From the IMG/VR virus record IMGVR_UViG_3300030207_004217, positions 1-64,000 of that record: a DNA stretch of 64,000 nucleotides, one strand, 5' to 3'. This document shows, one piece after another, positions 1 to 64,000 of the stretch (position 1 is the first letter of the stretch; each line of letters begins with the position of its first letter). Made by a program: the position numbers and the translations under genes. The notes beneath the pieces were generated by a model. That model did no database searches. It saw only the letters and a program-made list of their open reading frames with translations, and was not told the DNA's origin. This DNA comes from a virus. Its lineage: Duplodnaviria > Caudoviricetes.

Positions 1-12
1 CAACGAGTTACG
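1..12. repeat. Partial copy (right arm CAACGAGTTACG) of the 79-bp double-palindrome element, truncated by the window edge
   Basis: Identical to the right arm at 1020-1031; followed by an A-tract and promoter like the other copies. Confidence 0.8.
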
Positions 13-107
13 AAGGAAAATCATGCACACTTCTCTGGGATGTCAAACAGAAAATGAAATTATTTTTGTCAAGCAGAAAAAAAATAAAAATAAAAGTGAA
101 AAAAGGG

Positions 108-135
108 TTGCACAAAATCAAAAATGTGGTAAGCT
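108..135 (+). promoter_or_regulatory. Sigma70-type promoter, probably giving a leaderless mRNA
   Basis: TTGCAC-16-TAAGCT with TGTGG extension and upstream A-tract; ATG at 142 lies 6 nt after the -10; no SD. Confidence 0.65.
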
Positions 136-141
136 TCTTTC

Positions 142-909
142 ATGTTGATACTCGCTAAAAACAAAGTCGAGTCCGAGCAGTTGGCGCAGGTGCCAACTCC
201 GTCAGCTACGGACACCCACACACCAATTCCACACGCGCTCCTCGCAGATCGCACACGCAACGTCATTGACAAGGCGGGGCTGTCGATCACCGAAGAGGAA
301 CACGCGCTTGCGCGGGATGGTCAGCGTTACTTCGGTGGCTTCGCTCTCAAGGGCGATGCGCTTGGTGGCGATGACTCTCGCAAGCTTGTGCTTGGTCTTC
401 GCAACGCACACGACAAGTCCTTCGCGGCTTCCGTCTGCATCGGCAATTCCATGATGGTTTGCGAAAATCTTTGCTTCTCTTCGGATGTGAAGCTCGCTCG
501 CCGTCACACTGTCAATATCCTTCGGGATCTTAACACAGTGCTATCGTCTGCCGTTAGTCGCGTGACCTCGCACTGGGTTGACATGGGCAAGCGCATCTCC
601 TCTTACAAGGAGACTGAGATCTCCCGCGAGTCGGCTTCCAACTTGGTTGTCGATCTTGCTGAGATGGGCGCGTTTCCCGCTCGCTCCGTTTACAAGGCGG
701 TGCAGGAGTTCCGCAATCCTCGTCATGAGGAGTTCAAGGGCGGTTCGCTCTGGACACTCTACAACGGGGTGACCGAACACTTGAAGGGTGGCGACCTTTC
801 CAAGTTGCCACAACGCACGATGACCACTCAGTCGATCTTCGACAAGATCGCGGGACACGCTCCCGAGATCGTCGAAGTTGAAGCCGAGGCCGTCGAGCTT
901 CCCGCTTAA
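142..909 (+). CDS. DUF932-like phage protein
   Basis: 255 aa; motifs PTPSATDTHTPIPH, LGLRNAHDKSF, VCENLCF, SLWTLYNGVTEHLK resemble DUF932; GC much higher than the rest of the window. Confidence 0.7.
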   Translation: MLILAKNKVESEQLAQVPTPSATDTHTPIPHALLADRTRNVIDKAGLSITEEEHALARDGQRYFGGFALKGDALGGDDSRKLVLGLRNAHDKSFAASVCIGNSMMVCENLCFSSDVKLARRHTVNILRDLNTVLSSAVSRVTSHWVDMGKRISSYKETEISRESASNLVVDLAEMGAFPARSVYKAVQEFRNPRHEEFKGGSLWTLYNGVTEHLKGGDLSKLPQRTMTTQSIFDKIAGHAPEIVEVEAEAVELPA

Positions 910-942
910 CCCATAACTGGCCCCGCCAGTTACCTACCACGG

Positions 943-975
943 ACCCGCATCCCGCAAGGGGTGCGGGTTTTTTTT
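943..975 (+). terminator. Rho-independent terminator
   Basis: ACCCGCATCCC-GCAA-GGGGTGCGGGT stem with GNRA loop followed by a T-run. Confidence 0.9.
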
Positions 976-1002
976 CTTGACATGGGTTTTAGTAAGAAGT
1001 CT

Positions 1003-1081
1003 CGTAAGTCGTTGAGACTCAACGAGTTACGGCGGCGCGGCCCCCGCATCGTCGTAACTCCTTGATACTTAGGCACTTACG
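1003..1081. repeat. 79-bp double-palindrome element, copy 1
   Basis: CGTAAGTCGTTGA-GAC-TCAACGAGTTACG (1003-1031), 21-bp GGCGCGG linker, CGTAACTCCTTGA-TAC-TTAGGCACTTACG (1053-1081). Confidence 0.95.
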
Positions 1082-1111
1082 AGGAATCGTCATTTTTTAA
1101 TCATTTAAATG

Positions 1112-1139
1112 TTGACTGGTCGGCTATTTGTGTTATACT
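1112..1139 (+). promoter_or_regulatory. Sigma70-type promoter
   Basis: TTGACT-16-TATACT with TGTG extension; in-frame ATG at 1149. Confidence 0.75.
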
Positions 1140-1148
1140 ATGCGGGTA

Positions 1149-1331
1149 ATGGAAAGACTAACTACTAAATCATTTACTGTTTATTATACAGAAGAGGGCG
1201 GCAGAGAATATTCTCGTTCCGTCATTAATAATACTGGCAAGGTATATAATATATCTCAGTTTGCTAAAGACAACTGTCAAGACCTAGACATTACCTTTTA
1301 TCAGGTTGAAATAATGAAAGAGGAGGACTAA
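1149..1331 (+). CDS. Hypothetical protein
   Basis: ORF directly after the promoter; start moved to ATG 1149. Confidence 0.6.
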   Translation: MERLTTKSFTVYYTEEGGREYSRSVINNTGKVYNISQFAKDNCQDLDITFYQVEIMKEED

Positions 1332-1333
1332 TC

Positions 1334-1558
1334 ATGGCTAACTCATATAATATATCCAAAACTGATATAGCTAGAATCCCTGCCCCGTTTGACTTTACGT
1401 TTGAGTGGGACAATGGAACAGAAAGAACATTTATCGTTGTTTCATTGCATGGTGCGAAGGCACTAGCCGAAACATTTGAAAACTTCGGTTACGAACGCGA
1501 AGAGGGAAGCATTAAGTTTATGCAAGGCAAAGCATGGACTCCCTTGAATAAAAATTAA
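1334..1558 (+). CDS. Hypothetical protein
   Basis: 74-aa ORF, AGGAGG upstream, tightly packed. Confidence 0.7.
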   Translation: MANSYNISKTDIARIPAPFDFTFEWDNGTERTFIVVSLHGAKALAETFENFGYEREEGSIKFMQGKAWTPLNKN

Positions 1559-1565
1559 TTTTTAA

Positions 1566-1593
1566 TTGACAACACCCGCTTTTGTGGTATACT
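1566..1593 (+). promoter_or_regulatory. Sigma70-type promoter, leaderless
   Basis: TTGACA-16-TATACT with TGTGG; ATG at 1600 lies 6 nt after the -10. Confidence 0.8.
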
Positions 1594-1599
1594 ACGCAC

Positions 1600-2286
1600 A
1601 TGTCAAAGCTCCTTAACTCTGGAAACTATAAAACCCGCAAGGGCGAAAAATACGGTTGGAAGACCTATGGCTTGCACCTTGCACCATTTAACTTATCAGG
1701 AAAAAATGTTTGTTCTTCTGCTACTGTTGGTTGTTCTACTGCTTGCCTCAATACTGCTGGTCGTGGAATCATGCATTCCGTTCAAGATGCCCGAATTAAA
1801 AAAACAAGAAGGTTTTTCGAAGATCGGGATGGATTCTTATCGCAGTTATACAAAGAAATCCAAAGCTCGGTTAAAAGCGCAACGCGAAAAGAATTAAAGA
1901 GTTGCTTCCGCTTGAATCTCACAAGCGATCTCCCGTGGGAGAGCTTGGTTGTAAAATACTTTCCAAGGCTACAGTTTTACGACTATACCAAACACCTAAA
2001 AAGATTCGTTAGGTTTCTAGAGGGTAAGTTCCCGTCCAACTATCACCTCACATACTCCCGCAGTGAAGAGACACCTGACGCGCTAGTAAAGAGCTTGTGC
2101 GCAAGTGGTGGTAATGTCGCCGTGGTTTTCCGCAATCACCTGCCCGACAAATGGCTTGGACTTGAAGTGATCGACGGGGATGATTCCGACTTGCGCTTTG
2201 AGGATGGCAAGGGTAAGATTGTTGGGTTGCTTGAAAAGGGACTCGCCAAAAAAGACAAAACAGGATTTGTTGTTGAACCAGAATAA
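1600..2286 (+). CDS. GP88-like phage protein (Cys-motif, radical-SAM-related)
   Basis: NVCSSATVGCSTACLNTAGRG, FRLNLTSDLPWE, QFYDYTK, NYHLTYSRSE, VIDGDDSDLRF motifs typical of the GP88 family. Confidence 0.75.
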   Translation: MSKLLNSGNYKTRKGEKYGWKTYGLHLAPFNLSGKNVCSSATVGCSTACLNTAGRGIMHSVQDARIKKTRRFFEDRDGFLSQLYKEIQSSVKSATRKELKSCFRLNLTSDLPWESLVVKYFPRLQFYDYTKHLKRFVRFLEGKFPSNYHLTYSRSEETPDALVKSLCASGGNVAVVFRNHLPDKWLGLEVIDGDDSDLRFEDGKGKIVGLLEKGLAKKDKTGFVVEPE

Positions 2287-2290
2287 ACCA

Positions 2291-2449
2291 ATGAAAGAAG
2301 AACTCCAAGAAATACTAGACGACCACAGGTCACAGATAATTGATATGCTCAAGGAAGATGCAGAAGAGGCTCTCGTTGTAGATGTCGAAGCGAACCTTGA
2401 CCGTATGATAACCGAAATAAACGAATTGTTAGGATCTAGCTATGACTAA
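2291..2449 (+). CDS. Small acidic hypothetical protein
   Basis: MKEELQEILDD...; ATG 4 nt after the previous stop. Confidence 0.6.
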   Translation: MKEELQEILDDHRSQIIDMLKEDAEEALVVDVEANLDRMITEINELLGSSYD

Positions 2450-2585
2450 AAACAAACCAACAGGCATAGTCGAGCAAATGCGCGAGGCTAAAACTAAAAA
2501 AGAAAAGAGTGCGCTAATGAAAAAAGCGCGAGGCTACAAATACATCAGCCCCAAGACTCTACGAAAGCTCGAAAGGCTTTCGTAA
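2442..2585 (+). CDS. Small basic hypothetical protein (47 aa, not in the ORF track)
   Basis: MTKNKPTGIVEQMREAKTKKEKSALMKKARGYKYISPKTLRKLERLS; its TAA stop is supplied by the CGTAAC of the repeat. Confidence 0.55.
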   Translation: MTKNKPTGIVEQMREAKTKKEKSALMKKARGYKYISPKTLRKLERLS

Positions 2586-2659
2586 CCCACTCAGGGTCAA
2601 GGAGTTACGAGGGCGCGGCCCTCGCGCAGTCGTAACTCGTTGAGGTTCAACGAGTTATG
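2581..2659. repeat. 79-bp double-palindrome element, copy 2
   Basis: CGTAACCCACTCA-GGG-TCAAGGAGTTACG (2581-2609), 21-bp linker AGGGCGCGGCCCTCGCGCAGT, CGTAACTCGTTGA-GGT-TCAACGAGTTATG (2631-2659). Confidence 0.95.
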
Positions 2660-2700
2660 TGTCAAGTAAATAAAAAATGCATTTTTAATAATAAAAAAGG

Positions 2701-2729
2701 TTGCAAGGGTTCTAAGTGTGTGTTATACT
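2701..2729 (+). promoter_or_regulatory. Sigma70-type promoter
   Basis: TTGCAA-17-TATACT with TGTG extension, upstream A-tract; ATG at 2739. Confidence 0.75.
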
Positions 2730-2738
2730 TCTTGCGTT

Positions 2739-3113
2739 ATGGGACTAGATCAATACGCAAAAAAAGTAAAGAGAGAATACAATCATGAAACTCTCACCGA
2801 GACAATCGTCAAAACTGAAATAGGTTATTGGCGCAAACACAATGCTTTAGAGGGCTACATGGCAGATCTCTATCGCACTAAGACAGGAGATCAGGGAGAG
2901 TTTAATTGCAAGACTCTTACTCTTGATAAGGATGACTTGGACACCTTGGAAGCAGTAATCGAAAGGGGCAACTTGCCTGAGACCGTAGGTTTCTTTTTTG
3001 GTGATTGCACCAAGGACAATAAGGAATACAAAGAAATAGACCTTGAGTTTATAGCCAAGGCTAGGAAATGTCTTGCAAATGGCTTTGATGTAGAGTATAC
3101 TTCTTGGTGGTAA
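2739..3113 (+). CDS. Conserved phage hypothetical protein (MGLD...YWRK type)
   Basis: MGLDQY...EIGYWRKHNAL...LPETVGFFFG...VEYTSWW pattern common in phage early genes. Confidence 0.75.
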   Translation: MGLDQYAKKVKREYNHETLTETIVKTEIGYWRKHNALEGYMADLYRTKTGDQGEFNCKTLTLDKDDLDTLEAVIERGNLPETVGFFFGDCTKDNKEYKEIDLEFIAKARKCLANGFDVEYTSWW

Positions 3114-3322
3114 TGAATATAATCAGACACATAAGCCCCGATAATAGATTTTTATATAATATAAAATATCATGATGACCGCACTCTTGATACTATCGGCA
3201 TACATCTTCTTTTACCCGAAGGCGTATGGAGTCCTTCGATTCCTCTCTGGGATTTCCCGTCAGAACAGATCGAAGAGATTACACATATGTGTTGCGAACT
3301 CATTGAAAGAGTTATACCTTGA
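3113..3322 (+). CDS. Hypothetical protein
   Basis: TAATG stop/start coupling with the previous gene. Confidence 0.6.
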   Translation: MNIIRHISPDNRFLYNIKYHDDRTLDTIGIHLLLPEGVWSPSIPLWDFPSEQIEEITHMCCELIERVIP

Positions 3323-3402
3323 ACGCAGGGTATAAAAAAAATGCAAGAATCCTTAATAGTTTTTATAGTTTTAGTAACCGTAGTAGTAATAACTTTTTGT
3401 TC

Positions 3403-3579
3403 ATGAGAGAAGGAGCATATAACAAGCAACAAGTCCGTAGCGACCGACAAACGCAATACATAACTCACCTTTCTAAAACTGTTGGTGATGCTTGCGACAG
3501 GTGGCTAGCGGAAAAGGGTCTGAAAGGTAAAAGCTGGAAACAGCAAAACGACGAAATGTTTAAGAAGAAAGTTTTATAG
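3403..3579 (+). CDS. Small basic hypothetical protein
   Basis: MREGAYNKQQ...; upstream TGCAAG...TATAGT promoter-like sequence. Confidence 0.55.
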   Translation: MREGAYNKQQVRSDRQTQYITHLSKTVGDACDRWLAEKGLKGKSWKQQNDEMFKKKVL

Positions 3580-3589
3580 TGAGGAGTAT

Positions 3590-3691
3590 GATTCTGGTTA
3601 GGAATAGAGTGCAAAGAGAGCTTGCAACACGGCGTAAGGGGTTTTAACGATTGCTCCGTTGGTCGCCGTCATTGAACACCTAACCAGAATC
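3590..3691 (+). ncRNA. Candidate structured RNA (multi-stem junction)
   Basis: Perfect 13-bp closing stem GATTCTGGTTAGG/CCTAACCAGAATC enclosing TGCAA/TTGCA, ACGGCG/CGCCGT and AACG/CGTT stems; fills the intergenic gap. Confidence 0.5.
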
Positions 3692-3701
3692 CAATAAAAA
3701 T

Positions 3702-3947
3702 ATGAAAAAAAGAATACACATCAACCAACATAAGATCCGCAGTAATGCCAAGACAGGGGAGAGAGAACCTGTCATCACAGTTAAAACTTATAAAACAAAC
3801 GATTACTGTCACACGGTTGTAATCAATTCTCCGTGTAAAGTAATATACTCACCAGATAATCCACTGCCATGTGGTGCCAAGGTCTGGATCGAAACTGAAG
3901 GGGAAATCCTTTGCGATGAAAAAGAAGAAAATAAAACTGCCAGCTAA
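3702..3947 (+). CDS. Conserved phage hypothetical protein
   Basis: IHINQHKIRSN...EPVITVK...VIYSPDNPLPCGAKVWIET pattern seen in many phages. Confidence 0.75.
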   Translation: MKKRIHINQHKIRSNAKTGEREPVITVKTYKTNDYCHTVVINSPCKVIYSPDNPLPCGAKVWIETEGEILCDEKEENKTAS

Positions 3948-4071
3948 CTCGCTAGAGGGAAGGAATATGGTGCGTCACCCGATGCCACCACCTACCACTA
4001 GTCACACGGATAAAAAGAAGCAGTTAGATAAGAAAAGTTGCCGTAACTCGTTGAATACCAATGAGTTGTGA
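3916..4071 (+). CDS. Small basic hypothetical protein
   Basis: MKKKKIKLP...PMPPPT...KKSCR; 3' end runs through the first palindrome of repeat copy 3. Confidence 0.45.
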   Translation: MKKKKIKLPANSLEGRNMVRHPMPPPTTSHTDKKKQLDKKSCRNSLNTNEL

Positions 4072-4120
4072 GGGCGCGGGGGCTTTTTCGTCGTAACTCG
4101 TTGAGTATCAGTGACTTACA
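4042..4120. repeat. 79-bp double-palindrome element, copy 3
   Basis: CGTAACTCGTTGA-ATA-CCAATGAGTTGTG (4042-4070), 21-bp linker AGGGCGCGGGGGCTTTTTCGT, CGTAACTCGTTGA-GTA-TCAGTGACTTACA (4092-4120). Confidence 0.95.
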
Positions 4121-4137
4121 GATGATGATTCAAGGAT

Positions 4138-4164
4138 AAAAAAAACCGCACAAACGTGCGGTTT
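4138..4164 (-). terminator. Terminator at the convergence of + and - gene blocks
   Basis: AAACCGCAC-AAAC-GTGCGGTTT stem with an A-run on the left (T-run on the - strand). Confidence 0.75.
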
Positions 4165-4197
4165 CATTATTTGATTATTAAGGCTTTAACCTACAAC

Positions 4198-4722
4198 CTA
4201 AGCTTGGATTTTATATGGACTGCTGTCAGTATTATTATTTGCAACTGATACAACCTTAAGCTTACCTAATGTCTCTGCCTTCTTGCCTTGGAGCCAAACT
4301 CCATCCCAATTCTTATGCCTTGGCTTGCGGTGATAATGTCTATATACCTTACCTGTATCTTTATTAATCAGCATATATTTGCCTTCTATTGTATTAACAT
4401 TGCCACCCCTATCCTTGGACTTGTAGCAACGCTCGGGTCGTGCGCCCACCTTGACGCACATCCGCTTCCACACAGCATCGTGTCCATGCCCCCGCCCCGT
4501 AAGGGCGTGGGCAATCTCATGGAGAACAACGTCTTTACTTTCTTCGATTGTATTAATCAAAGCAAGCTTCTTTGTAACGCCGATCTCCCTCTGCCTATAC
4601 CTGCATTGTCCATATCTACGGACTGCTCTATTATCCCAAACAAACGTCCAGTTTTCTTCTATTAGCCCCCATTTCTCCATTTGCTCCATAGCAAACTGTT
4701 GTATTTCTATTAGCTTGTTCAT
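4198..4722 (-). CDS. SprT-like zinc metalloprotease
   Basis: RRYGQC, VVLHEIAHAL, GHGHDAVWKRMCVKVGA..ERC; start set at MNKLIE. Confidence 0.85.
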   Translation of the reverse strand: MNKLIEIQQFAMEQMEKWGLIEENWTFVWDNRAVRRYGQCRYRQREIGVTKKLALINTIEESKDVVLHEIAHALTGRGHGHDAVWKRMCVKVGARPERCYKSKDRGGNVNTIEGKYMLINKDTGKVYRHYHRKPRHKNWDGVWLQGKKAETLGKLKVVSVANNNTDSSPYKIQA

Positions 4723-4787
4723 TGGAATGTTGTTACTATTATTGTTACTACTATTACAAAAACTAACCACCATTGATATAATGTCAT

Positions 4788-5087
4788 TTACTGTTCGATT
4801 AAATGCTCAACGTGGTTAATGAAATATCTCTCCATATCTGCTATTGCTTGCAGGTGCTTCTGCCTCTCATTGTATGCCCTAGAGAACGCGTTGTCATCAT
4901 TAAAAGCGTCCATAGCGGGATCATTGTCCTGCACATAATAATCTCTGCCGTGAAATACACAATCATTAATTGCCTCTTTCACCTCATTGATCGCTCCAAG
5001 GATTCTGGTGTTGCCCTCTAATAGCATCTTTTTTCCTGTGCCGTTAAGATGGACCGTGGGTAGTGGGTATGTTACTTCTTCAGTCAT
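4788..5087 (-). CDS. Hypothetical protein
   Basis: LPTVHLNGTG...FHGRDYYVQ; ATG 6 nt after the -10 box. Confidence 0.7.
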   Translation of the reverse strand: MTEEVTYPLPTVHLNGTGKKMLLEGNTRILGAINEVKEAINDCVFHGRDYYVQDNDPAMDAFNDDNAFSRAYNERQKHLQAIADMERYFINHVEHLIEQ

Positions 5088-5093
5088 GCGTAA

Positions 5094-5122
5094 ACTATAC
5101 ACCCCACCTACGGTGGGGTCAA
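5094..5122 (-). promoter_or_regulatory. Sigma70-type promoter, leaderless, with a palindrome in the spacer
   Basis: TTGACC-17-TATAGT; ACCCCACC-TAC-GGTGGGGT at 5101-5119. Confidence 0.75.
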
Positions 5123-5689
5123 GAATAAAAATGAATTAAAATAGAACCAGATCACAAAGAATATAAAATGCGATTAAAATAAACAACAAATATATAGTTG
5201 CCTCTATCCTGCTCATACTTATTAAGGTTTTTTGCCGTAAACTGGGCTTTTTTTTATGTCGATTATATGTGCATTTATCGACACGTTTTATTTATATGTA
5301 TACTATATACACATATACTTATTAAGCAAAATATCCGACAACCTACATTATTAAGCCAAATCAAAATAAACTGGCGATTAAATAATAAAAACTAATTTAA
5401 AATAATCTGTTTAAATCACCCAAAAACCCCTTTTATTTGGTTGAATTGGGTTAAATTGGGGAGGTCTGGTGCAACCGAAAGAACTTATTTATTTATTTAG
5501 GGGGTAGGCTACTATCCTAAATATCTTTCTTATTTATGCTATTAATGCTGAAACCCTTTATTTTATAGTATTTCTCTTTATATTTACCCCTATGTATTTC
5601 TTATATACTACTACTATATATTGTTCTTTTAAATATGACTTTTAATTAATTATAATTGAGGAAGTAATTTAAATTAATTTTATTGTAAA
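5123..5689. other. Long AT-rich non-coding region
   Basis: About 570 bp with no credible ORF, strongly A/T-rich. Confidence 0.6.
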
Positions 5690-6307
5690 TTATATTAAAA
5701 CGACTTGTTCAAAGCCTACTTCTTTACCGTTGTATTTAGCTACTAGATCCTTAATTGGTCTACCGTTTTTCTTCTCCCATTCTGGTAACCAGTAATTAGA
5801 TCTTGATGTTTTTCTATATGGTCTTTTCTCAGTAGGACAAGATAAATCATGCTCTAAGAAAACAGCATCATTAAAATCAATAATATTATTATACCCCAAA
5901 AGCCTAGATTGTGAATTCTTTATATGTTCAATAGTTACTAGTTCACCCTTCTTTGTTGGCAAGTAAACATTATACCACACTAAAGTAGAATTATTAGCTC
6001 TATACTTTTCTATATGATCTGGGGCAATCATAAACCAAGCATTTGCCTTTACTTCTATCTCATCATCACCAATATAACAATCACTTCCCTCATTTGTAAA
6101 TGAATTAGCAGTTGATTTAAAAGTAATATTAAATTTATTTAAATAGTTTTTCCACTCATGCTCTGCTATTTTTCCTATAACGACAGATGAGAGTTGGTTA
6201 TGATAGTAGGCATTATCCCTATTTTCTTGCCTCTCTTTATTAGCTTCAACAGATTCTTGCGAACCTAAAAGAATTTCTTCTATTTGTTTATCTGTAAGAG
6301 TATTCAT
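5690..6307 (-). CDS. Hypothetical protein, possible PD-(D/E)XK nuclease fold
   Basis: GKIAE...SDCYIGDDEIEVK resembles E..D..EVK catalytic spacing. Confidence 0.5.
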   Translation of the reverse strand: MNTLTDKQIEEILLGSQESVEANKERQENRDNAYYHNQLSSVVIGKIAEHEWKNYLNKFNITFKSTANSFTNEGSDCYIGDDEIEVKANAWFMIAPDHIEKYRANNSTLVWYNVYLPTKKGELVTIEHIKNSQSRLLGYNNIIDFNDAVFLEHDLSCPTEKRPYRKTSRSNYWLPEWEKKNGRPIKDLVAKYNGKEVGFEQVVLI

Positions 6308-6359
6308 AATTAAATTTCGGAGTGGGTTTTACCCCACTCCTAGATATTGGTAGAAAAAA

Positions 6360-6752
6360 CTACTTTTTAATAACTTTTTCTTTCAACTCTTTCCAATAAG
6401 GATCGCCATCTTTTAGTTTTTCAACTATCTCCTTGGCATCTTTTAGTTTCTGGGTGTCTTGCTCCTCACAATGTGCATCTATATCTGCCCAATGAAGATT
6501 ACTTACCTGATTTTCATACTCTTTGCGGAGTAACTGCTCTAGTCTAACCATCCAACTATAAATGGCTAATTCTCTTTCACAAGAATAGTCATCTGGACTG
6601 CTATTTTGAACACACTTATGTGCGTGTCTGACTAAATGTGGCATCGAATCAACGATGAAACCAAGTTTATCTGTAGTATCAATCTTTATCTCTAAGGATT
6701 GATCTCCTAGTTGAAGATTATGTTTCTCTTCTAATGATATATTATTATTCAT
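6360..6752 (-). CDS. Hypothetical protein
   Basis: 130-aa ORF in a co-directional block. Confidence 0.65.
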   Translation of the reverse strand: MNNNISLEEKHNLQLGDQSLEIKIDTTDKLGFIVDSMPHLVRHAHKCVQNSSPDDYSCERELAIYSWMVRLEQLLRKEYENQVSNLHWADIDAHCEEQDTQKLKDAKEIVEKLKDGDPYWKELKEKVIKK

Positions 6753-6855
6753 TTTATTTTAATGTCACGATAAATAAGATTCTACCAGTATGTGACTTTT
6801 ACTGATAGCCTTTTGCCTTTTGGCTATTCATATGGTGATATTCCATATAAAATTG

Positions 6856-7230
6856 TTATGCTCCCCACATTGCTCTTATTCTAAACATCTCTGCTCTGCT
6901 CCAATCTTTTACTGCCCCAAATTGATCTCTGTAGTTTAAGTTTATTGTAATATACTCATTAAAATTACTTTGTATTGGTATAAAAGGTCTAAACCAAAGG
7001 AACTCAGGATCGACAATTCTATTTTCATCTACTTGTTTTACTTCTACTATATACCAAATAGGCTTATCAAAGGATGAATCAGATATCCAACCAACTTCTA
7101 CTCTGCCATTAAGTATATCATGATTTATCTGTAGTTCTGGGACAGGAGGGGGTTCGCCCCAATGGTCATCCGCTCTACAAAATAAAGAAATAAATAAGTA
7201 GATTGGAATTAAAATTAGTTTTTTATTCAT
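6856..7230 (-). CDS. Putative exported protein
   Basis: N-terminal signal-like MNKKLILIPIYLFISLFCRA; beta-rich remainder. Confidence 0.65.
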   Translation of the reverse strand: MNKKLILIPIYLFISLFCRADDHWGEPPPVPELQINHDILNGRVEVGWISDSSFDKPIWYIVEVKQVDENRIVDPEFLWFRPFIPIQSNFNEYITINLNYRDQFGAVKDWSRAEMFRIRAMWGA

Positions 7231-7254
7231 TTTAATTACTTTTTAATTTAATTT

Positions 7255-7330
7255 TGGTAGCGGGAGTGGGACTCGAACCCACACTTGAGCGATTTTAAGT
7301 CGCTTGCCTCTGCCATTGGGCTATCCCGCC
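7255..7330 (-). tRNA. tRNA-Leu(TAA), 76 nt, short variable loop, encoded CCA
   Basis: GGCGGGA acceptor stem, anticodon arm AGCGA-CTTAAAA-TCGCT, T-arm GTGGG-TTCGAGT-CCCAC, ACCA 3' end. Confidence 0.92.
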
Positions 7331-7413
7331 AGTCTGCTACCATCGGGCGGCAGAAAAAAACATTAAAATTAATACTATTAGAATAGCCCAGATACCTAAT
7401 ACTATTAACCAAG

Positions 7414-7731
7414 TCATTTAATTAGCCTCTTTGCTAAGTGAGTAGATGATATATTATATTCCTCCGAATCAGCAAGGTTCTTTGCCACAGAGTAGAATGT
7501 GTATGTGTCTTGGGGGTCAGCAGGGCGACCGTAGCTATTCTCCTCTTCCAGAATCTCAAGCATCTTAGATAACTGATACTTGGTTAATGTTACATTAACA
7601 GCAATTTCTTTTTTCTTCGGTTCCCCGTAGGTTACTGTTATCTTATCTACTACTGGAGTTTCTTTTGTTACGGCAAAGGCTAATCCAATTACCAGAACTC
7701 CGATTATCATTATTAATACTTTTTCTTTCAT
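7414..7731 (-). CDS. Membrane-anchored hypothetical protein
   Basis: N-terminal hydrophobic segment. Confidence 0.7.
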   Translation of the reverse strand: MKEKVLIMIIGVLVIGLAFAVTKETPVVDKITVTYGEPKKKEIAVNVTLTKYQLSKMLEILEEENSYGRPADPQDTYTFYSVAKNLADSEEYNISSTHLAKRLIK

Positions 7732-8246
7732 TAGTCTACAAGCAGTTCAAATATTTGAGCGTCAGTGAATTTCTCTGGGTGTTCAGAAGCTTCAATTAAA
7801 TTTTGTTCTTTTGAAGCTAACTCTCTCCTCATTTCATTTATGCTAGAGGAATCAGCAACTAATTCTCCTGTTTTTATCTCATATACGAACAGGTCATCAT
7901 GGAATCTAGAATACTCTAAAATATAATCTATTGCTTGTTCAATGCTCTCTGCTCTCTCTAGCACCTCATCGTCATAGCTATTCTGTATTCTGATCTCATA
8001 CTTGAATGTAACCATAGTCAAATCTACATCTGGCATTTCCACAGGTATCGGAATTGACTTCCGTGACGGATTTAGTTCTTCATGTAACCTTATAGGTATG
8101 GTTTCTATTGGTGTTTTTACTGGTTCTGTTATAATACTCTCTGAGTTCTTGTCAATAAAGTGAACAGCAACCATCATCAAACAGTAAATTATTAAACCGA
8201 AGGCTACGCCTACTCCCAAGGCTTGGATGAAATCTTTTTTATTCAT
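7731..8246 (-). CDS. Membrane-anchored hypothetical protein
   Basis: N-terminal TM segment; TAATG coupling to the next gene. Confidence 0.7.
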   Translation of the reverse strand: MNKKDFIQALGVGVAFGLIIYCLMMVAVHFIDKNSESIITEPVKTPIETIPIRLHEELNPSRKSIPIPVEMPDVDLTMVTFKYEIRIQNSYDDEVLERAESIEQAIDYILEYSRFHDDLFVYEIKTGELVADSSSINEMRRELASKEQNLIEASEHPEKFTDAQIFELLVD

Positions 8247-8399
8247 TTTAATTACTTTTTAATTGGTCAATTTCCTCTTGTCGAGAATCTGGTTGATTGA
8301 AATGTAATGTGTTGCACTTAACACAATACTTCTTTTTTGCTTTTTCGTGAATGTAATCTTCCTCACACTCACAGTCCCAATAGTTTTCGTTTGTCTCTA

Positions 8400-8780
8400 T
8401 CATTTAATGCTCCCCCTCTCATCTTCGACTTCATTCCATGTGAAAATCTCGGTGTCCAGTGTATCGTATTGCGCTATAAACTCAACGTATTTCTTTTTTG
8501 CCTCGTCGTAAGTGTTATAAATAAAACCTTCGATATACTCCTCGGTCACAGGATCATTATCTAAAGTAACAATATCTTCTCTTACGTCTACAGTGAACTC
8601 TCCCTCTATATCTCCATACCTCAAGTGGACTTCGTATTGTGTTTTTGTTTCTTTGTGTTTACCCATAGCCTTTTGGTGCAAGGTTTCTCTTTGTTCTGGT
8701 GTTGCTTCTGGTAATCCTGTCTTGCTATCAGACCAGTCTTTCCATGCTTTTACTTCTTGTTTTGTGTATCCTTTACTCAT
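8400..8780 (-). CDS. Hypothetical protein
   Basis: ATGA-coupled ORF. Confidence 0.65.
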   Translation of the reverse strand: MSKGYTKQEVKAWKDWSDSKTGLPEATPEQRETLHQKAMGKHKETKTQYEVHLRYGDIEGEFTVDVREDIVTLDNDPVTEEYIEGFIYNTYDEAKKKYVEFIAQYDTLDTEIFTWNEVEDERGSIK

Positions 8781-9010
8781 ATGCCTTGAACCTTAGATTC
8801 TTTATAGTATTTTTCTAGAGTGGCAATCCTGTCATCAGCGGAAGTCAAAGCTTCTAAAGCTTCGTTTGCATTATCGTAAAAGTCACTGGTCGAGTGATCT
8901 CCGATACCTGCGGGGTGATTAGACATTAACTCTAGCGTAAGAAAAGCTTTCTGTCTTTCTGCCAAGGCTTGAGTATGAAGCATATCATACATTAATTTAG
9001 TTATTTTCAT
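8777..9010 (-). CDS. Conserved phage hypothetical protein
   Basis: NHPAGIGDHST motif; ATGA overlaps on both sides. Confidence 0.7.
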   Translation of the reverse strand: MKITKLMYDMLHTQALAERQKAFLTLELMSNHPAGIGDHSTSDFYDNANEALEALTSADDRIATLEKYYKESKVQGI

Positions 9011-9480
9011 TTTACCTTCTGGTTAAACCATGCAGGAGTTTTTCTAGTTTTCCAAGTAGCGAACCCTGCCTTCTCGCCATTGTAGTAAGCACGATATGCT
9101 GTAACAGCACAATCGTTTTTGTATTCTTCTGGCATAGCCTGAGCAAATGGTGTCAGACCAGTGCGTGGAAGAGATAGCTTGTGATAGTTCTTGCCACACC
9201 ATTCGATAGCGTAGATGGACTTGTGGACTTTGCCGTAGCGTCTGGTATACTCCTGACACATAGCGTAGGCATGATTGAGTAACCACTCATAGTTTTGCTC
9301 TGTCTCTCTAGCCCAGATGGTGCATGGGTGATTGTAAAAAGCTCTTTTGTATGGTGCGGTTCCGTTGTCATAGACTGCACAAAGCATTTGCGCTGATTCT
9401 AATATCATCTTGACAACGTGCTTGTCACACAATTGTTGAGCGGAGATTTTGGGGTCTTTGTCTACTGCAAATATATTCAT
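9007..9480 (-). CDS. Pyrimidine-dimer DNA glycosylase / endonuclease V-like protein
   Basis: MNIF..D.DP..SAQ.LCDKHVVKMILESAQML, NHPCTIW, EYT.RYGK.HKS, AQAMP..YK motifs. Confidence 0.8.
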   Translation of the reverse strand: MNIFAVDKDPKISAQQLCDKHVVKMILESAQMLCAVYDNGTAPYKRAFYNHPCTIWARETEQNYEWLLNHAYAMCQEYTRRYGKVHKSIYAIEWCGKNYHKLSLPRTGLTPFAQAMPEEYKNDCAVTAYRAYYNGEKAGFATWKTRKTPAWFNQKVK

Positions 9481-9650
9481 GATTCTTTTACTGCATAAGT
9501 TACTGCATCAGGAAATAACTTTATATCTTCTTTGGCTATCTCTACTAACTTACCTGTCTCAGTATACAACTCAGGATCACCGAAGTCAAGTGTTTGAGTC
9601 GAGCCACACAACTCTCCCTGCTTGTCAAAAAATTCAATCTCGTAACTCAT
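9477..9650 (-). CDS. Hypothetical protein
   Basis: MSYEIEF...; ATGA-coupled. Confidence 0.55.
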   Translation of the reverse strand: MSYEIEFFDKQGELCGSTQTLDFGDPELYTETGKLVEIAKEDIKLFPDAVTYAVKES

Positions 9651-10036
9651 AAAATTGATCCTTCTCCGTTGCAGGTCTTGCACTCAGGGTTGATAGGCCA
9701 TGCGCCGAACTCACGTTCGTTGCCCCACTCATCCACTTGCGGATGGTCGTGGCAATCCTCACAACCGTGAGTATCGTTCCAAATCTCTTTTGCTTCCTTC
9801 TCCACTAACTCAAGTGCCTTCCAGAAACAATCAATTTCAAATGGATAATTAAGTTCATGTGTCTCAGTTCCCCAATCGCATCCTTCAACAATCGAGCCTA
9901 CTCTTACTCCCTGATCCTCTTCTGCTATCCAAGCTCCACAAGAAGTATACTTATAGGTTGACCGTTTTACTTGAGAGAAGTCTTCTTCTCCACATTTTCT
10001 TGCGACAAGGAAGTCTTGCATATTGTTTACTGTCAT
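9647..10036 (-). CDS. Hypothetical protein with C-terminal CxxC...CxxC
   Basis: CEDC and CKTCNGEG motifs. Confidence 0.7.
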   Translation of the reverse strand: MTVNNMQDFLVARKCGEEDFSQVKRSTYKYTSCGAWIAEEDQGVRVGSIVEGCDWGTETHELNYPFEIDCFWKALELVEKEAKEIWNDTHGCEDCHDHPQVDEWGNEREFGAWPINPECKTCNGEGSIL

Positions 10037-10067
10037 ATCGGTAATTTAAATTAATTTTAATTCCAAG

Positions 10068-10310
10068 TCAAGAGGAAATATCCTCAATATCCATCATTTC
10101 TTTGTCATACATCATGATAAATCCCTCACCATTGCACTGGACTCCCATGACATTGTAATCAACCCATTCAACTGCTTCGTCTAAAGTCATGCCTTGTTTC
10201 TCAAATATAGAAACAACTTTTTTATAATCGTAGATTATCTTACCACAGTCTGATGCTCCTGCAATCGCATCATCTAAACCGTGTAGATATAAAGCACCAG
10301 AAATTAACAT
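10068..10310 (-). CDS. Conserved phage hypothetical protein
   Basis: GLDDAIAG...IYDY...GMT.DEA.EW.DYNV.G pattern. Confidence 0.7.
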   Translation of the reverse strand: MLISGALYLHGLDDAIAGASDCGKIIYDYKKVVSIFEKQGMTLDEAVEWVDYNVMGVQCNGEGFIMMYDKEMMDIEDISS

Positions 10311-10312
10311 GA

Positions 10313-10531
10313 TTAAATAACTAAGAGAAAATCTTTTTTTATCTGCTCAATCAGATCATCTCTCTCCCACTTTACATTCATATCTTTCAACTGATCTAAC
10401 TGACCAATTATAAGTTGCCTTTTAGCCACATTTTTGATTTGGGGCATATACTTAGCAACATTAATAACTTTGTTGTTTTTCTTTGGTCTTCCTCCCTTTT
10501 TAGCTCCCTTGCTTGTTTTAAGTGACTTCAT
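10313..10531 (-). CDS. Hypothetical basic protein
   Basis: KKGGRPKK AT-hook-like segment. Confidence 0.6.
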   Translation of the reverse strand: MKSLKTSKGAKKGGRPKKNNKVINVAKYMPQIKNVAKRQLIIGQLDQLKDMNVKWERDDLIEQIKKDFLLVI

Positions 10532-10532
10532 G

Positions 10533-10733
10533 TTACTTTGGGTATACTTGTTTCATATCACCGTCCTCGTAGACCTCAAAGACTTTGCCATGAGACTGCT
10601 CGGCATTCATGAGTGCCATCTCCATCGCAGTCGTGCGGTGAGAGAGAGGAGGATCAGCAAGCTTGGTGGAGTATCCACCCATCCAACGATCCTTCTTGTC
10701 GAATACAACGTAACTAGTTACTTTCTTTTTCAT
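10533..10733 (-). CDS. Hypothetical protein
   Basis: Tightly packed ORF. Confidence 0.6.
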   Translation of the reverse strand: MKKKVTSYVVFDKKDRWMGGYSTKLADPPLSHRTTAMEMALMNAEQSHGKVFEVYEDGDMKQVYPK

Positions 10734-10956
10734 TTTGAACAAGTTTAAAATTTAATTCATGTGCCTCTAGTGAATGCAACTCAAGGTTTTCTGGTGTTCT
10801 TTTAGATGGGGTTAGATTCTTCCAAATGTCTTGTTTGAAAACTTCTCCATTTTCATTGCTTACGAGAATAACGAGATCGCCTGTTTCTTCTTCTACTTCT
10901 GCTTTGAGTCTCCACCCATTCAACAGAACAAAATTAATCCATCTATCTTCTATCAT
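10714..10956 (-). CDS. Hypothetical protein
   Basis: Starts immediately after the previous stop. Confidence 0.6.
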   Translation of the reverse strand: MIEDRWINFVLLNGWRLKAEVEEETGDLVILVSNENGEVFKQDIWKNLTPSKRTPENLELHSLEAHELNFKLVQNEKESN

Positions 10957-11175
10957 CTAATCGCTGAGTTTTACTTCTACTGTATCGGTTCCTGCTGTTG
11001 GTTTAACCGAAGATTTCATTTGATTAGCTTCCTGCTCAATAATCAGGATGTTCATTTTTTCTAGCCATACCCTGCTGACAGGGATGTGCTGTTTCGAGCC
11101 AAAGTATTCGTTCAGTGTCTCCATGTCAATGTTTACGAACGACTTTGCTCCTTTTGGTCTGCCTCTTGTAGCCAT
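10957..11175 (-). CDS. Hypothetical protein with AT-hook-like RGRPKG
   Basis: MATRGRPKGAKSF; preceded by a TTGACC...TATAGT promoter near 11208-11235. Confidence 0.7.
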   Translation of the reverse strand: MATRGRPKGAKSFVNIDMETLNEYFGSKQHIPVSRVWLEKMNILIIEQEANQMKSSVKPTAGTDTVEVKLSD

Positions 11176-11255
11176 ATCTTTTTTTTTGTTTTGGTTAGTA
11201 TGATGTTACTATATCAGATATACTGATTTGGTCAAGAATTTTTTTGATTAAAAAT

Positions 11256-11561
11256 TCAATTTTTATAGAATTCTCTATATTGTTCTTTTATAAATGGGGT
11301 TAGAATATTTTCATATGCCCTGACTAGTGCCTCCTCCAGTTCTCCTTGCACATCCTCTAGGATGTAGCCTAGACCTGAGATAGAGAGCATGGCATGAAAC
11401 CCTTCATGAATGATTGTGTCCAAAAGAACTTCGCCTTTAATTTTATTAGATATACAAATCTTCTTTGCATCGGCATCGAATTCACCATATTCTTTCATTT
11501 GTTTATAGACTATGGCAAACTTCTGACCTGCTATGGTCACCTCTTTTGGTTTGTAACTCAT
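11256..11561 (-). CDS. Small HExxH metallopeptidase-like phage protein
   Basis: DTIIHEGFHA...EEALV. Confidence 0.65.
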   Translation of the reverse strand: MSYKPKEVTIAGQKFAIVYKQMKEYGEFDADAKKICISNKIKGEVLLDTIIHEGFHAMLSISGLGYILEDVQGELEEALVRAYENILTPFIKEQYREFYKN

Positions 11562-11569
11562 GTTAGATT

Positions 11570-12508
11570 TTATGTGAGTTGTCTGGCAAGATCAAGACCT
11601 TTTTTGGTCAGTTCTCGTTTAGTGTCGATTTTGAGCAAACGCTTCTTGACAAGCATTGCTTCATAGTCTTTCTGGATTGCTCCACGTTGCATACCAGTGA
11701 CAGAAGCGATGCCAGTGAGTGTCATAGCTCCACGTTCACCAAGTGCCTTCACTATAGCAATCTCTGAAGCTGTCAAGCCGAATTGCTTGACTCCCATCGC
11801 ATCGCAAAACTCTCCCCAAATTTCTTTGGTTACCTTCTTGACATCTCTAGCAGAAACGTAGATTTTTAAATCTTCTGCTTTGACAACGGCATCTCTTGGG
11901 TTGCCTCGAAAAGAAGAAACGATATCTTCTTTTGCGCTATTGTCGATATCCGCATGATATTCAAGATTGTCGTGGAAGATATCATAAAGTTCATTATCTT
12001 TATATTCCTCGAAAGCGACATCCCTAAGACGATCTCTGAGAGGTTCAGCCAATTTCTGTTGGTCTGTAGTCGCCATGCAGAAAGTAAGCTTTCTAAAATC
12101 AAAGGTGTATGGAACTCCTTCATGCTCGACAGTCCTCACAGGATTCTTATCCACGTTAAGAACAGAAAGAAAAATCTGCTGTAAGTCGTTAGGAAGATTA
12201 TGTCCCTCGTCAATAAACAGAAATGCATTGTGCTGTATCCAGACAGGATAGACCTGCTCAAAGAAGCTCCCTGCATTCTTGATAGTCTTACCATTGACTT
12301 CTAGCATAGGAGGCTTAGTGCCATCTGATCTACGCAATGCCTCTCTAAAGAGACGAGCAAAGAAGGTCTTACCTCCACCTTTGCCAGTCGTAAGGTTAAT
12401 AAATGGCAAGCGGTCAGTTTTCTTGTAAGCATCTATATAGATACTCAAAGTCCGTTTCACTGACTCTTGCCCGATTGCGTCATCGAATATGTCATTTATC
12501 GTTGGCAT
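11570..12508 (-). CDS. ruvB: RuvB-like AAA+ ATPase
   Basis: FDDAIGQE, Walker A GKGGGKT, Walker B FIDEGH, ATT...PLRDR, RGNPR and a C-terminal winged helix matching RuvB. Confidence 0.75.
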   Translation of the reverse strand: MPTINDIFDDAIGQESVKRTLSIYIDAYKKTDRLPFINLTTGKGGGKTFFARLFREALRRSDGTKPPMLEVNGKTIKNAGSFFEQVYPVWIQHNAFLFIDEGHNLPNDLQQIFLSVLNVDKNPVRTVEHEGVPYTFDFRKLTFCMATTDQQKLAEPLRDRLRDVAFEEYKDNELYDIFHDNLEYHADIDNSAKEDIVSSFRGNPRDAVVKAEDLKIYVSARDVKKVTKEIWGEFCDAMGVKQFGLTASEIAIVKALGERGAMTLTGIASVTGMQRGAIQKDYEAMLVKKRLLKIDTKRELTKKGLDLARQLT

Positions 12509-12514
12509 GGGAGT

Positions 12515-12596
12515 AATATATCAGGAATAAATATAGAGTCAACCCCTTTTTTAAGAAAAAAAAATCCATTGACTTTCAGTGCTTTATGCATATAAT
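12515..12596. promoter_or_regulatory. Divergent pair of sigma70-type leaderless promoters
   Basis: Minus: TTGACT-16-TATATT (12542-12515), ATG 6 nt later. Plus: TTGACT-16-TATAAT (12569-12596), ATG 7 nt later. Confidence 0.75.
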
Positions 12597-12603
12597 AACC
12601 CAC

Positions 12604-12840
12604 ATGAGTAAATATCAATATTTTATGGGGAGACTGGTCATCGCACTTTGTTGCATTATAATAGGTATACCTCTTGGTGTTCTTATGGCTACATTGTTTT
12701 TCCTCAGAGTCCTAATTTTCTTCCCATTTAATATGTATACAACAGCAGTTGACAAATGGGAGAGAAGAGTGAAAATAGAGCAAGCAGATATCTGGACAAG
12801 GCACGTTGCCAGAATGCAAGAAAAACAAAATCAAAATTAA
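12604..12840 (+). CDS. Membrane hypothetical protein
   Basis: Long hydrophobic segment. Confidence 0.65.
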   Translation: MSKYQYFMGRLVIALCCIIIGIPLGVLMATLFFLRVLIFFPFNMYTTAVDKWERRVKIEQADIWTRHVARMQEKQNQN

Positions 12841-13217
12841 TGAATACAGAAGAGTTACTCAGGCTACATGATGAGACTTGCCAAAAATGCAAGTTAATAA
12901 TGAAACAAAAAAATAGTGATTACACTGGAGGAAAGAATGCCACAGATATATTCGCTAATTTTAATTCTTCTACTATCTTAGATATTCACCCAGTTCAAGG
13001 TCTTCTATTGCGCTTAATTGACAAAGTTCAAAGGATTCGTTCTTTTACTAATGACAAACAATTACAAGTTTCAAATGAGTCGGTTGACGATGCTTGTGAG
13101 GATATTATAAATTATGCGATTCTAGCAAAAGCAATGCTAATCGAAGAAAGAAAAAAGATCGAACAAAATTTAGAAAAGGAAAAACAAGAAAAAATTTATT
13201 CTATTTTGCCAGATTAG
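12840..13217 (+). CDS. DUF1599 / nucleotide-modification-associated domain (MazG-like helical) protein
   Basis: KNSDY...FANF...LLRLIDKVQRI...ESVDDACEDIINYAIL. Confidence 0.7.
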   Translation: MNTEELLRLHDETCQKCKLIMKQKNSDYTGGKNATDIFANFNSSTILDIHPVQGLLLRLIDKVQRIRSFTNDKQLQVSNESVDDACEDIINYAILAKAMLIEERKKIEQNLEKEKQEKIYSILPD

Positions 13218-13293
13218 TCATTTATTTGGCATTTTTTTGTTCATCCTAGCATCTTTCTATATTTGGCTCTTTCGCCTTCATCCTAGCGTCTTT

Positions 13294-13539
13294 ATGGAAA
13301 TAAAAGAAATATTAGCTAATTGTTCTGTATTGCAGAATGGTTCTTATTATTTGGGTTGTATTCACCCAAACTTTAGAGATCCTGTAGTTGAAAAAGTCAA
13401 CTTTCTGAAAGATAATGGTTATGAGTTTAAGTTAAAAGAAATAAGTATTTTTGGTGAAGAAACTTTTTTCTGCGATAAACTGAACTTAAGTTATCAAACA
13501 GATTATAACGGAGACTCAACTCTCCATTACACAGGATGA
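13294..13539 (+). CDS. Hypothetical protein
   Basis: MEIKEIL...; ATGA-coupled to ppa. Confidence 0.55.
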   Translation: MEIKEILANCSVLQNGSYYLGCIHPNFRDPVVEKVNFLKDNGYEFKLKEISIFGEETFFCDKLNLSYQTDYNGDSTLHYTG

Positions 13540-14117
13540 ATTTAGTAGATGATATACCTCCAACAACAGACGATTTTGAACATGTAAATTGTATTATTGA
13601 AATCCCCAAAGGGACGAATACAAAATACGAATATGATGAGAAATTAAATATATTTAAATTAGACAGATGCTTGGTGTCATCCCTACAATACCCTATTAAT
13701 TATGGGTTTATTCCACAAACCATTGCGCTTGATGGCGACCCTTTAGATGTGTTGGTATTTAACCATGACCCTATTGATAGAGGAGTTCTGGTTTCTTGTA
13801 GAGTATTGGGCGTTCTTGGATTTATAGATGGTGGTAAGATAGATAATAAACTTATTGCTGTCCCAGATTGGTCACCAAGAGAAAAATATAAAACATTATC
13901 TGATATTGAACCAGAACATCTTAAAATTTTTAGAGAGTTTTTTAAGATATACAAAATTGACAGAAATTCTGAAACAACAGTGGGTAAATGGGTGGGCAAG
14001 CAAAAAGCTGATGTAGCTTTAAGAGATGCTCACAAGAGATGGAGAGAAAAAGGTGGGGACGAAAAAATGTATTGGGATTGGATGGAAAAGATAAAAAAAT
14101 CAAAAAACAATTATTAA
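13536..14117 (+). CDS. ppa: Family I inorganic pyrophosphatase
   Basis: IEIPKG..KYEYD, YP.NYGFIPQT, DGDPLDVLV, D.KLIAVP, FF..YK. Confidence 0.95.
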   Translation: MNLVDDIPPTTDDFEHVNCIIEIPKGTNTKYEYDEKLNIFKLDRCLVSSLQYPINYGFIPQTIALDGDPLDVLVFNHDPIDRGVLVSCRVLGVLGFIDGGKIDNKLIAVPDWSPREKYKTLSDIEPEHLKIFREFFKIYKIDRNSETTVGKWVGKQKADVALRDAHKRWREKGGDEKMYWDWMEKIKKSKNNY

Positions 14118-14120
14118 TTT

Positions 14121-14783
14121 ATGAAAAAATTCGGAATAAGAACAACAGGTTTAGAATATGCATTTGAGTCAACACTCTCAAATTACATTTTGTCACGGCC
14201 CAACGGGGAAAACTTTACATTTTTAGAAGTTGGTTCTGCTGGTTGTGTGTCTATGAAATCTTTTTATGAGATCATTAAAAACACAATTAGACACAAGGAC
14301 TGGTCTATTAGAGGGTTAGATCTATGCGAAGGTTGGAGTCTTGACTGGGATCAGATTAATTCTTTTGAAGGTTTAACAATTTTTAAAGAAAAAGAATGCA
14401 TAAAAGAAGGTAGTAATCATTCGATTTTAAATTTAACAGATAGCCCTAGAGAATGGATAGATGAAACTTTCTCAGAAAAATCAATTGACATTTGTTTTAT
14501 TGATGGATGTCACGGATCAAAATGTGTTTACAAAGACTTTAAAGCTGTAGAGTCGAAAATAAAAAGTGGAGGTATTGTGATGTTTCACGATTCTGGAATG
14601 GATGAGATGGGGACTGACTGGCAAGCTTGCTGTAGTGAATTTATTAATGTTAGAAAAGGCATCCATGATGCGGGGTTGTTGAACGCAAATGAAAATACCG
14701 ATTGGCAACCTTTAGCCGACATTGTTGGCAGCAGGGTTCATGGCTTAGATGGTAATGGTTTGTTTATTACCCAAAAAAGGTGA
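14121..14783 (+). CDS. Class I SAM-dependent methyltransferase (Methyltransf_24-like)
   Basis: FLEVGSAG, IDICFIDGCH, GGIVMFHD. Confidence 0.8.
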   Translation: MKKFGIRTTGLEYAFESTLSNYILSRPNGENFTFLEVGSAGCVSMKSFYEIIKNTIRHKDWSIRGLDLCEGWSLDWDQINSFEGLTIFKEKECIKEGSNHSILNLTDSPREWIDETFSEKSIDICFIDGCHGSKCVYKDFKAVESKIKSGGIVMFHDSGMDEMGTDWQACCSEFINVRKGIHDAGLLNANENTDWQPLADIVGSRVHGLDGNGLFITQKR

Positions 14784-14941
14784 ATCTTGATTTAATCACT
14801 AAATATGTTCCCTTAATTGCAGGAATAATGTATGCTCTTGTAGGAACAGCTTATATTATGAAAAAAGATATAGGTTGGGCTATTATTTGGCTGTCATACG
14901 CTACAGCTAATTTTGGATTAATGGTAGTGGGAAACCAATGA
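14780..14941 (+). CDS. Small two-TM membrane protein (53 aa, not in the ORF track)
   Basis: GTGA/ATGA overlaps on both sides; VPLIAGIMYALVGTAYI...GWAIIWLSYATANFGL. Confidence 0.6.
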   Translation: MNLDLITKYVPLIAGIMYALVGTAYIMKKDIGWAIIWLSYATANFGLMVVGNQ

Positions 14942-15267
14942 AATATAACATTAAAAACATAGAAGGAGAGGTTGTCAAAGACAATGATACTTATTTGCTT
15001 AGAGATAATAAAACTTTAAACAACCTTATATTAAGTAGCACCCGATTAAAACCTAAAAAAGAAACAAGAGGTCATAGTCATGAGGGTAAGGAAGAAGTAT
15101 ATTACTTTATAGAAGGAGAAGGTATCATGGTTCTACGTTACGATAAATTTGAAGTAAAGGCAGGAGATGTAGTATTGATTCCTGATGGGGCATTTCATCA
15201 AGTCCAGAACCCAACAGAAGAAGATTTATATTTTGTTTGTGTATTTGAAGGTAGTAGGGATCATTAA
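14938..15267 (+). CDS. Cupin-domain protein
   Basis: GHSHEGKEEVYYF..GEG...GDVVLIPDGAFHQV. Confidence 0.85.
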   Translation: MKYNIKNIEGEVVKDNDTYLLRDNKTLNNLILSSTRLKPKKETRGHSHEGKEEVYYFIEGEGIMVLRYDKFEVKAGDVVLIPDGAFHQVQNPTEEDLYFVCVFEGSRDH

Positions 15268-15269
15268 AG

Positions 15270-16241
15270 ATGAAAAAAATTATCATACCTCTTAAGGAGC
15301 AAGTAGAGGCAGAAGTTATTGATGGTGACTGGACTGGTTATTTTGAAAAGATACAAAACAAACTAAATAAATCTGGTAGTAGGCAGAGAAGTGGAACAAT
15401 TGTGCTTACTGATTCTTACCCTTTAAACAGAACTTTTAACATAGGTAGCCACGTTGAACTAAATGGTGAATTTAAAGCTAAACATCATATTGGCAGTAGT
15501 TGTGGTTTTTATGCTACTGAAAATTTTGATGGAGATTGGGTTTTAAAGTGGAATAAATCTAACTCAAGATCTTATTACAGTAATTTTGGGGCGGGGATCA
15601 ATCAAATCCATGTCCAAAGCAAAAATGGTTTAAATGGTGTTTATTTTCGTGGGGCGCAACAATCTGCGGGAATATACAATTTAATTGTTCGTGGTTTTGG
15701 GGAAAACTCTATAGGTGTTAGGTTAGGGGGGGATACATATGCAGTTAGGGATGTTTTTAGTGATGCTGCTGTAGGTGGTGATGACTCGTTTGCGAGAGCA
15801 GGATCTACTGGCTTTGAGCTTGGCGAAAAAAGGGTTTTATCTATTCGTTTAGAAAATATAACCTCTCATAACTGCGAGTATGGTGTTGTTTGGGGTGACG
15901 CGCATCAAGTAACAATTGAAAACTACGAGTCAGAATTAACTACAATTCCTCTAGTATGCACTTATAATCCTCGCGGGATTAATATCCGTAATATATGCCC
16001 CCGTCACACAAAAAACCTTCTTAATTTAGATAAAGTGCGTTGGTGGCATAACTGTCTAATCAAGATAGATGGACAAATGTCAGACAACAAAGGAGGTTTA
16101 ATAAAACTACCCACAGGGGAGACTTTCAAAGCTTCAAGCACATTTGATCTGGTGATTGAAGCAGATAAAACTGGAATGAATATTACTAATATGCGTGAAA
16201 TGCGTGAGTTTTATCGCAAGTCTCAAAACAAAAATGGATAA
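15270..16241 (+). CDS. Pectate-lyase-like beta-helix protein
   Basis: N-terminal D.T..F...GTIVL...Y segment followed by repeated beta-rungs rich in N/G. Confidence 0.5.
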   Translation: MKKIIIPLKEQVEAEVIDGDWTGYFEKIQNKLNKSGSRQRSGTIVLTDSYPLNRTFNIGSHVELNGEFKAKHHIGSSCGFYATENFDGDWVLKWNKSNSRSYYSNFGAGINQIHVQSKNGLNGVYFRGAQQSAGIYNLIVRGFGENSIGVRLGGDTYAVRDVFSDAAVGGDDSFARAGSTGFELGEKRVLSIRLENITSHNCEYGVVWGDAHQVTIENYESELTTIPLVCTYNPRGINIRNICPRHTKNLLNLDKVRWWHNCLIKIDGQMSDNKGGLIKLPTGETFKASSTFDLVIEADKTGMNITNMREMREFYRKSQNKNG

Positions 16242-16375
16242 CTCTACTTTATTCCTCTCCCTTGCATTTATTTTCGGAAGTATAACATTATACTCTATAG
16301 GCGCTTTTTTATTAATTTTAAATGCCTATAACCAAGAGAGTTTACGATTAGACATTTATTTGTGTAAAAATAAAT

Positions 16376-16701
16376 GTGAGTTTAATAGTAGTATCTGATT
16401 TAACTTTAAACGAGGGATTATATTTCAGGTATTTATCTATGACTGCCAACTCTTATTTGGAGATGGATGTCTTAGTAGAAGCCCAGAAAGATCAAAGGGA
16501 TTATTACTATAAAACCTTAAAGAAAAAAGGTTACTACGATTGTGTATCTGATATTATTTGCCCCGAAGACAGAGAAGCTGGGATTAGAATAGATACAGAA
16601 TATAATTACCCATTAACTGTTGTAACAGATTCCATTTGTTGCACTAATGCAATGTCTTTAATAATGCAAGTTAAAGCATTAGTTTATATTGAAGACAGTA
16701 T

Positions 16702-16705
<4 letters not shown>
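16376..16705 (+). CDS. Hypothetical protein
   Basis: GTG start preceded by GTGTAA at 16362. Confidence 0.55.
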
Positions 16706-17232
<527 letters not shown>

Positions 17233-17273
17233 GACAAATTATATCTTTTATTGTTAATAATATCTACACATAG

Positions 17274-17966
17274 TTACACAAAAAAGGATTTTAAATGTCC
17301 AACTCTTAACTTTGGCACAACTAAAGGTTTTATTTGTAGTTTATCGTAAACATTTTTACAGAAACTAACGTCCTCAAAGCTCATATCGTGGACATCAAAC
17401 TTGCCAAGATCTTTGTTTGGATGATTGCAATCAGTAATATGGACTTTATTTAAGGGATAATAAGGGTAATCCATCTGCTCATAAATTGACCTATGAACCT
17501 TTGTAAATCCAAATCCACACCAATCTACCTCAACTAACTTATTTGGCTCTTTCTCTCCCATTTCATCAAGCCATTTTACAGAGGTAAATGGCATATGCAT
17601 GTTTTCTCTAAAGAAATCCTCGTCCCAATTCCCCACCATAGCTTTATCTGAGTAATCAGACCTATACCATCCAGTAACAAACTTTTTATCTGGTGGTATA
17701 CTAAGCAAGTGTTCTATCTGATCAATGCTAAATCTTACATCAGAGTCAATCCAGAACAGCCATTCTGCTTTTGGAGGCGAAGTGTCTGTAAATCCACCAC
17801 CTCCTGTAGCTAGAAAATTACGAGCAAAGTTTAAAAATAAGCCATTACAAGTTAAAATAGCGGCATTGTTCTTGTCACACCAAGTTTGCAATTCTAGGTA
17901 TTGCCCGAAGCACTTTCCTTGAATTCCTCTATGATCAATCGGAATTAAAAATACACAGTTTAGCAT
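17274..17966 (-). CDS. GT2/GT-A-like glycosyltransferase
   Basis: ARN, WLFWIDSD (DxD), GFGF..VHRS, EDVSFC, VGHLK; leaderless promoter at 17973-18000. Confidence 0.75.
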   Translation of the reverse strand: MLNCVFLIPIDHRGIQGKCFGQYLELQTWCDKNNAAILTCNGLFLNFARNFLATGGGGFTDTSPPKAEWLFWIDSDVRFSIDQIEHLLSIPPDKKFVTGWYRSDYSDKAMVGNWDEDFFRENMHMPFTSVKWLDEMGEKEPNKLVEVDWCGFGFTKVHRSIYEQMDYPYYPLNKVHITDCNHPNKDLGKFDVHDMSFEDVSFCKNVYDKLQIKPLVVPKLRVGHLKSFFV

Positions 17967-18004
17967 CAATTTATTATAGATTTTAAATCTACAATATCAA
18001 CTGA

Positions 18005-21000
18005 TTATCCGTATCTCCAGTAAGATCCATCAGAGTATACTGGGGCAACAGCACTTCCTCCTGCGTATACTGTTTGTCCTATTGTAGAAGAACCAAACGT
18101 GTAATAAGAATCATTTACCATAGCTCTCTGTCCTGCTGGGGAAGCTGAAGGTAACGAACCAATAGCGTAAACTTGTGTTTGAATAGTGCCTTGAACTTCT
18201 AATTTTGAAGATGGGGCTGTTGTCCCTATTCCCACATCACCATCTGAAGCTATTGTGACCCCAGCAGAAGCGGAACTTGCTCCACCGTTAGGTCTAAATC
18301 TAAACCCTTTACTAGTAGCAGCAGCAAAATACATGTGGTCACTAGACTTGGCAAAAATCCTGTGGTGACCGTTTGTTAAGTTTGTGGTCCCGATACCAAT
18401 AGCTCCATAAGTGCTTCCATATGTGCCCTCTGCACCTAGAGTCATGCTTGATTCAGCGCGAATTTCTCCATTTACATCAAGCTCCGCTGATGGACCACTT
18501 GTTCCTATGCCAACTTTTCCATCGCCTTGCACTTTTAAATAACTTGTTCCCGCTAAACTGCTGGCTTCAAAGGTAACATCTGAAGCGTTTGAACCTCCAT
18601 CTACTTTTAATCCATAGTTAGCTCCAGCAGTAGCTTCTGTATTAGTTATTCTAGCAACATAGTCGCCGTCTTGTTCTGCTTTAACATGAAATGTTTGTGT
18701 TGGATTTGTTGTCCCGACACCCACAAATGGACCATCATTAGTCCCATGTATGGTGAGTCCTACCTCTTCTGAACCTGCGGTAGCTTTAACGCCAAACCGC
18801 ATATCAGTTCTATATGCACTTGAGTTTGTTCTTACCCATATGCTACCTACTTCATTTGGTGAAGAGGAATAATCTGTTTTAAATTGTATCCTGCCTATAT
18901 CTGTATCAGTGCTTGGATCAGATCCACCTCTACTGATCTGCATTTCTGCTATGGCATTTTCTTTATTTAAATGTAATTGATGTGCTGGATCAGTTGTTCC
19001 AATGCCAACATTTCCTGCGTCTTCGATAACCACAGCGCTTGCGTTATTGCCTACAATGGTGGTGGAGCTAGAACGATAGATTATATTTGCGCTATTTGCA
19101 GAGTTATTGTAAACATCTGCTTGGACTCTTGATGTAGAGCTTGATTTAATTACTCCTGCTACTTCAAGTTTAGCATCTGGATCAGTTACTCCTATACCAA
19201 CAAAACCTCCTGTGGTAAGACGCATCTGCTCATGATTATTTATATCATAATCATCACTGGTATTCCCTGTGACATTAGTATGGAAAGTTATTCCTTTATT
19301 GTAGTTTAAAGCAATATAATTACCTGCATCGCCTTTTGTTCTTCTGAATGTATTATTTGTGGTTCCTGCATATACCGCATTACCTAAAAGTGTCGATGCT
19401 CCACCTTTTGTCTCACTTAATGAGGCATAATTTATAAGCAGTCCACCTTCTGAGAATCCATTTGTTCCTAATTGAGTTTTACCATCAACATGTAAAAGTT
19501 GATTTGGTCCAGTTGTTCCAATACCAACATTACCGCCGTCTAAATAACTACTTCCATTAGAATCAAGTAAAACTTTTGTTACTCCTCCAGCATTGTTTGC
19601 ATATAATCTACCAGCACTACTGGAATTAGTCATTCCAGCAACTTGAATATTTGAATTGTTTAGGTGAACAATTGTGCCTTTTACAGAAAGTTTTTGTGGT
19701 GGATCATCTGTTCCTATGCCGACTTTATTGCCAGCTATACGCATTTGTTCTGCTACAGTTCCATTACCTTCTCCCGCTGTATTCGCATGGAAAGCTAAAT
19801 AGGTTTCTGTGCTGGCTGAAGGGTCAGTGTAACTTGATCTTAAAAATGCTGTATCGTATTGGGTTGTAAACCCTAATTCTCCAGTATTAGTGTTAGTAGA
19901 TCCAGCATCTATTAATACATCTCCTACTACATGAAGTTTTTCATCTGGACTATCTGTTCCTATACCAACATCACCATCAGAAGCTATCGTCATTCTGGTT
20001 TCCCCTACAGTCTGGAACATCATTGTTTGTGCAGATTGGTTTGCACCAATGACACCTGTAGAACTACTAACGAATAAATCTAATCTTTTGTTTCCACCAG
20101 AGCTAGATTCTTCCAGTCTTATAAACGGCTCTGCTCCTCCAATTTGTAATTGTTTGTTTGGGCTGGTTGTCCCTATACCAACAGTGCTTCCCTTTATAGC
20201 AAAAGTTTCAGTGCTGCCAAATGCCATAAATGCAAGGCGTGGACTTCCTGCGCTGGTTACCCTAACTTTCATACCAGCGTAATCCCAACCAGCATGATTA
20301 CTAGCTCCTGCCCTCAATAACCATTCATCAGCCCCACCAGCGTATGAGGTAGGAGTAGCATAAATTCCTCCTCCATGAATATGTAATTTAAGATCTGGGT
20401 CTGTAGTTCCTATACCAACATTTCCTGTAGCATCAAAGTTAATAGTTGCAGAATCTAGAGAGGTGGCATTTGGTCTAAATCTTAACTTATCGTCAGTTGT
20501 AGATTGAATCCAGTATCTATTAGCTCCATCTCTAAATTGGATGTAAGCAGAATAGTCATTATGCGCCATGATTTGAGTAAATGCATGGTTGTTTGAAGAT
20601 TGAATTCTTAAACCATTATTACCATCAGCATAAATATGAGCCGCTTTTTGCGGGGCAGTTGTTCCTATACCAACACTACCAGCAGAAGCATCTACATACA
20701 AAGTATCGGTATCAACATAGAAATCACCTCCATTATCAATTGCAGCTTTTGTCGCGTTAGCGATATTAAACCCAATACTTCCTCCTGCTTTAACATTTAT
20801 CATAGTGTTGCCAGCACTATTTTGTTTTATAGCATAATTACTAGTAGTGGCAAAATCAACATGGCCAAAAAATGCGCTATCAGCTTGCCCCATGTATCCA
20901 ATATGCGCTCTACCTAGAATAGCACTTGAATCGTTATCAGGATTTACTTCTAGTCTTTCACTAGGATTGGTAACTCCAATACCCAAACGCCCCTGTGATG

Positions 21001-24000
21001 TCAGACGCATCTTTTCGGTTTCACTACCAGCAAGATGGCTGTCGTGCATGGTGTAAAACGCTATGTTTGTTTGCAGGTAAGATGGGTTATTATTTGTCCA
21101 TACATTGGCTATTTTACTTGAGTAAACACCACCTGCTCTACCCATAATAATGCCAACTCCATTTCCAGCAGTTCCTGTTGTAGATACATTATTATGAATA
21201 AGTAATCCTGAAGTAATCTCATGCAATGAATCAGTTTGAACTTCTAATTTAGTAGATGGAGAACTTGTTCCTATACCGACATAACCATTAGTCGCAAAAG
21301 TCGCAGCCGTTCCGTAACTTTGGGGCTGTATTCTTATTACTCCATCAGCTTTAACATTTAAATTATTACTATTCTTCGCCCATATTTCATTATTATCTAA
21401 ATATAGCGTAGATCCTATGTTTACTTGACCTCCATGAGAAACAGTAAAGTAAGCTCCCGTGCTGGATTCTAGTCTTAAACCAACCCCATTAGTAGTAGAA
21501 CTATCAGTTCTAATATCTAATTTAGCTCCAGCAGAAGTATTTCCTATAGCAACATTACCGCCTTTTTCTATATGTAATCTGCTATTAGATCCACTTGTAA
21601 AGAAATCATATGTTCCAACAGGAGAACTTGCGCTTCCTGCATAAAATCTAAATCCATAAACCAAACTAGATTGCTCTCCAAGATCTATGTAGTTGGAGTT
21701 AGATAAAATTAGATTTCTTGCATAACTAGTAGAAAAGGCTCCTTTCAAGCCTCTCCCAGCAGTATTCATGAATATAGCACCATTCTGATTATCTGTTCCA
21801 GCCCAACTAGCATCACCTTTAACTATCATGGAACCTTCAGCATGAAGCTTCGCTGATGGATCGGTAGTTCCTATACCCACTCTACTACCATTACCATGAT
21901 CTAAAACATTTAAAGCAAGGTCGTCATCAAGGCTGCATGATGAAAGTGAAGTTGTATTATACCCAGTTTCTTTAAAGATAAAACCTTCTATTTCAATATA
22001 TTGATTAAAATATTTTGTTCCTGTAGGATCGAGGAAGAAATCTGTTTTGGTGGCATCTCCATCTCTATTTTTATATTTTAAATCTATATGAATGTCGGTA
22101 TCTTCTCCACCACCTTCAACAGTTATTGATGGATAGTTTGTGCCGCTAGAGTTTTGAACAACAACACGAACAATTCTAAATACTTTTTCTGCTCCATCAT
22201 ATATTCTGATAGTGAAACCTGCTGAGTCTCCATTTCCGTATTGAGTAACTGTTCCAATGTAACGTGTGACATCAGCCATTGCCACCTTCATGTTCATTCT
22301 GTTTTTTGAGTCGTTCCTTAATGACCCAGCAAGACCTGTTACATTTCCACCGTAAATATGGAGTTTTGATGTTGGGCTAGTTATGCCTATGCCTACATCT
22401 CTAGTGTCCTCCTCGATATACATCGCCGCAGTAGGAGAACTTGATACGCCTACATCAAACTGTAAGGCAGCATCACTTCTTACTTTTGCTACACTGCTTT
22501 GATTTCTAAAGTAAATGCTTCTATCAGTATTCCCCGCACTGTCCAACCTCATATCACCACGAAGATCTAATTCTTCTTGTGGGTTTGTTGTGCCTATACC
22601 GATTCTATTAGTTGAGCTATCTACAAATAAAGTATTAGAATCAAAGTTTACATCACCGTCAAAAGCTGTGCCGCTTGAGTTACCAATTTGTAAAGTTCCT
22701 TGGTCATTAAATAAAGAACCTCTAACTCGCAAATTGTTTTGCACATAAGCTCCAGCACTTGCAGAAACATAAAAATAATTATGATCTACAACTACAACAC
22801 CATCATTCCTAACATAAAATAATTGAGCAGAAGAACTATCTATACATTGTAGCGCATTTGTAGAGGCATCACTTGTGCCGCCTTTGATTCTAACTCTAGA
22901 TGTAGATGGATCAGTCATTCCGACAGCTAGACTGCCACCGCCAATCCAACTGTCCCCATTAGTGTTAAGTCTAATGTCCTCGTTGACAGTGCTATCGTAT
23001 AAACTCAAGTAAGCATGTGATGAGGAAGGTCTAACCTTAAATTTAAGATTGCCTGATTCTCTTAATTCTATGCCATCTTCATTGCCATCACTGCCGACAG
23101 TTAATTTTGTTTGCGGATTAGTTGTTCCTATACCGACATCGCCTACATCATCAATCCGCATCCTTTCGGTTCTGTCAGTAACAAAACCTATTTCATTTGT
23201 AGCGGGGGAATAGAAACCTACTTCATCAGAACTTTCATTTCTTAAATTAATAGCTAAATTTGTTGGCGCTTGGTTTGCTATATTAAATACAGCACGAACA
23301 CCACTGTATACAAAATCATATTGTGAAAGCTCTAAAAACCTACCTGCATAACCTGATCCCTGAATTCTAAATCTACCATTATTTGTTGCGAAAAGACCAA
23401 ATTCTTGATTGGCGTAGTAATTGTTTAGGGCTAAAATAGAAGAGCTTACGCCATCATAATCTGAAGTATTGGCTCTTTGTTTTAATGCTTTTACATAACC
23501 TTCTGCTGTCCCGTGGAAAGAAGCGTTTCCACCACTTGTTGCAAGAGTCTCTGAGGGATTAGTTAATCCTATCCCGACATTACCATTAACATCAACCCTC
23601 ACTCTTTCTGTCCCCGCTGTGATAAACCCAAGCTCATTTGACGACATCCTTGACATGCCCATATTGACATTATCATAGAAACCATAATCAGCCTCAGTAG
23701 CAGAACCTGCACTACTAACAACCATTCTGCCTTTGCGAGAAGAATTTCCGATAACTAATGTTAAATCTGCTTCGCCAGTAATATGGAAGGAAGCTCCTCC
23801 ACCTTGTGATGACCCATCTGAATGTTTATAGGTTATGTTTGCAGGTTGTAGATTAGTAGATTGATCGTCAAATCGTATAGTCGCTCCATTGCCATTACTA
23901 GAGTTTTGAAGCGTTAATAAAGGAAGATCTGCTCCAAGAGAGGCTTTTATATCTAATGGAGAGCTAGGATTAGTAATTCCTATACCAACATTGCCACCAT

Positions 24001-25684
24001 TTTTTATAGTTACTTGTGCTGTTCCTGCGCTAGTTAAAATGCGTTGATCATTAGACCCTATTCCATACCAATCTTTAGTATATACGGCTGTATTCGCGAC
24101 TAAATTAGTATTGATTTCAGCATCACCTTGAACATGTAAAGTCCTAGTTGAAGAGGGTCCAGTTGTTCCAATCCCCACATTACCAGCAAAAAATGCCCCT
24201 GTATCAGAAGAAGGAGTATTTAATATCTGTTGTAAGGTTGGTGTGCTTGCTTCTAATGGCTCAAATCTTGGTCCCCACCAGTAAGTTTTAGAACCTGTGG
24301 TAGCATCATAGTAGTTATAAACTCTTTGTCTTGATGTATTCCATTGACTGCCTAATCCATCAGTAGGGCTACCACTATCAGTAAACTTAAAAGAAGTGGC
24401 ACTGTATATTTTTTTACCATTTCTATCATAGATACCCCCATCTGGATGATGAGTCGTTCCAGTATGACCACTATCATAAATATAGCCAACCATCAAATAC
24501 CACTGACCAGTCTCCATACCAGCAGTAGCCATTGTCGCTCCACCAATAAAATATGGGTTACTGTTATAAGTGCTATTAGAAATATTAGCTACAAAACTGG
24601 TGCCTAAATATAAATTACCATCACTTCTATTAGTTGTGATCTTTTTAACCCAAACGGAAGTTCTATATGATTTGCCTCTATCTATAACAAAGGTATCTGA
24701 ATTCCAACCACCATCAGCATTGTCGCCAGTATCATTACTAGGAGTATGCCACAAGATAGCGGGTTCTCCGAACGGGTTTTCGCCATAAATTCTCTCATTC
24801 TCTTCTGTGGTTCCATTTTGTGGGAAAGAAGGAGTCGAGCCGCTTGATTGTGTTCCATAAAGATTCCACTCATAAGGGCGTAGCAAGTTGCCATCAACAG
24901 CACCTTTATGCGGTAAAACATTGCCTCTTTGGTCTAAGCCCCACGCATTTGCATGGTTACCTGCCTGATTGTTGCTGTCACTAGCAGAAAAAGTATCTAT
25001 GGTTAGGTAATCTAATCCTCCATGACCACCATTAGATTCATAATTTATTTTTACTCCATAAGTATCACTTTCTTGGAGCCAGAGAGTCGCAGTATTATCA
25101 CTTGTAGAGCTATCTCTAATCTTTAGAACAGGGTCACTCCCATGTATGTGAAGGTCTGCTGAAGGTGTTTGTGTTCCTATACCAACAGAGTCTGCTGATT
25201 CGTCTACATAAAAAGTGTCAGTATCTACAAAGAAATCTGAATTATAAACACCAAAACTAGAACCAATAATTACTCTGTTTTCGCCTCTGTAAAAGGTGAT
25301 CTCGCCATTAGAATCTGTAACAAGGGAAAGATCTGTTAATTCGTTACCTATAGTGCCATTTCCAAACTCGATATTTGCCTGTGTAGAACCTATTCCTATA
25401 TATTTGCCATTTGCTGTGGTTATATTGCCAGCCAGTGATAAATTAGAAGATGTGCTTGCTCCTCTAGCAGTAACAGTAGCTAAAGTATCACCCTCTGATG
25501 AGCTACTTCCAGTAACAATAGGATTCCCTCCAATTGTAAGAGACCCTGCATCCACATTAAAATTACCAGATAATTTGATAACGTGTGTGCTAGAATCTAA
25601 TAAAATAGAAGCCGCCCCTGTCGTTCCGCTTCTAAAGTTTAATCCAGAAGCGGTTAGGTAACTATTTACTGTGGTTATTGCCAT
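18005..25684 (-). CDS. Long modular tail-fibre / adhesin-like protein (2559 aa)
   Basis: Many GNVGIGTT.P...L.V repeat units typical of trimeric phage fibres, interspersed with globular inserts. Confidence 0.85.
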   Translation of the reverse strand: MAITTVNSYLTASGLNFRSGTTGAASILLDSSTHVIKLSGNFNVDAGSLTIGGNPIVTGSSSSEGDTLATVTARGASTSSNLSLAGNITTANGKYIGIGSTQANIEFGNGTIGNELTDLSLVTDSNGEITFYRGENRVIIGSSFGVYNSDFFVDTDTFYVDESADSVGIGTQTPSADLHIHGSDPVLKIRDSSTSDNTATLWLQESDTYGVKINYESNGGHGGLDYLTIDTFSASDSNNQAGNHANAWGLDQRGNVLPHKGAVDGNLLRPYEWNLYGTQSSGSTPSFPQNGTTEENERIYGENPFGEPAILWHTPSNDTGDNADGGWNSDTFVIDRGKSYRTSVWVKKITTNRSDGNLYLGTSFVANISNSTYNSNPYFIGGATMATAGMETGQWYLMVGYIYDSGHTGTTHHPDGGIYDRNGKKIYSATSFKFTDSGSPTDGLGSQWNTSRQRVYNYYDATTGSKTYWWGPRFEPLEASTPTLQQILNTPSSDTGAFFAGNVGIGTTGPSSTRTLHVQGDAEINTNLVANTAVYTKDWYGIGSNDQRILTSAGTAQVTIKNGGNVGIGITNPSSPLDIKASLGADLPLLTLQNSSNGNGATIRFDDQSTNLQPANITYKHSDGSSQGGGASFHITGEADLTLVIGNSSRKGRMVVSSAGSATEADYGFYDNVNMGMSRMSSNELGFITAGTERVRVDVNGNVGIGLTNPSETLATSGGNASFHGTAEGYVKALKQRANTSDYDGVSSSILALNNYYANQEFGLFATNNGRFRIQGSGYAGRFLELSQYDFVYSGVRAVFNIANQAPTNLAINLRNESSDEVGFYSPATNEIGFVTDRTERMRIDDVGDVGIGTTNPQTKLTVGSDGNEDGIELRESGNLKFKVRPSSSHAYLSLYDSTVNEDIRLNTNGDSWIGGGSLAVGMTDPSTSRVRIKGGTSDASTNALQCIDSSSAQLFYVRNDGVVVVDHNYFYVSASAGAYVQNNLRVRGSLFNDQGTLQIGNSSGTAFDGDVNFDSNTLFVDSSTNRIGIGTTNPQEELDLRGDMRLDSAGNTDRSIYFRNQSSVAKVRSDAALQFDVGVSSSPTAAMYIEEDTRDVGIGITSPTSKLHIYGGNVTGLAGSLRNDSKNRMNMKVAMADVTRYIGTVTQYGNGDSAGFTIRIYDGAEKVFRIVRVVVQNSSGTNYPSITVEGGGEDTDIHIDLKYKNRDGDATKTDFFLDPTGTKYFNQYIEIEGFIFKETGYNTTSLSSCSLDDDLALNVLDHGNGSRVGIGTTDPSAKLHAEGSMIVKGDASWAGTDNQNGAIFMNTAGRGLKGAFSTSYARNLILSNSNYIDLGEQSSLVYGFRFYAGSASSPVGTYDFFTSGSNSRLHIEKGGNVAIGNTSAGAKLDIRTDSSTTNGVGLRLESSTGAYFTVSHGGQVNIGSTLYLDNNEIWAKNSNNLNVKADGVIRIQPQSYGTAATFATNGYVGIGTSSPSTKLEVQTDSLHEITSGLLIHNNVSTTGTAGNGVGIIMGRAGGVYSSKIANVWTNNNPSYLQTNIAFYTMHDSHLAGSETEKMRLTSQGRLGIGVTNPSERLEVNPDNDSSAILGRAHIGYMGQADSAFFGHVDFATTSNYAIKQNSAGNTMINVKAGGSIGFNIANATKAAIDNGGDFYVDTDTLYVDASAGSVGIGTTAPQKAAHIYADGNNGLRIQSSNNHAFTQIMAHNDYSAYIQFRDGANRYWIQSTTDDKLRFRPNATSLDSATINFDATGNVGIGTTDPDLKLHIHGGGIYATPTSYAGGADEWLLRAGASNHAGWDYAGMKVRVTSAGSPRLAFMAFGSTETFAIKGSTVGIGTTSPNKQLQIGGAEPFIRLEESSSGGNKRLDLFVSSSTGVIGANQSAQTMMFQTVGETRMTIASDGDVGIGTDSPDEKLHVVGDVLIDAGSTNTNTGELGFTTQYDTAFLRSSYTDPSASTETYLAFHANTAGEGNGTVAEQMRIAGNKVGIGTDDPPQKLSVKGTIVHLNNSNIQVAGMTNSSSAGRLYANNAGGVTKVLLDSNGSSYLDGGNVGIGTTGPNQLLHVDGKTQLGTNGFSEGGLLINYASLSETKGGASTLLGNAVYAGTTNNTFRRTKGDAGNYIALNYNKGITFHTNVTGNTSDDYDINNHEQMRLTTGGFVGIGVTDPDAKLEVAGVIKSSSTSRVQADVYNNSANSANIIYRSSSTTIVGNNASAVVIEDAGNVGIGTTDPAHQLHLNKENAIAEMQISRGGSDPSTDTDIGRIQFKTDYSSSPNEVGSIWVRTNSSAYRTDMRFGVKATAGSEEVGLTIHGTNDGPFVGVGTTNPTQTFHVKAEQDGDYVARITNTEATAGANYGLKVDGGSNASDVTFEASSLAGTSYLKVQGDGKVGIGTSGPSAELDVNGEIRAESSMTLGAEGTYGSTYGAIGIGTTNLTNGHHRIFAKSSDHMYFAAATSKGFRFRPNGGASSASAGVTIASDGDVGIGTTAPSSKLEVQGTIQTQVYAIGSLPSASPAGQRAMVNDSYYTFGSSTIGQTVYAGGSAVAPVYSDGSYWRYG

Positions 25685-25711
25685 TTTAATCTATTTTTAA
25701 TTACACGAAGA

Positions 25712-28700
25712 CTACATCTTCCTAATCATTGCTTTTATATTATATGATTCTCCATCACCGCTCTCCATAGCTTGAGCGATAATGGTTCCCAACTTTTCTT
25801 CTTTCATAGCTTGCCCGTGGCCTTGTTTGCTTGAAGTAACTATGTAATCACCAACTTTAATTGGTCCTGTTACAAGAATAGGCTCTGCTCCAAGCACTAC
25901 AGGTGAATCAAAGTCTCTCTTTGTAACACCAAAAACTAAAGTGTCGTTTTCCTTCTCGCATGGCTTAAGTTCTCCATCTTCGTCCATTACAAGGACTGTG
26001 CCATCGGTATAGAATTTTAGTTTGCTGGAGGATGCGTTCTCCTCCAAGTAAGCACCACCTATGTAGTATGTGGATCTTGTTGTTCCCACTACATCAAGTT
26101 CATAGGATGGACTCGTAGTTCCAATTCCGACTCCATTTACCCCTCCACCAAAGTCTGAATCGACAATGGTCATCTTGGTGGAATCGTCTATATTAAATCT
26201 AATATAATTATTTCCTACAGCATTGAAACGGTTATGAGCCATTTCCATGTAGTGAGAAGCGCCATAAGAATTTCTTATTCCGTAGGTGTCGGCTCCATTT
26301 GTTGATACATCAAGTTTTCTAGCTGGAGATGTGCTACCAATACCAACATTGCCAGCGTCAGTAATAGTAAATAACTCTGTTCCTCCATCACTATTTAAGA
26401 AGCGAGTTCTATTAGAGCTTCCCCTAAATTCTAATTGGTTGCTAATTGCTGATGCTCTAAATAAATCTGCGCGAACTGTTGATAAGTCGAAGTTAACAAT
26501 ATCCGAATTAGTAACCTTTATCGCCTCAGAGCCGTTACCTGCAATGGTTAAGCGACCACTCTGTAAATGGAGTTTTGTGTCAGGATCACTGGTTCCAATT
26601 CCAACATTACCTTCTGCTGTGAATCTTGCTACTTCAGTAGCAGCAGAAACTCCGCTTGTGGTAATTCTTACATAATCACCTCCTATTTTTAATGGGTGCG
26701 GGGTAGAGGTATCTCCATCAGAGGCTAATATTCTACCCTCATTCCCAACAGAGGGAGTTATAGTTATAGCGTCATTGTTTGCTGGATATCTGATTTTTAA
26801 AGCGCCGTTCTCTATCCTCGCCGCAGTTCCTCCATCCCCGTAAACATGAAGGGCTGATTGAGGGGAAGTTATTCCTACTCCTACTCTATTATTACCTCTG
26901 TTTATGACTAAAGCATCTTCACCTAATTCTGTATTCCTAATACGGAACATGTCATTATTAGCTCCACCAGCATATTGGTTTTCAATCTCCCAAGTAGTGT
27001 ATGTTCCTGCTAATTTAAGGTGTGGACCAGCACTCCCAGCCCCAGTTACGAGAATGTTTCCTGAGACCGCAAGTTTTTCAGATGGTTCAGTTGTTCCAAT
27101 ACCAACCTTACCCTCTGTGATAATCATATCAACAGTGCCAGCTTCATCTACTCCGTTTCTGGCAAATGTTATAGTATCATTAGATCCACCATTATCTGAA
27201 TCATAATTAATAAACAGAGAGCCTTTTGCGTTTATAGCAGAAGTATTAGAACCCAAGAAATCAATTTGTTGTCTTGAAGCTCCTCTTGTAGTTATTTCTA
27301 CTCCATCAGAACCATCTTTAAATTTTGCAAGGCTATCAGAAGCAGCGCCAGTAACATGAAGTCTTGTATTTGTTACACCTGCCGCACCAACATTTAAAGT
27401 GCCAGCACTGTTAAGGGACATCAACGTGCCAGCGCTGTTCCTGAAAATAGTGGCTCCCGCGTTAGCTTGTGAAATATAGTTATTACCGCCATCTAAATAA
27501 TTTAAATGTGTGGTATATGCAGAACTTGAAGTAATCTGAAATTCTGCATTTTTAACTCTAGTATCTCCATCAACATCAAGTTTTTTAGCAGGGATTGTTC
27601 CTACGCCGACATTACTACCAGATAAAACTAATTGTGTTCCTGCTGCGTTTGCTACGCTGTTGATTCTGAAAGTGCCATCATTATAAGTGTTAAGTTGTCC
27701 ATGACTATTTGGGTCACTTATTGTAAGTATAGATACATTTGTTCCTGAAATTCCGACTTGAGCATTACCTGCATTGTATACAGATAAGTTTTTAGAAGGA
27801 TCAGTTGTTCCTATGCCAACATTACTATTAGATCCTTTAACGAAAACAATAGGACTATTGTTTACATTCATGCTAACATTCATGCTTGCTTTAGCATTGA
27901 TAGCTGTAGATCCAGCAGGGCTTTGCTTTAAAGCATAACTTGTTGAAGTAGCATTATCATAATGAGATAAATATAAATAGTCGGTTACATGAGATCCAAA
28001 TCTTGCCCTGCCCAAGAAAACATTTTGGTCGGTATCAGCTTTAACATCTAGCAACCCTTGAGGAGTTATCGATCCTATACCAACATCGCCATCAGGTTTT
28101 ATAGCCACTCTAGCCTCACCACTTGTGGCTAAATAAACACTTCCAAGAGCTTGTCTGTTAGTAACATAAGCATCATGACCATTATTTCCAATAGTCATAC
28201 CCACGTTGCTCATCGTTCCATAGCTTGTCGTGCTATTCTGGAATTGAAGATAAGCTACTGTCCCCGTGCTTCTTAAATGTGCTAGAGCGTATCCACCAGT
28301 AATTGTTAAAGCTCCATAATCAGGATCACTACCTGCATTATTTATTATGATATTATTAGTTGTAGTGTTTCCTTGATCAGTAACAGTCTGCAATGTATCT
28401 GACTCAAAAGCAGAAGTTCCAGTGACAACAGGATTACCATCTATAGTAATACCATTTTCAAAGTTTCCGCTTGTGCCGTGAATTGTTCCATCAACGTCGA
28501 GTTTATAAGCTGGATTAACTGTCCCTATTCCTACATTGTCACCATTAGAAGCATTTAAAGCTAACTTACCATCATGCTGTAATGTTATTTCTGCTCCTCC
28601 ATTACCATCATAGGTTATAAAGAAATCACTATCCGCAGAATCATCTACAAAATATTGGCGAACGGTTTCTGTAGGGTTTGTGAAGATTAATCCTAAATTA

Positions 28701-31700
28701 TTTCCAGTAGCATTACCTATGTGAAGTCTAGATTGCGGATTATTTGTGCCTATACCCAAGCGGTAATTAGTTACATTGTAATTTAAATTTTGAGCCGCAT
28801 TAGTTCCATTTTGAGGACCAAGAGCTAAAATATTATTTTCTACAGAGACATAAGCAGCAGTATCATCATCTTGTAGTAAAATACTAGCTTTATTGTCATT
28901 TGATTTAAATTGAGCAAGAATATCAGAACTACTTACTACATTTAAATTGTAAGTTAAAGTATCTGTTCCTATGCCAACAGCATTAGTAAACCTTCCATAA
29001 TCTACATAAGAACCACCATATCTGTTACTACTTGTTCCAAGATCACTTCCTCCATCAATTACAGGACGAAGAGTAGAGTAATGGCGACCATCATAATATT
29101 TATCAATATAATATTGACCACCGTAAGACAAGTCATTGCCAAGATCGTAATCGGCGGCATAAAGATTGTTTATTCTGAAATAACTCCCCGCTCTAGCAAA
29201 ACTATATCTTAATCCAGTAGTAGCATTTGCACCTCCTCCATTACTTGCGATTCTTGCTATAAGTGCAGTTTTAGTATTCCCAGTTGTATCAAGAATGGTT
29301 TGCCATGCCCCCGTTCTGTGAGCTTCTATCTTAACATGAGTGGCTCTAAATGAAGCAGAACCAAATATTGCAGCCGCTTGTGCGCTGTAGTTTAAAGATT
29401 TAACACCGTTGAAGTATAATTCAATAACACCAGTGCTTGCTACGCCAGTTGTTATGTCTCCATCAGGACCAGAATCAGTATACCAACTTCCTACAGTATG
29501 GTTATTAGCTTGGAAGGCTCTATCAAAATCTCCAGTGCCAGCTTCATTACTATATGTATATGATCCTGCACTTCCCCCTCTTGTTTTATATAGACCAGAA
29601 GTTTTTATTGTCACACCAGCCCACTTTGTGAAACCAGCGAGGTCGTTCATTAATAACGGATTCTGGAATCCGTAATCTTCTGTAGATGTGCTTGCAAAAA
29701 ACCCATCTATTGTTGTGCATGGACCAGTTCCAAATTGAGTTCCTAATAATCCTGATTGTGTTCTTATGGTTCCGTTGACATCTAAAGGATAAGAAGGAGT
29801 AGAATCATTAATACCAACACTATCTTCAGAAGCGTCTACAAATAAAGTATCTGTATCAACATAGAAATCTTTACTAGAATTAAAACCTCCAGCACTGGCG
29901 TGACTTATTCTAAAGGTAAGCGCTTGCCCTCCAGCGGCGTTTAAGAAAGTGTTACCATTCGGACCTTGAAGCAAAGCATAGTTACTTGTAGAGGCTTGGT
30001 CTAAATGTGCAAATCCAGCATAATCACCATAACCAACAGAACCAACATGCGCTCTACCTATTTGCGCTGATACATCTGTATTTGTTCCAACTTCTAATTT
30101 TTGAGAAGGACTAAGAACCCCAATACCAACATTACCTGTAGCATCAAAGTTAATAGTTGCAGATTCTAGAGAGGTAGCATTTGGTCTAAATCGTAACTTA
30201 TCATCAGATGTTGCGTTTATCCAATATCTATTTGGTCCGTCTCCAAATCTTATATATCCACCATAACCAGAGGCTGATGTAATCAACAAAGATGAATGAT
30301 TGTCAGTGCTTCTCAAACGAGCGCCTTGGTCTCCTGTAAATACAGTATCTAATACATAAGCTGGAGAAGTGCTTCCTATACCTACATGTCCATCACTCTG
30401 TATTCTAACTTTGTCAGATGCCGCGACTTGAAATTGCAAGTAATCAGAGTTACCAACTATTCTTGTGTTACTACTATTCCAAGTTAAGTAATTATTATCT
30501 AATAATTTTATACCTCCAGCGACATCAAGTTTTGCTGATGGAACATTACTGCCTATACCTACATCACCATCAGTCTCGATACGCATAAACTCCGTATCAG
30601 AAGTCCCGTTGTCTCCAAGGAATACAAATTTTCCGTTACTAGCGTTAGATCTAGAGTAGAAATTTAAAGATGTTCCTGCTCTTTCTATTTCACTAAAATG
30701 ATTTGTTAAATCAGAGTCTGTTAGCCTTATAGCAGGAAGCGATGAAGATATCTCTAGTTCTGCACTAGGACTAGTTATATCTCCAATAGCAAGACCATTT
30801 CCATTAAGAGACATTCTCCTACCTCCCGCTGCTCCGAAGTCTAGTCTGCTATTGCCATGTCTATATTGAACCCAACCCTGATAAGCGGCTGATCCAACCG
30901 TTCCGTCAGCAAAATATAAACTCGCGCTATGGGAAGTCCCAGCAAAGATCGTCATGCCTTGTGCTGCCGACCCATCACCAACGACAAGTCTGTTACCCTC
31001 ACTGGTAAAATCTTGTGGGTTAACATTTCCTATACCAACCCTATCACTAAACAATCCAGAGACTCCAGATACAATTTTTTCTGAAATTATATTTGTTGTA
31101 GTGGTATCACCTCTAGTGGTAACAGTCTGTAAAGTATCTGTATCTAGATCACTAGCTCCTGTCATGACAGGATTACCATTAACGTAAAGACCGCTATCAC
31201 TTTGAACGTAAACCCCACTCTTGAAAGACATGAGTAAGCTGTTGTCACCGCTAGAGAAGGCAGTTGCAGGTGTTCCATCAGAAAATACAAAAGCTCCGTT
31301 ATGTCTAACTTTGGCGAAAGAGCCAAGAGCAACTCCATAAGTCCCTGAGACAGCATTCTCCTGCCCTCCTCCTATAAAGGAATTTGTTCCATTTAATATA
31401 TTCCCTAATCCACCAACTATAACTGCCCCGTCAGAATCTTCTTTAATTGTATTTGACGCTCCCGCGCCAATAAAACCGTAATGAGATTTCTCTACTTTAT
31501 TATTAACTCCACCTACAATTGCACCAGCACTTTCTGAATTTCCTGATACTAAGTTATCGTATCCTCCTGCAATAACTGAAGCAAAAACACCTTCTATCTG
31601 ATTAGAATAACCACCGCCAATACTATTAGTGTTTATACCTGATATTAAGTTGTCATAACCCCCAGCTATGACGGACCAATTACTTCCAGTGATATCGTTA

Positions 31701-33652
31701 TTTCTACCACCAACGCTTACAGAAAATTCACTATTTATAATGTCGATTCCAGAACCTCCACCAATGAAGTTCATAGATTTGCCTGAGATGGTGTTATTAG
31801 CTCCAGCCGTTATAACATTGTAATGACCACTAATCGAGTTACCAGAACCTGCTAAAATAGCGGAGCCAGTAGCAGGAGAGCTTCCAATAATGTAACCATT
31901 TTGGGCAGAATAAGATGCTGCTTGGTCAGGGCTGTATTGGAAGGGTGTTCCCGCTTTAGCGGCGGCGGTATCGTCATATGAAGTTCTAAATGCAGTGATT
32001 GCCTGTCCAAGTAATACATGAGGCTTGCCATCTGCTGCATTTAATTCTACGGTGACAATTTGTTCATCATCATTACCAAACTGAAGAACTCCTTTTGTGG
32101 CGACAGATTCATCTTGGATTTTTGTTTTACCTTTAATGTCTAGAGAAGTTCCTGCTGTAGAAGTGTTTTGCCCTATAGCTACAGGGCCAGCGTCAAAGAA
32201 GGTTTGAGTATCACTTTTAGCTGCTATTTGGTTTGTGGTAGTGCCAGCAGAATTTGTTTGAGTGTAAGTTGCATTTCCTGCGCCATCTGCGCCGACTACG
32301 TTTGTAGCTTGATCACCAGCAGCATTGGATGTAGTGACCGTTCCCTCACTAGAGCTATTGCTACCCATCTCGACGCTTGTAGCACCATCAGTAGAATTTA
32401 CTTGGACAACACCATGATCCGATGTGTCTTCTTTTAACTCTACAATTTCATTTGTTGTATCTCCATTAGCATAAACAGAAACTCCATTTTTACTTGATCC
32501 TTTTGTTACGACACTAAGTGGAGAGCTACCAATCGATGAAGAACCACCAAGCGTAACTTCTGTGGTAGTTGTAGATCCTTCATCTGTAACCTCTTGTAAA
32601 GTGGGTGTATCGTGAGTAGGCTCAGTATGAGTTATTAATATAGTATCATTATCGCTTGTAACTGAAGTTAATCCAATGCTGATATTTGGACCAGTAACAT
32701 CAATTCCTCTAAACTCAAATGGTCTAATAGAATCATCTACATAGACTTTTTGTCCTCCTCCCCCTTCAACATTTATGGCATGACCGCCGCTAATTAAAAT
32801 CCTATCACCGTTTCTTGGGTCAATTGATACCTTAACATTATTTTGATCACTATCTGACTCTGAGCCTATAAGAGTTCTAAATTCAAAACCCTCTTGTGGA
32901 TCTAATGATGGAGCGCCGTCATTGTAAACTTCTACCGCTGAACCTATATTTACACATGCGCCAGTGCTTGCTCCACCTGCTCCAGTTTCAGAGTTAATTA
33001 CTATGGATGTGTCGCCTTGAGTAATATATACCCCCGTTCCAGCAACAATGCTCCTAACTCTTACTGGAGTTCCTTCATTATGGTGACCTTCATCTACAAA
33101 AGGTAGAGCGCTAGTGCCGTCTACATAAGCACCTAGCTGTCTAAACTGTCTATCAGAAAGTTGTATATTGCTTCTTTGGGTATATTCCTCTAGAGATCCA
33201 TCTTTTAATTTGCAAATAGGAAAGTATCCTGTGAATTCTGTAACGGTAGTGTCTGTCTGATCAAAAAGAATATGAGGAAAATCCGTGACTAAATCATCAA
33301 CTGCTGATGTTCCTTCTCCTCCTTCCCCTTCTCCACTAACTCCAGTAAAAGTAGCTTGTGATACTAAAAAGTTATCTGCGCTTATGATAAGCTCCACAAA
33401 ATAATTAACCTCATGCTCAAGGGGTAGACTGTAAGTCTCATCCATTCGGTCAATCTTTTGATTGTCCTTATCTTGAACTTGGCTCGATGAAGTTCTATTA
33501 ATGTAGTAACCTTGATTGAATTTAACAGAATAAGAATCAAGAAATCCTTCATCGTCAAAAACATAATCAATAGAAGGCAAGAAGGGGGTCACATCATTGA
33601 CAGTGAATCCCTCTTTTGACGTTCTGTTAAAAAAGTCCCCTATTTCAGCCAT
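25712..33652 (-). CDS. Long modular tail-fibre / adhesin-like protein (2646 aa)
   Basis: GNVGIG repeats, Gly-rich I.GG..N repeats, and a C-terminal GPIKVGDYIVTSS..GHG...GTIIAQAME domain common on fibres. Confidence 0.85.
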   Translation of the reverse strand: MAEIGDFFNRTSKEGFTVNDVTPFLPSIDYVFDDEGFLDSYSVKFNQGYYINRTSSSQVQDKDNQKIDRMDETYSLPLEHEVNYFVELIISADNFLVSQATFTGVSGEGEGGEGTSAVDDLVTDFPHILFDQTDTTVTEFTGYFPICKLKDGSLEEYTQRSNIQLSDRQFRQLGAYVDGTSALPFVDEGHHNEGTPVRVRSIVAGTGVYITQGDTSIVINSETGAGGASTGACVNIGSAVEVYNDGAPSLDPQEGFEFRTLIGSESDSDQNNVKVSIDPRNGDRILISGGHAINVEGGGGQKVYVDDSIRPFEFRGIDVTGPNISIGLTSVTSDNDTILITHTEPTHDTPTLQEVTDEGSTTTTEVTLGGSSSIGSSPLSVVTKGSSKNGVSVYANGDTTNEIVELKEDTSDHGVVQVNSTDGATSVEMGSNSSSEGTVTTSNAAGDQATNVVGADGAGNATYTQTNSAGTTTNQIAAKSDTQTFFDAGPVAIGQNTSTAGTSLDIKGKTKIQDESVATKGVLQFGNDDEQIVTVELNAADGKPHVLLGQAITAFRTSYDDTAAAKAGTPFQYSPDQAASYSAQNGYIIGSSPATGSAILAGSGNSISGHYNVITAGANNTISGKSMNFIGGGSGIDIINSEFSVSVGGRNNDITGSNWSVIAGGYDNLISGINTNSIGGGYSNQIEGVFASVIAGGYDNLVSGNSESAGAIVGGVNNKVEKSHYGFIGAGASNTIKEDSDGAVIVGGLGNILNGTNSFIGGGQENAVSGTYGVALGSFAKVRHNGAFVFSDGTPATAFSSGDNSLLMSFKSGVYVQSDSGLYVNGNPVMTGASDLDTDTLQTVTTRGDTTTTNIISEKIVSGVSGLFSDRVGIGNVNPQDFTSEGNRLVVGDGSAAQGMTIFAGTSHSASLYFADGTVGSAAYQGWVQYRHGNSRLDFGAAGGRRMSLNGNGLAIGDITSPSAELEISSSLPAIRLTDSDLTNHFSEIERAGTSLNFYSRSNASNGKFVFLGDNGTSDTEFMRIETDGDVGIGSNVPSAKLDVAGGIKLLDNNYLTWNSSNTRIVGNSDYLQFQVAASDKVRIQSDGHVGIGSTSPAYVLDTVFTGDQGARLRSTDNHSSLLITSASGYGGYIRFGDGPNRYWINATSDDKLRFRPNATSLESATINFDATGNVGIGVLSPSQKLEVGTNTDVSAQIGRAHVGSVGYGDYAGFAHLDQASTSNYALLQGPNGNTFLNAAGGQALTFRISHASAGGFNSSKDFYVDTDTLFVDASEDSVGINDSTPSYPLDVNGTIRTQSGLLGTQFGTGPCTTIDGFFASTSTEDYGFQNPLLMNDLAGFTKWAGVTIKTSGLYKTRGGSAGSYTYSNEAGTGDFDRAFQANNHTVGSWYTDSGPDGDITTGVASTGVIELYFNGVKSLNYSAQAAAIFGSASFRATHVKIEAHRTGAWQTILDTTGNTKTALIARIASNGGGANATTGLRYSFARAGSYFRINNLYAADYDLGNDLSYGGQYYIDKYYDGRHYSTLRPVIDGGSDLGTSSNRYGGSYVDYGRFTNAVGIGTDTLTYNLNVVSSSDILAQFKSNDNKASILLQDDDTAAYVSVENNILALGPQNGTNAAQNLNYNVTNYRLGIGTNNPQSRLHIGNATGNNLGLIFTNPTETVRQYFVDDSADSDFFITYDGNGGAEITLQHDGKLALNASNGDNVGIGTVNPAYKLDVDGTIHGTSGNFENGITIDGNPVVTGTSAFESDTLQTVTDQGNTTTNNIIINNAGSDPDYGALTITGGYALAHLRSTGTVAYLQFQNSTTSYGTMSNVGMTIGNNGHDAYVTNRQALGSVYLATSGEARVAIKPDGDVGIGSITPQGLLDVKADTDQNVFLGRARFGSHVTDYLYLSHYDNATSTSYALKQSPAGSTAINAKASMNVSMNVNNSPIVFVKGSNSNVGIGTTDPSKNLSVYNAGNAQVGISGTNVSILTISDPNSHGQLNTYNDGTFRINSVANAAGTQLVLSGSNVGVGTIPAKKLDVDGDTRVKNAEFQITSSSAYTTHLNYLDGGNNYISQANAGATIFRNSAGTLMSLNSAGTLNVGAAGVTNTRLHVTGAASDSLAKFKDGSDGVEITTRGASRQQIDFLGSNTSAINAKGSLFINYDSDNGGSNDTITFARNGVDEAGTVDMIITEGKVGIGTTEPSEKLAVSGNILVTGAGSAGPHLKLAGTYTTWEIENQYAGGANNDMFRIRNTELGEDALVINRGNNRVGVGITSPQSALHVYGDGGTAARIENGALKIRYPANNDAITITPSVGNEGRILASDGDTSTPHPLKIGGDYVRITTSGVSAATEVARFTAEGNVGIGTSDPDTKLHLQSGRLTIAGNGSEAIKVTNSDIVNFDLSTVRADLFRASAISNQLEFRGSSNRTRFLNSDGGTELFTITDAGNVGIGSTSPARKLDVSTNGADTYGIRNSYGASHYMEMAHNRFNAVGNNYIRFNIDDSTKMTIVDSDFGGGVNGVGIGTTSPSYELDVVGTTRSTYYIGGAYLEENASSSKLKFYTDGTVLVMDEDGELKPCEKENDTLVFGVTKRDFDSPVVLGAEPILVTGPIKVGDYIVTSSKQGHGQAMKEEKLGTIIAQAMESGDGESYNIKAMIRKM

Positions 33653-33983
33653 CTAAACCTTCCCTTACAAAAGAAGATGGATTCTCGTAATCAATTTGTA
33701 AAATTTCACCATCTTCGTCAAAGTAATACAAGCGGTCAAAGCAGTTAAACTTTAAATAATTCAATGTTTTGATCTCTTTCTCTATAAAATTATCAGCATT
33801 AGGGGAGTAGAAAAACTTAGTCCCCCCGCGCTTTAGAGAACCGTCAGGCCACAAATATTGCTTTTCAGCAAAATAACAATCTTTAAGAATGTTATTGCGC
33901 CAAACTTCAATATACGCGAAATCATTATCAAAGTCGTGCCGCTTTGTTTCGAGTTTTATAGACTTTTTAAGTATGGTTTTCAC
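33645..33983 (-). CDS. Hypothetical protein
   Basis: GTG start; overlaps the fibre gene start. Confidence 0.6.
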   Translation of the reverse strand: MKTILKKSIKLETKRHDFDNDFAYIEVWRNNILKDCYFAEKQYLWPDGSLKRGGTKFFYSPNADNFIEKEIKTLNYLKFNCFDRLYYFDEDGEILQIDYENPSSFVREGLDG

Positions 33984-34119
33984 TTTAATAATGATATAAA
34001 ATAGTTACACCTAATTCAATTATTTGTGTGCTAACCAAAAAAATACGGACCCTAAAAAGAGTCCGTATTTTTTATTTAAATTATTTTTTATTATCTACAG
34101 ACCGCAGATTGTTTTATCC

Positions 34120-35676
34120 TCATCCACCTTTTCCCTTAGCTTTTCTTACCTGCTCTTCAGTAGGAGCGCCTTTTTCGCCTTTCTTTCTCATTTTTTCCCC
34201 AGAACCCCTCTTAATTCTTTCCCTCTTCTTTCTGATGTTTTCCCAAAGACTGCTATCAGATTTCTCTTTTTCTTTTAGAATCTCTTTGTGGCGCTTCATG
34301 AAAGCTTCGTGATTAGGTCCAGCCATATAAAGAGTCTTGCCATCCTCTGTCTTATGGGTGTGAATCCCTTTTAAACCCATCTTTTCAGCATCTTTCATAG
34401 CTTTTTCTTTGCTATCAAAGTAGTGGTCATTCATGTCAGGAGAACCGTAAGACTTCTTCTTACCTCCATATCCAGCTTTACTCTCTTTTCCTTTTTGTTT
34501 TTTTAGAATCTCTTTTTGTAACCAAGTAGGAAGCTTCTTTTGCTTTTCTGTAAGACCTGCTTCATTTTCCTCCATTAAAGTAGCTCTATCTTTCTTATAT
34601 TGAACAGCACAAGCAGACATTGTTTGATCCATATCCATGTCTTTAGTATTGGTCATTTCTGCATCGTTCCTCATGCAGTGACTCATATAAGATTTAAACA
34701 TTGGCTTTTCTTTGTCATCCATGTCCATGCCGTATATTTTCTTTTTATATGCGGCTTTTGCTATATCTTGGTCAGCTTTTCTATAGGATTCTTTTACTTT
34801 GCCTCCCCTCATCATCTTAAGAAAGGTATTTACCCTAGCCATAGCCCAGCCATGACGAGACATATTAGGACGGTGAGATGTGCTGAAAGCGCCAGCACCC
34901 CTTCTATATACCCTCTTAAGTTGACCTAGAGTCACTTTCTTTGAGTATTTGGCATTGTGGGCTTTTACTTTTTCTTTTAAAGTATTCGTGGTTTTCTCAC
35001 TGAATGTGATCTTTCCTCCACCCTTTTTCGCGCTTCCTTTTGGGTTTCTCTTAGAACCCTTTTTTCTTTCACTCGGCTCTGCTGGTGTTTGTGCGCCACT
35101 CTTTGGCCCTCTCCTTTTTGCAGCTTCAGAAACTTCAGCTAAAGCAGGACAATCCCTAAGTAACTCTTCATGGTCAAAAAAAGTTTCGCCGTCCCACTCA
35201 TACTCCTCTGACCCTTTCGTAACATTTGTAACGCTTTTCTTGCTCCACATTTTACAAGACCAATAGCGAGCTTTTGTTTTTGGCCCCGCATTATCGCAGT
35301 TATGACGGCTTCTGAAAGCCTTCCTTCTTTTCGGGTCATCCCTTTTAATCTCCATATTAGGGTCTCCAAAGTTTACTTTAACTATGTTTCCTTTTTCGTT
35401 TTTTACATAAACAGAGAACTTTTTCGGGCCTTTTGGAGTTCTAAAAGGCTTATTTAAGGTTTTGTTCTCGTTAGCGGCTTCTGTAAAGAAAAGGGATGTA
35501 TCGTCTCCATCTTCAAAAACAACAGAGGCTTTAGACTCTGCATCTTTAAAAATATTCATGCAAACAGCCACTCGCTGCTTGTTATCGTTAAATTCACCTT
35601 TTTCGGTTAAATCAGAAACACAGCGACCCATGAAATCGCCACGTTTTTCATTATTTCTTGGAGTTGGTAATGGCAT
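34120..35676 (-). CDS. Highly basic multidomain phage protein (possible virion-internal DNA-binding protein)
   Basis: KKFSVYV...VNFGD...RR.AFRSRH.C...ARYWSC and VYRRGAGAF..SHRP...WAMARV modules; K/R-rich. Confidence 0.7.
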   Translation of the reverse strand: MPLPTPRNNEKRGDFMGRCVSDLTEKGEFNDNKQRVAVCMNIFKDAESKASVVFEDGDDTSLFFTEAANENKTLNKPFRTPKGPKKFSVYVKNEKGNIVKVNFGDPNMEIKRDDPKRRKAFRSRHNCDNAGPKTKARYWSCKMWSKKSVTNVTKGSEEYEWDGETFFDHEELLRDCPALAEVSEAAKRRGPKSGAQTPAEPSERKKGSKRNPKGSAKKGGGKITFSEKTTNTLKEKVKAHNAKYSKKVTLGQLKRVYRRGAGAFSTSHRPNMSRHGWAMARVNTFLKMMRGGKVKESYRKADQDIAKAAYKKKIYGMDMDDKEKPMFKSYMSHCMRNDAEMTNTKDMDMDQTMSACAVQYKKDRATLMEENEAGLTEKQKKLPTWLQKEILKKQKGKESKAGYGGKKKSYGSPDMNDHYFDSKEKAMKDAEKMGLKGIHTHKTEDGKTLYMAGPNHEAFMKRHKEILKEKEKSDSSLWENIRKKRERIKRGSGEKMRKKGEKGAPTEEQVRKAKGKGG

Positions 35677-35689
35677 ATTTTTTTTTACA

Positions 35690-36223
35690 CTATAAAAGTT
35701 CCATAGGGGAACGATATTCTTCGTATGGTAAGAACCAATGTTCGCAGGTATTTAGTATATCATACAGTAAAACAGTGGTCATTAAATCTTCTCTGCCCTT
35801 CCTAGTATATCCTTTATACAGGGAATCTTTGAAATTTGAGACCTTTTTGGTCCAGTCACAAGTATGAGCGAGGTCAAATAAGTCGTCATTTTTAACACAT
35901 AAAAAGAAAGCTCCATAGTCGAATGCTATCCATGCTGGCTTTTGTTCGCCATTGCACCAGCCCATTTTCCCTTGCACATTCTTTATCTCTAAAACTACTT
36001 TTCCTTCTTTTTGAGTTTGCTTTAGTCCTTTTACGTCAAATCCCGCCCCATCCACTACGAAGTCAGTATGGTTTGAAATATCATCTTCTTTGGATGTTTT
36101 TTTTATATCTTTACCCAAAGCGCGACAAGAATCGTAAAATCTTTGTTGACCCTCCGAGCCAGCGTTGATTGAATGCTTAACGTGCCTTGCTGAAGATAAA
36201 TTCTTAGCCTTGTGTGATATCAT
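35690..36223 (-). CDS. PD-(D/E)XK nuclease-like protein
   Basis: HTDFVVDG..FDVKG, LEIKNVQGK.GW. Confidence 0.6.
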   Translation of the reverse strand: MISHKAKNLSSARHVKHSINAGSEGQQRFYDSCRALGKDIKKTSKEDDISNHTDFVVDGAGFDVKGLKQTQKEGKVVLEIKNVQGKMGWCNGEQKPAWIAFDYGAFFLCVKNDDLFDLAHTCDWTKKVSNFKDSLYKGYTRKGREDLMTTVLLYDILNTCEHWFLPYEEYRSPMELL

Positions 36224-36561
36224 AAAGTCATTGATTTTGTTTCTCCTGTCCTCACATCCGTCATAAAAAAGTCTTTAACATTAAACGCTTTATCGTCAAT
36301 CCAGTAATCATATGATGGTTTGCCCATTCTTAGCTCTGTTCTTTTTACTCCCCATTCGTCTAATTGCCTCTTTGTTAAATTGCTATGGTCAATCCCACTT
36401 TGTTGCCCTCTAGCTGTCCAATATATAATTGTGTGTCCAGCATCATATAATTCATTAAAGAAATTTATTCTTTCTTTTATGGGTATAGCTCGACTGTAAG
36501 GAGTTGATTTGCTTTCATGCCTACATATTGTGCCGTCTATATCTACAATATACGTTTTCAT
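36220..36561 (-). CDS. Small HAD-superfamily phosphatase
   Basis: IVDIDGTIC, YWTARG, MGKP..DYWIDDK. Confidence 0.85.
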   Translation of the reverse strand: MKTYIVDIDGTICRHESKSTPYSRAIPIKERINFFNELYDAGHTIIYWTARGQQSGIDHSNLTKRQLDEWGVKRTELRMGKPSYDYWIDDKAFNVKDFFMTDVRTGETKSMTL

Positions 36562-37256
36562 TTAATTTTTGATACTATTTCAATAAATTTTTCATTCTTT
36601 TCATTGTTCTTTGTCCAAAAATCTATAAGGGATCTCAGACAATGTTCCCATGAGCAGTTACGGTTATTGAGAAATTTAAAAGAAGAAAGATAATTTAAAT
36701 TAATCCACCAATCCTCCCAAGGATTCACCCCATTTCCGTAAAGGCATACATTTTCAAAAAGCGGGTAATATCCCCTCTCTAATAATAAATCCTTTGATAC
36801 ATACTTATTTATATAATTCATCGCCTTACGATTATATAAATCATGTTCAAATGTCATGCATTTAAAATTAAATCCGTTTGCGATTAGGTTTGTTAAGCAC
36901 TTTATACCAGAGCCATCAATATCCAAAGAAATATAATCTATTATTTTTGATGGATAATGCTCTTTAATGAGATTAATAAATTCTTCAGAGCAAGCGTCAA
37001 GATTAAAAAATTGAGACTCTCTTACCTCTTTATATGAACGCTCCATATTTGGATGTTCTACTCCTAATCCCTCATCACTAATGTTATCTACACAGATCCC
37101 CTTCCATTGATTTTTTTCAAGTATATATGTATTATTGCAAATTAATGGTCCTCCACTACCAATATCTAAAAAAGTTTCTCCATGAGGAAGTAATCCTAGT
37201 GCAAATAAATCTTGTCCTTGAGCAGATTGGAAATGTTTTTTATCTTTTTGTTCCAT
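36558..37256 (-). CDS. FkbM-like methyltransferase
   Basis: SAQGQD, FLDIGSG, NNTY.LE, IDYISLDID, MTFEHD. Confidence 0.75.
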   Translation of the reverse strand: MEQKDKKHFQSAQGQDLFALGLLPHGETFLDIGSGGPLICNNTYILEKNQWKGICVDNISDEGLGVEHPNMERSYKEVRESQFFNLDACSEEFINLIKEHYPSKIIDYISLDIDGSGIKCLTNLIANGFNFKCMTFEHDLYNRKAMNYINKYVSKDLLLERGYYPLFENVCLYGNGVNPWEDWWINLNYLSSFKFLNNRNCSWEHCLRSLIDFWTKNNEKNEKFIEIVSKIK

Positions 37257-37258
37257 GC

Positions 37259-37753
37259 TTATTTTAATTTTTTTATTATATCTGTGGTGCTGATGTTTTC
37301 AACAAAAGGAATTACCTTTAGAATAGCAGAACCTTTCGCCTTGAGTTCAGATTTATTTAAAGAGCTTTCATCGTAATCACCCCCCTTGCACCAAAAATCA
37401 GGCTGAAGTTCTTTTAATTGTTTAGCTACAGTTTTAGTGTTGAAAATAAAAACATAATCAACAGCTTCATGACAGGCTACTGTATACGCTCTTTGTTTTG
37501 CTGGTAAAATTGGTCTACCCTCTCCCTTTAACGACTTAACACTTGCATCTCCATTTATACCAACTACTAATTTAGAATTTAAAGTGCAAGCATTTTTCAT
37601 TGAACTAAGTAAACTGGCGTGACCAGCATGAAATAGATCAAAACATCCATTTGTAAAAATGAAAAACTTTTTTATTCCGCATTTTTCTAACTCCTTAGCA
37701 AATTCCCTTTCTCTTTTTAAATTTTCAAAAGAAATTATTTTTTTATGTTTCAT
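37259..37753 (-). CDS. hldC: Heptose-1-phosphate adenylyltransferase (HldE/RfaE domain II)
   Basis: FTNGCFDLFHAGH, VVGINGDASVKSLKGEGRPI, KGGDY, STTDII. Confidence 0.88.
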   Translation of the reverse strand: MKHKKIISFENLKREREFAKELEKCGIKKFFIFTNGCFDLFHAGHASLLSSMKNACTLNSKLVVGINGDASVKSLKGEGRPILPAKQRAYTVACHEAVDYVFIFNTKTVAKQLKELQPDFWCKGGDYDESSLNKSELKAKGSAILKVIPFVENISTTDIIKKLK

Positions 37754-38496
37754 ATTGTCGCGACTCCTTTTTTGCGTATAACTTTCTGACAGCAATCTTG
37801 AGCAAGAGTAATAGCGGTATCAATATTTTTTGTAGCAGTAAACGCATAGGCTAAAGCCGCTAAAAAAGTATCTCCCGCTCCAGATACATCTCTGACTTCA
37901 GATGCGTTTTTAATTGGGTAGTCTTTATGATTATACCAACATCCTTTAGATGCTTTTGTTACGATTACATTTTCAGCTTTATGTTTCCAGCCGTTTTCTA
38001 GAAACTCTTTTTCGTTAATTTTTACAAAAGAAAAACCATCGGCCCATTCTGTATTAAATTCTTTTTTAGTATCTAAAAATGAAAGCTTACTTCTTTGAGA
38101 TATTTCTCTCAAATCTCTATCTTTTAAAAATCCTTTATTATAATCCGAAACCACAACAGCATCATAGTCTTCTATATCCGATGGTAAATCACCGCAATGA
38201 AGATAACTATCTGTATCGACTCTTAAGAACATTTGGTTCGAATCTATATCAATGTATCTAGTTTTATGACCCTTTGATTCATTGGTAAATAAATCAATTT
38301 TATTTTTATATGGCATACCTCTATGTGTATCTTCATCAAGTGCGACTAGATTTCTATATACATTTGTTGCCATTCCCAAATTATTGATACCGTCTTCTGG
38401 CACAAAAACTGGTGCTGGGGCTTCAGGGCAAAGACGACTAGCTCTACCATAGCAAAATCTATCGCTACAGGTTTCTCCTATAACCAAGAATTTCAT
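37750..38496 (-). CDS. hldA: Heptose-7-phosphate kinase (HldE/RfaE domain I, PfkB family)
   Basis: RLCPEAPAPV, VVSDYNKGFL, VRDVSGAGDTFLA. Confidence 0.88.
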   Translation of the reverse strand: MKFLVIGETCSDRFCYGRASRLCPEAPAPVFVPEDGINNLGMATNVYRNLVALDEDTHRGMPYKNKIDLFTNESKGHKTRYIDIDSNQMFLRVDTDSYLHCGDLPSDIEDYDAVVVSDYNKGFLKDRDLREISQRSKLSFLDTKKEFNTEWADGFSFVKINEKEFLENGWKHKAENVIVTKASKGCWYNHKDYPIKNASEVRDVSGAGDTFLAALAYAFTATKNIDTAITLAQDCCQKVIRKKGVATI

Positions 38497-38867
38497 TTTT
38501 GAGATGCCCCTTTTTCAACTCTATATGAGTCTTCATTGAAGTGTTGTGTGCTAACTTCAAAAACACTAGAATCCTCCAAGGCTGTTAACTTATGAGGAAT
38601 GCAGGGTTGTAAATGGACAACATCACCCTCCTCGATAATCCTTGCGATACGTTCTGCTTTTTCTAGGTCAAAGTATTCTAAACTTAGCTTGCCCTTAGTT
38701 ACACACCAAGTCTCTTCCTTAAGAATATGGTAGTGCATAGAAAAAGAAGATCCCTCGTTAAATCGAAGGATCTTCCCGCAATACTTTTCGTTGTTAGTTA
38801 TCCAAAGCTCATCACCCCAACCTTTTGGGTGAGCTTCTAATCGAGAAAAAATAGGCCCAATACTCAT
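38493..38867 (-). CDS. Cupin sugar-isomerase-like protein
   Basis: PKGWG.E, SMHYH..KEETW, PHKL, EVST.H..EDSYR; leaderless promoter at 38875-38902. Confidence 0.8.
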   Translation of the reverse strand: MSIGPIFSRLEAHPKGWGDELWITNNEKYCGKILRFNEGSSFSMHYHILKEETWCVTKGKLSLEYFDLEKAERIARIIEEGDVVHLQPCIPHKLTALEDSSVFEVSTQHFNEDSYRVEKGASQK

Positions 38868-38909
38868 CTAGAGTATTATAGCCTATTATAAAGAATATTC
38901 AAGGAATAA

Positions 38910-39101
38910 TTAATCTTCCCCTTTGTCTTTGCTTTTACCGATATTTAAAGCTGCCCAATCAATGAGCGCATAAATTTTTGCCCAAAAAGTTCCTTTTTTG
39001 GGAGTTGGTGTCGCTGCGGTAATAGCAGAGGCAAGGGCAACAGCAGAAGCTACTACACCCCACCAAGGGTTATCCTGAATCAATTGAATAATTGTGTCCA
39101 T
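38910..39101 (-). CDS. Small membrane protein (holin-like)
   Basis: Hydrophobic helix, ITAATPTP, ALNIGK and basic tail. Confidence 0.6.
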   Translation of the reverse strand: MDTIIQLIQDNPWWGVVASAVALASAITAATPTPKKGTFWAKIYALIDWAALNIGKSKDKGED

Positions 39102-39156
39102 AATAAATTATATTTATATATTCTATATTACACCACCTAAAATTTAACGGGAATAA

Positions 39157-40071
39157 TTATATTTTTTTATAAGAATATGTTACTCCGACATCATATTCCC
39201 TGTCATTGTAGTATTGACAGCCATAATCTATCCATCTTTCAAAATCAGAAGCTCCAAACATCCAAGTATTTGATGGGATAAAGGATTTAAGCTCCTCATA
39301 TCGAGATGTTTCATGATTGATCATTTGGCTGCATAAAATAATTTTTTTGTTTACTCTCGGATAACAATTCGCCAAATGAGAAGGGCCACTATTTGGCCCT
39401 ATAAAAATAAAACTTTGAGCAATTAATTGAGCGGAATCCCAAATGTCTAATCCTCTTTTATCTAGAAATGGAGTATCATTATCCTTTTCCGCTCCAATTT
39501 GTATAATATTAAAATCTTTGTAATTTTCTGCTATTGTATTAATAATGTCATCAGAAATAAATTGATCAGGAGTGCTGTTGCTTGGCCCAACATGGACAAC
39601 AACCTGATTAGGTATCATTTTCTCATTTTCATACTTATAAAGCCTTTGATTTCTAGAAACTTTCAAATCATTTTTTTGATCAATACTAATTCCTATTAAA
39701 GCTGAGATAGAGTCAAACTTTGACCTAAAGCAATGTTTGCCTTCTGATTGTGGTGTATGAACATGTAATTGTATAAAGACAATGCCGTCAATTATTTCTG
39801 CATTCTTTGGAATTTGAAAAAATTTAGGCCAATCTTCAATTTTACAATATATAGATGGGATAGGTTCTTTTAGTTTTGATTCTATTTTAGATACTATATT
39901 CGGTATCTCTTGCTCTCTCAAAACATATGGATTATTATCAAACGCCCAGCATTTTCTGACATCTGTTAGTTTTAAATTAAAAAATTTATAGAAAATTTCA
40001 GGTAATGTCGTCCACTGAATACAATCTCCTAGTCCCCAGCTATTACCTACGTCTAAAATTATTTTACTCAT
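39157..40071 (-). CDS. GT9-like (heptosyltransferase-type) glycosyltransferase
   Basis: GLGDCIQ.T.LP, IIQIG, FIGPNSGPSHLA. Confidence 0.7.
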   Translation of the reverse strand: MSKIILDVGNSWGLGDCIQWTTLPEIFYKFFNLKLTDVRKCWAFDNNPYVLREQEIPNIVSKIESKLKEPIPSIYCKIEDWPKFFQIPKNAEIIDGIVFIQLHVHTPQSEGKHCFRSKFDSISALIGISIDQKNDLKVSRNQRLYKYENEKMIPNQVVVHVGPSNSTPDQFISDDIINTIAENYKDFNIIQIGAEKDNDTPFLDKRGLDIWDSAQLIAQSFIFIGPNSGPSHLANCYPRVNKKIILCSQMINHETSRYEELKSFIPSNTWMFGASDFERWIDYGCQYYNDREYDVGVTYSYKKI

Positions 40072-40361
40072 GATAGGTTGATGGTGACAGGGGCAATTTC
40101 TTCTAGTTCCTCACAAATCCTATCAATCTCCAACTTATCCATTTTCCTAGCTCTATTTCTTAGTTTAGAAACTTCCCACTCAAATTTGCAAAACTCCTCA
40201 TCTTGATCAATATTGCATCTTTCTTTACTATCAAAAATAAATGTATCAAAAACCTCGTATCTTAGAGGGTCAATACATTTTTCAATAGGGTCAAATGTAG
40301 AATTACCCACAACATAATCAAAGATGTCATACCTGTTAACCTTAATTTTAGTTTTTTCCAT
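40068..40361 (-). CDS. Hypothetical protein
   Basis: TATAAT 6 nt upstream of the ATG. Confidence 0.65.
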   Translation of the reverse strand: MEKTKIKVNRYDIFDYVVGNSTFDPIEKCIDPLRYEVFDTFIFDSKERCNIDQDEEFCKFEWEVSKLRNRARKMDKLEIDRICEELEEIAPVTINLS

Positions 40362-40392
40362 CCAACTATTATAATCGGATAAAATGAAAAAT

Positions 40393-41013
40393 CTAAAGAA
40401 TTCTAATTCTACTTCTAATTTTTGAAACGTGCCTTTTTTTCTCTAAAACAGAACCACCTTCTCTGCTCCCAGCCCCATTTGTATTACCTTCAATCGTAAC
40501 TACATAACCACTTGAGTCTGCGTCTTTTACAGCTAATCCAATATGTGAAAAAGTGAATACTACAATATCACCTGCTTTAATATCTTCGTTTGTAGGTTTG
40601 CGAAGCTCGACCCCGTTTGTGCTTTGTTGTTTGGCCCAGTTTTCAAAGTCCCAAGCCCCAGCAGTTCTGGGTCTCTTGAATTTTACATCTTCTCCCTCTA
40701 TAGCTTCTCTCACAAGCCAACAGATAAAAGCAGCACACCAAGGCCAACCTTTGTCTGCGTCTAGCCATGTGGCAGCTTTGTATTCATCTACTCTTGGCCC
40801 ACAATTGCTACCATCAACTTCGGAAACTCCTATTTCTTCCCTAGCTAAAGAAACCATTTTTTCTGCTACACTACCACCAGAGGCAATAGGGCTTTTTGTA
40901 GACATTTTGGCTAAAATAGCATTCCAAGTAACGGGTCCATCAGCACCATCAGCAGAAACTCCGAGAAGCTTCTGCACCGCCTTTACTACTTCTTTTTTGC
41001 CTTTAAAATTCAT
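40393..41013 (-). CDS. Endolysin: peptidoglycan-binding domain plus CHAP amidase
   Basis: VQKLLGVSADG.DGPVT binding motif; PWCAAFICW, SHIGL, TIEGNT catalytic motifs. Confidence 0.88.
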   Translation of the reverse strand: MNFKGKKEVVKAVQKLLGVSADGADGPVTWNAILAKMSTKSPIASGGSVAEKMVSLAREEIGVSEVDGSNCGPRVDEYKAATWLDADKGWPWCAAFICWLVREAIEGEDVKFKRPRTAGAWDFENWAKQQSTNGVELRKPTNEDIKAGDIVVFTFSHIGLAVKDADSSGYVVTIEGNTNGAGSREGGSVLEKKRHVSKIRSRIRIL

Positions 41014-41618
41014 TACGAACACCTTCTACTAAAACTAGCACATACAGACATCACAATACATAGAACAACTGTTAGTATCATAAAGTTTTTGTAGTCAGTT
41101 ATTTTTTCATTTAAAATCGCAGCTTGTTCCTCATTGTAATACATTTTTGTATCCATGATGTTGTTAATGGCTTCTATTGTTGGGTCAGTCATCTCATACA
41201 TCGTAGGAACTGATGCTTTAATCAATTGAACATTATTTGTATTACCCCATTCAATTAATTGATTAACATAAAGATTTATTTTCTTTTCTTGTTCGAACAC
41301 AAAATCTGCATACTCAACCTCTTTTGGGGTTATATCCTTCTTATAACCTTCTAAATATTCATCCTTATATACCCTCTCCTCTTCTAAGGTCTCTACCATT
41401 TCTGCTGGAGTTATGACTCCATGAGAGGTTTTTACGACCGAATCTACAATGATGACCCCATACCAATCAAAGCACATGCCAATCTCCATAATGGAAGACT
41501 CTGATTGTCGAGCATTCTCTTTTAGTGTGTTTTGAATGTTTTCAGTAAGGAAAAGACCCTTGAAACCAAAAGCTAGACAAATAGCAGATAAACAATAAAC
41601 AATAAATTTAGGTCTCAT
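41013..41618 (-). CDS. Two-TM protein with a helical periplasmic domain
   Basis: N- and C-terminal TM segments flanking a ~150-aa helical region; lies between holin and endolysin. Confidence 0.65.
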   Translation of the reverse strand: MRPKFIVYCLSAICLAFGFKGLFLTENIQNTLKENARQSESSIMEIGMCFDWYGVIIVDSVVKTSHGVITPAEMVETLEEERVYKDEYLEGYKKDITPKEVEYADFVFEQEKKINLYVNQLIEWGNTNNVQLIKASVPTMYEMTDPTIEAINNIMDTKMYYNEEQAAILNEKITDYKNFMILTVVLCIVMSVCASFSRRCS

Positions 41619-41932
41619 TTTTTAATAAAATTTTCTGGGTTCTTGGCGAATTTTTCACCTAGCCTTACTATACCACTAATAACCTCTGGACTTATTACAC
41701 CAATAATACCGTAAGTGATTGCCTTAGTTAAGGATGATACATCTGTTTGTTCTAATACAAACCAAGCTATGCCAGCAGCGAGGGCTGCTGTAATTACCCT
41801 TTTAAACTGTTGTTTAAGTGTTAATCCATTATTACCTGATAAGAGCCTAGCAAACATCGCAGCAGCACCTACAAGCGGGACTAACCAGCCTCCATTGAGG
41901 AATTCTTTGATTAAAGACTTTTCAGGTTCCAT
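41615..41932 (-). CDS. Putative holin
   Basis: 105 aa, about 3 TM segments, charged C-terminus, upstream of the endolysin. Confidence 0.6.
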   Translation of the reverse strand: MEPEKSLIKEFLNGGWLVPLVGAAAMFARLLSGNNGLTLKQQFKRVITAALAAGIAWFVLEQTDVSSLTKAITYGIIGVISPEVISGIVRLGEKFAKNPENFIKK

Positions 41933-41950
41933 GTAATTAACTTCTACACA

Positions 41951-41980
41951 AAAAAAGCCACCCGTGCAGGTGGCTTTTTT
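41951..41980. terminator. Bidirectional intrinsic terminator
   Basis: AAAAAAGCCACC-N6-GGTGGCTTTTTT. Confidence 0.88.
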
Positions 41981-42005
41981 ATTTTATAATTAAAACTAAT
42001 TTAAA

Positions 42006-42677
42006 TTAGAAGTTGTATGACAATCCTGCGCCAACAATCCACTCTTGATCTACTTCAAGAGAAGACCCGTCGAGGTCGTTATCGTTAAAGGAAACTTTTC
42101 CAACGATAGAAATATCCTCTGTCAAAACATAATTTGCTTTAACGCCAAGCTCAAGTGAATCATATTCTTCTGCAATATTTACAGTCACAAAAGGGCTTAA
42201 GGTAAGATTTTCGACAGGTGTCTTAAAGTCATATGAAGCTCCAAGCTCTACTCCGAACCAGTCGTTGTTGTCCTCATACCAAACACCAACAGAAAAATCT
42301 GCAATGTAAGTATAATCAGCAGTCAAAGATAGTTCTTCTCTGTCTCCAAAGATAGATTCGGTGTCTTTTAGAGCAGCAGTCAAGCCAATGTTTTGACCGA
42401 AAAGATCAACCCCAAGGCTGTAGCTAGCTCCAAAGTCCATCTCGCCACCGCCGTCAGTGTCGAAAAGTGATGCACTAAATGAAAGATCTCCCCCTCCCAG
42501 AGCGGTAGATAGAGCAAGAGAAGCTCCAATAGAGTCTTCCCTTGTTGCTAGACCTCTGTCAGTGCTAAAGTTTGAAATTGATGCCCCACCTTCAACGGAC
42601 AAATCCGTTGCTACAGTGGTAGCAGAGGCTGCGCTAATAATTGAAGCGCCCAGTAGTGTAAGAATTAGTTTCTTCAT
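42006..42677 (-). CDS. Outer-membrane beta-barrel protein (porin-like)
   Basis: Signal peptide ending ASA, alternating amphipathic strands, C-terminal GLSYNF (BAM-type signal); own promoter at 42684-42712 and terminator. Confidence 0.8.
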   Translation of the reverse strand: MKKLILTLLGASIISAASATTVATDLSVEGGASISNFSTDRGLATREDSIGASLALSTALGGGDLSFSASLFDTDGGGEMDFGASYSLGVDLFGQNIGLTAALKDTESIFGDREELSLTADYTYIADFSVGVWYEDNNDWFGVELGASYDFKTPVENLTLSPFVTVNIAEEYDSLELGVKANYVLTEDISIVGKVSFNDNDLDGSSLEVDQEWIVGAGLSYNF

Positions 42678-42720
42678 AAATCAAATATATATTACAGAAT
42701 TGTCATGGTCAAGGGAAAAT

Positions 42721-42936
42721 TTATTCCTCTTCAGGAATTTCTGCTGGTGCTTCAACAGAGTCAGCAAACTGAGGGGATGAATCAACCTCTGGAGGTGGTC
42801 CAGCCGCAGATTCTCTTACTTTCTTCGCTAAAATCACAGCGGCTTCAGCTACATTTAAACCTTGAGCCTTGACTGAAATGTCGATTAATTGAATTAATGC
42901 CTGAAGCTCATCATCTGAAAAGTCAATAGTTGTCAT
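42721..42936 (-). CDS. Hypothetical acidic protein
   Basis: ORF with a TTGATT...TATAAT promoter. Confidence 0.65.
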   Translation of the reverse strand: MTTIDFSDDELQALIQLIDISVKAQGLNVAEAAVILAKKVRESAAGPPPEVDSSPQFADSVEAPAEIPEEE

Positions 42937-42975
42937 ATATGAATTATTATAAATCTGTTTTAAAAAAAATCAACA

Positions 42976-43245
42976 TTATTTGCCGCTAGAAAAGTAAAGT
43001 TGCCTCTCTAGCCTCCTGAATCTAGCGTCAGAATGCCAAATTTCATCATTATTAGGGGTATAAATACCCTTACTTGTTTCTATTGGAATCCCTTTTGTCA
43101 AACTCAGAGTAGAAGGCTGATAAATGTTTAAAGGAGTTGTCTTCACGGATGAGTTCGTCGCGCAAGAGATCAGCACGGTCGGCATCACCGCCATTAGCCC
43201 TAATGTCTTCAAGTTCTTGAATAATTCTTTTTCTTTCTTCTTCAT
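42976..43245 (-). CDS. Putative o-spanin lipoprotein
   Basis: Lipobox-like VLISC after a hydrophobic stretch; overlaps the upstream gene in a shifted frame. Confidence 0.55.
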   Translation of the reverse strand: MKKKEKELFKNLKTLGLMAVMPTVLISCATNSSVKTTPLNIYQPSTLSLTKGIPIETSKGIYTPNNDEIWHSDARFRRLERQLYFSSGK

Positions 43246-43336
43246 GGTCTTGTTTTAATTGTAGATAGAAAGTCTTATTTTTTAAAGATAAAAATAACTC
43301 AATTGATTTTAAAACACTTTTAATTAAGGTAAGCAT
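43070..43336 (-). CDS. Putative i-spanin
   Basis: N-terminal hydrophobic helix plus coiled coil; Rz/Rz1-like overlap. Confidence 0.5.
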   Translation of the reverse strand: MLTLIKSVLKSIELFLSLKNKTFYLQLKQDHEEERKRIIQELEDIRANGGDADRADLLRDELIREDNSFKHLSAFYSEFDKRDSNRNK

Positions 43337-44162
43337 CGATATTTTGGTTTATATATTGTTCTACAGTCTGCCAATCATAATCACCTATAACCTCTAATAA
43401 TTTAGAGTTATCTGCTTTTGTAAATTTTTGATATTGACCTTTTAACTCTTTTGGCATTGGGGTCTCAGTAATAATTGCATGAGAATTTGATTTTACAATC
43501 TCTGCAACATCCCTGAATGAAGTTGTTTGCCCTGTCCCTACATTAAAAACGCCTGAAGCATCATTATCTAGCATTCTATAATGTATTTCGCAAACATCAT
43601 CAATAGAAACAAAATCTCTTTTATATTTTTCGCTTTTCTCAAATATTTTTATTTCGCCATTTCTTTGAGCTTGTTTGATAAATTTAGACACAGGGCTAGC
43701 TTGTTTCCCTTTTTTGTCTTCTCCTAAGCCATAAACATTAAAGTATCTAAATCCTTGGTATGGATAATTTTGATGAATTAGCCAACAATCGAACATGTAT
43801 TTACTAAAAGCATATGGGCTAAGAGGTTTGCAAAAATCACTCTCCTTAAAACTTTTTGATGTCCCATAAACAGATGCGCTACTAGCATATTGAAATTTTA
43901 TTTCATAAAGTTCGCACAATTCGTAAAGCATTACTGAATATTCGAAATTCTGCTCTAGAATTTTTTCAAGATTAGTTTCAGTGGTATCAGAGTTACCGCC
44001 GAGGTGGATGACAATATCTTGGTTCATTACATCTGGTAAACCAGAATTACCAAGGGTTATGTCAAATTTGGTAACATCGTAGTTTCTATGAGACAAATAG
44101 GCGGCTAAATTGCCGCCTATAAATCCTCCCGCTCCTGTTATTAATACTCTATTTTGTATCAC
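43320..44162 (-). CDS. hldD: ADP-L-glycero-D-manno-heptose 6-epimerase
   Basis: ITGAGGFIG, SDTTE, YASSASVYG, PL.PY.FSK..FD, FRYFNVYG..E..KG..ASPV, RDFV, YQ.FT.AD. Confidence 0.88.
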   Translation of the reverse strand: MIQNRVLITGAGGFIGGNLAAYLSHRNYDVTKFDITLGNSGLPDVMNQDIVIHLGGNSDTTETNLEKILEQNFEYSVMLYELCELYEIKFQYASSASVYGTSKSFKESDFCKPLSPYAFSKYMFDCWLIHQNYPYQGFRYFNVYGLGEDKKGKQASPVSKFIKQAQRNGEIKIFEKSEKYKRDFVSIDDVCEIHYRMLDNDASGVFNVGTGQTTSFRDVAEIVKSNSHAIITETPMPKELKGQYQKFTKADNSKLLEVIGDYDWQTVEQYINQNIDAYLN

Positions 44163-44625
44163 TTTCTTCTTCTGGTTCTTCTTCAGAAGCTTCTGAGTCT
44201 TCAGGTTTTTGTGGATATTCCCCTTGAAGTAAACTGTCTAGAATGCAAGCCTTGATTACTGACTCATCAAAATCAGATTGATGTATTTTAAGTAAAATTT
44301 TATCAAGTTCTTCATCTCCCGTTTCTTTTTCTAACTCTGACTTTTTAAAAAAGTCAAAGTCATCAGAAACAGCAAAGGACTGCACTAATTCGACAACAAG
44401 TTCATCATTTTCAAAATGTTTATTAATAGAATAAGAAGGACTACTTAACGGAGGTTTTTCCTTCTTCTCGCCCTCTGATAACTCAATTAACTGCCCTTGT
44501 TTTTTATATTCTTTTAAACACCAAATTTTTTTGGCGTAAATAGAAGCTTCAGGGAATTTAATATCAGCATCAAAAGATAAACTTTGATATAATTTGTTGT
44601 CTAAAAACGTGACAGTGTAAGGCAT
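44149..44625 (-). CDS. Hypothetical protein
   Basis: Acidic ORF preceded by GTGTAA. Confidence 0.65.
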   Translation of the reverse strand: MPYTVTFLDNKLYQSLSFDADIKFPEASIYAKKIWCLKEYKKQGQLIELSEGEKKEKPPLSSPSYSINKHFENDELVVELVQSFAVSDDFDFFKKSELEKETGDEELDKILLKIHQSDFDESVIKACILDSLLQGEYPQKPEDSEASEEEPEEESDTK

Positions 44626-44641
44626 TTAAAGACTTTTACAC

Positions 44642-44869
44642 CTATTCTCCAGTTTTTACCCTTTGGTTTTCAGCTTTAGCCGCTTCGACTTTTGCAGTTA
44701 ATTCCTCAAAAGCGGAATTTTTCTCCTCATCAGACATTTTTTCTACATTTTCTTCGACCTCTTGGACCGCAAGATTATGCATTATATTGATAGCCTCTGC
44801 CAATGTGACGCGAGAAACCATCTCCGATGTGAGCATTGCTTTTAGATTATTTATGTTTTCTTCTGTCAT
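44642..44869 (-). CDS. Hypothetical protein
   Basis: Helical ORF in a packed block. Confidence 0.65.
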   Translation of the reverse strand: MTEENINNLKAMLTSEMVSRVTLAEAINIMHNLAVQEVEENVEKMSDEEKNSAFEELTAKVEAAKAENQRVKTGE

Positions 44870-44872
44870 GCT

Positions 44873-45085
44873 CTAGTCCTTTTCTTTACTTGCGTAAATT
44901 CTTATATCGGGCTGATTTGACCCTTTTTCTTTGAAAGAGTTTGGAAAACAGACAATTTTCACATCATTACCCTCTGAATCCTTGATAGATCCACTGTAGT
45001 AAGACTGTTTTTGACCGTCAACTCTCCAAAGCGCTCCTAATTCACGCTTCTTCCATTCATCGTTTTGTTTAGTGTTTTCACTCAT
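44873..45085 (-). CDS. DUF736-like small protein
   Basis: ELGALW...YYSG.I...IVCFPN..K...NQPD.RIY. Confidence 0.6.
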   Translation of the reverse strand: MSENTKQNDEWKKRELGALWRVDGQKQSYYSGSIKDSEGNDVKIVCFPNSFKEKGSNQPDIRIYASKEKD

Positions 45086-45087
45086 AA

Positions 45088-45252
45088 TTATTTATTGTTA
45101 AATCTACCTTCGACGCTTTTCCAAAATTCTTCTGCGCCCACAGCAAGATATCTCCCCTTCAGGTGTTTGTAAAGTTTTTTTTGAATGTGATTGGCATTTT
45201 TTTTATCGTATCCAATAAGTTGACGAATTTTCTTAGCGGCAGATCCACTCAT
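45088..45252 (-). CDS. Small basic protein (54 aa, not in the ORF track)
   Basis: MSGSAAKKIRQLIGYD...; ATGA overlap with the Clp gene. Confidence 0.55.
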   Translation of the reverse strand: MSGSAAKKIRQLIGYDKKNANHIQKKLYKHLKGRYLAVGAEEFWKSVEGRFNNK

Positions 45253-47591
45253 GCTTTATGATCAACCTTACTGACGTTTTTTTCAATAAAAAGTTTGATA
45301 TTCTTTTCTCCTTTTAAAACACTATCAGAAACAAAGGGGGTTATCTCTGATAATATCTTTTTAGATAAGGCTTCTACTTTTATTTTTTCCTTAAGAATAC
45401 TTTTAATTGTTTGATTAATATATTTAAAATCGAAAGTTAAATCAATATCATTGTCCTTTAACCTATTTTTTAATCTTTTTAATTTCATCCATAAAAGTCT
45501 CCTCAAGCCCTTCTCGTCAATCTCTTTAAGTGGAAAGCACTCGTCAACAAGTGAGAGTATGTCTGGGTGAATCATTAGGTTATCTCTGTCCGAAACTGCT
45601 CCCTGAAATCCCATAGCAGACTGGCTATTAGATATATCGCTTGTCAGGAATATTTTACAGTTTGTGAAATCTGCCATATCTCCGTTGCTCATCTGAAACT
45701 TACCATGCTTAAATATTTGATTGAAAAGCGGAATTGCAGAATTATCAACTTTGTGGAAATCATCTATGATGATCACGCTATTTGGAGATATTAGAACTTT
45801 TTCGCATATAGATGTATTGTTGCCCTGAGATGTCGCTATCTTATGTGGAGCAAAGGTATCTGCAAAGTGAACACCACTATAGGAGAGAACACTGACTCCA
45901 TGTTTTTGCAAAGTATCTTTAAACAAGTCTAAAAAGTAAGATTTACCACTGAATCTTGAGCCACTTATAACATAGCACTCTGGAGCAGAGAAATTGTCAG
46001 TCTTTTTTATACCCAAGCTAGATAAAATAATTTTATCTTTTAGTTTCTGCAAAAGCTCATCTTGACCTACAAGGGATTTGCTGACACAAGAAAAAACTTT
46101 CTCGACCATCTCTTGATCGTTTAAAGGGTTTGTCTTCTTTTTAAAGAAGTCTTTTAAATGGCATAGTTTTACCTCTGGAATTAAATCTGAAACACCTTCT
46201 GTCCATTTTTCTAGGCTTTCGTTTAATTTTTCTAAAAGTTTTGTGTGGTCTTTTTCAGGGTCTAGAGCCGCAGCCATTGTCTCTTCTTGCTGGCTTTTTA
46301 TTGATGGCGTAACGTGCCAGAAATTTACTTTAGCCTGTGCTCCGCAGTGATCAATGATATCAATAGCTTTATCTGGGTAGAATTTATTAGGGATGTATTT
46401 TTCGCAGTAATCAATTATGTTTTCTAGAAACTCATCAGTATATGTAATGGTATGAAAGTTTTCATAATAAGAAATTATTGTGGGTAAAATTTCTTCCATC
46501 TGAAATCTAGATGGCTCTCTAATTATAACGCGCTCAAACCTGCGATCTAAGGCGGTGTCTTTTTTAATTGTGTTTGTATATTCGTTAATCGTTGTGGCTC
46601 CTATACAACTTATTGTTCCTCTGGCAAGCTCTGGCTTAAGAATGTTAGAGGCTTCTAGAGAGTTGTTTGTTGCCCCTCCTGCACCAATTAAAGTATGAAC
46701 CTCATCAATAAACAAAATTAAGTTACTATATTTTTTTGCTTCATTAACAAAGTCTTCTAGTCTTTTCTCAAACTGACCTCTGTATTCTGTCCCAGCAACC
46801 ATGCTAGATAAACTCACAGAATAAATCACCTTGTTAGCTATAAGCTCAGGTGCGTCTCCAGCAACAATTTTACAAGCTAAACCCTCCACCAAGGAAGTTT
46901 TACCTGTTCCTGCTGGTCCAACAAGAAGCGCGTTAGGTTTTTTCTTTCTGCAAAGAATTGTAGCTACTTCATCAATTTTACCGTCGAAATCAACTATCTT
47001 GTCGAACTCGTTGTTTAACGCTTTTAAATTTAAGTTTTCTGCAAACTGAGAGAGTATCTCATTCTTGTCGAACATGTCGATCCAGTCTTCAGGGGTATCC
47101 ACTCTCATTGAAGTAGTTACTCGATCTGGGTCAAAGTCTTTAACGACTAAAGAGCACTCTGTAACAAATCCTAGAAATACTTCATCCGAAGATTGATCTC
47201 CTTTTGGGAAAAGGTTTTTTACAACTTTAGGGGAATGCTCATCATCAAAGAAAACCATTAAGATCACCTCTGGGGGTATGTAATCTAGGTTAAAGTTTTC
47301 TATAGAAAATTTCTCAGCCTCTTTTAAAAGTTTTCTAACATCTGTTTTTAGAATCTTTTTTGCGTATTTGTTCTTACGCTTTTTACTTAAAACAGTCCTA
47401 GACTCTTTTAATAAGTCCTTGGGGTCTACATTTACTTTTTTAAATATAGATGAGCAAGACTGACTTAAGTCACTTAAAAAGCAGTGAAAAAATAGATCTA
47501 CATCTGCCCCGTTTCTGTATAGAATATTAGAGAGTTCTTTTGTTTTTTCTATGACTCCCTCAATATGCGGTGTTAAAGGTAATTTAGGCAC
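45249..47591 (-). CDS. ClpA/ClpB/ClpC-family AAA+ chaperone
   Basis: Clp N-domain, GPAGTGKT, FIDEVH, LKPELARG, IGATT, ALDRRF, PDKAID; second AAA module divergent. Confidence 0.9.
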   Translation of the reverse strand: MPKLPLTPHIEGVIEKTKELSNILYRNGADVDLFFHCFLSDLSQSCSSIFKKVNVDPKDLLKESRTVLSKKRKNKYAKKILKTDVRKLLKEAEKFSIENFNLDYIPPEVILMVFFDDEHSPKVVKNLFPKGDQSSDEVFLGFVTECSLVVKDFDPDRVTTSMRVDTPEDWIDMFDKNEILSQFAENLNLKALNNEFDKIVDFDGKIDEVATILCRKKKPNALLVGPAGTGKTSLVEGLACKIVAGDAPELIANKVIYSVSLSSMVAGTEYRGQFEKRLEDFVNEAKKYSNLILFIDEVHTLIGAGGATNNSLEASNILKPELARGTISCIGATTINEYTNTIKKDTALDRRFERVIIREPSRFQMEEILPTIISYYENFHTITYTDEFLENIIDYCEKYIPNKFYPDKAIDIIDHCGAQAKVNFWHVTPSIKSQQEETMAAALDPEKDHTKLLEKLNESLEKWTEGVSDLIPEVKLCHLKDFFKKKTNPLNDQEMVEKVFSCVSKSLVGQDELLQKLKDKIILSSLGIKKTDNFSAPECYVISGSRFSGKSYFLDLFKDTLQKHGVSVLSYSGVHFADTFAPHKIATSQGNNTSICEKVLISPNSVIIIDDFHKVDNSAIPLFNQIFKHGKFQMSNGDMADFTNCKIFLTSDISNSQSAMGFQGAVSDRDNLMIHPDILSLVDECFPLKEIDEKGLRRLLWMKLKRLKNRLKDNDIDLTFDFKYINQTIKSILKEKIKVEALSKKILSEITPFVSDSVLKGEKNIKLFIEKNVSKVDHKA

Positions 47592-50145
47592 CCTTCACCT
47601 CCCTTAACTTCATGTATATATCTGTCTCCACTGGATTTATGTGATCTACAAAAAATGTATCTCTGCTCTTTGATCCATTTAAAACTATAACTTTGTTTTT
47701 TGTTAACTTGTATCCGCTTCTTAAGAAGTCAGATAATCTCTCTTCTCTAGCGTTGTCCATGAAAAGAAAGTTTTTAGTTGCTGTATTATCACAGATTGAA
47801 ATCATCATGTATTTGTTACCATTCTGAGATGTCCTAGTAAAGAAATCTTTTACCTCGCCTACAACTTGGAAGTTTTGTCTGTCTACAAGATCCTCTACTT
47901 GCCTCAAGTCGATCAAAGACGAAAATCTATCCTGAAAGCATTCACGTAGGTTGTGTGAATAACTATAGCCAAGCAAAGAGCTTTCATATCTCCACTTAGC
48001 AAACATTTCATGCTTCCTGTTTTGACTATAGATTTTTTTATACTGATCAAATTTAGTTTTAAATGTTTTAAATCTCTTTTCAGACATGATTGGTCTATTG
48101 TCATCTCCAAGAGTTTGTTTCTCTATAACTTCTGATATTGCCTTAAGTATGTCGAAGCCAAATCTCTCTCCAATCTTTACAAAGTTTCTCTTTTCTCTAT
48201 CTGTTAGCAGGTTAAAGGCTTGAGCTTCTAGGACCATGCGAGTTCTATTCGTTCTCGCATGATCCATAGTTCCAGCTTGTATAAGAGCCGCAAGCACAGA
48301 TATGTTGATACCGCACTGTTTAGCTGCCAGAAAAACCTCATACTTATTGTTAAATTCTATGCCTCTAAAGTCTATTAGGCTCTGTATTGATTTTAGAGAG
48401 ATTCCTTTAATGCTATTCAATCCGTAGCGAATATTGTTGTTTTCAATTGTAAAATCAAAATCAGACTTATATAGGCAAGGAGGTAACATTTCCATGCCGA
48501 AATCTGGCAACTCTTCGTTTACCCCAGAAATTGTTTGTAAAGGTTCTGGATCAAACTCAGCGCACTCAAGAATAGAAAGAAAGAATTCTTGAGGATATTT
48601 GTGCTTTAAGTAAACTGTTTTAGCCGCGAGGTCGGCGTAGGCGAAACTGTGTGACTTATTGAAAGAGTAATGTGAGGCGGCGACTAATGAATTCCAGTAG
48701 AAGTCTGCTATCTCTTCACTAAGACCTCTAGATTCAGCAGCATTGTAAATTGTATCTTTCCACTTAGGCATTTCATCTACTTTTTTCTTGCCTACAATCC
48801 TTCTTAACACCTCTGCCTCTTCAAGCGTTAAGCCGAAAACTTTGTGAGCAATTTGCATTAGTTGCTCTTGATATAGGATCACATTTTTAGACCAAGACAA
48901 TATCGAGTCTAACTCTGGATTTAAGTTTAACTCAGATGGAAATTCTTTTTGTGTTTTATAAACAGAAACAAATTCAAGTGCTGCGGGGCGAGCTAAAGCA
49001 ACAACATCAGAAAGCTCATTTATATCTTTTGGTTTTATCTCTCTGCAAACTTTAAAGTTTGTCTCAGCGGAGATCTGAAACAAGCCCATAGGATGTTTGA
49101 AATCTTGCAATATCTCATAGATCATCTCGTTATTGGCATCTATGTCCTCTATGTTTATGCCAACTTTTTCACAAGTTTTGTGAGCGATTGTTAGGGTTCT
49201 TAAACCAAGGATGTCGAACTTGACCATGAGGTCTGCAACGTCATTCATGTCATAACCTGTAACTAAATCTCCATCTTTTGTTTTTTGCAGTGGGACAATA
49301 TTCTCAATGCTTTCTGAGCAAATCGCGATCCCTGATGGGTGAACTCCAGTATTCTTCGGTAAGTTTTCTATTTTTAATGCATTTTTAAATGTCTTCTTGT
49401 GATTTTTAACCCACTTTTTGAATTTATCTGCCTCTTCTCTAGCTTGGCTCAAAGGGAAAACAACCCCATGTAATTTCGGGATCATATCGGAGACTTGGTT
49501 AGCCTCATCTTCCTTAGCCTCATCAAAGTATTTTGTTGCCTCTCTAATGCAAAGTTTTGAACTAAAGGTATTGAATGTTAGAATCTTAGCAGTTCTACCT
49601 TCATGCTTTCTCTCGATATATTGTATGACCTTATATCGCTGATCATAAGATATATCTGAATCAACATCTGGCAACAAACTGCCGACAAGAAACTCTTTAC
49701 CTCTTTTGTCGGTGACTTTTTTGGCTCTTGATTTAGACACAAATCTCTCAAAGAATAAATCGTGAGGGATTGGGTCAATATTAGTTACTCCGAGCAAATA
49801 TAAAACAAGAGAGCCAGCAGCAGAGCCACGGCCAGCACCAGTTGGAATATTATTGTCATGACAAAAATTTAAAACGTCCCAGTTGAGTAAGATGTAATCT
49901 GTGAACCCAAGTTCTTCAAATGTCTCAAGCTCTTGCTTTGCTCTTTTATAATAGACCTCTTTATTTTCATATTTTGTAATGCCTTTATCTCTCAATCCCT
50001 TTCTAGCAAGCTCATACAAAATATCTTTAGTGGAGCTATCAGGCCCAAGCCCAATTTCCTCTAATTTATTTATGTCAACGATTGTTTTAGGGAGATCTAC
50101 TCCCGCAGGTTCACAATCGTCGTATGGTGTAAAATCTTCAAACAT
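47584..50145 (-). CDS. dnaE: DNA polymerase III alpha catalytic part (no PHP domain)
   Basis: GRGSAAGSLV.Y.LG.T.IDP, FERF, PDVDSD, HPSG, KFDILGL, YQEQ, YSFNKSH, C-terminal OB fold. Confidence 0.95.
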   Translation of the reverse strand: MFEDFTPYDDCEPAGVDLPKTIVDINKLEEIGLGPDSSTKDILYELARKGLRDKGITKYENKEVYYKRAKQELETFEELGFTDYILLNWDVLNFCHDNNIPTGAGRGSAAGSLVLYLLGVTNIDPIPHDLFFERFVSKSRAKKVTDKRGKEFLVGSLLPDVDSDISYDQRYKVIQYIERKHEGRTAKILTFNTFSSKLCIREATKYFDEAKEDEANQVSDMIPKLHGVVFPLSQAREEADKFKKWVKNHKKTFKNALKIENLPKNTGVHPSGIAICSESIENIVPLQKTKDGDLVTGYDMNDVADLMVKFDILGLRTLTIAHKTCEKVGINIEDIDANNEMIYEILQDFKHPMGLFQISAETNFKVCREIKPKDINELSDVVALARPAALEFVSVYKTQKEFPSELNLNPELDSILSWSKNVILYQEQLMQIAHKVFGLTLEEAEVLRRIVGKKKVDEMPKWKDTIYNAAESRGLSEEIADFYWNSLVAASHYSFNKSHSFAYADLAAKTVYLKHKYPQEFFLSILECAEFDPEPLQTISGVNEELPDFGMEMLPPCLYKSDFDFTIENNNIRYGLNSIKGISLKSIQSLIDFRGIEFNNKYEVFLAAKQCGINISVLAALIQAGTMDHARTNRTRMVLEAQAFNLLTDREKRNFVKIGERFGFDILKAISEVIEKQTLGDDNRPIMSEKRFKTFKTKFDQYKKIYSQNRKHEMFAKWRYESSLLGYSYSHNLRECFQDRFSSLIDLRQVEDLVDRQNFQVVGEVKDFFTRTSQNGNKYMMISICDNTATKNFLFMDNAREERLSDFLRSGYKLTKNKVIVLNGSKSRDTFFVDHINPVETDIYMKLREVKGA

Positions 50146-50759
50146 TACAAGTCCATGTGTTTCTTAAGTTTTAAGAAAACTTTATAGCACATCTTGATGT
50201 CGTATAATGCATCGTGGAGTTTTTCTTCCTCAAAATCTATATCAAAAAACTTTAATAGCTGATTTTGTGACACCTTTGCCTTTAGGGTTCTGTCGTTTAT
50301 TATTTTATACTGCCAGCTTAACAAATCACCTCTGGGTTTATCTAGCTCTTCCCTATATGCCTTTGCTAAAGCTCTTGTATCATATATTCTTGGCAAATAA
50401 GAGTAATCTGGCTCTTGTCCAAGCATCCTTTGTAAATGAGATACCATGTAAACATCAAACCCAAGTAGGTTTTGCCCCACTACAATATATTTTGGGTCAA
50501 ATAAATATTTCTCAAACTTTGACCAAACAGAAATAAGAGATTCCGCTTTAGAGTTATATTTATCCCAATCAAAGCCCGTTAGCTTTCTAACAACCTCTGG
50601 TATATTTAACTCTTTATGTTTTATAAACTTATCGTGTGTTTCTAACACTTTGTTTCCTTGACAAATTATCCAAGATAACTGCCAAGTTTTAGAAGAGTGT
50701 AAATTTAAACCCTCCGTCTCTGTATCGAATACTAAATATTTTTGATTACTTGGCAACAT
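50145..50759 (-). CDS. DEDDh 3'-5' exonuclease (epsilon-like)
   Basis: VFDTETEG, GQNLLGFD, HDALYD. Confidence 0.9.
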   Translation of the reverse strand: MLPSNQKYLVFDTETEGLNLHSSKTWQLSWIICQGNKVLETHDKFIKHKELNIPEVVRKLTGFDWDKYNSKAESLISVWSKFEKYLFDPKYIVVGQNLLGFDVYMVSHLQRMLGQEPDYSYLPRIYDTRALAKAYREELDKPRGDLLSWQYKIINDRTLKAKVSQNQLLKFFDIDFEEEKLHDALYDIKMCYKVFLKLKKHMDL

Positions 50760-51444
50760 TTTCTAAAAAAGATTCATAGCTAAACTCATCAGAACAGAAA
50801 TCGTTTAGTCTTGGGTTACTGTATGTTGGAACTCTGCCCTGTTTCCTGTTGCATATGGCTTTATACATTTGGAAAGCTTCAAAATCCTCTTTATTTCTAT
50901 AATAGATGCTTTTTGCTTTTTCTGTTTTTACATTCAGCTTTTTGAGAGCGTTACTGATTTGGAAATCAAAAGGATGATTATTAGATTCCTCTATGTAAAA
51001 GTGATCATACTTGTCTAGCCAAAGATCACACATGCCAAAATGAAAAATATTGTTGAATACATAAGAGTCATAAAACGGCACTCCAATACTGATGTCATCA
51101 AGCTCTCCCTCGCCCAGATCTGACATGTTTAAATATTCTCCTACGCTTGTAAAGCATTTAGTATAAAGGTTTCTAGCAACAGCTACGCCTTTGTTGTTTT
51201 TAGGGAAGAAAATTAGTTTACTGGGCTTTTCGGTAATACTTGAATGAACAACAGGCAACTTAACTCCATAGACCATAGGAACTTCTATGTGAAGAAATGC
51301 TTTATTTATTACCCTGAATCCGTAGAAATTATCTTCTACTAAAATCATCTTCTTAACATCACCGCTTTGTGCAATGTCTACTAAATCCTCAACCCTCAGA
51401 AGGGATCGTCCTATGCTGAAGGTGCTTTTAAATAATGGTATCAC
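50746..51444 (-). CDS. Stand-alone degenerate PHP domain of DnaE
   Basis: PLFKS.FS.GRS.L.VEDLV..A, .ED.F.GF, YGV, KN.KG pattern of the DnaE N-terminus; leaderless promoter TTGACA-17-TAACAT at 51451-51479. Confidence 0.75.
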   Translation of the reverse strand: MIPLFKSTFSIGRSLLRVEDLVDIAQSGDVKKMILVEDNFYGFRVINKAFLHIEVPMVYGVKLPVVHSSITEKPSKLIFFPKNNKGVAVARNLYTKCFTSVGEYLNMSDLGEGELDDISIGVPFYDSYVFNNIFHFGMCDLWLDKYDHFYIEESNNHPFDFQISNALKKLNVKTEKAKSIYYRNKEDFEAFQMYKAICNRKQGRVPTYSNPRLNDFCSDEFSYESFLENVAK

Positions 51445-51453
51445 TCCTGTATG

Positions 51454-52494
51454 TTACAGAAGCTCCATTGGTTTGTCAAAGGAAAAAGCAGGGCATCCGT
51501 CATATTTAACTTTTTCTATCGTCAAATCTTTTGTCTTTTTTTCTTTGAGATCTTTTTTTAAGTCGGCAGATGCGACCCTCACTCCATCCTTGTCTACTAA
51601 AGTGTAAAACTCTCTAGGAAATTTAAATGGACAATGCCACATGGGAGTCCCGTCTTTTTTGAGTTGGCCAGCATACTCTGCTCTACCACAAACAACTCTG
51701 CCAGCAAAGCCATCGTCTCTACCTAAATAGCCCTTATCGTAAGCTAAATTTTTAGAGGCGGCAACTTCATTAAAATTATTAATAATTTGTTGAACTTCTG
51801 TCAAAAAATATTCAAAGCCTTCTAACTCGTCTTCGTCTAATGGCTCCATTTCACAACACCCATCGTTATTGCAATCAAACTTAACAAACAAAAACTCCAT
51901 CTTTCTTTTTAAGAACTCTGGATATAAGTGTTTTACCGCCAAACAATACATTAAATTCTGCATGTTGTCGGTATACTCCTTTCCAGAAAAAATTTGTTTT
52001 GATGTTTTAAAATCTCTAATAAGGGCAGTCTTCTTTCTCTTAAATAAAAAAAGCTTATCAATAAAGCCTAGTATGCGGTAGTTTTTACCCTGTTCGTTTA
52101 CAGATATATCAAAATCCTTTTCACTGATAGAGTTGGTTGGCTTCCCGTCCTTGTCCCCAAAAAAATCGTAATTAAGACCCTCTACTGTCATTTGGTTTAT
52201 CAGGTCCATATTCTCAAAATCATCTATATTATGTTTTTTAGCATATGCTTCTATCATCCTTTTGACTGGAGGTGAGGCAAAGGCGTTTTGAGTTTTAATT
52301 ATGCGGGTATAATGTTTTTTATGCTTAGGATTTCCCAAATTTTCAAAAACAGCGTGACATATCGTTCCACGTAAACTCCCCTCGTTAGCTTTATCTGGGA
52401 GCTTTAAGTGGTATTTGCACCAATACTGCCAAGAACACATTTGTAGCGTCTTTATGCGTGATGCAGATAGAGGCTTGTTCTCAGAAGTCGTCAT
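51454..52494 (-). CDS. PD-(D/E)XK (RecB/AddB-like) nuclease
   Basis: LSASRIKT...CSWQY, GT.CH..FE, GFID, IRDFKTSK, Q...Y, C-terminal Cys residues. Confidence 0.85.
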   Translation of the reverse strand: MTTSENKPLSASRIKTLQMCSWQYWCKYHLKLPDKANEGSLRGTICHAVFENLGNPKHKKHYTRIIKTQNAFASPPVKRMIEAYAKKHNIDDFENMDLINQMTVEGLNYDFFGDKDGKPTNSISEKDFDISVNEQGKNYRILGFIDKLFLFKRKKTALIRDFKTSKQIFSGKEYTDNMQNLMYCLAVKHLYPEFLKRKMEFLFVKFDCNNDGCCEMEPLDEDELEGFEYFLTEVQQIINNFNEVAASKNLAYDKGYLGRDDGFAGRVVCGRAEYAGQLKKDGTPMWHCPFKFPREFYTLVDKDGVRVASADLKKDLKEKKTKDLTIEKVKYDGCPAFSFDKPMELL

Positions 52495-53527
52495 AATGAA
52501 ATGAGTTTTTCTTTACAAGCTTTGCAAAAGAAGAAGAAAAACTTTTATTTACACCTCGTTGATTCATATCTTTAGCAATCTTTATCACTTTAGACATGGA
52601 TTCTTGATGTTGTATATTATAGCAATCTGAAGCGTATTTTTCTATTTGATCTTTAGACATTTCCCCAAAGTCATTCTCTTCAGGAGGAATAAAGTATATT
52701 TTGTCAAAATCAATCGACTCAACCAATTTAAAAATAGATTTAATTGCTCCTTCAAACCCTCTGTTGACGGAAGATGTGTGATCGTTATTGAAAGATACAA
52801 AAACTTTTTTTATAGGCAATAAAGATAACCTTGCTATAAATTTTGGAGAAATGTTCAAGCCAAAAGAAACAAGAACATTTTTTATGCCATTGTTATATAA
52901 AGACAAACAGTCTCCTACAGATTCCACAATGTGAACTGCTTCTTTTTCTTCTATAGCTTTTTGGACTTTAGTAATATTGTAATATGGGAAAAACCAACCT
53001 GATGACTTCCCCATATGTAACCACTTTGGTCTATCATCGTTAGTAACCTTTCTGCCAGAAAATCCATGTATCCTGCCGTCTTTTCTGAAAATTGGAAATA
53101 TTACCCTTTGATACATTTTGCCAGACATGGCTAATCCACACTTAAAGTCCTCAAGGGTTTCTTTACTAATGTCTTTTTCTAGGTAAAAATCATGATGAGG
53201 TAAAAGCTTTGTCAGAACTTTAGGAGAGTATGTCTTCTCTTCTTTCAATAGGTGTTTTTGTTTTATTCTTGCTCCTATATTTACACCGTTATCCTTTAAA
53301 TAATGCTTTACTGCATTAGGGTCTTTTGTGTTTAGAGTTTTTTGGAGTAGAGCCTCGAAAGGCATAAACTGAGAGTCCTCTACATAGTCTTTCCAGACTC
53401 CAGTATCTTTATAAATTTGAAGGGCTGTTGAGTTGTCGCCAGATCTATATACTGCATTTGTTCTCCAGTATGATCCGTGATCCTTGAGGCGATACCCAAG
53501 GTTTTCTAGAACCTCTTTGTAATTCAT
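52481..53527 (-). CDS. DnaG-type primase (Toprim)
   Basis: RVIFPI...GFSGR...PKW, IVES.GD.LSL, F.ND, DFGEM. Confidence 0.85.
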   Translation of the reverse strand: MNYKEVLENLGYRLKDHGSYWRTNAVYRSGDNSTALQIYKDTGVWKDYVEDSQFMPFEALLQKTLNTKDPNAVKHYLKDNGVNIGARIKQKHLLKEEKTYSPKVLTKLLPHHDFYLEKDISKETLEDFKCGLAMSGKMYQRVIFPIFRKDGRIHGFSGRKVTNDDRPKWLHMGKSSGWFFPYYNITKVQKAIEEKEAVHIVESVGDCLSLYNNGIKNVLVSFGLNISPKFIARLSLLPIKKVFVSFNNDHTSSVNRGFEGAIKSIFKLVESIDFDKIYFIPPEENDFGEMSKDQIEKYASDCYNIQHQESMSKVIKIAKDMNQRGVNKSFSSSFAKLVKKNSFHYDDF

Positions 53528-55065
53528 TACGCTCTAAGATTGATTGGTATCTCTTCTGTCTCATTTGTATTAACCTCAACCCCTCCTCCATTAAAGGCAT
53601 TTACAACATCTTGCAAATCTCCGCACTCAGTAATCCTAAAATTTTCTATATTTAAATTAATAAAATTTTGCTTCTTGCTGCCATCTGGCATTTCTACTGG
53701 ATGGATTGCTCTAAGAGCATCTTTGCCAAGATGTCTGCATTTTAGGTTGATTAGCTTGTGAGTGCCAAAGTTTACTCCCTCTTCATGAATCTCATCTGCC
53801 ACCTTTCTTCTAAGCAGGAAAAGATGAGAACAAAATTGAGTAATTCCATCAGACAGCGATACAACGCTTTCATCATCAACTATTCCACCTGCTCCTCTAT
53901 TGTTGGTGATGCCCAACCTGTTAGACTGAACTGAGGTAAGCATTGAGACGCACGGTTTACCATCAAAAGATAAGTCCCTTTGGATAGTCTGTTTGAATTT
54001 GTGAACCATATACGAGACCTGTTGCCAACCGTCAACTTTGCCAATGCTGCCAAAGTCACTCTTGATATAGTCAAAGCTAAAAATCAGAGGGTTTCCTCTT
54101 CCTATCTTGGAAAAATAAAATCTTTTAAGAAGAGAGCACATTTCATCTGGAGACAAACCTGCTACATTCTCGTAATAGAACTCCATGTTTTTAATTTTAC
54201 TCCAAGCTGCTCTAACCTTTGCTACAACCTGCTCTGGCGATAAATCCTTATATCCTGTTGTTCTCCATTTACCTGTTTGCAACAACCACACAGGAATTCC
54301 TGTCATCGCTGAACACTGTCTAAAGATAAGTTCCTCTTCACTCATCTCTCCGTTATCAAAGTGAAGCACGGGGACATCATGCTCGGCAGAAACTCTAGTC
54401 GTGTAATCCATGCAGAAGTTAGTTTTACCTACTCCTGATCTAGCCACAATGACTGATATGTTACCTGCAAGGAGCAAAGACCCATACATTTCATTAATTC
54501 TTTGATGGGGACCAAGCATTCCAAAGTCCTCTACAGGGTTGTTCCCCCTGTCTTCCACAAGCTCCTCCATCATATCAAACAGATTGACAGGACCAGCTTC
54601 TGTCATCTCAAAATCTTTTATATTTTTATTATAGATTTGATCAGACTGTTCAATAAGCTCGCCATACTTCAGGTTTGGGTCTGCATTCTTAACAAATGAC
54701 GCGACCTTTTTGCAGCTTGTATAAATTTCCCTACGGGCTGTATATTTTTTAAGCTCTTTAACAGAACTCAAGAAAATGTTTTCTGTGATTTTGTAAAAAG
54801 CTAATGAGAACACATATTCAGCAATGTCCACGCTGTCAGGAAAGGAGACTTTTAATTGTTGTATCCTTTGAACAAGTATTGTCTCATCGATATTTTCTGC
54901 ATTGTCTAATGCATTTTTTAATAATTTAAATATTGATACGTTTACCTTGGAATCCTCTGAGTAAAAGTCACTCTCATTTATAAAGCTAGATATCTCCTCC
55001 CACTTGTGCTGATGTTGTAGGATGCCGCTTAAGACTTTCTTCTCTAAATCAAAGGAGTAGATCAT
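53527..55065 (-). CDS. dnaB: Replicative DNA helicase
   Basis: DnaB N-domain, ARSGVGKT, EMS.EE, FDYI, Q.NR, K.RH. Confidence 0.9.
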   Translation of the reverse strand: MIYSFDLEKKVLSGILQHQHKWEEISSFINESDFYSEDSKVNVSIFKLLKNALDNAENIDETILVQRIQQLKVSFPDSVDIAEYVFSLAFYKITENIFLSSVKELKKYTARREIYTSCKKVASFVKNADPNLKYGELIEQSDQIYNKNIKDFEMTEAGPVNLFDMMEELVEDRGNNPVEDFGMLGPHQRINEMYGSLLLAGNISVIVARSGVGKTNFCMDYTTRVSAEHDVPVLHFDNGEMSEEELIFRQCSAMTGIPVWLLQTGKWRTTGYKDLSPEQVVAKVRAAWSKIKNMEFYYENVAGLSPDEMCSLLKRFYFSKIGRGNPLIFSFDYIKSDFGSIGKVDGWQQVSYMVHKFKQTIQRDLSFDGKPCVSMLTSVQSNRLGITNNRGAGGIVDDESVVSLSDGITQFCSHLFLLRRKVADEIHEEGVNFGTHKLINLKCRHLGKDALRAIHPVEMPDGSKKQNFINLNIENFRITECGDLQDVVNAFNGGGVEVNTNETEEIPINLRA

Positions 55066-55295
55066 ATGGTGATATCGTCATCTTTTTTAGCCATTGCCAT
55101 CTCTATTAATTTGCCAAGAGCCATGTCAACGCAAGGGTTTTCTGTTTTACTTGTCATACTGGGGCAACCCTCTTTGTTAACATAAAGTAAAATAAACCCT
55201 CTATTACCTCCATTTACAGAGCCTGTAGAGTCGTAAACCTTATCTAGTAGTGATTGAGGAATACCTCCAGTGCTCTCTTCTTCGTCTAATTTCAT
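55062..55295 (-). CDS. Hypothetical protein
   Basis: ATGA-coupled on both sides. Confidence 0.65.
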   Translation of the reverse strand: MKLDEEESTGGIPQSLLDKVYDSTGSVNGGNRGFILLYVNKEGCPSMTSKTENPCVDMALGKLIEMAMAKKDDDITI

Positions 55296-55708
55296 TTTAA
55301 AAGTTTTATTAAGTTTTTAGGATATTTCTTTGAGTCTAGAACATCAGACTCTAATACCCTAATAAGTTTTATATTATTAATATCACAAAAGTATTCTTTC
55401 TTCTCATCCCTCTGTAGTTGTTGGAGAAACTTCTGGCGAGAATTAGAATGAAAAAACTGATTATACCTATAATGCTGGTTGCCATCCACCTCAATAGCTA
55501 TCTTCTGAGTTGCGTTGTAAAGATCTAGGGTCATTCTCGTCCCAGCAACAGGGAACTCTTCAAAAACTACATCTGCGAACCAATAAGGCTTAACTTGGTT
55601 TTTTACGTCTTTTTGAATCCCACTTTTACAATCAGAGTCCCAGTCAATCAAATATTTGCTGACGTTTTTTATCTTTTTCTCTCGACCATTGGAACACAAA
55701 AATATCAT
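55292..55708 (-). CDS. DUF559/Vsr-like endonuclease
   Basis: LDLY...IAIEVDG.QH...RD..K..FC..N.I.LIRV. Confidence 0.8.
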   Translation of the reverse strand: MIFLCSNGREKKIKNVSKYLIDWDSDCKSGIQKDVKNQVKPYWFADVVFEEFPVAGTRMTLDLYNATQKIAIEVDGNQHYRYNQFFHSNSRQKFLQQLQRDEKKEYFCDINNIKLIRVLESDVLDSKKYPKNLIKLLK

Positions 55709-56829
55709 TGCTTAAGAATATTCTCTTTTACAAAATCAACAAGAAGCGATGTAATTTTTTCATCTGACTCTAGAAACTCATACACCGCTTTGATTCCTTG
55801 GTAAGAATCTTTTGTTTCTATTTTATTATCGCTTAGATAGGTTTTTACTTTATCATCAAGTTTGATCCAAGCTCCTGATTTCTCTAAATAACCCCACATC
55901 AAAAGCATGTCAACAACTTCCCTCTCAAGCCAAATAGATTTTCCGTTATTGCGACCATGCTTGATTGGATAAGTTACAATTTGTCCTGTGGCTTCATTTG
56001 TTGATTTTAAAATTAAAACCTTGGCGTTGTGTCCATAAATTTTATTTTCAGGAGTTATTTGTTCTTTTGGATTTTCTAGAATCTTGTCGCCTTTAGTTTG
56101 TTTTTTAAATTGCAGAATCCAGTCTGGATAATGAAGGATTGCATTTCCACCACTGCTATCTGTTTGGTTGTTTGGGTCTTGTTTGGCATACATGCTAGTG
56201 GTGATGCTTGACCTGACTTGAGAAATCATAATGCACATGTGACCAAACTTACTCATGCCCAGACTCACTCTCTTCAGGAAATCAGAGGTCATCAAAGCTC
56301 CTCCTGCTACCTTTCTAGCATCAGAAGATCCTTTTTCTAAATCTTCTTTTGTTATTAGCCCATCCATGCTGTCAATTACAATGCAGAATTTCTCTTTGTC
56401 TGGATTGTTTTTTAGTAAACCTCTGAGGAAATCAATCATAGTATCCATGATGTGACACTCAAGAACCAAGCATGTCCCCACATCCCAATCTTCTGCTGAG
56501 TGAACAAACTTAATACCTGCTCTATCTTTAATCTCTTGGCTTAATCTTCCTTCAGCCATTACGAAAAGCCCTTTAGAATTTTCTAAAGTTTTAAGCATGT
56601 TGTGCATAACATGCAGAGCCTCATTTGTTTTTCCTCCTTCGTTAGCTCCAATAAACCTGTGTAAACCAGACCCAAAACCACCCCCTAAAACGTGATCAAG
56701 AATCATAGATCCACTGGACACTAGGTATGGTTCTGCTCCTTCCTCTAAGTTGTAGTGGTAGTCTTTGTTTGATTTGAGGAACGCCTCTGTATAATCCTTC
56801 GATCCGCTTTTCTTCTTCATCTTAGTCAT
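55705..56829 (-). CDS. RecA/UvsX-like recombinase
   Basis: SSGS.ILD.VLGGG, G.NEGGKT, IVIDS, ISQVR, GGNA..HY, KSGAW. Confidence 0.85.
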   Translation of the reverse strand: MTKMKKKSGSKDYTEAFLKSNKDYHYNLEEGAEPYLVSSGSMILDHVLGGGFGSGLHRFIGANEGGKTNEALHVMHNMLKTLENSKGLFVMAEGRLSQEIKDRAGIKFVHSAEDWDVGTCLVLECHIMDTMIDFLRGLLKNNPDKEKFCIVIDSMDGLITKEDLEKGSSDARKVAGGALMTSDFLKRVSLGMSKFGHMCIMISQVRSSITTSMYAKQDPNNQTDSSGGNAILHYPDWILQFKKQTKGDKILENPKEQITPENKIYGHNAKVLILKSTNEATGQIVTYPIKHGRNNGKSIWLEREVVDMLLMWGYLEKSGAWIKLDDKVKTYLSDNKIETKDSYQGIKAVYEFLESDEKITSLLVDFVKENILKQ

Positions 56830-57265
56830 TTAAAAAATCTCTTAGTGTTCTTGTTTTCTTCTTTATAGTATCTTCTCCAACTTTTACGCCCATGTCAACA
56901 AATTTATCCTTATCTGGGGGTTTATAGTTAAATTCCTTGTATTTTTTATTTAAATATTCTCTTCCATCTCTGGTTAAAAAATATTTAATAGTCCCTTTTA
57001 ATTCAAAGGGAGGTTTAACCTTGCTTAGAAAATCGAGGTCGTTTTCAAACTGTGTAAAAATCTTTGTCACAGTAGACATTTCAAAAACGTAATTTACTGG
57101 CTTTGAGCCGCCCAGCATACGTTTCAAAAAATCTTTCCTTTCTTTAAAAAAGGGTTTTGCTTGTTTTTTTGCTTTTGGCAAAAACTCATGACCACAATCA
57201 CAAACTTTGATCCGCGCTCCTAGTAGACTATTACAGGATGGACATAACTTTTTACCTCTTGGCAT
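56822..57265 (-). CDS. Zinc-ribbon protein
   Basis: CPSC...CDCGHEF; leaderless promoter TTGACT-16-TATACT at 57272-57299. Confidence 0.7.
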   Translation of the reverse strand: MPRGKKLCPSCNSLLGARIKVCDCGHEFLPKAKKQAKPFFKERKDFLKRMLGGSKPVNYVFEMSTVTKIFTQFENDLDFLSKVKPPFELKGTIKYFLTRDGREYLNKKYKEFNYKPPDKDKFVDMGVKVGEDTIKKKTRTLRDFLND

Positions 57266-57290
57266 ACAGTCAGTATAACTGCATGTGGAA

Positions 57291-58352
57291 TTAAGTCAAT
57301 AGCTCCATGTCATGTTTAACCATTTTATTCACTAGCTGAATAAAACTTGTTTTTGGTTCCCAGCCAAGCTCTTTTCTTGCTCTAGCTGAGTCGCCCCAAA
57401 GTAAGTCAACTTCTGCTGGACGGTAAAACTTAGGATCAACTTCCATCAATAAATCATCTGCGTGGTAGTATTTTAATTCTTTTCCATATCCTTCCCATCT
57501 GCAAATGCTTCTATGAAAACCAGCGAAGTTAAAAGCTTCTTCAACAAACTCTTTTATAGTGTGTGTTTCATCTGAAGACAAAACATAATCATCAGGTTTT
57601 TTCCTTCTGATATAGGTTAGGTTCTCTTCTTGATTGAGCATTTTCCAAACACCATCTACAAAATCTTCTGCGTCACTCCAATCTCTTTTAGAATCTACAT
57701 TGCCTAATCTTAAAGGTTCAAAGTTTTCTTTTCGGGCAAACTCATCAGCAATACGAGCTACGTTTTGGGTAATCTTCCTAGTAACAAATTCTACACCTCT
57801 TCTAGTTCCTTCGTGATTAAATAACCATCCTTGGACAGCATATAAGTTGTAAGAATCTCTGTATACCTTGACTAAGTGTCTTGCGGCACATTTAGAAGCT
57901 CCGTATGGGCTTCTAGGACGCAGCGGATGTTCTTCTGATTGAGGTTCTGTAATAACGTCCCCAAACTCCTCAGAGCTACCTGCATTGTAATATCTGCAAT
58001 CTGGAACGTGTTTTCTTATAGCTTCTAGCTGATGAAGAACCGCCATACAATTAGTTTGCATGTGGTTAACTGGCATTTGCCAACTTGTGCCTACAAATGA
58101 ATTAGCGGCAAAATTTATAAAGTAATCAGGCTTGTGCTCAAAGATGACTCTATCAATGTTTTCTGCATCAGTAACATCTAAATCAATTAAAAAGAATCTT
58201 GGGTTATCTAAGAGGTGTTCTATATTTTCATGATTTTTAACACTAAGTCTCCTTACACCGCCTATGATTGTATGCTCAGTGTTATTGATTAAGTAGTCCA
58301 CCATGTGACTACCATCTTGACCTGTTACTCCAGTAATAATAATTTTTTTCAT
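57291..58352 (-). CDS. gmd: GDP-mannose 4,6-dehydratase
   Basis: ITGVTGQDGS, SFV..SW, SSEEFG, PRSPYGASK, LFNHE, FVTRKI, RDW, RPAEVD.L.GD. Confidence 0.95.
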   Translation of the reverse strand: MKKIIITGVTGQDGSHMVDYLINNTEHTIIGGVRRLSVKNHENIEHLLDNPRFFLIDLDVTDAENIDRVIFEHKPDYFINFAANSFVGTSWQMPVNHMQTNCMAVLHQLEAIRKHVPDCRYYNAGSSEEFGDVITEPQSEEHPLRPRSPYGASKCAARHLVKVYRDSYNLYAVQGWLFNHEGTRRGVEFVTRKITQNVARIADEFARKENFEPLRLGNVDSKRDWSDAEDFVDGVWKMLNQEENLTYIRRKKPDDYVLSSDETHTIKEFVEEAFNFAGFHRSICRWEGYGKELKYYHADDLLMEVDPKFYRPAEVDLLWGDSARARKELGWEPKTSFIQLVNKMVKHDMELLT

Positions 58353-59215
58353 TTTGACGTATTATACATGTCACTCAAACATTCTTCAAGTTTATGTAAA
58401 CCTATGTTTTTTATTTCTTTACTAAAAATAGTTACTTGATTTTCATTCTTAGGAACCCAGTTTAAATGTGTCGCGGCATCTGGGTAAAAAGATAAATCAT
58501 AGAGACCAATTGTTGGGTGTGAAAACGCAGAAGATGCCCAAATCATTCCCGTATCACAAGACACTAAAATTTTGCTCTGCAAAACTTTAATTACTGATTC
58601 ACTATAATTGCCTTCAAAATGCTCAACACCCTCTATTGAATCCTCTTCTCCTCCTTTTATTTGTATAAGTTTTAAATTATTTTCTTCACAAAAACCTTTA
58701 ACAATTTCAATTTGCTCTAAAGTTACAGCTTTTGTATTATATTCTCCTTCTTTATTTTTCCTTCTGCCTGTGCATATTGTTATAGTTTCTTCTTGTTCTA
58801 CTTCTGGTTTCGGTAGTTTGAAGTTTTCTTGTTCTTTTGTTGGTCTTGGAAGAGAGTGCATAACACAGGATTCCGCTGTTTGGTGCCAATAATTATACCA
58901 ATCTGCTACGGTGTGTTTCTCCATTGGTTGAAAAAATTGAAAAGAATTTTCTCCCGCTTTTTTTTCTAACTCTAATAATTTTCCAAGATTAGCAGAGTCT
59001 ACTGTTAAGGGCCAATCTTCATAGCCTTCCCATATTATAAATTTATCTATATATGGACTTAATCTTAAAATAGGTATAACGTCAGTATATTTTTTATTTA
59101 CTGAATAAATCATAGTAGAACTAGGCCAAATCGACTTAATTACACTACAAGCCGTCAACCCTATGAATAAATCTCCATATTGACCTTGATTAAATCCTAC
59201 TACAAAAGGTTTCAT
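58349..59215 (-). CDS. GT9-like (heptosyltransferase-type) glycosyltransferase
   Basis: YGDL.....CS.IK..WP, P.ID, LVSCDTG..W.SSAF..PTIGLY. Confidence 0.75.
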   Translation of the reverse strand: MKPFVVGFNQGQYGDLFIGLTACSVIKSIWPSSTMIYSVNKKYTDVIPILRLSPYIDKFIIWEGYEDWPLTVDSANLGKLLELEKKAGENSFQFFQPMEKHTVADWYNYWHQTAESCVMHSLPRPTKEQENFKLPKPEVEQEETITICTGRRKNKEGEYNTKAVTLEQIEIVKGFCEENNLKLIQIKGGEEDSIEGVEHFEGNYSESVIKVLQSKILVSCDTGMIWASSAFSHPTIGLYDLSFYPDAATHLNWVPKNENQVTIFSKEIKNIGLHKLEECLSDMYNTSK

Positions 59216-60078
59216 TTTGACTTATATATGTTAACAATATTTTTTGCTATAGAAAACTTAGAAAACTTATGCTGAACCCAAGGAGTCCACTCATCAACAA
59301 TAACACTTTGGTAATGGGTGAAGTGATTAATGAGAGAGTTGTAGGTAGATGTTACTGATTCTACTGTTGGCTCTGCTACGCAAAAATCTGGACAAAGAGA
59401 AGAATTTGGATTGTCACTACAAACAAGAGGTATTGCTCCTGCTGCCATAGCTTCTAAAGCAGGTAAACCAAGACCTTCAAACTTAGAAGGTAAAGCTACT
59501 ACTTTGCTAGAATTATATAATTGATTTAGTGTTAAATCATTTACTAAACCTAAATAATTGCCATTAGCGGCTTGGCCAGATGGTCCCACTACATATTTTT
59601 CTATATTGTCCAATAAGTTAAATCTTTTATTAGGATCATTCCATCGACCGACATATAAACAGTTTATTTGTTTTTTTACTTGGGGATCATAGAAAATATC
59701 TTTTATTGGGTTCCATATAATGTGTGCATCAACTCCAATGTCTTTTAATTGTTGTTGCACTGGTTTACTTATACATGTGACTACATTTGCGTGAGATAAT
59801 TGATCCTTTAGTTTATCAATAGGAAAATCATCTATGTGAGGCGGGATATCTAAGACATTAAAAATTTTAAAGCCTTTTTTTGGCAATTGGGTATTGCCCT
59901 CCCACAAAGCAGAATCGTTGTGTTCAGAATCAATTGAATCATACTCGAAATTGTTTGCAAAAATAATATCGTAATCATCTCCTGTCACAACCTCATGACC
60001 AATGCCTTTTAGCCCGTCTTTAATACGAGGAATTTGGCACCAGTATTCTTTGGCTCCATATACTTTTATTCTGAGCAT
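59212..60078 (-). CDS. GT4 (group 1) glycosyltransferase
   Basis: YVGR...NK, LPSKFEGLGLPALEAMAAG. Confidence 0.85.
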   Translation of the reverse strand: MLRIKVYGAKEYWCQIPRIKDGLKGIGHEVVTGDDYDIIFANNFEYDSIDSEHNDSALWEGNTQLPKKGFKIFNVLDIPPHIDDFPIDKLKDQLSHANVVTCISKPVQQQLKDIGVDAHIIWNPIKDIFYDPQVKKQINCLYVGRWNDPNKRFNLLDNIEKYVVGPSGQAANGNYLGLVNDLTLNQLYNSSKVVALPSKFEGLGLPALEAMAAGAIPLVCSDNPNSSLCPDFCVAEPTVESVTSTYNSLINHFTHYQSVIVDEWTPWVQHKFSKFSIAKNIVNIYKSK

Positions 60079-60827
60079 AATACTTTAGGTAATGGTATAT
60101 TGTTTTTCTTATGAAACTCTTCGTCAAATTCTAAATGATGGTGTTCATGGTTCCATTTATATCCACAATGACCAAAATGTCTATGTTGATATTCTACTTT
60201 TCTTTTGCCTATTCTATCATTTAACCAAGTATAATGAGGTATATAGGCTACATCTTCGGGAATAATTTCTAATTCTTCGATATTATCGAATCTCATCAAT
60301 TTGCCTTCGTGACCATAACAAATATCGTTATCCCAATAAAATGCCTCCAAAAAATATTGATTATCGATATTAGTTTTAAAGATTCTTGGTGGTTGAAAAG
60401 GTTCCTCTAAATAATGTTTTAAATCAAAAACGTGATTCTTGAGAGATATTTTAAATAAATTTTTATTACTAGATTCAACATATTTTTCTATGTTATTGAT
60501 ATCTTCGTCTGTATAAAACTCGTCTGAATCAACAAGCCAAATATAGTCTAAATCATATTTTTTTAAATAAAACAAAGAAAAATTTCTAGCCTCTGCCTCT
60601 GTTATATATTGTGGGCTATCAACAAGATGTTTTAACTTTTTTTGTTCAACAAGCTCTCTTAACAAATCTGTGGTATGATCATGGAATTGGTCAATACCCT
60701 TATACTCTTTAAAAGGCACGGACACAGCAGAAACGATGTAATTTTTTCTGTTTAAGAAGGGTTCTATGGATTTTAATACATAGTCTTCTGTATTATATCC
60801 ACAATAAATTATTCCATATTTTTTCAT
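60066..60827 (-). CDS. GT2-like glycosyltransferase
   Basis: YN.EDY, D.T, RN, YIWLVDSDE. Confidence 0.7.
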   Translation of the reverse strand: MKKYGIIYCGYNTEDYVLKSIEPFLNRKNYIVSAVSVPFKEYKGIDQFHDHTTDLLRELVEQKKLKHLVDSPQYITEAEARNFSLFYLKKYDLDYIWLVDSDEFYTDEDINNIEKYVESSNKNLFKISLKNHVFDLKHYLEEPFQPPRIFKTNIDNQYFLEAFYWDNDICYGHEGKLMRFDNIEELEIIPEDVAYIPHYTWLNDRIGKRKVEYQHRHFGHCGYKWNHEHHHLEFDEEFHKKNNIPLPKVLCSE

Positions 60828-61603
60828 AACTTAGGCCAAATTGGTTGAGGCATATTATGCCTTTTTTTGCGCGAATCTCCATTTTTAATTTCTTCCATCT
60901 CGTAAGAAGAATCGTATTTACCGCTTTGCCTATGATTCCATATCTTACCCCAAAATTTATTTACTTCGTTTCTTTTCTTCAAATCCAAGTATCCTAAATG
61001 AATAATTTTTGGATTTTCTTTATAAAAATCAACCTTGCCAACACATGGTAACAAATTACCTTTTTCGTCTATTAATTCACAAGTATCACTTTTTTCTGGA
61101 TCAAGACTTCCATCTTCTTTTCTGGCCCAATTGACAGATCCTCTATAAGATCCTTGTCTCGTATGCAGATACCATTTATGTCCAATACTTATATAATGAT
61201 CTAAATCCTCATATAGATCAATTGTTGGTAACATAACGCTGCAAGGAAAATCATTGTCTAAAATAGCCTTACAACAAATTTCTAAATGTTCTTTTTTTCC
61301 TGATATTCTTTCGTCTAAGTCGCACTGGAGAACTATATCTTTTCTGCAATTTTGAAGTGCAGCATTTTTTAATTTACCCTCCCAATAAACATCTGCTTCT
61401 ACCTCTACATGTCTAGAAACTACTCCTATTTTTTTAGGATCGTAGAATTTGCTTTTTATAATTCTATTCCTAACTTTTTCGTGTTCCCACCTAAAGGTGG
61501 CTATAATTATTTCATCAACATAGTATAACCAATTAGAGAAGACCTCATCAAAATCTACGTCTATTTTATCTATATTGAAGACAGTTGTATATAAAGAAAT
61601 CAT
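60824..61603 (-). CDS. GT2-like glycosyltransferase
   Basis: VDEII, KNAAL..C..D.VLQCDLDE, IIHLGY. Confidence 0.7.
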   Translation of the reverse strand: MISLYTTVFNIDKIDVDFDEVFSNWLYYVDEIIIATFRWEHEKVRNRIIKSKFYDPKKIGVVSRHVEVEADVYWEGKLKNAALQNCRKDIVLQCDLDERISGKKEHLEICCKAILDNDFPCSVMLPTIDLYEDLDHYISIGHKWYLHTRQGSYRGSVNWARKEDGSLDPEKSDTCELIDEKGNLLPCVGKVDFYKENPKIIHLGYLDLKKRNEVNKFWGKIWNHRQSGKYDSSYEMEEIKNGDSRKKRHNMPQPIWPKL

Positions 61604-62439
61604 TTAAATATAGGCTTGAATAGTGAAAAATCATGTTTGTCTACAATTCCTTCTTTTTCTTCTAAGATGTTAAATCTATACCAATCATTTAGAAATTTAT
61701 CAAAGTCTATGTATTCTTTTATCCGATCAGTAAGATATGTGCGAAAGCATTCTTTTACAGAATCAATGTTAAAAGGATCAAAGCCTTCAGTGTAAATTTC
61801 TTGAATTAATTTTGATCTATTTTCATACCTTTTTTGAACCAGTTCAGGATCATCTTCAAATCCTAACAAAAGATGGTTTGTGTTTGGCAGGAAGTAATAT
61901 TTGAAATTATGCTCAATGAAATAATAGGGGTCTTGCCTTATTTCAGATCTCACATTTTTTTGATATTCTTTATTCCAAAAATTTTGCTTAGATAATTCAA
62001 TTGTTCTGGATGAACCTGCTATTCCTTCATGTGGGTTATTTACAAAACGAGTTTGTTCTTTTAGTTTAAACAAAAATCTTTTATTGTATAAATATACCCC
62101 ATCAACTTCAGATTTATCTAAATGCTTGCAGAAATCGGATAACTTATTTGTAAAAACAGGAGATAATCTTTCCAAAGTATCTATAACTAAAAACCAGTCT
62201 CCTACTTTCATTGGGCCTTGAAATAGACAATGGTTTCTGCTGAAATCAAATCTGTTACACCATTTTGTTTTAATGATTTCTCCTTTTGCTTTTACTGAAT
62301 CTAAATAATCATATCCAGAATCCAGAGGATAGTGAAACACCCAGACAAGTCCATTAAAATCATTTTTTATTGGTTCAATCAACTCTTTTAGATCTTTCTC
62401 ATGACCTTTTGAAGTCATGCCTGTAAGCCAAATTCTCAT
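61600..62439 (-). CDS. GT2-like glycosyltransferase
   Basis: W..RFD.SRN, DWFLVIDT.E, F.N.PHE. Confidence 0.65.
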   Translation of the reverse strand: MRIWLTGMTSKGHEKDLKELIEPIKNDFNGLVWVFHYPLDSGYDYLDSVKAKGEIIKTKWCNRFDFSRNHCLFQGPMKVGDWFLVIDTLERLSPVFTNKLSDFCKHLDKSEVDGVYLYNKRFLFKLKEQTRFVNNPHEGIAGSSRTIELSKQNFWNKEYQKNVRSEIRQDPYYFIEHNFKYYFLPNTNHLLLGFEDDPELVQKRYENRSKLIQEIYTEGFDPFNIDSVKECFRTYLTDRIKEYIDFDKFLNDWYRFNILEEKEGIVDKHDFSLFKPIFK

Positions 62440-63173
62440 CCTATTGTTTTTGAATAAACTTTTTTACTGTCGAAAAAGGAAAAGGGTGTTTGTGAGTTCG
62501 TTAGTTTTTTTAAGAAGTGACCTGAAACTATTTCACAATGAACTTTACCAAGCTTATCTAAGTGGTTTTGAGCTTCTTTCCAAGCTATAAATATTTCATT
62601 TGTTCTACTTATATTGGGTTGGAATGTAAAAGTGGGACCATATTCAGTGTAGTTTATAGCTTGAGTAAATATATCCTCATTTTCTAATAAAATATTACCC
62701 TCTGGCTCTTTAAATTTTACACCTCTATTAAAACGGACACAAATCTGATCTGGGTTATTATCTAGGAATTCTATTGATTTTTTAAATGCGTCCTCTAATT
62801 TAATTTTATTTACTTGAATAAGTTCATCATCTTCTACCCAAAAAGAATATTTTTGTTTTCTTATTTCTAGGTCAGAATAGCTTTTATATATGTCTTTGAA
62901 ATATCCAGCAGAGTGAACTTGATGATTTTCTGCATGATACACTATATTTTCTTTTGTTTCTATAACTCTAATATTAAGAGAAGAGCATAGTGACTTTATT
63001 TCTTCGGCAATGTCTTCCTCTCCATCTCTTGATTTCAGATGTAGTAATCTATTCGCAAATACAGACGGGTCTATTTTTTCATAAAGATTATTAATACAAT
63101 CTTTATAAGTGTGTCTACCAGCATGACCCATAGTGGTGCAAAAAACAATTAAATTAAGAGGAAGTGGCTTCAT
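62436..63173 (-). CDS. GT-A-like glycosyltransferase
   Basis: YSFWVEDD, FTFQP, H.E; lies within the GT operon. Confidence 0.55.
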   Translation of the reverse strand: MKPLPLNLIVFCTTMGHAGRHTYKDCINNLYEKIDPSVFANRLLHLKSRDGEEDIAEEIKSLCSSLNIRVIETKENIVYHAENHQVHSAGYFKDIYKSYSDLEIRKQKYSFWVEDDELIQVNKIKLEDAFKKSIEFLDNNPDQICVRFNRGVKFKEPEGNILLENEDIFTQAINYTEYGPTFTFQPNISRTNEIFIAWKEAQNHLDKLGKVHCEIVSGHFLKKLTNSQTPFSFFDSKKVYSKTIG

Positions 63174-63573
63174 TTATTTTTTTTCTAAGATTTGATGAAG
63201 AAAAAGAGTGATCTCTAGTGTTGTAAATTACAGTATATTTTTTGCCGCTTAAATTTTTACCTGTAAATTCTTTGCCTTTCCAATCAGACCCTATAAATCT
63301 ATAATCAATTGGAATTGATGTTAGTATTTCCAAAAGATCTTCTTCTGTTTCATAAGGTATAACTTTATCTACAAATTTTGTAGCGTTTAATTGTATAAAT
63401 CTCTCCACTAAAGATTGTATTGGAGAATTTTTATATTTCCTATCTACTTGGGGATTAACCTGTAATCCTACTACTAGCTCATCGCATTGAGACGCACACT
63501 CCTCAAGCATGATCACATGACCAGCGTGGAGTAAATCAAATGCACCGCAAGTAAATCCTATTTTTTTAGACAT
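63154..63573 (-). CDS. Glycerol-3-phosphate cytidylyltransferase-like nucleotidyltransferase (TagD type)
   Basis: GFTCGAFDLLHAGH, VVGL, K..PI....ER, G.DW.GK.F, R.H.FSSS.LR. Confidence 0.85.
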   Translation of the reverse strand: MSKKIGFTCGAFDLLHAGHVIMLEECASQCDELVVGLQVNPQVDRKYKNSPIQSLVERFIQLNATKFVDKVIPYETEEDLLEILTSIPIDYRFIGSDWKGKEFTGKNLSGKKYTVIYNTRDHSFSSSNLRKKINEATSS

Positions 63574-63676
63574 AAAAACCTCTGGGCCTTAGTATCAGAC
63601 CCAGAGGTCTACTATGACCTCAAGGAAATAAATCCTCGACCTGTCCTATTGTAGAATTAGTTGTCGTATTTGTCAA
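63574..63676 (-). promoter_or_regulatory. Promoter plus attenuator-like structured 5' leader
   Basis: TTGACA-17-TACAAT (63676-63648); terminator-like stem 63578-63608 with a U-run right before the ATG; competing GAGGTC/GACCTC stem 63604-63621. Confidence 0.6.
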
Positions 63677-63796
63677 CTAATCCTCAATAATCTCTTCACT
63701 GATGCGCCCAAGTATATAGGCAAGTGTATCATCGGTGTCAAAATCGGGGGGTGGATTCTCGATCTCCTCTTCAGTTGTGGTGCTTAGGTCAGTCAT
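63677..63796 (-). CDS. Small acidic peptide (39 aa, not in the ORF track)
   Basis: MTDLSTTTEEEIENPPPDFDTDDTLAYILGRISEEIIED; GTGTAG motif at 63808-63813. Confidence 0.45.
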   Translation of the reverse strand: MTDLSTTTEEEIENPPPDFDTDDTLAYILGRISEEIIED

Positions 63797-64000
63797 AGTA
63801 TGACTTTCTACACCAAATTTTTTCAAAAGGGAATTAACCCTCACAAGAAGAACAACTTAATATAGACCTAGCTAATTCTTGACTAGGATTAGCGCTTCTT
63901 TGATAGTAAAAACTCTTAACTCCTTGTTCCCAGCCGAAAATAAGAAGTTCACTTACTTGTTTAGGTGGGCATTTTGGAGAAATCATCACATTTAAGCTCT

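Follow-up and report, generated by a model that had tools for sequence, protein, structure and literature searches.

The early region of this uncultured phage is punctuated by three copies of a 79-bp element made of two 29-bp palindromes around a 21-bp linker, and we put at about 0.5 the probability that these bind an architectural or regulatory protein where early gene cassettes adjoin, with each palindrome serving as the site of a dimeric, probably host-supplied protein. The window analyzed here is a stretch of 64,000 nucleotides whose first position is also the start of a 106.6-kb (106,590-bp) contig. Its six palindromes, found both by reading the sequence and with a repeat finder (family D1, 66-100% identity to the reference copy), start at 1003, 1053, 2581, 2631, 4042 and 4092, giving start-to-start distances of 50, 1528, 50, 1411 and 50. 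A second repeat family (D6) joins 1-16 with the right arms at 1020 and 2598, which identifies CAACGAGTTACG at 1-12 as what remains of a right arm truncated by the contig start; an A/T-rich stretch and then a promoter come next, so this arm probably belongs to the second palindrome of what would be a fourth element. The consensus palindrome with at most three mismatches matched twice, against 0.00 expected from 100 shuffles. When the whole contig was scanned with a half-site weight matrix, the 12 window arms scored 12.0-22.3 bits, lone half-site matches reached at most 16.1 bits, and no additional inverted half-site pair, and hence no further element, was detected. These results agree with the sequence-only reading that preceded this work, which had described three copies and the remnant and had seen none in the remaining 60 kb. 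It had also placed all copies in a single orientation, which follows from the presence of GGCGCGG at positions 3-9 of all three linkers.

The elements alternate with short transcription units. The remnant is followed by a sigma-70-like early promoter on the plus strand at 108-135 (TTGCAC, 16 nt, TGgTAAGCT), and the ATG of a DUF932 gene lies at 142, so that the 5' leader is very short or absent. This unit is closed by a plus-strand intrinsic terminator at 941-970, a 13-pair stem then a T run, 33 nt upstream of element 1. Element 1 comprises palindrome A at 1003-1031 (CGTAAGTCGTTGA GAC TCAACGAGTTACG), its G+C-rich linker at 1032-1052 and palindrome B at 1053-1081, the right arm of which is degenerate (12.0 bits); the promoter at 1112-1139 (TTGACT-16-TATACT with a TG extension) begins 30 nt past it and precedes ATGs at 1140 and 1149. 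This unit (unit B) has a second promoter at 1566-1593 (TTGACA-16-TATACT with TG), which lacks an upstream element and precedes the ATG of a GP88-family gene at 1600. In element 2, palindrome A (2581-2609) contains the stop codon of the ORF at 2442-2585, the linker (2610-2630) carries AGGGC-GCG-GCCCT, a small G+C hairpin without a T run, and palindrome B (2631-2659) is the best copy in the window, with one mismatch to the consensus; a promoter at 2701-2729 (TTGCAA-17-TATACT with TG) begins 41 nt further on, upstream of an ATG at 2739. Element 3 consists of palindrome A at 4042-4070, the linker AGGGCGCGGGGGCTTTTTCGT at 4071-4091, which is G-rich and then runs into Ts, and palindrome B at 4092-4120, a 29-mer found identically in one relative (L042). 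Beyond it, a bidirectional intrinsic terminator at 4143-4164 marks the junction between the plus-strand early region and minus-strand genes, among them a SprT-like gene at 4198-4773.

Palindrome pairs are carried by 85 of 119 IMG/VR loci, which were retrieved by the motif itself, and the element therefore belongs to a widespread group of uncultured phages and is not private to this one. Among strong palindromes, 408 of 414 have a partner 29-75 nt away, and genomes hold from 3 to more than 10 dispersed copies, although, with related phages as their source, these counts lack phylogenetic independence. Pairing is thus obligate in the phages while its geometry is loose: the spacing that had been called unchanging is constant within the window, but in relatives it is 50 in 138 cases, 58 in 30, 51 in 15, 52 in 8, and also 49, 48, 34 and others, with a mode of 50 and ranges of 48-60 and 34-44. 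Variable spacing in homologues had been named beforehand as an argument against a protein site, and since no helical phasing of the spacing was found, strict cooperative binding is not indicated. The spacers average 0.877 G+C; those of the 58-nt class are sense-oriented terminators with UUCG-type loops, and in two relatives (L053 and L065) every one of the eight elements displayed for each has GCGACCCC-loop-GGGGTCGTTTT in sense orientation. Two placements recur, either past a stop codon and upstream of a sigma-70-like early promoter, as in the window (35 of 91 oriented elements begin within 18 nt of an upstream stop codon), or with an inward -35 box whose distance outside the element edge is exactly 37 nt. 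Of 268 sides, 63 have an inward TTGAC at 34-38 nt from the edge, and on 40 of these it sits at exactly 37. The distance from element to outward promoter is broad (24-136 nt for 37 promoters), which counts against a position-dependent activator.

The palindrome consensus, TAA-N4-TTGA-N3-TCAA-N4-TTA, reads as a two-fold symmetric version of the site for IHF, with TCAA-N4-TTR on either side of the dyad. The canonical site, as set out in the excerpted text of PMC1874591, has WATCAA near its centre, TTR 4 bp on and two AA steps 9 bp apart. In the phage palindrome TCAA-N4-TTA occurs in each half at the same distance from the centre, a 9-bp interval likewise separates the AA/TT steps at positions 10/11 and 19/20, the centre triplet often provides WA, and the invariant bases of the element coincide with the elements of the IHF consensus in that text. 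The likeness first noted was an exact match to WATCAANNNNTTR by 1055-1067 on the minus strand, the left arm of palindrome B of element 1 (TATCAAGGAGTTA). That match stands, but the full 13-nt consensus is present in only one of the six window palindromes; TCAA-N4-TTR without WA occurs in 8 of the 12 window arms. The resemblance is nevertheless stronger than was proposed, since by its sequence every palindrome is a symmetric double IHF-type site: among 428 unique palindromes, 378 have TCAA-N4-TTR on at least one strand and 221 have full WATCAANNNNTTR. The central 3 bp, described as free, vary so only within the window; over the larger set they are biased toward supplying WA, with GTA or TAC in 125 of 428. 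Compared with the one-sided canonical site in the excerpts of PMC1874591, the phage sites are two-fold symmetric, lack the A-tract, come as obligate pairs and conserve additional bases (T7, C8, G22 and A23). Because conservation is at least 90% at T7, G22 and A23, positions that belong to the N4 of the IHF consensus, the specificity is higher than for E. coli IHF, and the protein could well come from another family.

The same palindrome occurs singly in bacteria. Five genomes contain 7, 17, 14, 16 and 16 copies, against 0-1 for the reversed pattern, and carriers at this level include some Akkermansia, Fibrobacter and Saprospiraceae genomes. The copies occupy promoter-proximal intergenic spacers adjoining argS, dnaA and others, and one Pseudomonas genome has an identical 25-mer five times, the copy examined lying ~450 nt upstream of a 16S gene. 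Among sampled genomes the palindrome was found in 11 of 31 Fibrobacterota, with no control matches, and with at most one mismatch in 4 of 41 Verrucomicrobiota. A factor spread by horizontal transfer, or a mobile sequence, would also be compatible with this patchy distribution, and the copies examined come mainly from phyla not known to have classical heterodimeric IHF. No HU/IHF gene was found in this contig or in the CheckV-complete relative (G001), whereas the five bacterial genomes have 2-5 each. Since the same 29-bp site lies by bacterial promoters, the predicted binding protein is probably not encoded by the phage. Of the roles first envisaged, operators or nucleoid-protein sites at early promoters would fit these observations best.

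Alternatively, the sites could be operators of a phage-encoded regulator instead of a host factor, such as a repressor for early shut-off or a switch to middle genes, with the bacterial copies being sites of related resident regulators. The fixed 37 nt between the -35 box and the element edge is classic operator geometry, as the palindrome's first base would then be the transcription start; the elements are moreover restricted to early regions, where many small ORFs belong to no known family. We consider this rather unlikely, however, because the site also lies in chromosomal spacers of unrelated bacteria, beside argS or dnaA or ahead of an rRNA operon, because no helix-turn-helix or other DNA-binding family is present among the 25 of 39 matched families listed for the 74 window ORFs, and because in the window 30-41 nt separate the sites from the downstream -35 box, a gap too large for occlusion.

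It is also unlikely that the element acts as RNA or as a single strand, whether as a compound terminator or attenuator, an RNase III-type site, a stabilizing 5' or 3' hairpin, or a small RNA made from inward promoters. T runs do flank it above background (33 of 91 sense and 48 of 91 antisense, against 17 of 182), the 58-nt-class spacers are terminators, and a transcript from an inward promoter would begin at the element edge. In elements with a single inward promoter the spacer is G-rich in the direction of that promoter in 28 of 31 cases, and the sense strand shows a modest surplus of G-U-compatible differences between arms (171 against 124). A fold with z = -6.9 is obtained for window copy 1, but the three window copies adopt three different folds, 21-nt spacers show no folding advantage over shuffles (z = -0.31), T runs are missing from both sides of 39 of 91 elements, the flanks form no closing stem, and no Rfam family matched the element. 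The 428 palindromes have 4205 Watson-Crick pairs between their arms, where shuffling the right arms from one palindrome to another gives 4207.7 +/- 19.6. In an alignment of 146 elements the paired fraction of cells is 83.3%, where shuffles give 82.8 +/- 0.3, and column pairs 6/24 and 9/21 are unpaired in 79 and 82 of the 146. No covariation beyond shuffles was thus found in either set, and the compensatory pairing that would have indicated RNA shows no excess. In contrast, A4, A5, T11, A19, T25 and T26, lying within the stems, and their second-palindrome counterparts are invariant in 146 of 146 elements. Arms without covariation but with six invariant positions per palindrome therefore point to double-stranded DNA half-sites rather than hairpins, and the mixed orientation relative to genes (TAC 37, GTA 39) further favors the protein-bound DNA that the sequence-only reading had preferred. 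A purely symmetric protein-site model does not, however, predict the directional G-rich spacer or the shared polarity of the two palindromes of an element (44 in same-side classes, 5 in opposite; arm correlations a1~a3 and a2~a4, z = 3.0 and 4.7).

Cassette content differs between relatives, as a comparison suggested at the outset has borne out: the order is A-B-C in the window and C-A-B in one relative (L104), with an element at every border, and another (L099) lacks unit C. This lends some weight to recombination or transposition sites that move cassettes (lox/dif-like cores, integron attC-like or REP/REPIN/MITE-like), the first role proposed, as do the multi-copy, intergenic sites in both orientations and a palindrome that parses as 13-3-13 or 11-7-11. 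Short metagenome contigs also join copy 1 with copy 2 or 3 inside the element (1037 to 4092, 1045/1047 to 2631/2632, 2627 back to 1005), although such joints, with sides of 27-37 nt at 90% likeness, are unreliable in metagenomes. We nevertheless find this role improbable. The lack of a recombinase gene noted for the window extends to the whole contig, which has no Phage_integrase, Resolvase or Y1_Tnp match, and to the complete relative, which carries seven elements and has no Phage_integrase or Resolvase match, so that neither encodes a tyrosine or serine recombinase. The central triplet differs among copies, which thus have no crossover region in common, the arms have not kept hairpin complementarity, and copies inside one genome have diverged (66-86% identity), unlike recent transposition. 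Signals for DNA entry, replication initiation or packaging (stepwise-injection stops, R-loop origins from inward promoters, pac-like sites) would suit elements grouped near one contig end, adjoining a block that bears the terminase gene in relatives, and G-rich transcripts right downstream of promoters, where such sequence favors R-loops, but are most improbable given the many dispersed copies per genome, their two separate clusters in the complete relative and the single sites in bacterial promoter regions.

Among known systems, the BIME/RIP elements of enterobacteria hold two REP palindromes around a linker able to contain an IHF site, and resemble the phage element as intergenic palindrome pairs with a short linker, often at gene ends, linked to an architectural protein. 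In BIMEs, however, the REPs form hairpins and the IHF site is in the linker, whereas the phage palindromes are themselves IHF-like, without hairpin selection, around a G+C-rich linker, and no RAYT-type transposase was found in the contig. The promoter-early stem-loop (PeSL) cassettes of T4-like phages, in the excerpts of PMC2839356 and PMC4122927, are likewise short repeated intergenic modules of plastic early regions, with a strong sigma-70-like promoter, an A/T-rich upstream part, a G/C-rich stem-loop region whose position relative to the promoter varies, and indels or exchanges, among close relatives, of small genes whose function is unknown. As described there, their common part is promoter plus stem-loop, without a conserved sequence-specific palindrome pair, whereas the conserved part here is two predicted 29-bp protein-type sites with promoters as optional neighbors; mini-circles are demonstrated in those excerpts for PeSLs, and not for the 79-bp element. 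The repeated 29- and 58-bp intergenic sequences of halovirus HF2 (excerpted text of PMC8707807) also punctuate a genome and carry promoters, a likeness of description, but are A/T-rich promoter repeats of an archaeal virus without a dyad-symmetric pair in that account.

We therefore return to architectural or regulatory protein sites at cassette borders. The 29-bp palindrome would be a duplex DNA target for a dimeric, sequence-reading protein, most likely a DNA-bending architectural protein of the HU/IHF kind or a global regulator supplied by the host; a symmetric IHF-type site is what a homodimer with the HU/IHF fold would be expected to prefer. In the phage lineage such sites form obligate pairs around a short, very G+C-rich spacer (88% G+C), which doubles as an intrinsic terminator in some relatives, and these pairs lie at the borders of sigma-70-driven early gene cassettes. 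The bound protein could form a compact, bent nucleoprotein block that separates adjacent transcription units and tunes or shuts the neighboring early promoter according to position, whether the element lies upstream, as in the window, or at +1 to +79, as in many relatives. Because the same ~80 bp repeats at every border, the element may also provide portable homology for the loss, gain and reordering of cassettes.

Three copies of the 79-bp element lie in the early region, at 1003-1081, 2581-2659 and 4042-4120, each read directly in the window sequence as two 29-bp palindromes (A and B) separated by a 21-bp G+C-rich spacer. A repeat finder returned six palindromes with start-to-start spacings of 50, 1528, 50, 1411 and 50, and the consensus palindrome at up to three mismatches gave two matches against 0.00 expected, which together confirm the three-copy element described in the sequence-only reading. 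The repeat finder also related positions 1-16 to the palindrome right arms; since the source record (IMG/VR, 106,590 bp, rated 77% complete) has linear ends and the window is its first 64 kb, the right-arm remnant at 1-12 is a contig break. A half-site matrix run over the whole 106,590-bp contig yielded no further inverted pairs, in agreement with the earlier view that the copies do not extend beyond the early region. This stretch of DNA was found in marine metagenome sequencing runs, four of which were examined for joints, and uncovered bins in the runs were not counted as evidence. Contigs in three of the four marine runs omit a 47-aa ORF (2442-2585) together with palindrome A of element 2, with joints from 2448 to 2625/2634; the ORF and this half of the element may be variable within the population.

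An exact scan of IMG/VR with one arm plus TCA returned at least 119 stretches, and all counts for relatives given here derive from the matches listed and come from related sequences, hence are not phylogenetically independent. Among these matches, palindromes scoring 20 bits or higher occur in 106, pairs separated by 29-75 nt in 85 and pairs at a spacing of exactly 50 in 64, with more than 500 palindromes in about 1 Mb of listed sequence. Homologues of PhoH, the sigma-like protein, terminase-side genes, DUF932 and GP88 are present in 18-44 of the matches listed, and from these shared homologues the listed loci are kin of this phage. Among strong palindromes not at locus ends in the matches listed, 408 of 414 have a partner 29-75 nt away, and the unit is therefore the pair. 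The 50-bp spacing taken as invariant from the window fails in these relatives: among the matches listed it is the commonest (138 cases), followed by 58 (30), 51 (15) and 52 (8), with 49, 48, 53 and 60 also seen and spacings of 34-44 in triplets and quadruplets. The sole relative searched whole, G001 (147.7 kb, rated 100% complete), contains 14 palindromes forming seven elements in two clusters, and a reversed control pattern had no matches in it. A 3.28-kb stretch of G001 is present twice at 99.4% identity (L249 and L250, 20000-23281 and 144371-147652), each copy beside one element cluster; it could be a long repeat, a terminal redundancy or an assembly join. No description of the motif or of such repeats was found in the full-text literature, a search whose coverage stops short of subscription journals.

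The element is best read as two duplex sites enclosing a G+C-rich core, placed at the edges of early-gene cassettes and recognised by a dimeric protein, architectural or regulatory, that the host would supply; protein binding, the identity of the protein and its effect on transcription are what we infer from the sequence comparisons that follow. The conserved skeleton of the palindrome is TAA-N4-TTGA-N3-TCAA-N4-TTA. In an IHF site, as described in PMC1874591, WATCAA begins near the centre with TTR four bp on, and two base steps, mostly AA and nine bp apart, are the points of proline intercalation. Both halves of the palindrome bear TCAA-N4-TTA, and the TT at 10/11 and AA at 19/20 lie nine bp apart about the dyad, with T11 and A19 invariant in 146 of 146 elements among the matches listed. 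The IHF likeness noted earlier is thus upheld and sharpened: the site is a double IHF-type one with two-fold symmetry. Of 428 palindromes among the matches listed, 378 contain TCAA-N4-TTR and 221 the full 13-nt consensus; in the window the former is found in 8 of 12 arms and the latter in 1 of 6 palindromes. The central three bases, previously regarded as free, do differ between copies, but among the matches listed they are biased to GTA/TAC (125 of 428), TAA/TTA (69) and ATA/TAT (32), triplets that supply the WA of the IHF consensus.

IHF sites are the nearest analogue in site anatomy, from which the element differs in its two-fold symmetry and in having no A-tract. The other half, where a one-sided IHF consensus would have an A-tract, carries a mirror consensus instead, which points to a site of homodimer type rather than classical IHF. 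Plain IHF is further disfavoured by T7, G22 and A23, positions within the 'N4' that are at least 90% conserved in the 146 elements among the matches listed. A search with PF00216 found no HU/IHF genes in the phage contig (G000) or in G001. Five site-bearing bacterial genomes encode two to five HU/IHF genes each, and the weak sites or half-sites upstream of 3 of these 11 genes are only a hint.

The elements border a series of small early-type units on the + strand of 1-4120. Unit A is a DUF932 gene (142-909), unit B comprises two small ORFs and a GP88-family gene (1600-2286), and unit C several small ORFs, none with a Pfam family, all on the + strand. The DUF932 gene has 53% G+C in a phage genome of about 37% and is one of the cassettes that shift position among relatives; this contrast and change of place suggest that it was recently acquired. 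Promoter-like sites (TTGaca, 16-17 nt, TGnTATACT) start at 108, 1112, 1566 and 2701 on the + strand, the second lying 30 nt past element 1 and the fourth 41 nt past element 2, both preceded by A/T-rich stretches. An intrinsic terminator (941-970) lies shortly before element 1 and a bidirectional one (4143-4164) shortly after element 3, where the - strand genes start. At the opposite contig end (105.6-106.6 kb), similar promoter cassettes stand on the + strand without palindromes. The -10 box is only 6-10 nt from the early gene start, with no Shine-Dalgarno sequence (130-142, 1134-1149, 1588-1600 and 2724-2739, and L248 at contig 105.6-106.0 kb), so that the early mRNAs appear to have little or no leader, a possible hint at the type of host.

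The phage encodes a B-family DNA polymerase, clamp loader, DnaB-like helicase, UvsX-like recombinase and PhoH, as well as a sigma-70 region 2 protein, a terminase and two tail-fibre-like giants. The latter are adjacent ORFs on the - strand (18005-25684 and 25712-33652; 2559 and 2646 aa) with no Pfam family; they matched tail-fibre PHROGs, with repeated stretches, and these family matches rule them out as a phage RNA polymerase. Sugar-nucleotide genes (GDP-mannose dehydratase, epimerases, cytidylyltransferases and glycosyltransferases) cluster at 43323-44162, 57294-62439 and neighbouring positions, accompanied by a DUF1599 'nucleotide modification associated' domain, from which the phage may modify its DNA or synthesise glycans. 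Within the first 8 kb the only nucleotide match to known phages is a tRNA-Leu (anticodon TAA; 7255-7330, - strand), and the large terminase shares no more than about 27% identity with cultured phages across 52-59% of the protein; hence no cultured relative was usable for comparison, and the phage has no close one.

One alternative is recombination between the elements, as the sequence-only reading had proposed; it is supported only weakly, by the reordering of cassettes among relatives. Compared with the window order of element-A-element-B-element-C-element, the relative L104 has element-C-element-A-element-B-element, unit C is missing from L099, and L110 has no element between B and C; in the closest relative among the matches listed, L060, small-gene indels lie off the elements. 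Short Logan contigs from the four marine metagenome runs contain the joints between copies that had been suggested as a check, leading from copy 1 to copy 2 or 3 and in one case back from copy 2 to copy 1; since they match over 27-37 nt per side at 90% likeness, a level that is unreliable in metagenomes, they are only a hint of circles or deletions. The site-specific form of the model is not supported. The suggested search for a tyrosine recombinase outside the window found none, with no matches to Phage_integrase (PF00589) or Resolvase (PF00239) in the 77% complete G000 or in G001 (CheckV 100%), and the centre triplets are unlike between copies, so that no crossover region is shared. The rearrangements are better explained by homologous exchange at the repeats than by site-specific recombination, and the phage encodes a UvsX-like recombinase.

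Transcription termination is another reading, and it may apply to one class of element. The spacers have a mean G+C of 0.877 among the matches listed, and that of the 58-nt class reads GCGACCCC-(TTCG/GAAG/GTAG/TACG)-GGGGTCGTTTT, sense-oriented in all eight listed elements of the relative L053 and all eight of L065, a stem-loop placed between the palindromes that would act as an intrinsic terminator. In the 51- and 52-nt classes the G+C hairpins are different, GCGCGGGC-CAG-GCCCGCGC and GGCGCGGCATGCCGCGCC. The 21-nt spacers of the 50-nt class, which includes the window, fold no better than shuffles (z = -0.31), and in the window they can form a stem of only 3-5 bp, GGGC-GCG-GCCC. Of 146 unique 50-spaced elements among the matches listed, 91 lie between co-directional ORFs, 18 between convergent and 16 between divergent ones, and 21 have no ORF call on one side; 35 of the 91 co-directional elements start within 18 nt of the upstream stop codon. 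Among the same 91, T runs follow the element in the sense direction in 33 and antisense in 48, against 17 of 182 in the background, and are absent in 39. No closing stem formed by the element flanks was found.

Promoters show a second regularity around the element. Hardly any promoters were recognised by a strict classifier, as many -10 boxes are atypical, and distance histograms were used instead. Among the matches listed, an inward TTGAC lies 34-38 nt from the element edge on 63 of 268 sides (exactly 37 on 40), on both sides of 15 elements and on one side of 33, and this fixed distance places the predicted transcription start at the first palindrome base; outward promoters among the matches listed stand at no set distance (24-136 nt, n = 37). 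Polarity agrees between the two palindromes of an element (44 concordant vs 5 discordant among the matches listed) and is independent of gene direction (TAC 37 vs GTA 39). Where there is a single inward promoter, the spacer is G-rich in the promoter direction in 28 of 31 cases among the matches listed, and no model accounts well for this. An ECF-sigma promoter reading of GTAAC...CGT is ruled out by spacing. A second motif, CTAACAG, occurs twice, about 11-12 nt apart, between the inward TTGACA and the element in six relatives (L018, L036, L039 from G001, L083, L089 and L101), no more than about 35 nt from the edge of the element; the early region of the window lacks it.

Selection for a folded strand is not supported. 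When right arms were shuffled among the 428 unique palindromes of the matches listed, arm Watson-Crick pairs numbered 4207.7 +/- 19.6 against 4205 observed, so that the check for compensatory base pairs suggested earlier finds no excess and argues against RNA structure. In alignment A1 (146 rows, among the matches listed) 83.3% of cells are paired against 82.8 +/- 0.3 after shuffling, with 38 of 500 shuffles as high, and columns 6/24, 9/21 and 10/20 are unpaired in 79, 82 and 50 of the 146 rows. None of the 146 elements among the matches listed departs from A4, A5, T11, A19, T25 and T26 or from the equivalent bases of the second palindrome. Folds differ among the window copies: one long hairpin for the first, three hairpins for the second and two for the third. 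The covariance models of Rfam 15 gave no match to the elements at E up to 5; the sole Rfam matches lie near the terminator (4103-4257), under the gathering score. Taken together, these results indicate that the arms are inverted copies of a 13-bp half-site, probably read as duplex DNA, and they bear out the earlier preference for a protein-type architecture over an RNA hairpin. A long hairpin of outer arm with outer arm is ruled out by outer-outer and inner-inner pairing below shuffles (z = -5.7 and -3.6), and a maintained hairpin of attC type finds no complementarity above shuffles. REP/REPIN elements with a RAYT are dismissed by the absence of hairpin selection and of any Y1_Tnp (PF01797) match in G000, and a CRISPR mini-array by the low-complexity, G+C-rich spacers.

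The same 29-bp site occurs in bacteria. A 16-base pattern scanned over 596 Gb of genome contigs gave a total near the roughly 280 matches we estimate by chance, and 83 of 120 loci had no palindrome; the scan therefore assigns no host and served to reveal multi-copy genomes. Counted with a degenerate palindrome at up to two mismatches (0-1 matches in each reversed control), three Fibrobacter MAGs have 7, 16 and 16 copies, an Akkermansia muciniphila MAG 17 and a Saprospiraceae MAG 14. These copies are single, not paired. In the 14 regions examined they lie in spacers adjoining, among other genes, argS, dnaA, a protease and a glycosyltransferase, and in Saprospiraceae the copy is 8-12 nt downstream of a tRNA gene; a Pfam search of the flanking ORFs revealed no regulator and no coherent regulon. 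One Pseudomonas genome has an identical 25-mer five times, the examined copy (L165) about 450 nt upstream of a 16S gene. At one mismatch or fewer, the site is found patchily, in 11 of 31 sampled Fibrobacterota and 4 of 41 Verrucomicrobiota, with no control matches.

Further repeats accompany some of these sites. A GTTCC-N-GGAAC palindrome follows the element in the relative L089 (10343-10380 and 13862-13890), and Akkermansia has a similar one after the single palindrome that precedes argS (L252); we take it to resemble the LexA box reported for Verrucomicrobia, a possible host clue. In four Akkermansia loci (L253, L254, L256 and L258), a 13-bp palindrome, GCATT-N3-AATGC, lies on either side of 29-bp palindromes, with TG and a -10-like hexamer after it. 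In L265 (contig 94 of the Fibrobacterales genome G006, 31.3-41.1 kb) a longer repeat occurs four times in 10 kb, the copies being identical for at least 60 nt to each side of the palindrome, which suggests a duplicated module or mobile unit.

If the paired sites are bound as proposed, they would insulate neighbouring early units and would tune or shut the adjacent promoter, and the repeats would incidentally supply homology for cassette exchange. The nearest analogue in role is the promoter-early stem-loop cassette (PeSL) of T4-like phages, as described in section 13 of PMC2839356 and in PMC4122927. What the two share is a repeated arrangement in a plastic early region, in which a sigma-70-like promoter, A/T-rich in its upstream part, is joined to a stem-loop (in the PeSL) or to an element with a G+C-rich spacer (here). 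PeSL cassettes are exchanged and form mini-circles, whereas here we see reordering and loss at element borders, and circles or deletions as weak contig joints only. As to a stem-loop acting as terminator or attenuator, the clear sense-oriented terminator here is that of the 58-nt class, the 21-nt spacers folding like shuffles and T runs missing after 39 of 91 elements. We give a probability of about 0.3 to the full reading, a two-fold symmetric 'double IHF-type' site for a candidate homodimeric architectural protein of scattered bacteria, whose site pairs abundant uncultured phages have turned into a portable border module that programs early transcription and drives early-cassette exchange. 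Equally tentative is the joint picture in which the protein is present in Akkermansia, Fibrobacter, some Saprospiraceae and the marine host, and pairs of its sites around a G+C-rich core flank cassettes that are probably anti-defence.

The 29-bp site offers a defined, readily synthesised probe for finding the predicted DNA-binding protein, which, it seems, works at strong promoters in a number of little-studied bacterial phyla and in abundant marine and freshwater phages. As a sequence handle, the element locates the early regions of uncultured phages, where anti-defence genes are expected. It also suggests that PeSL-style plasticity exists outside the T4-like phages, built on a predicted protein site rather than a stem-loop.
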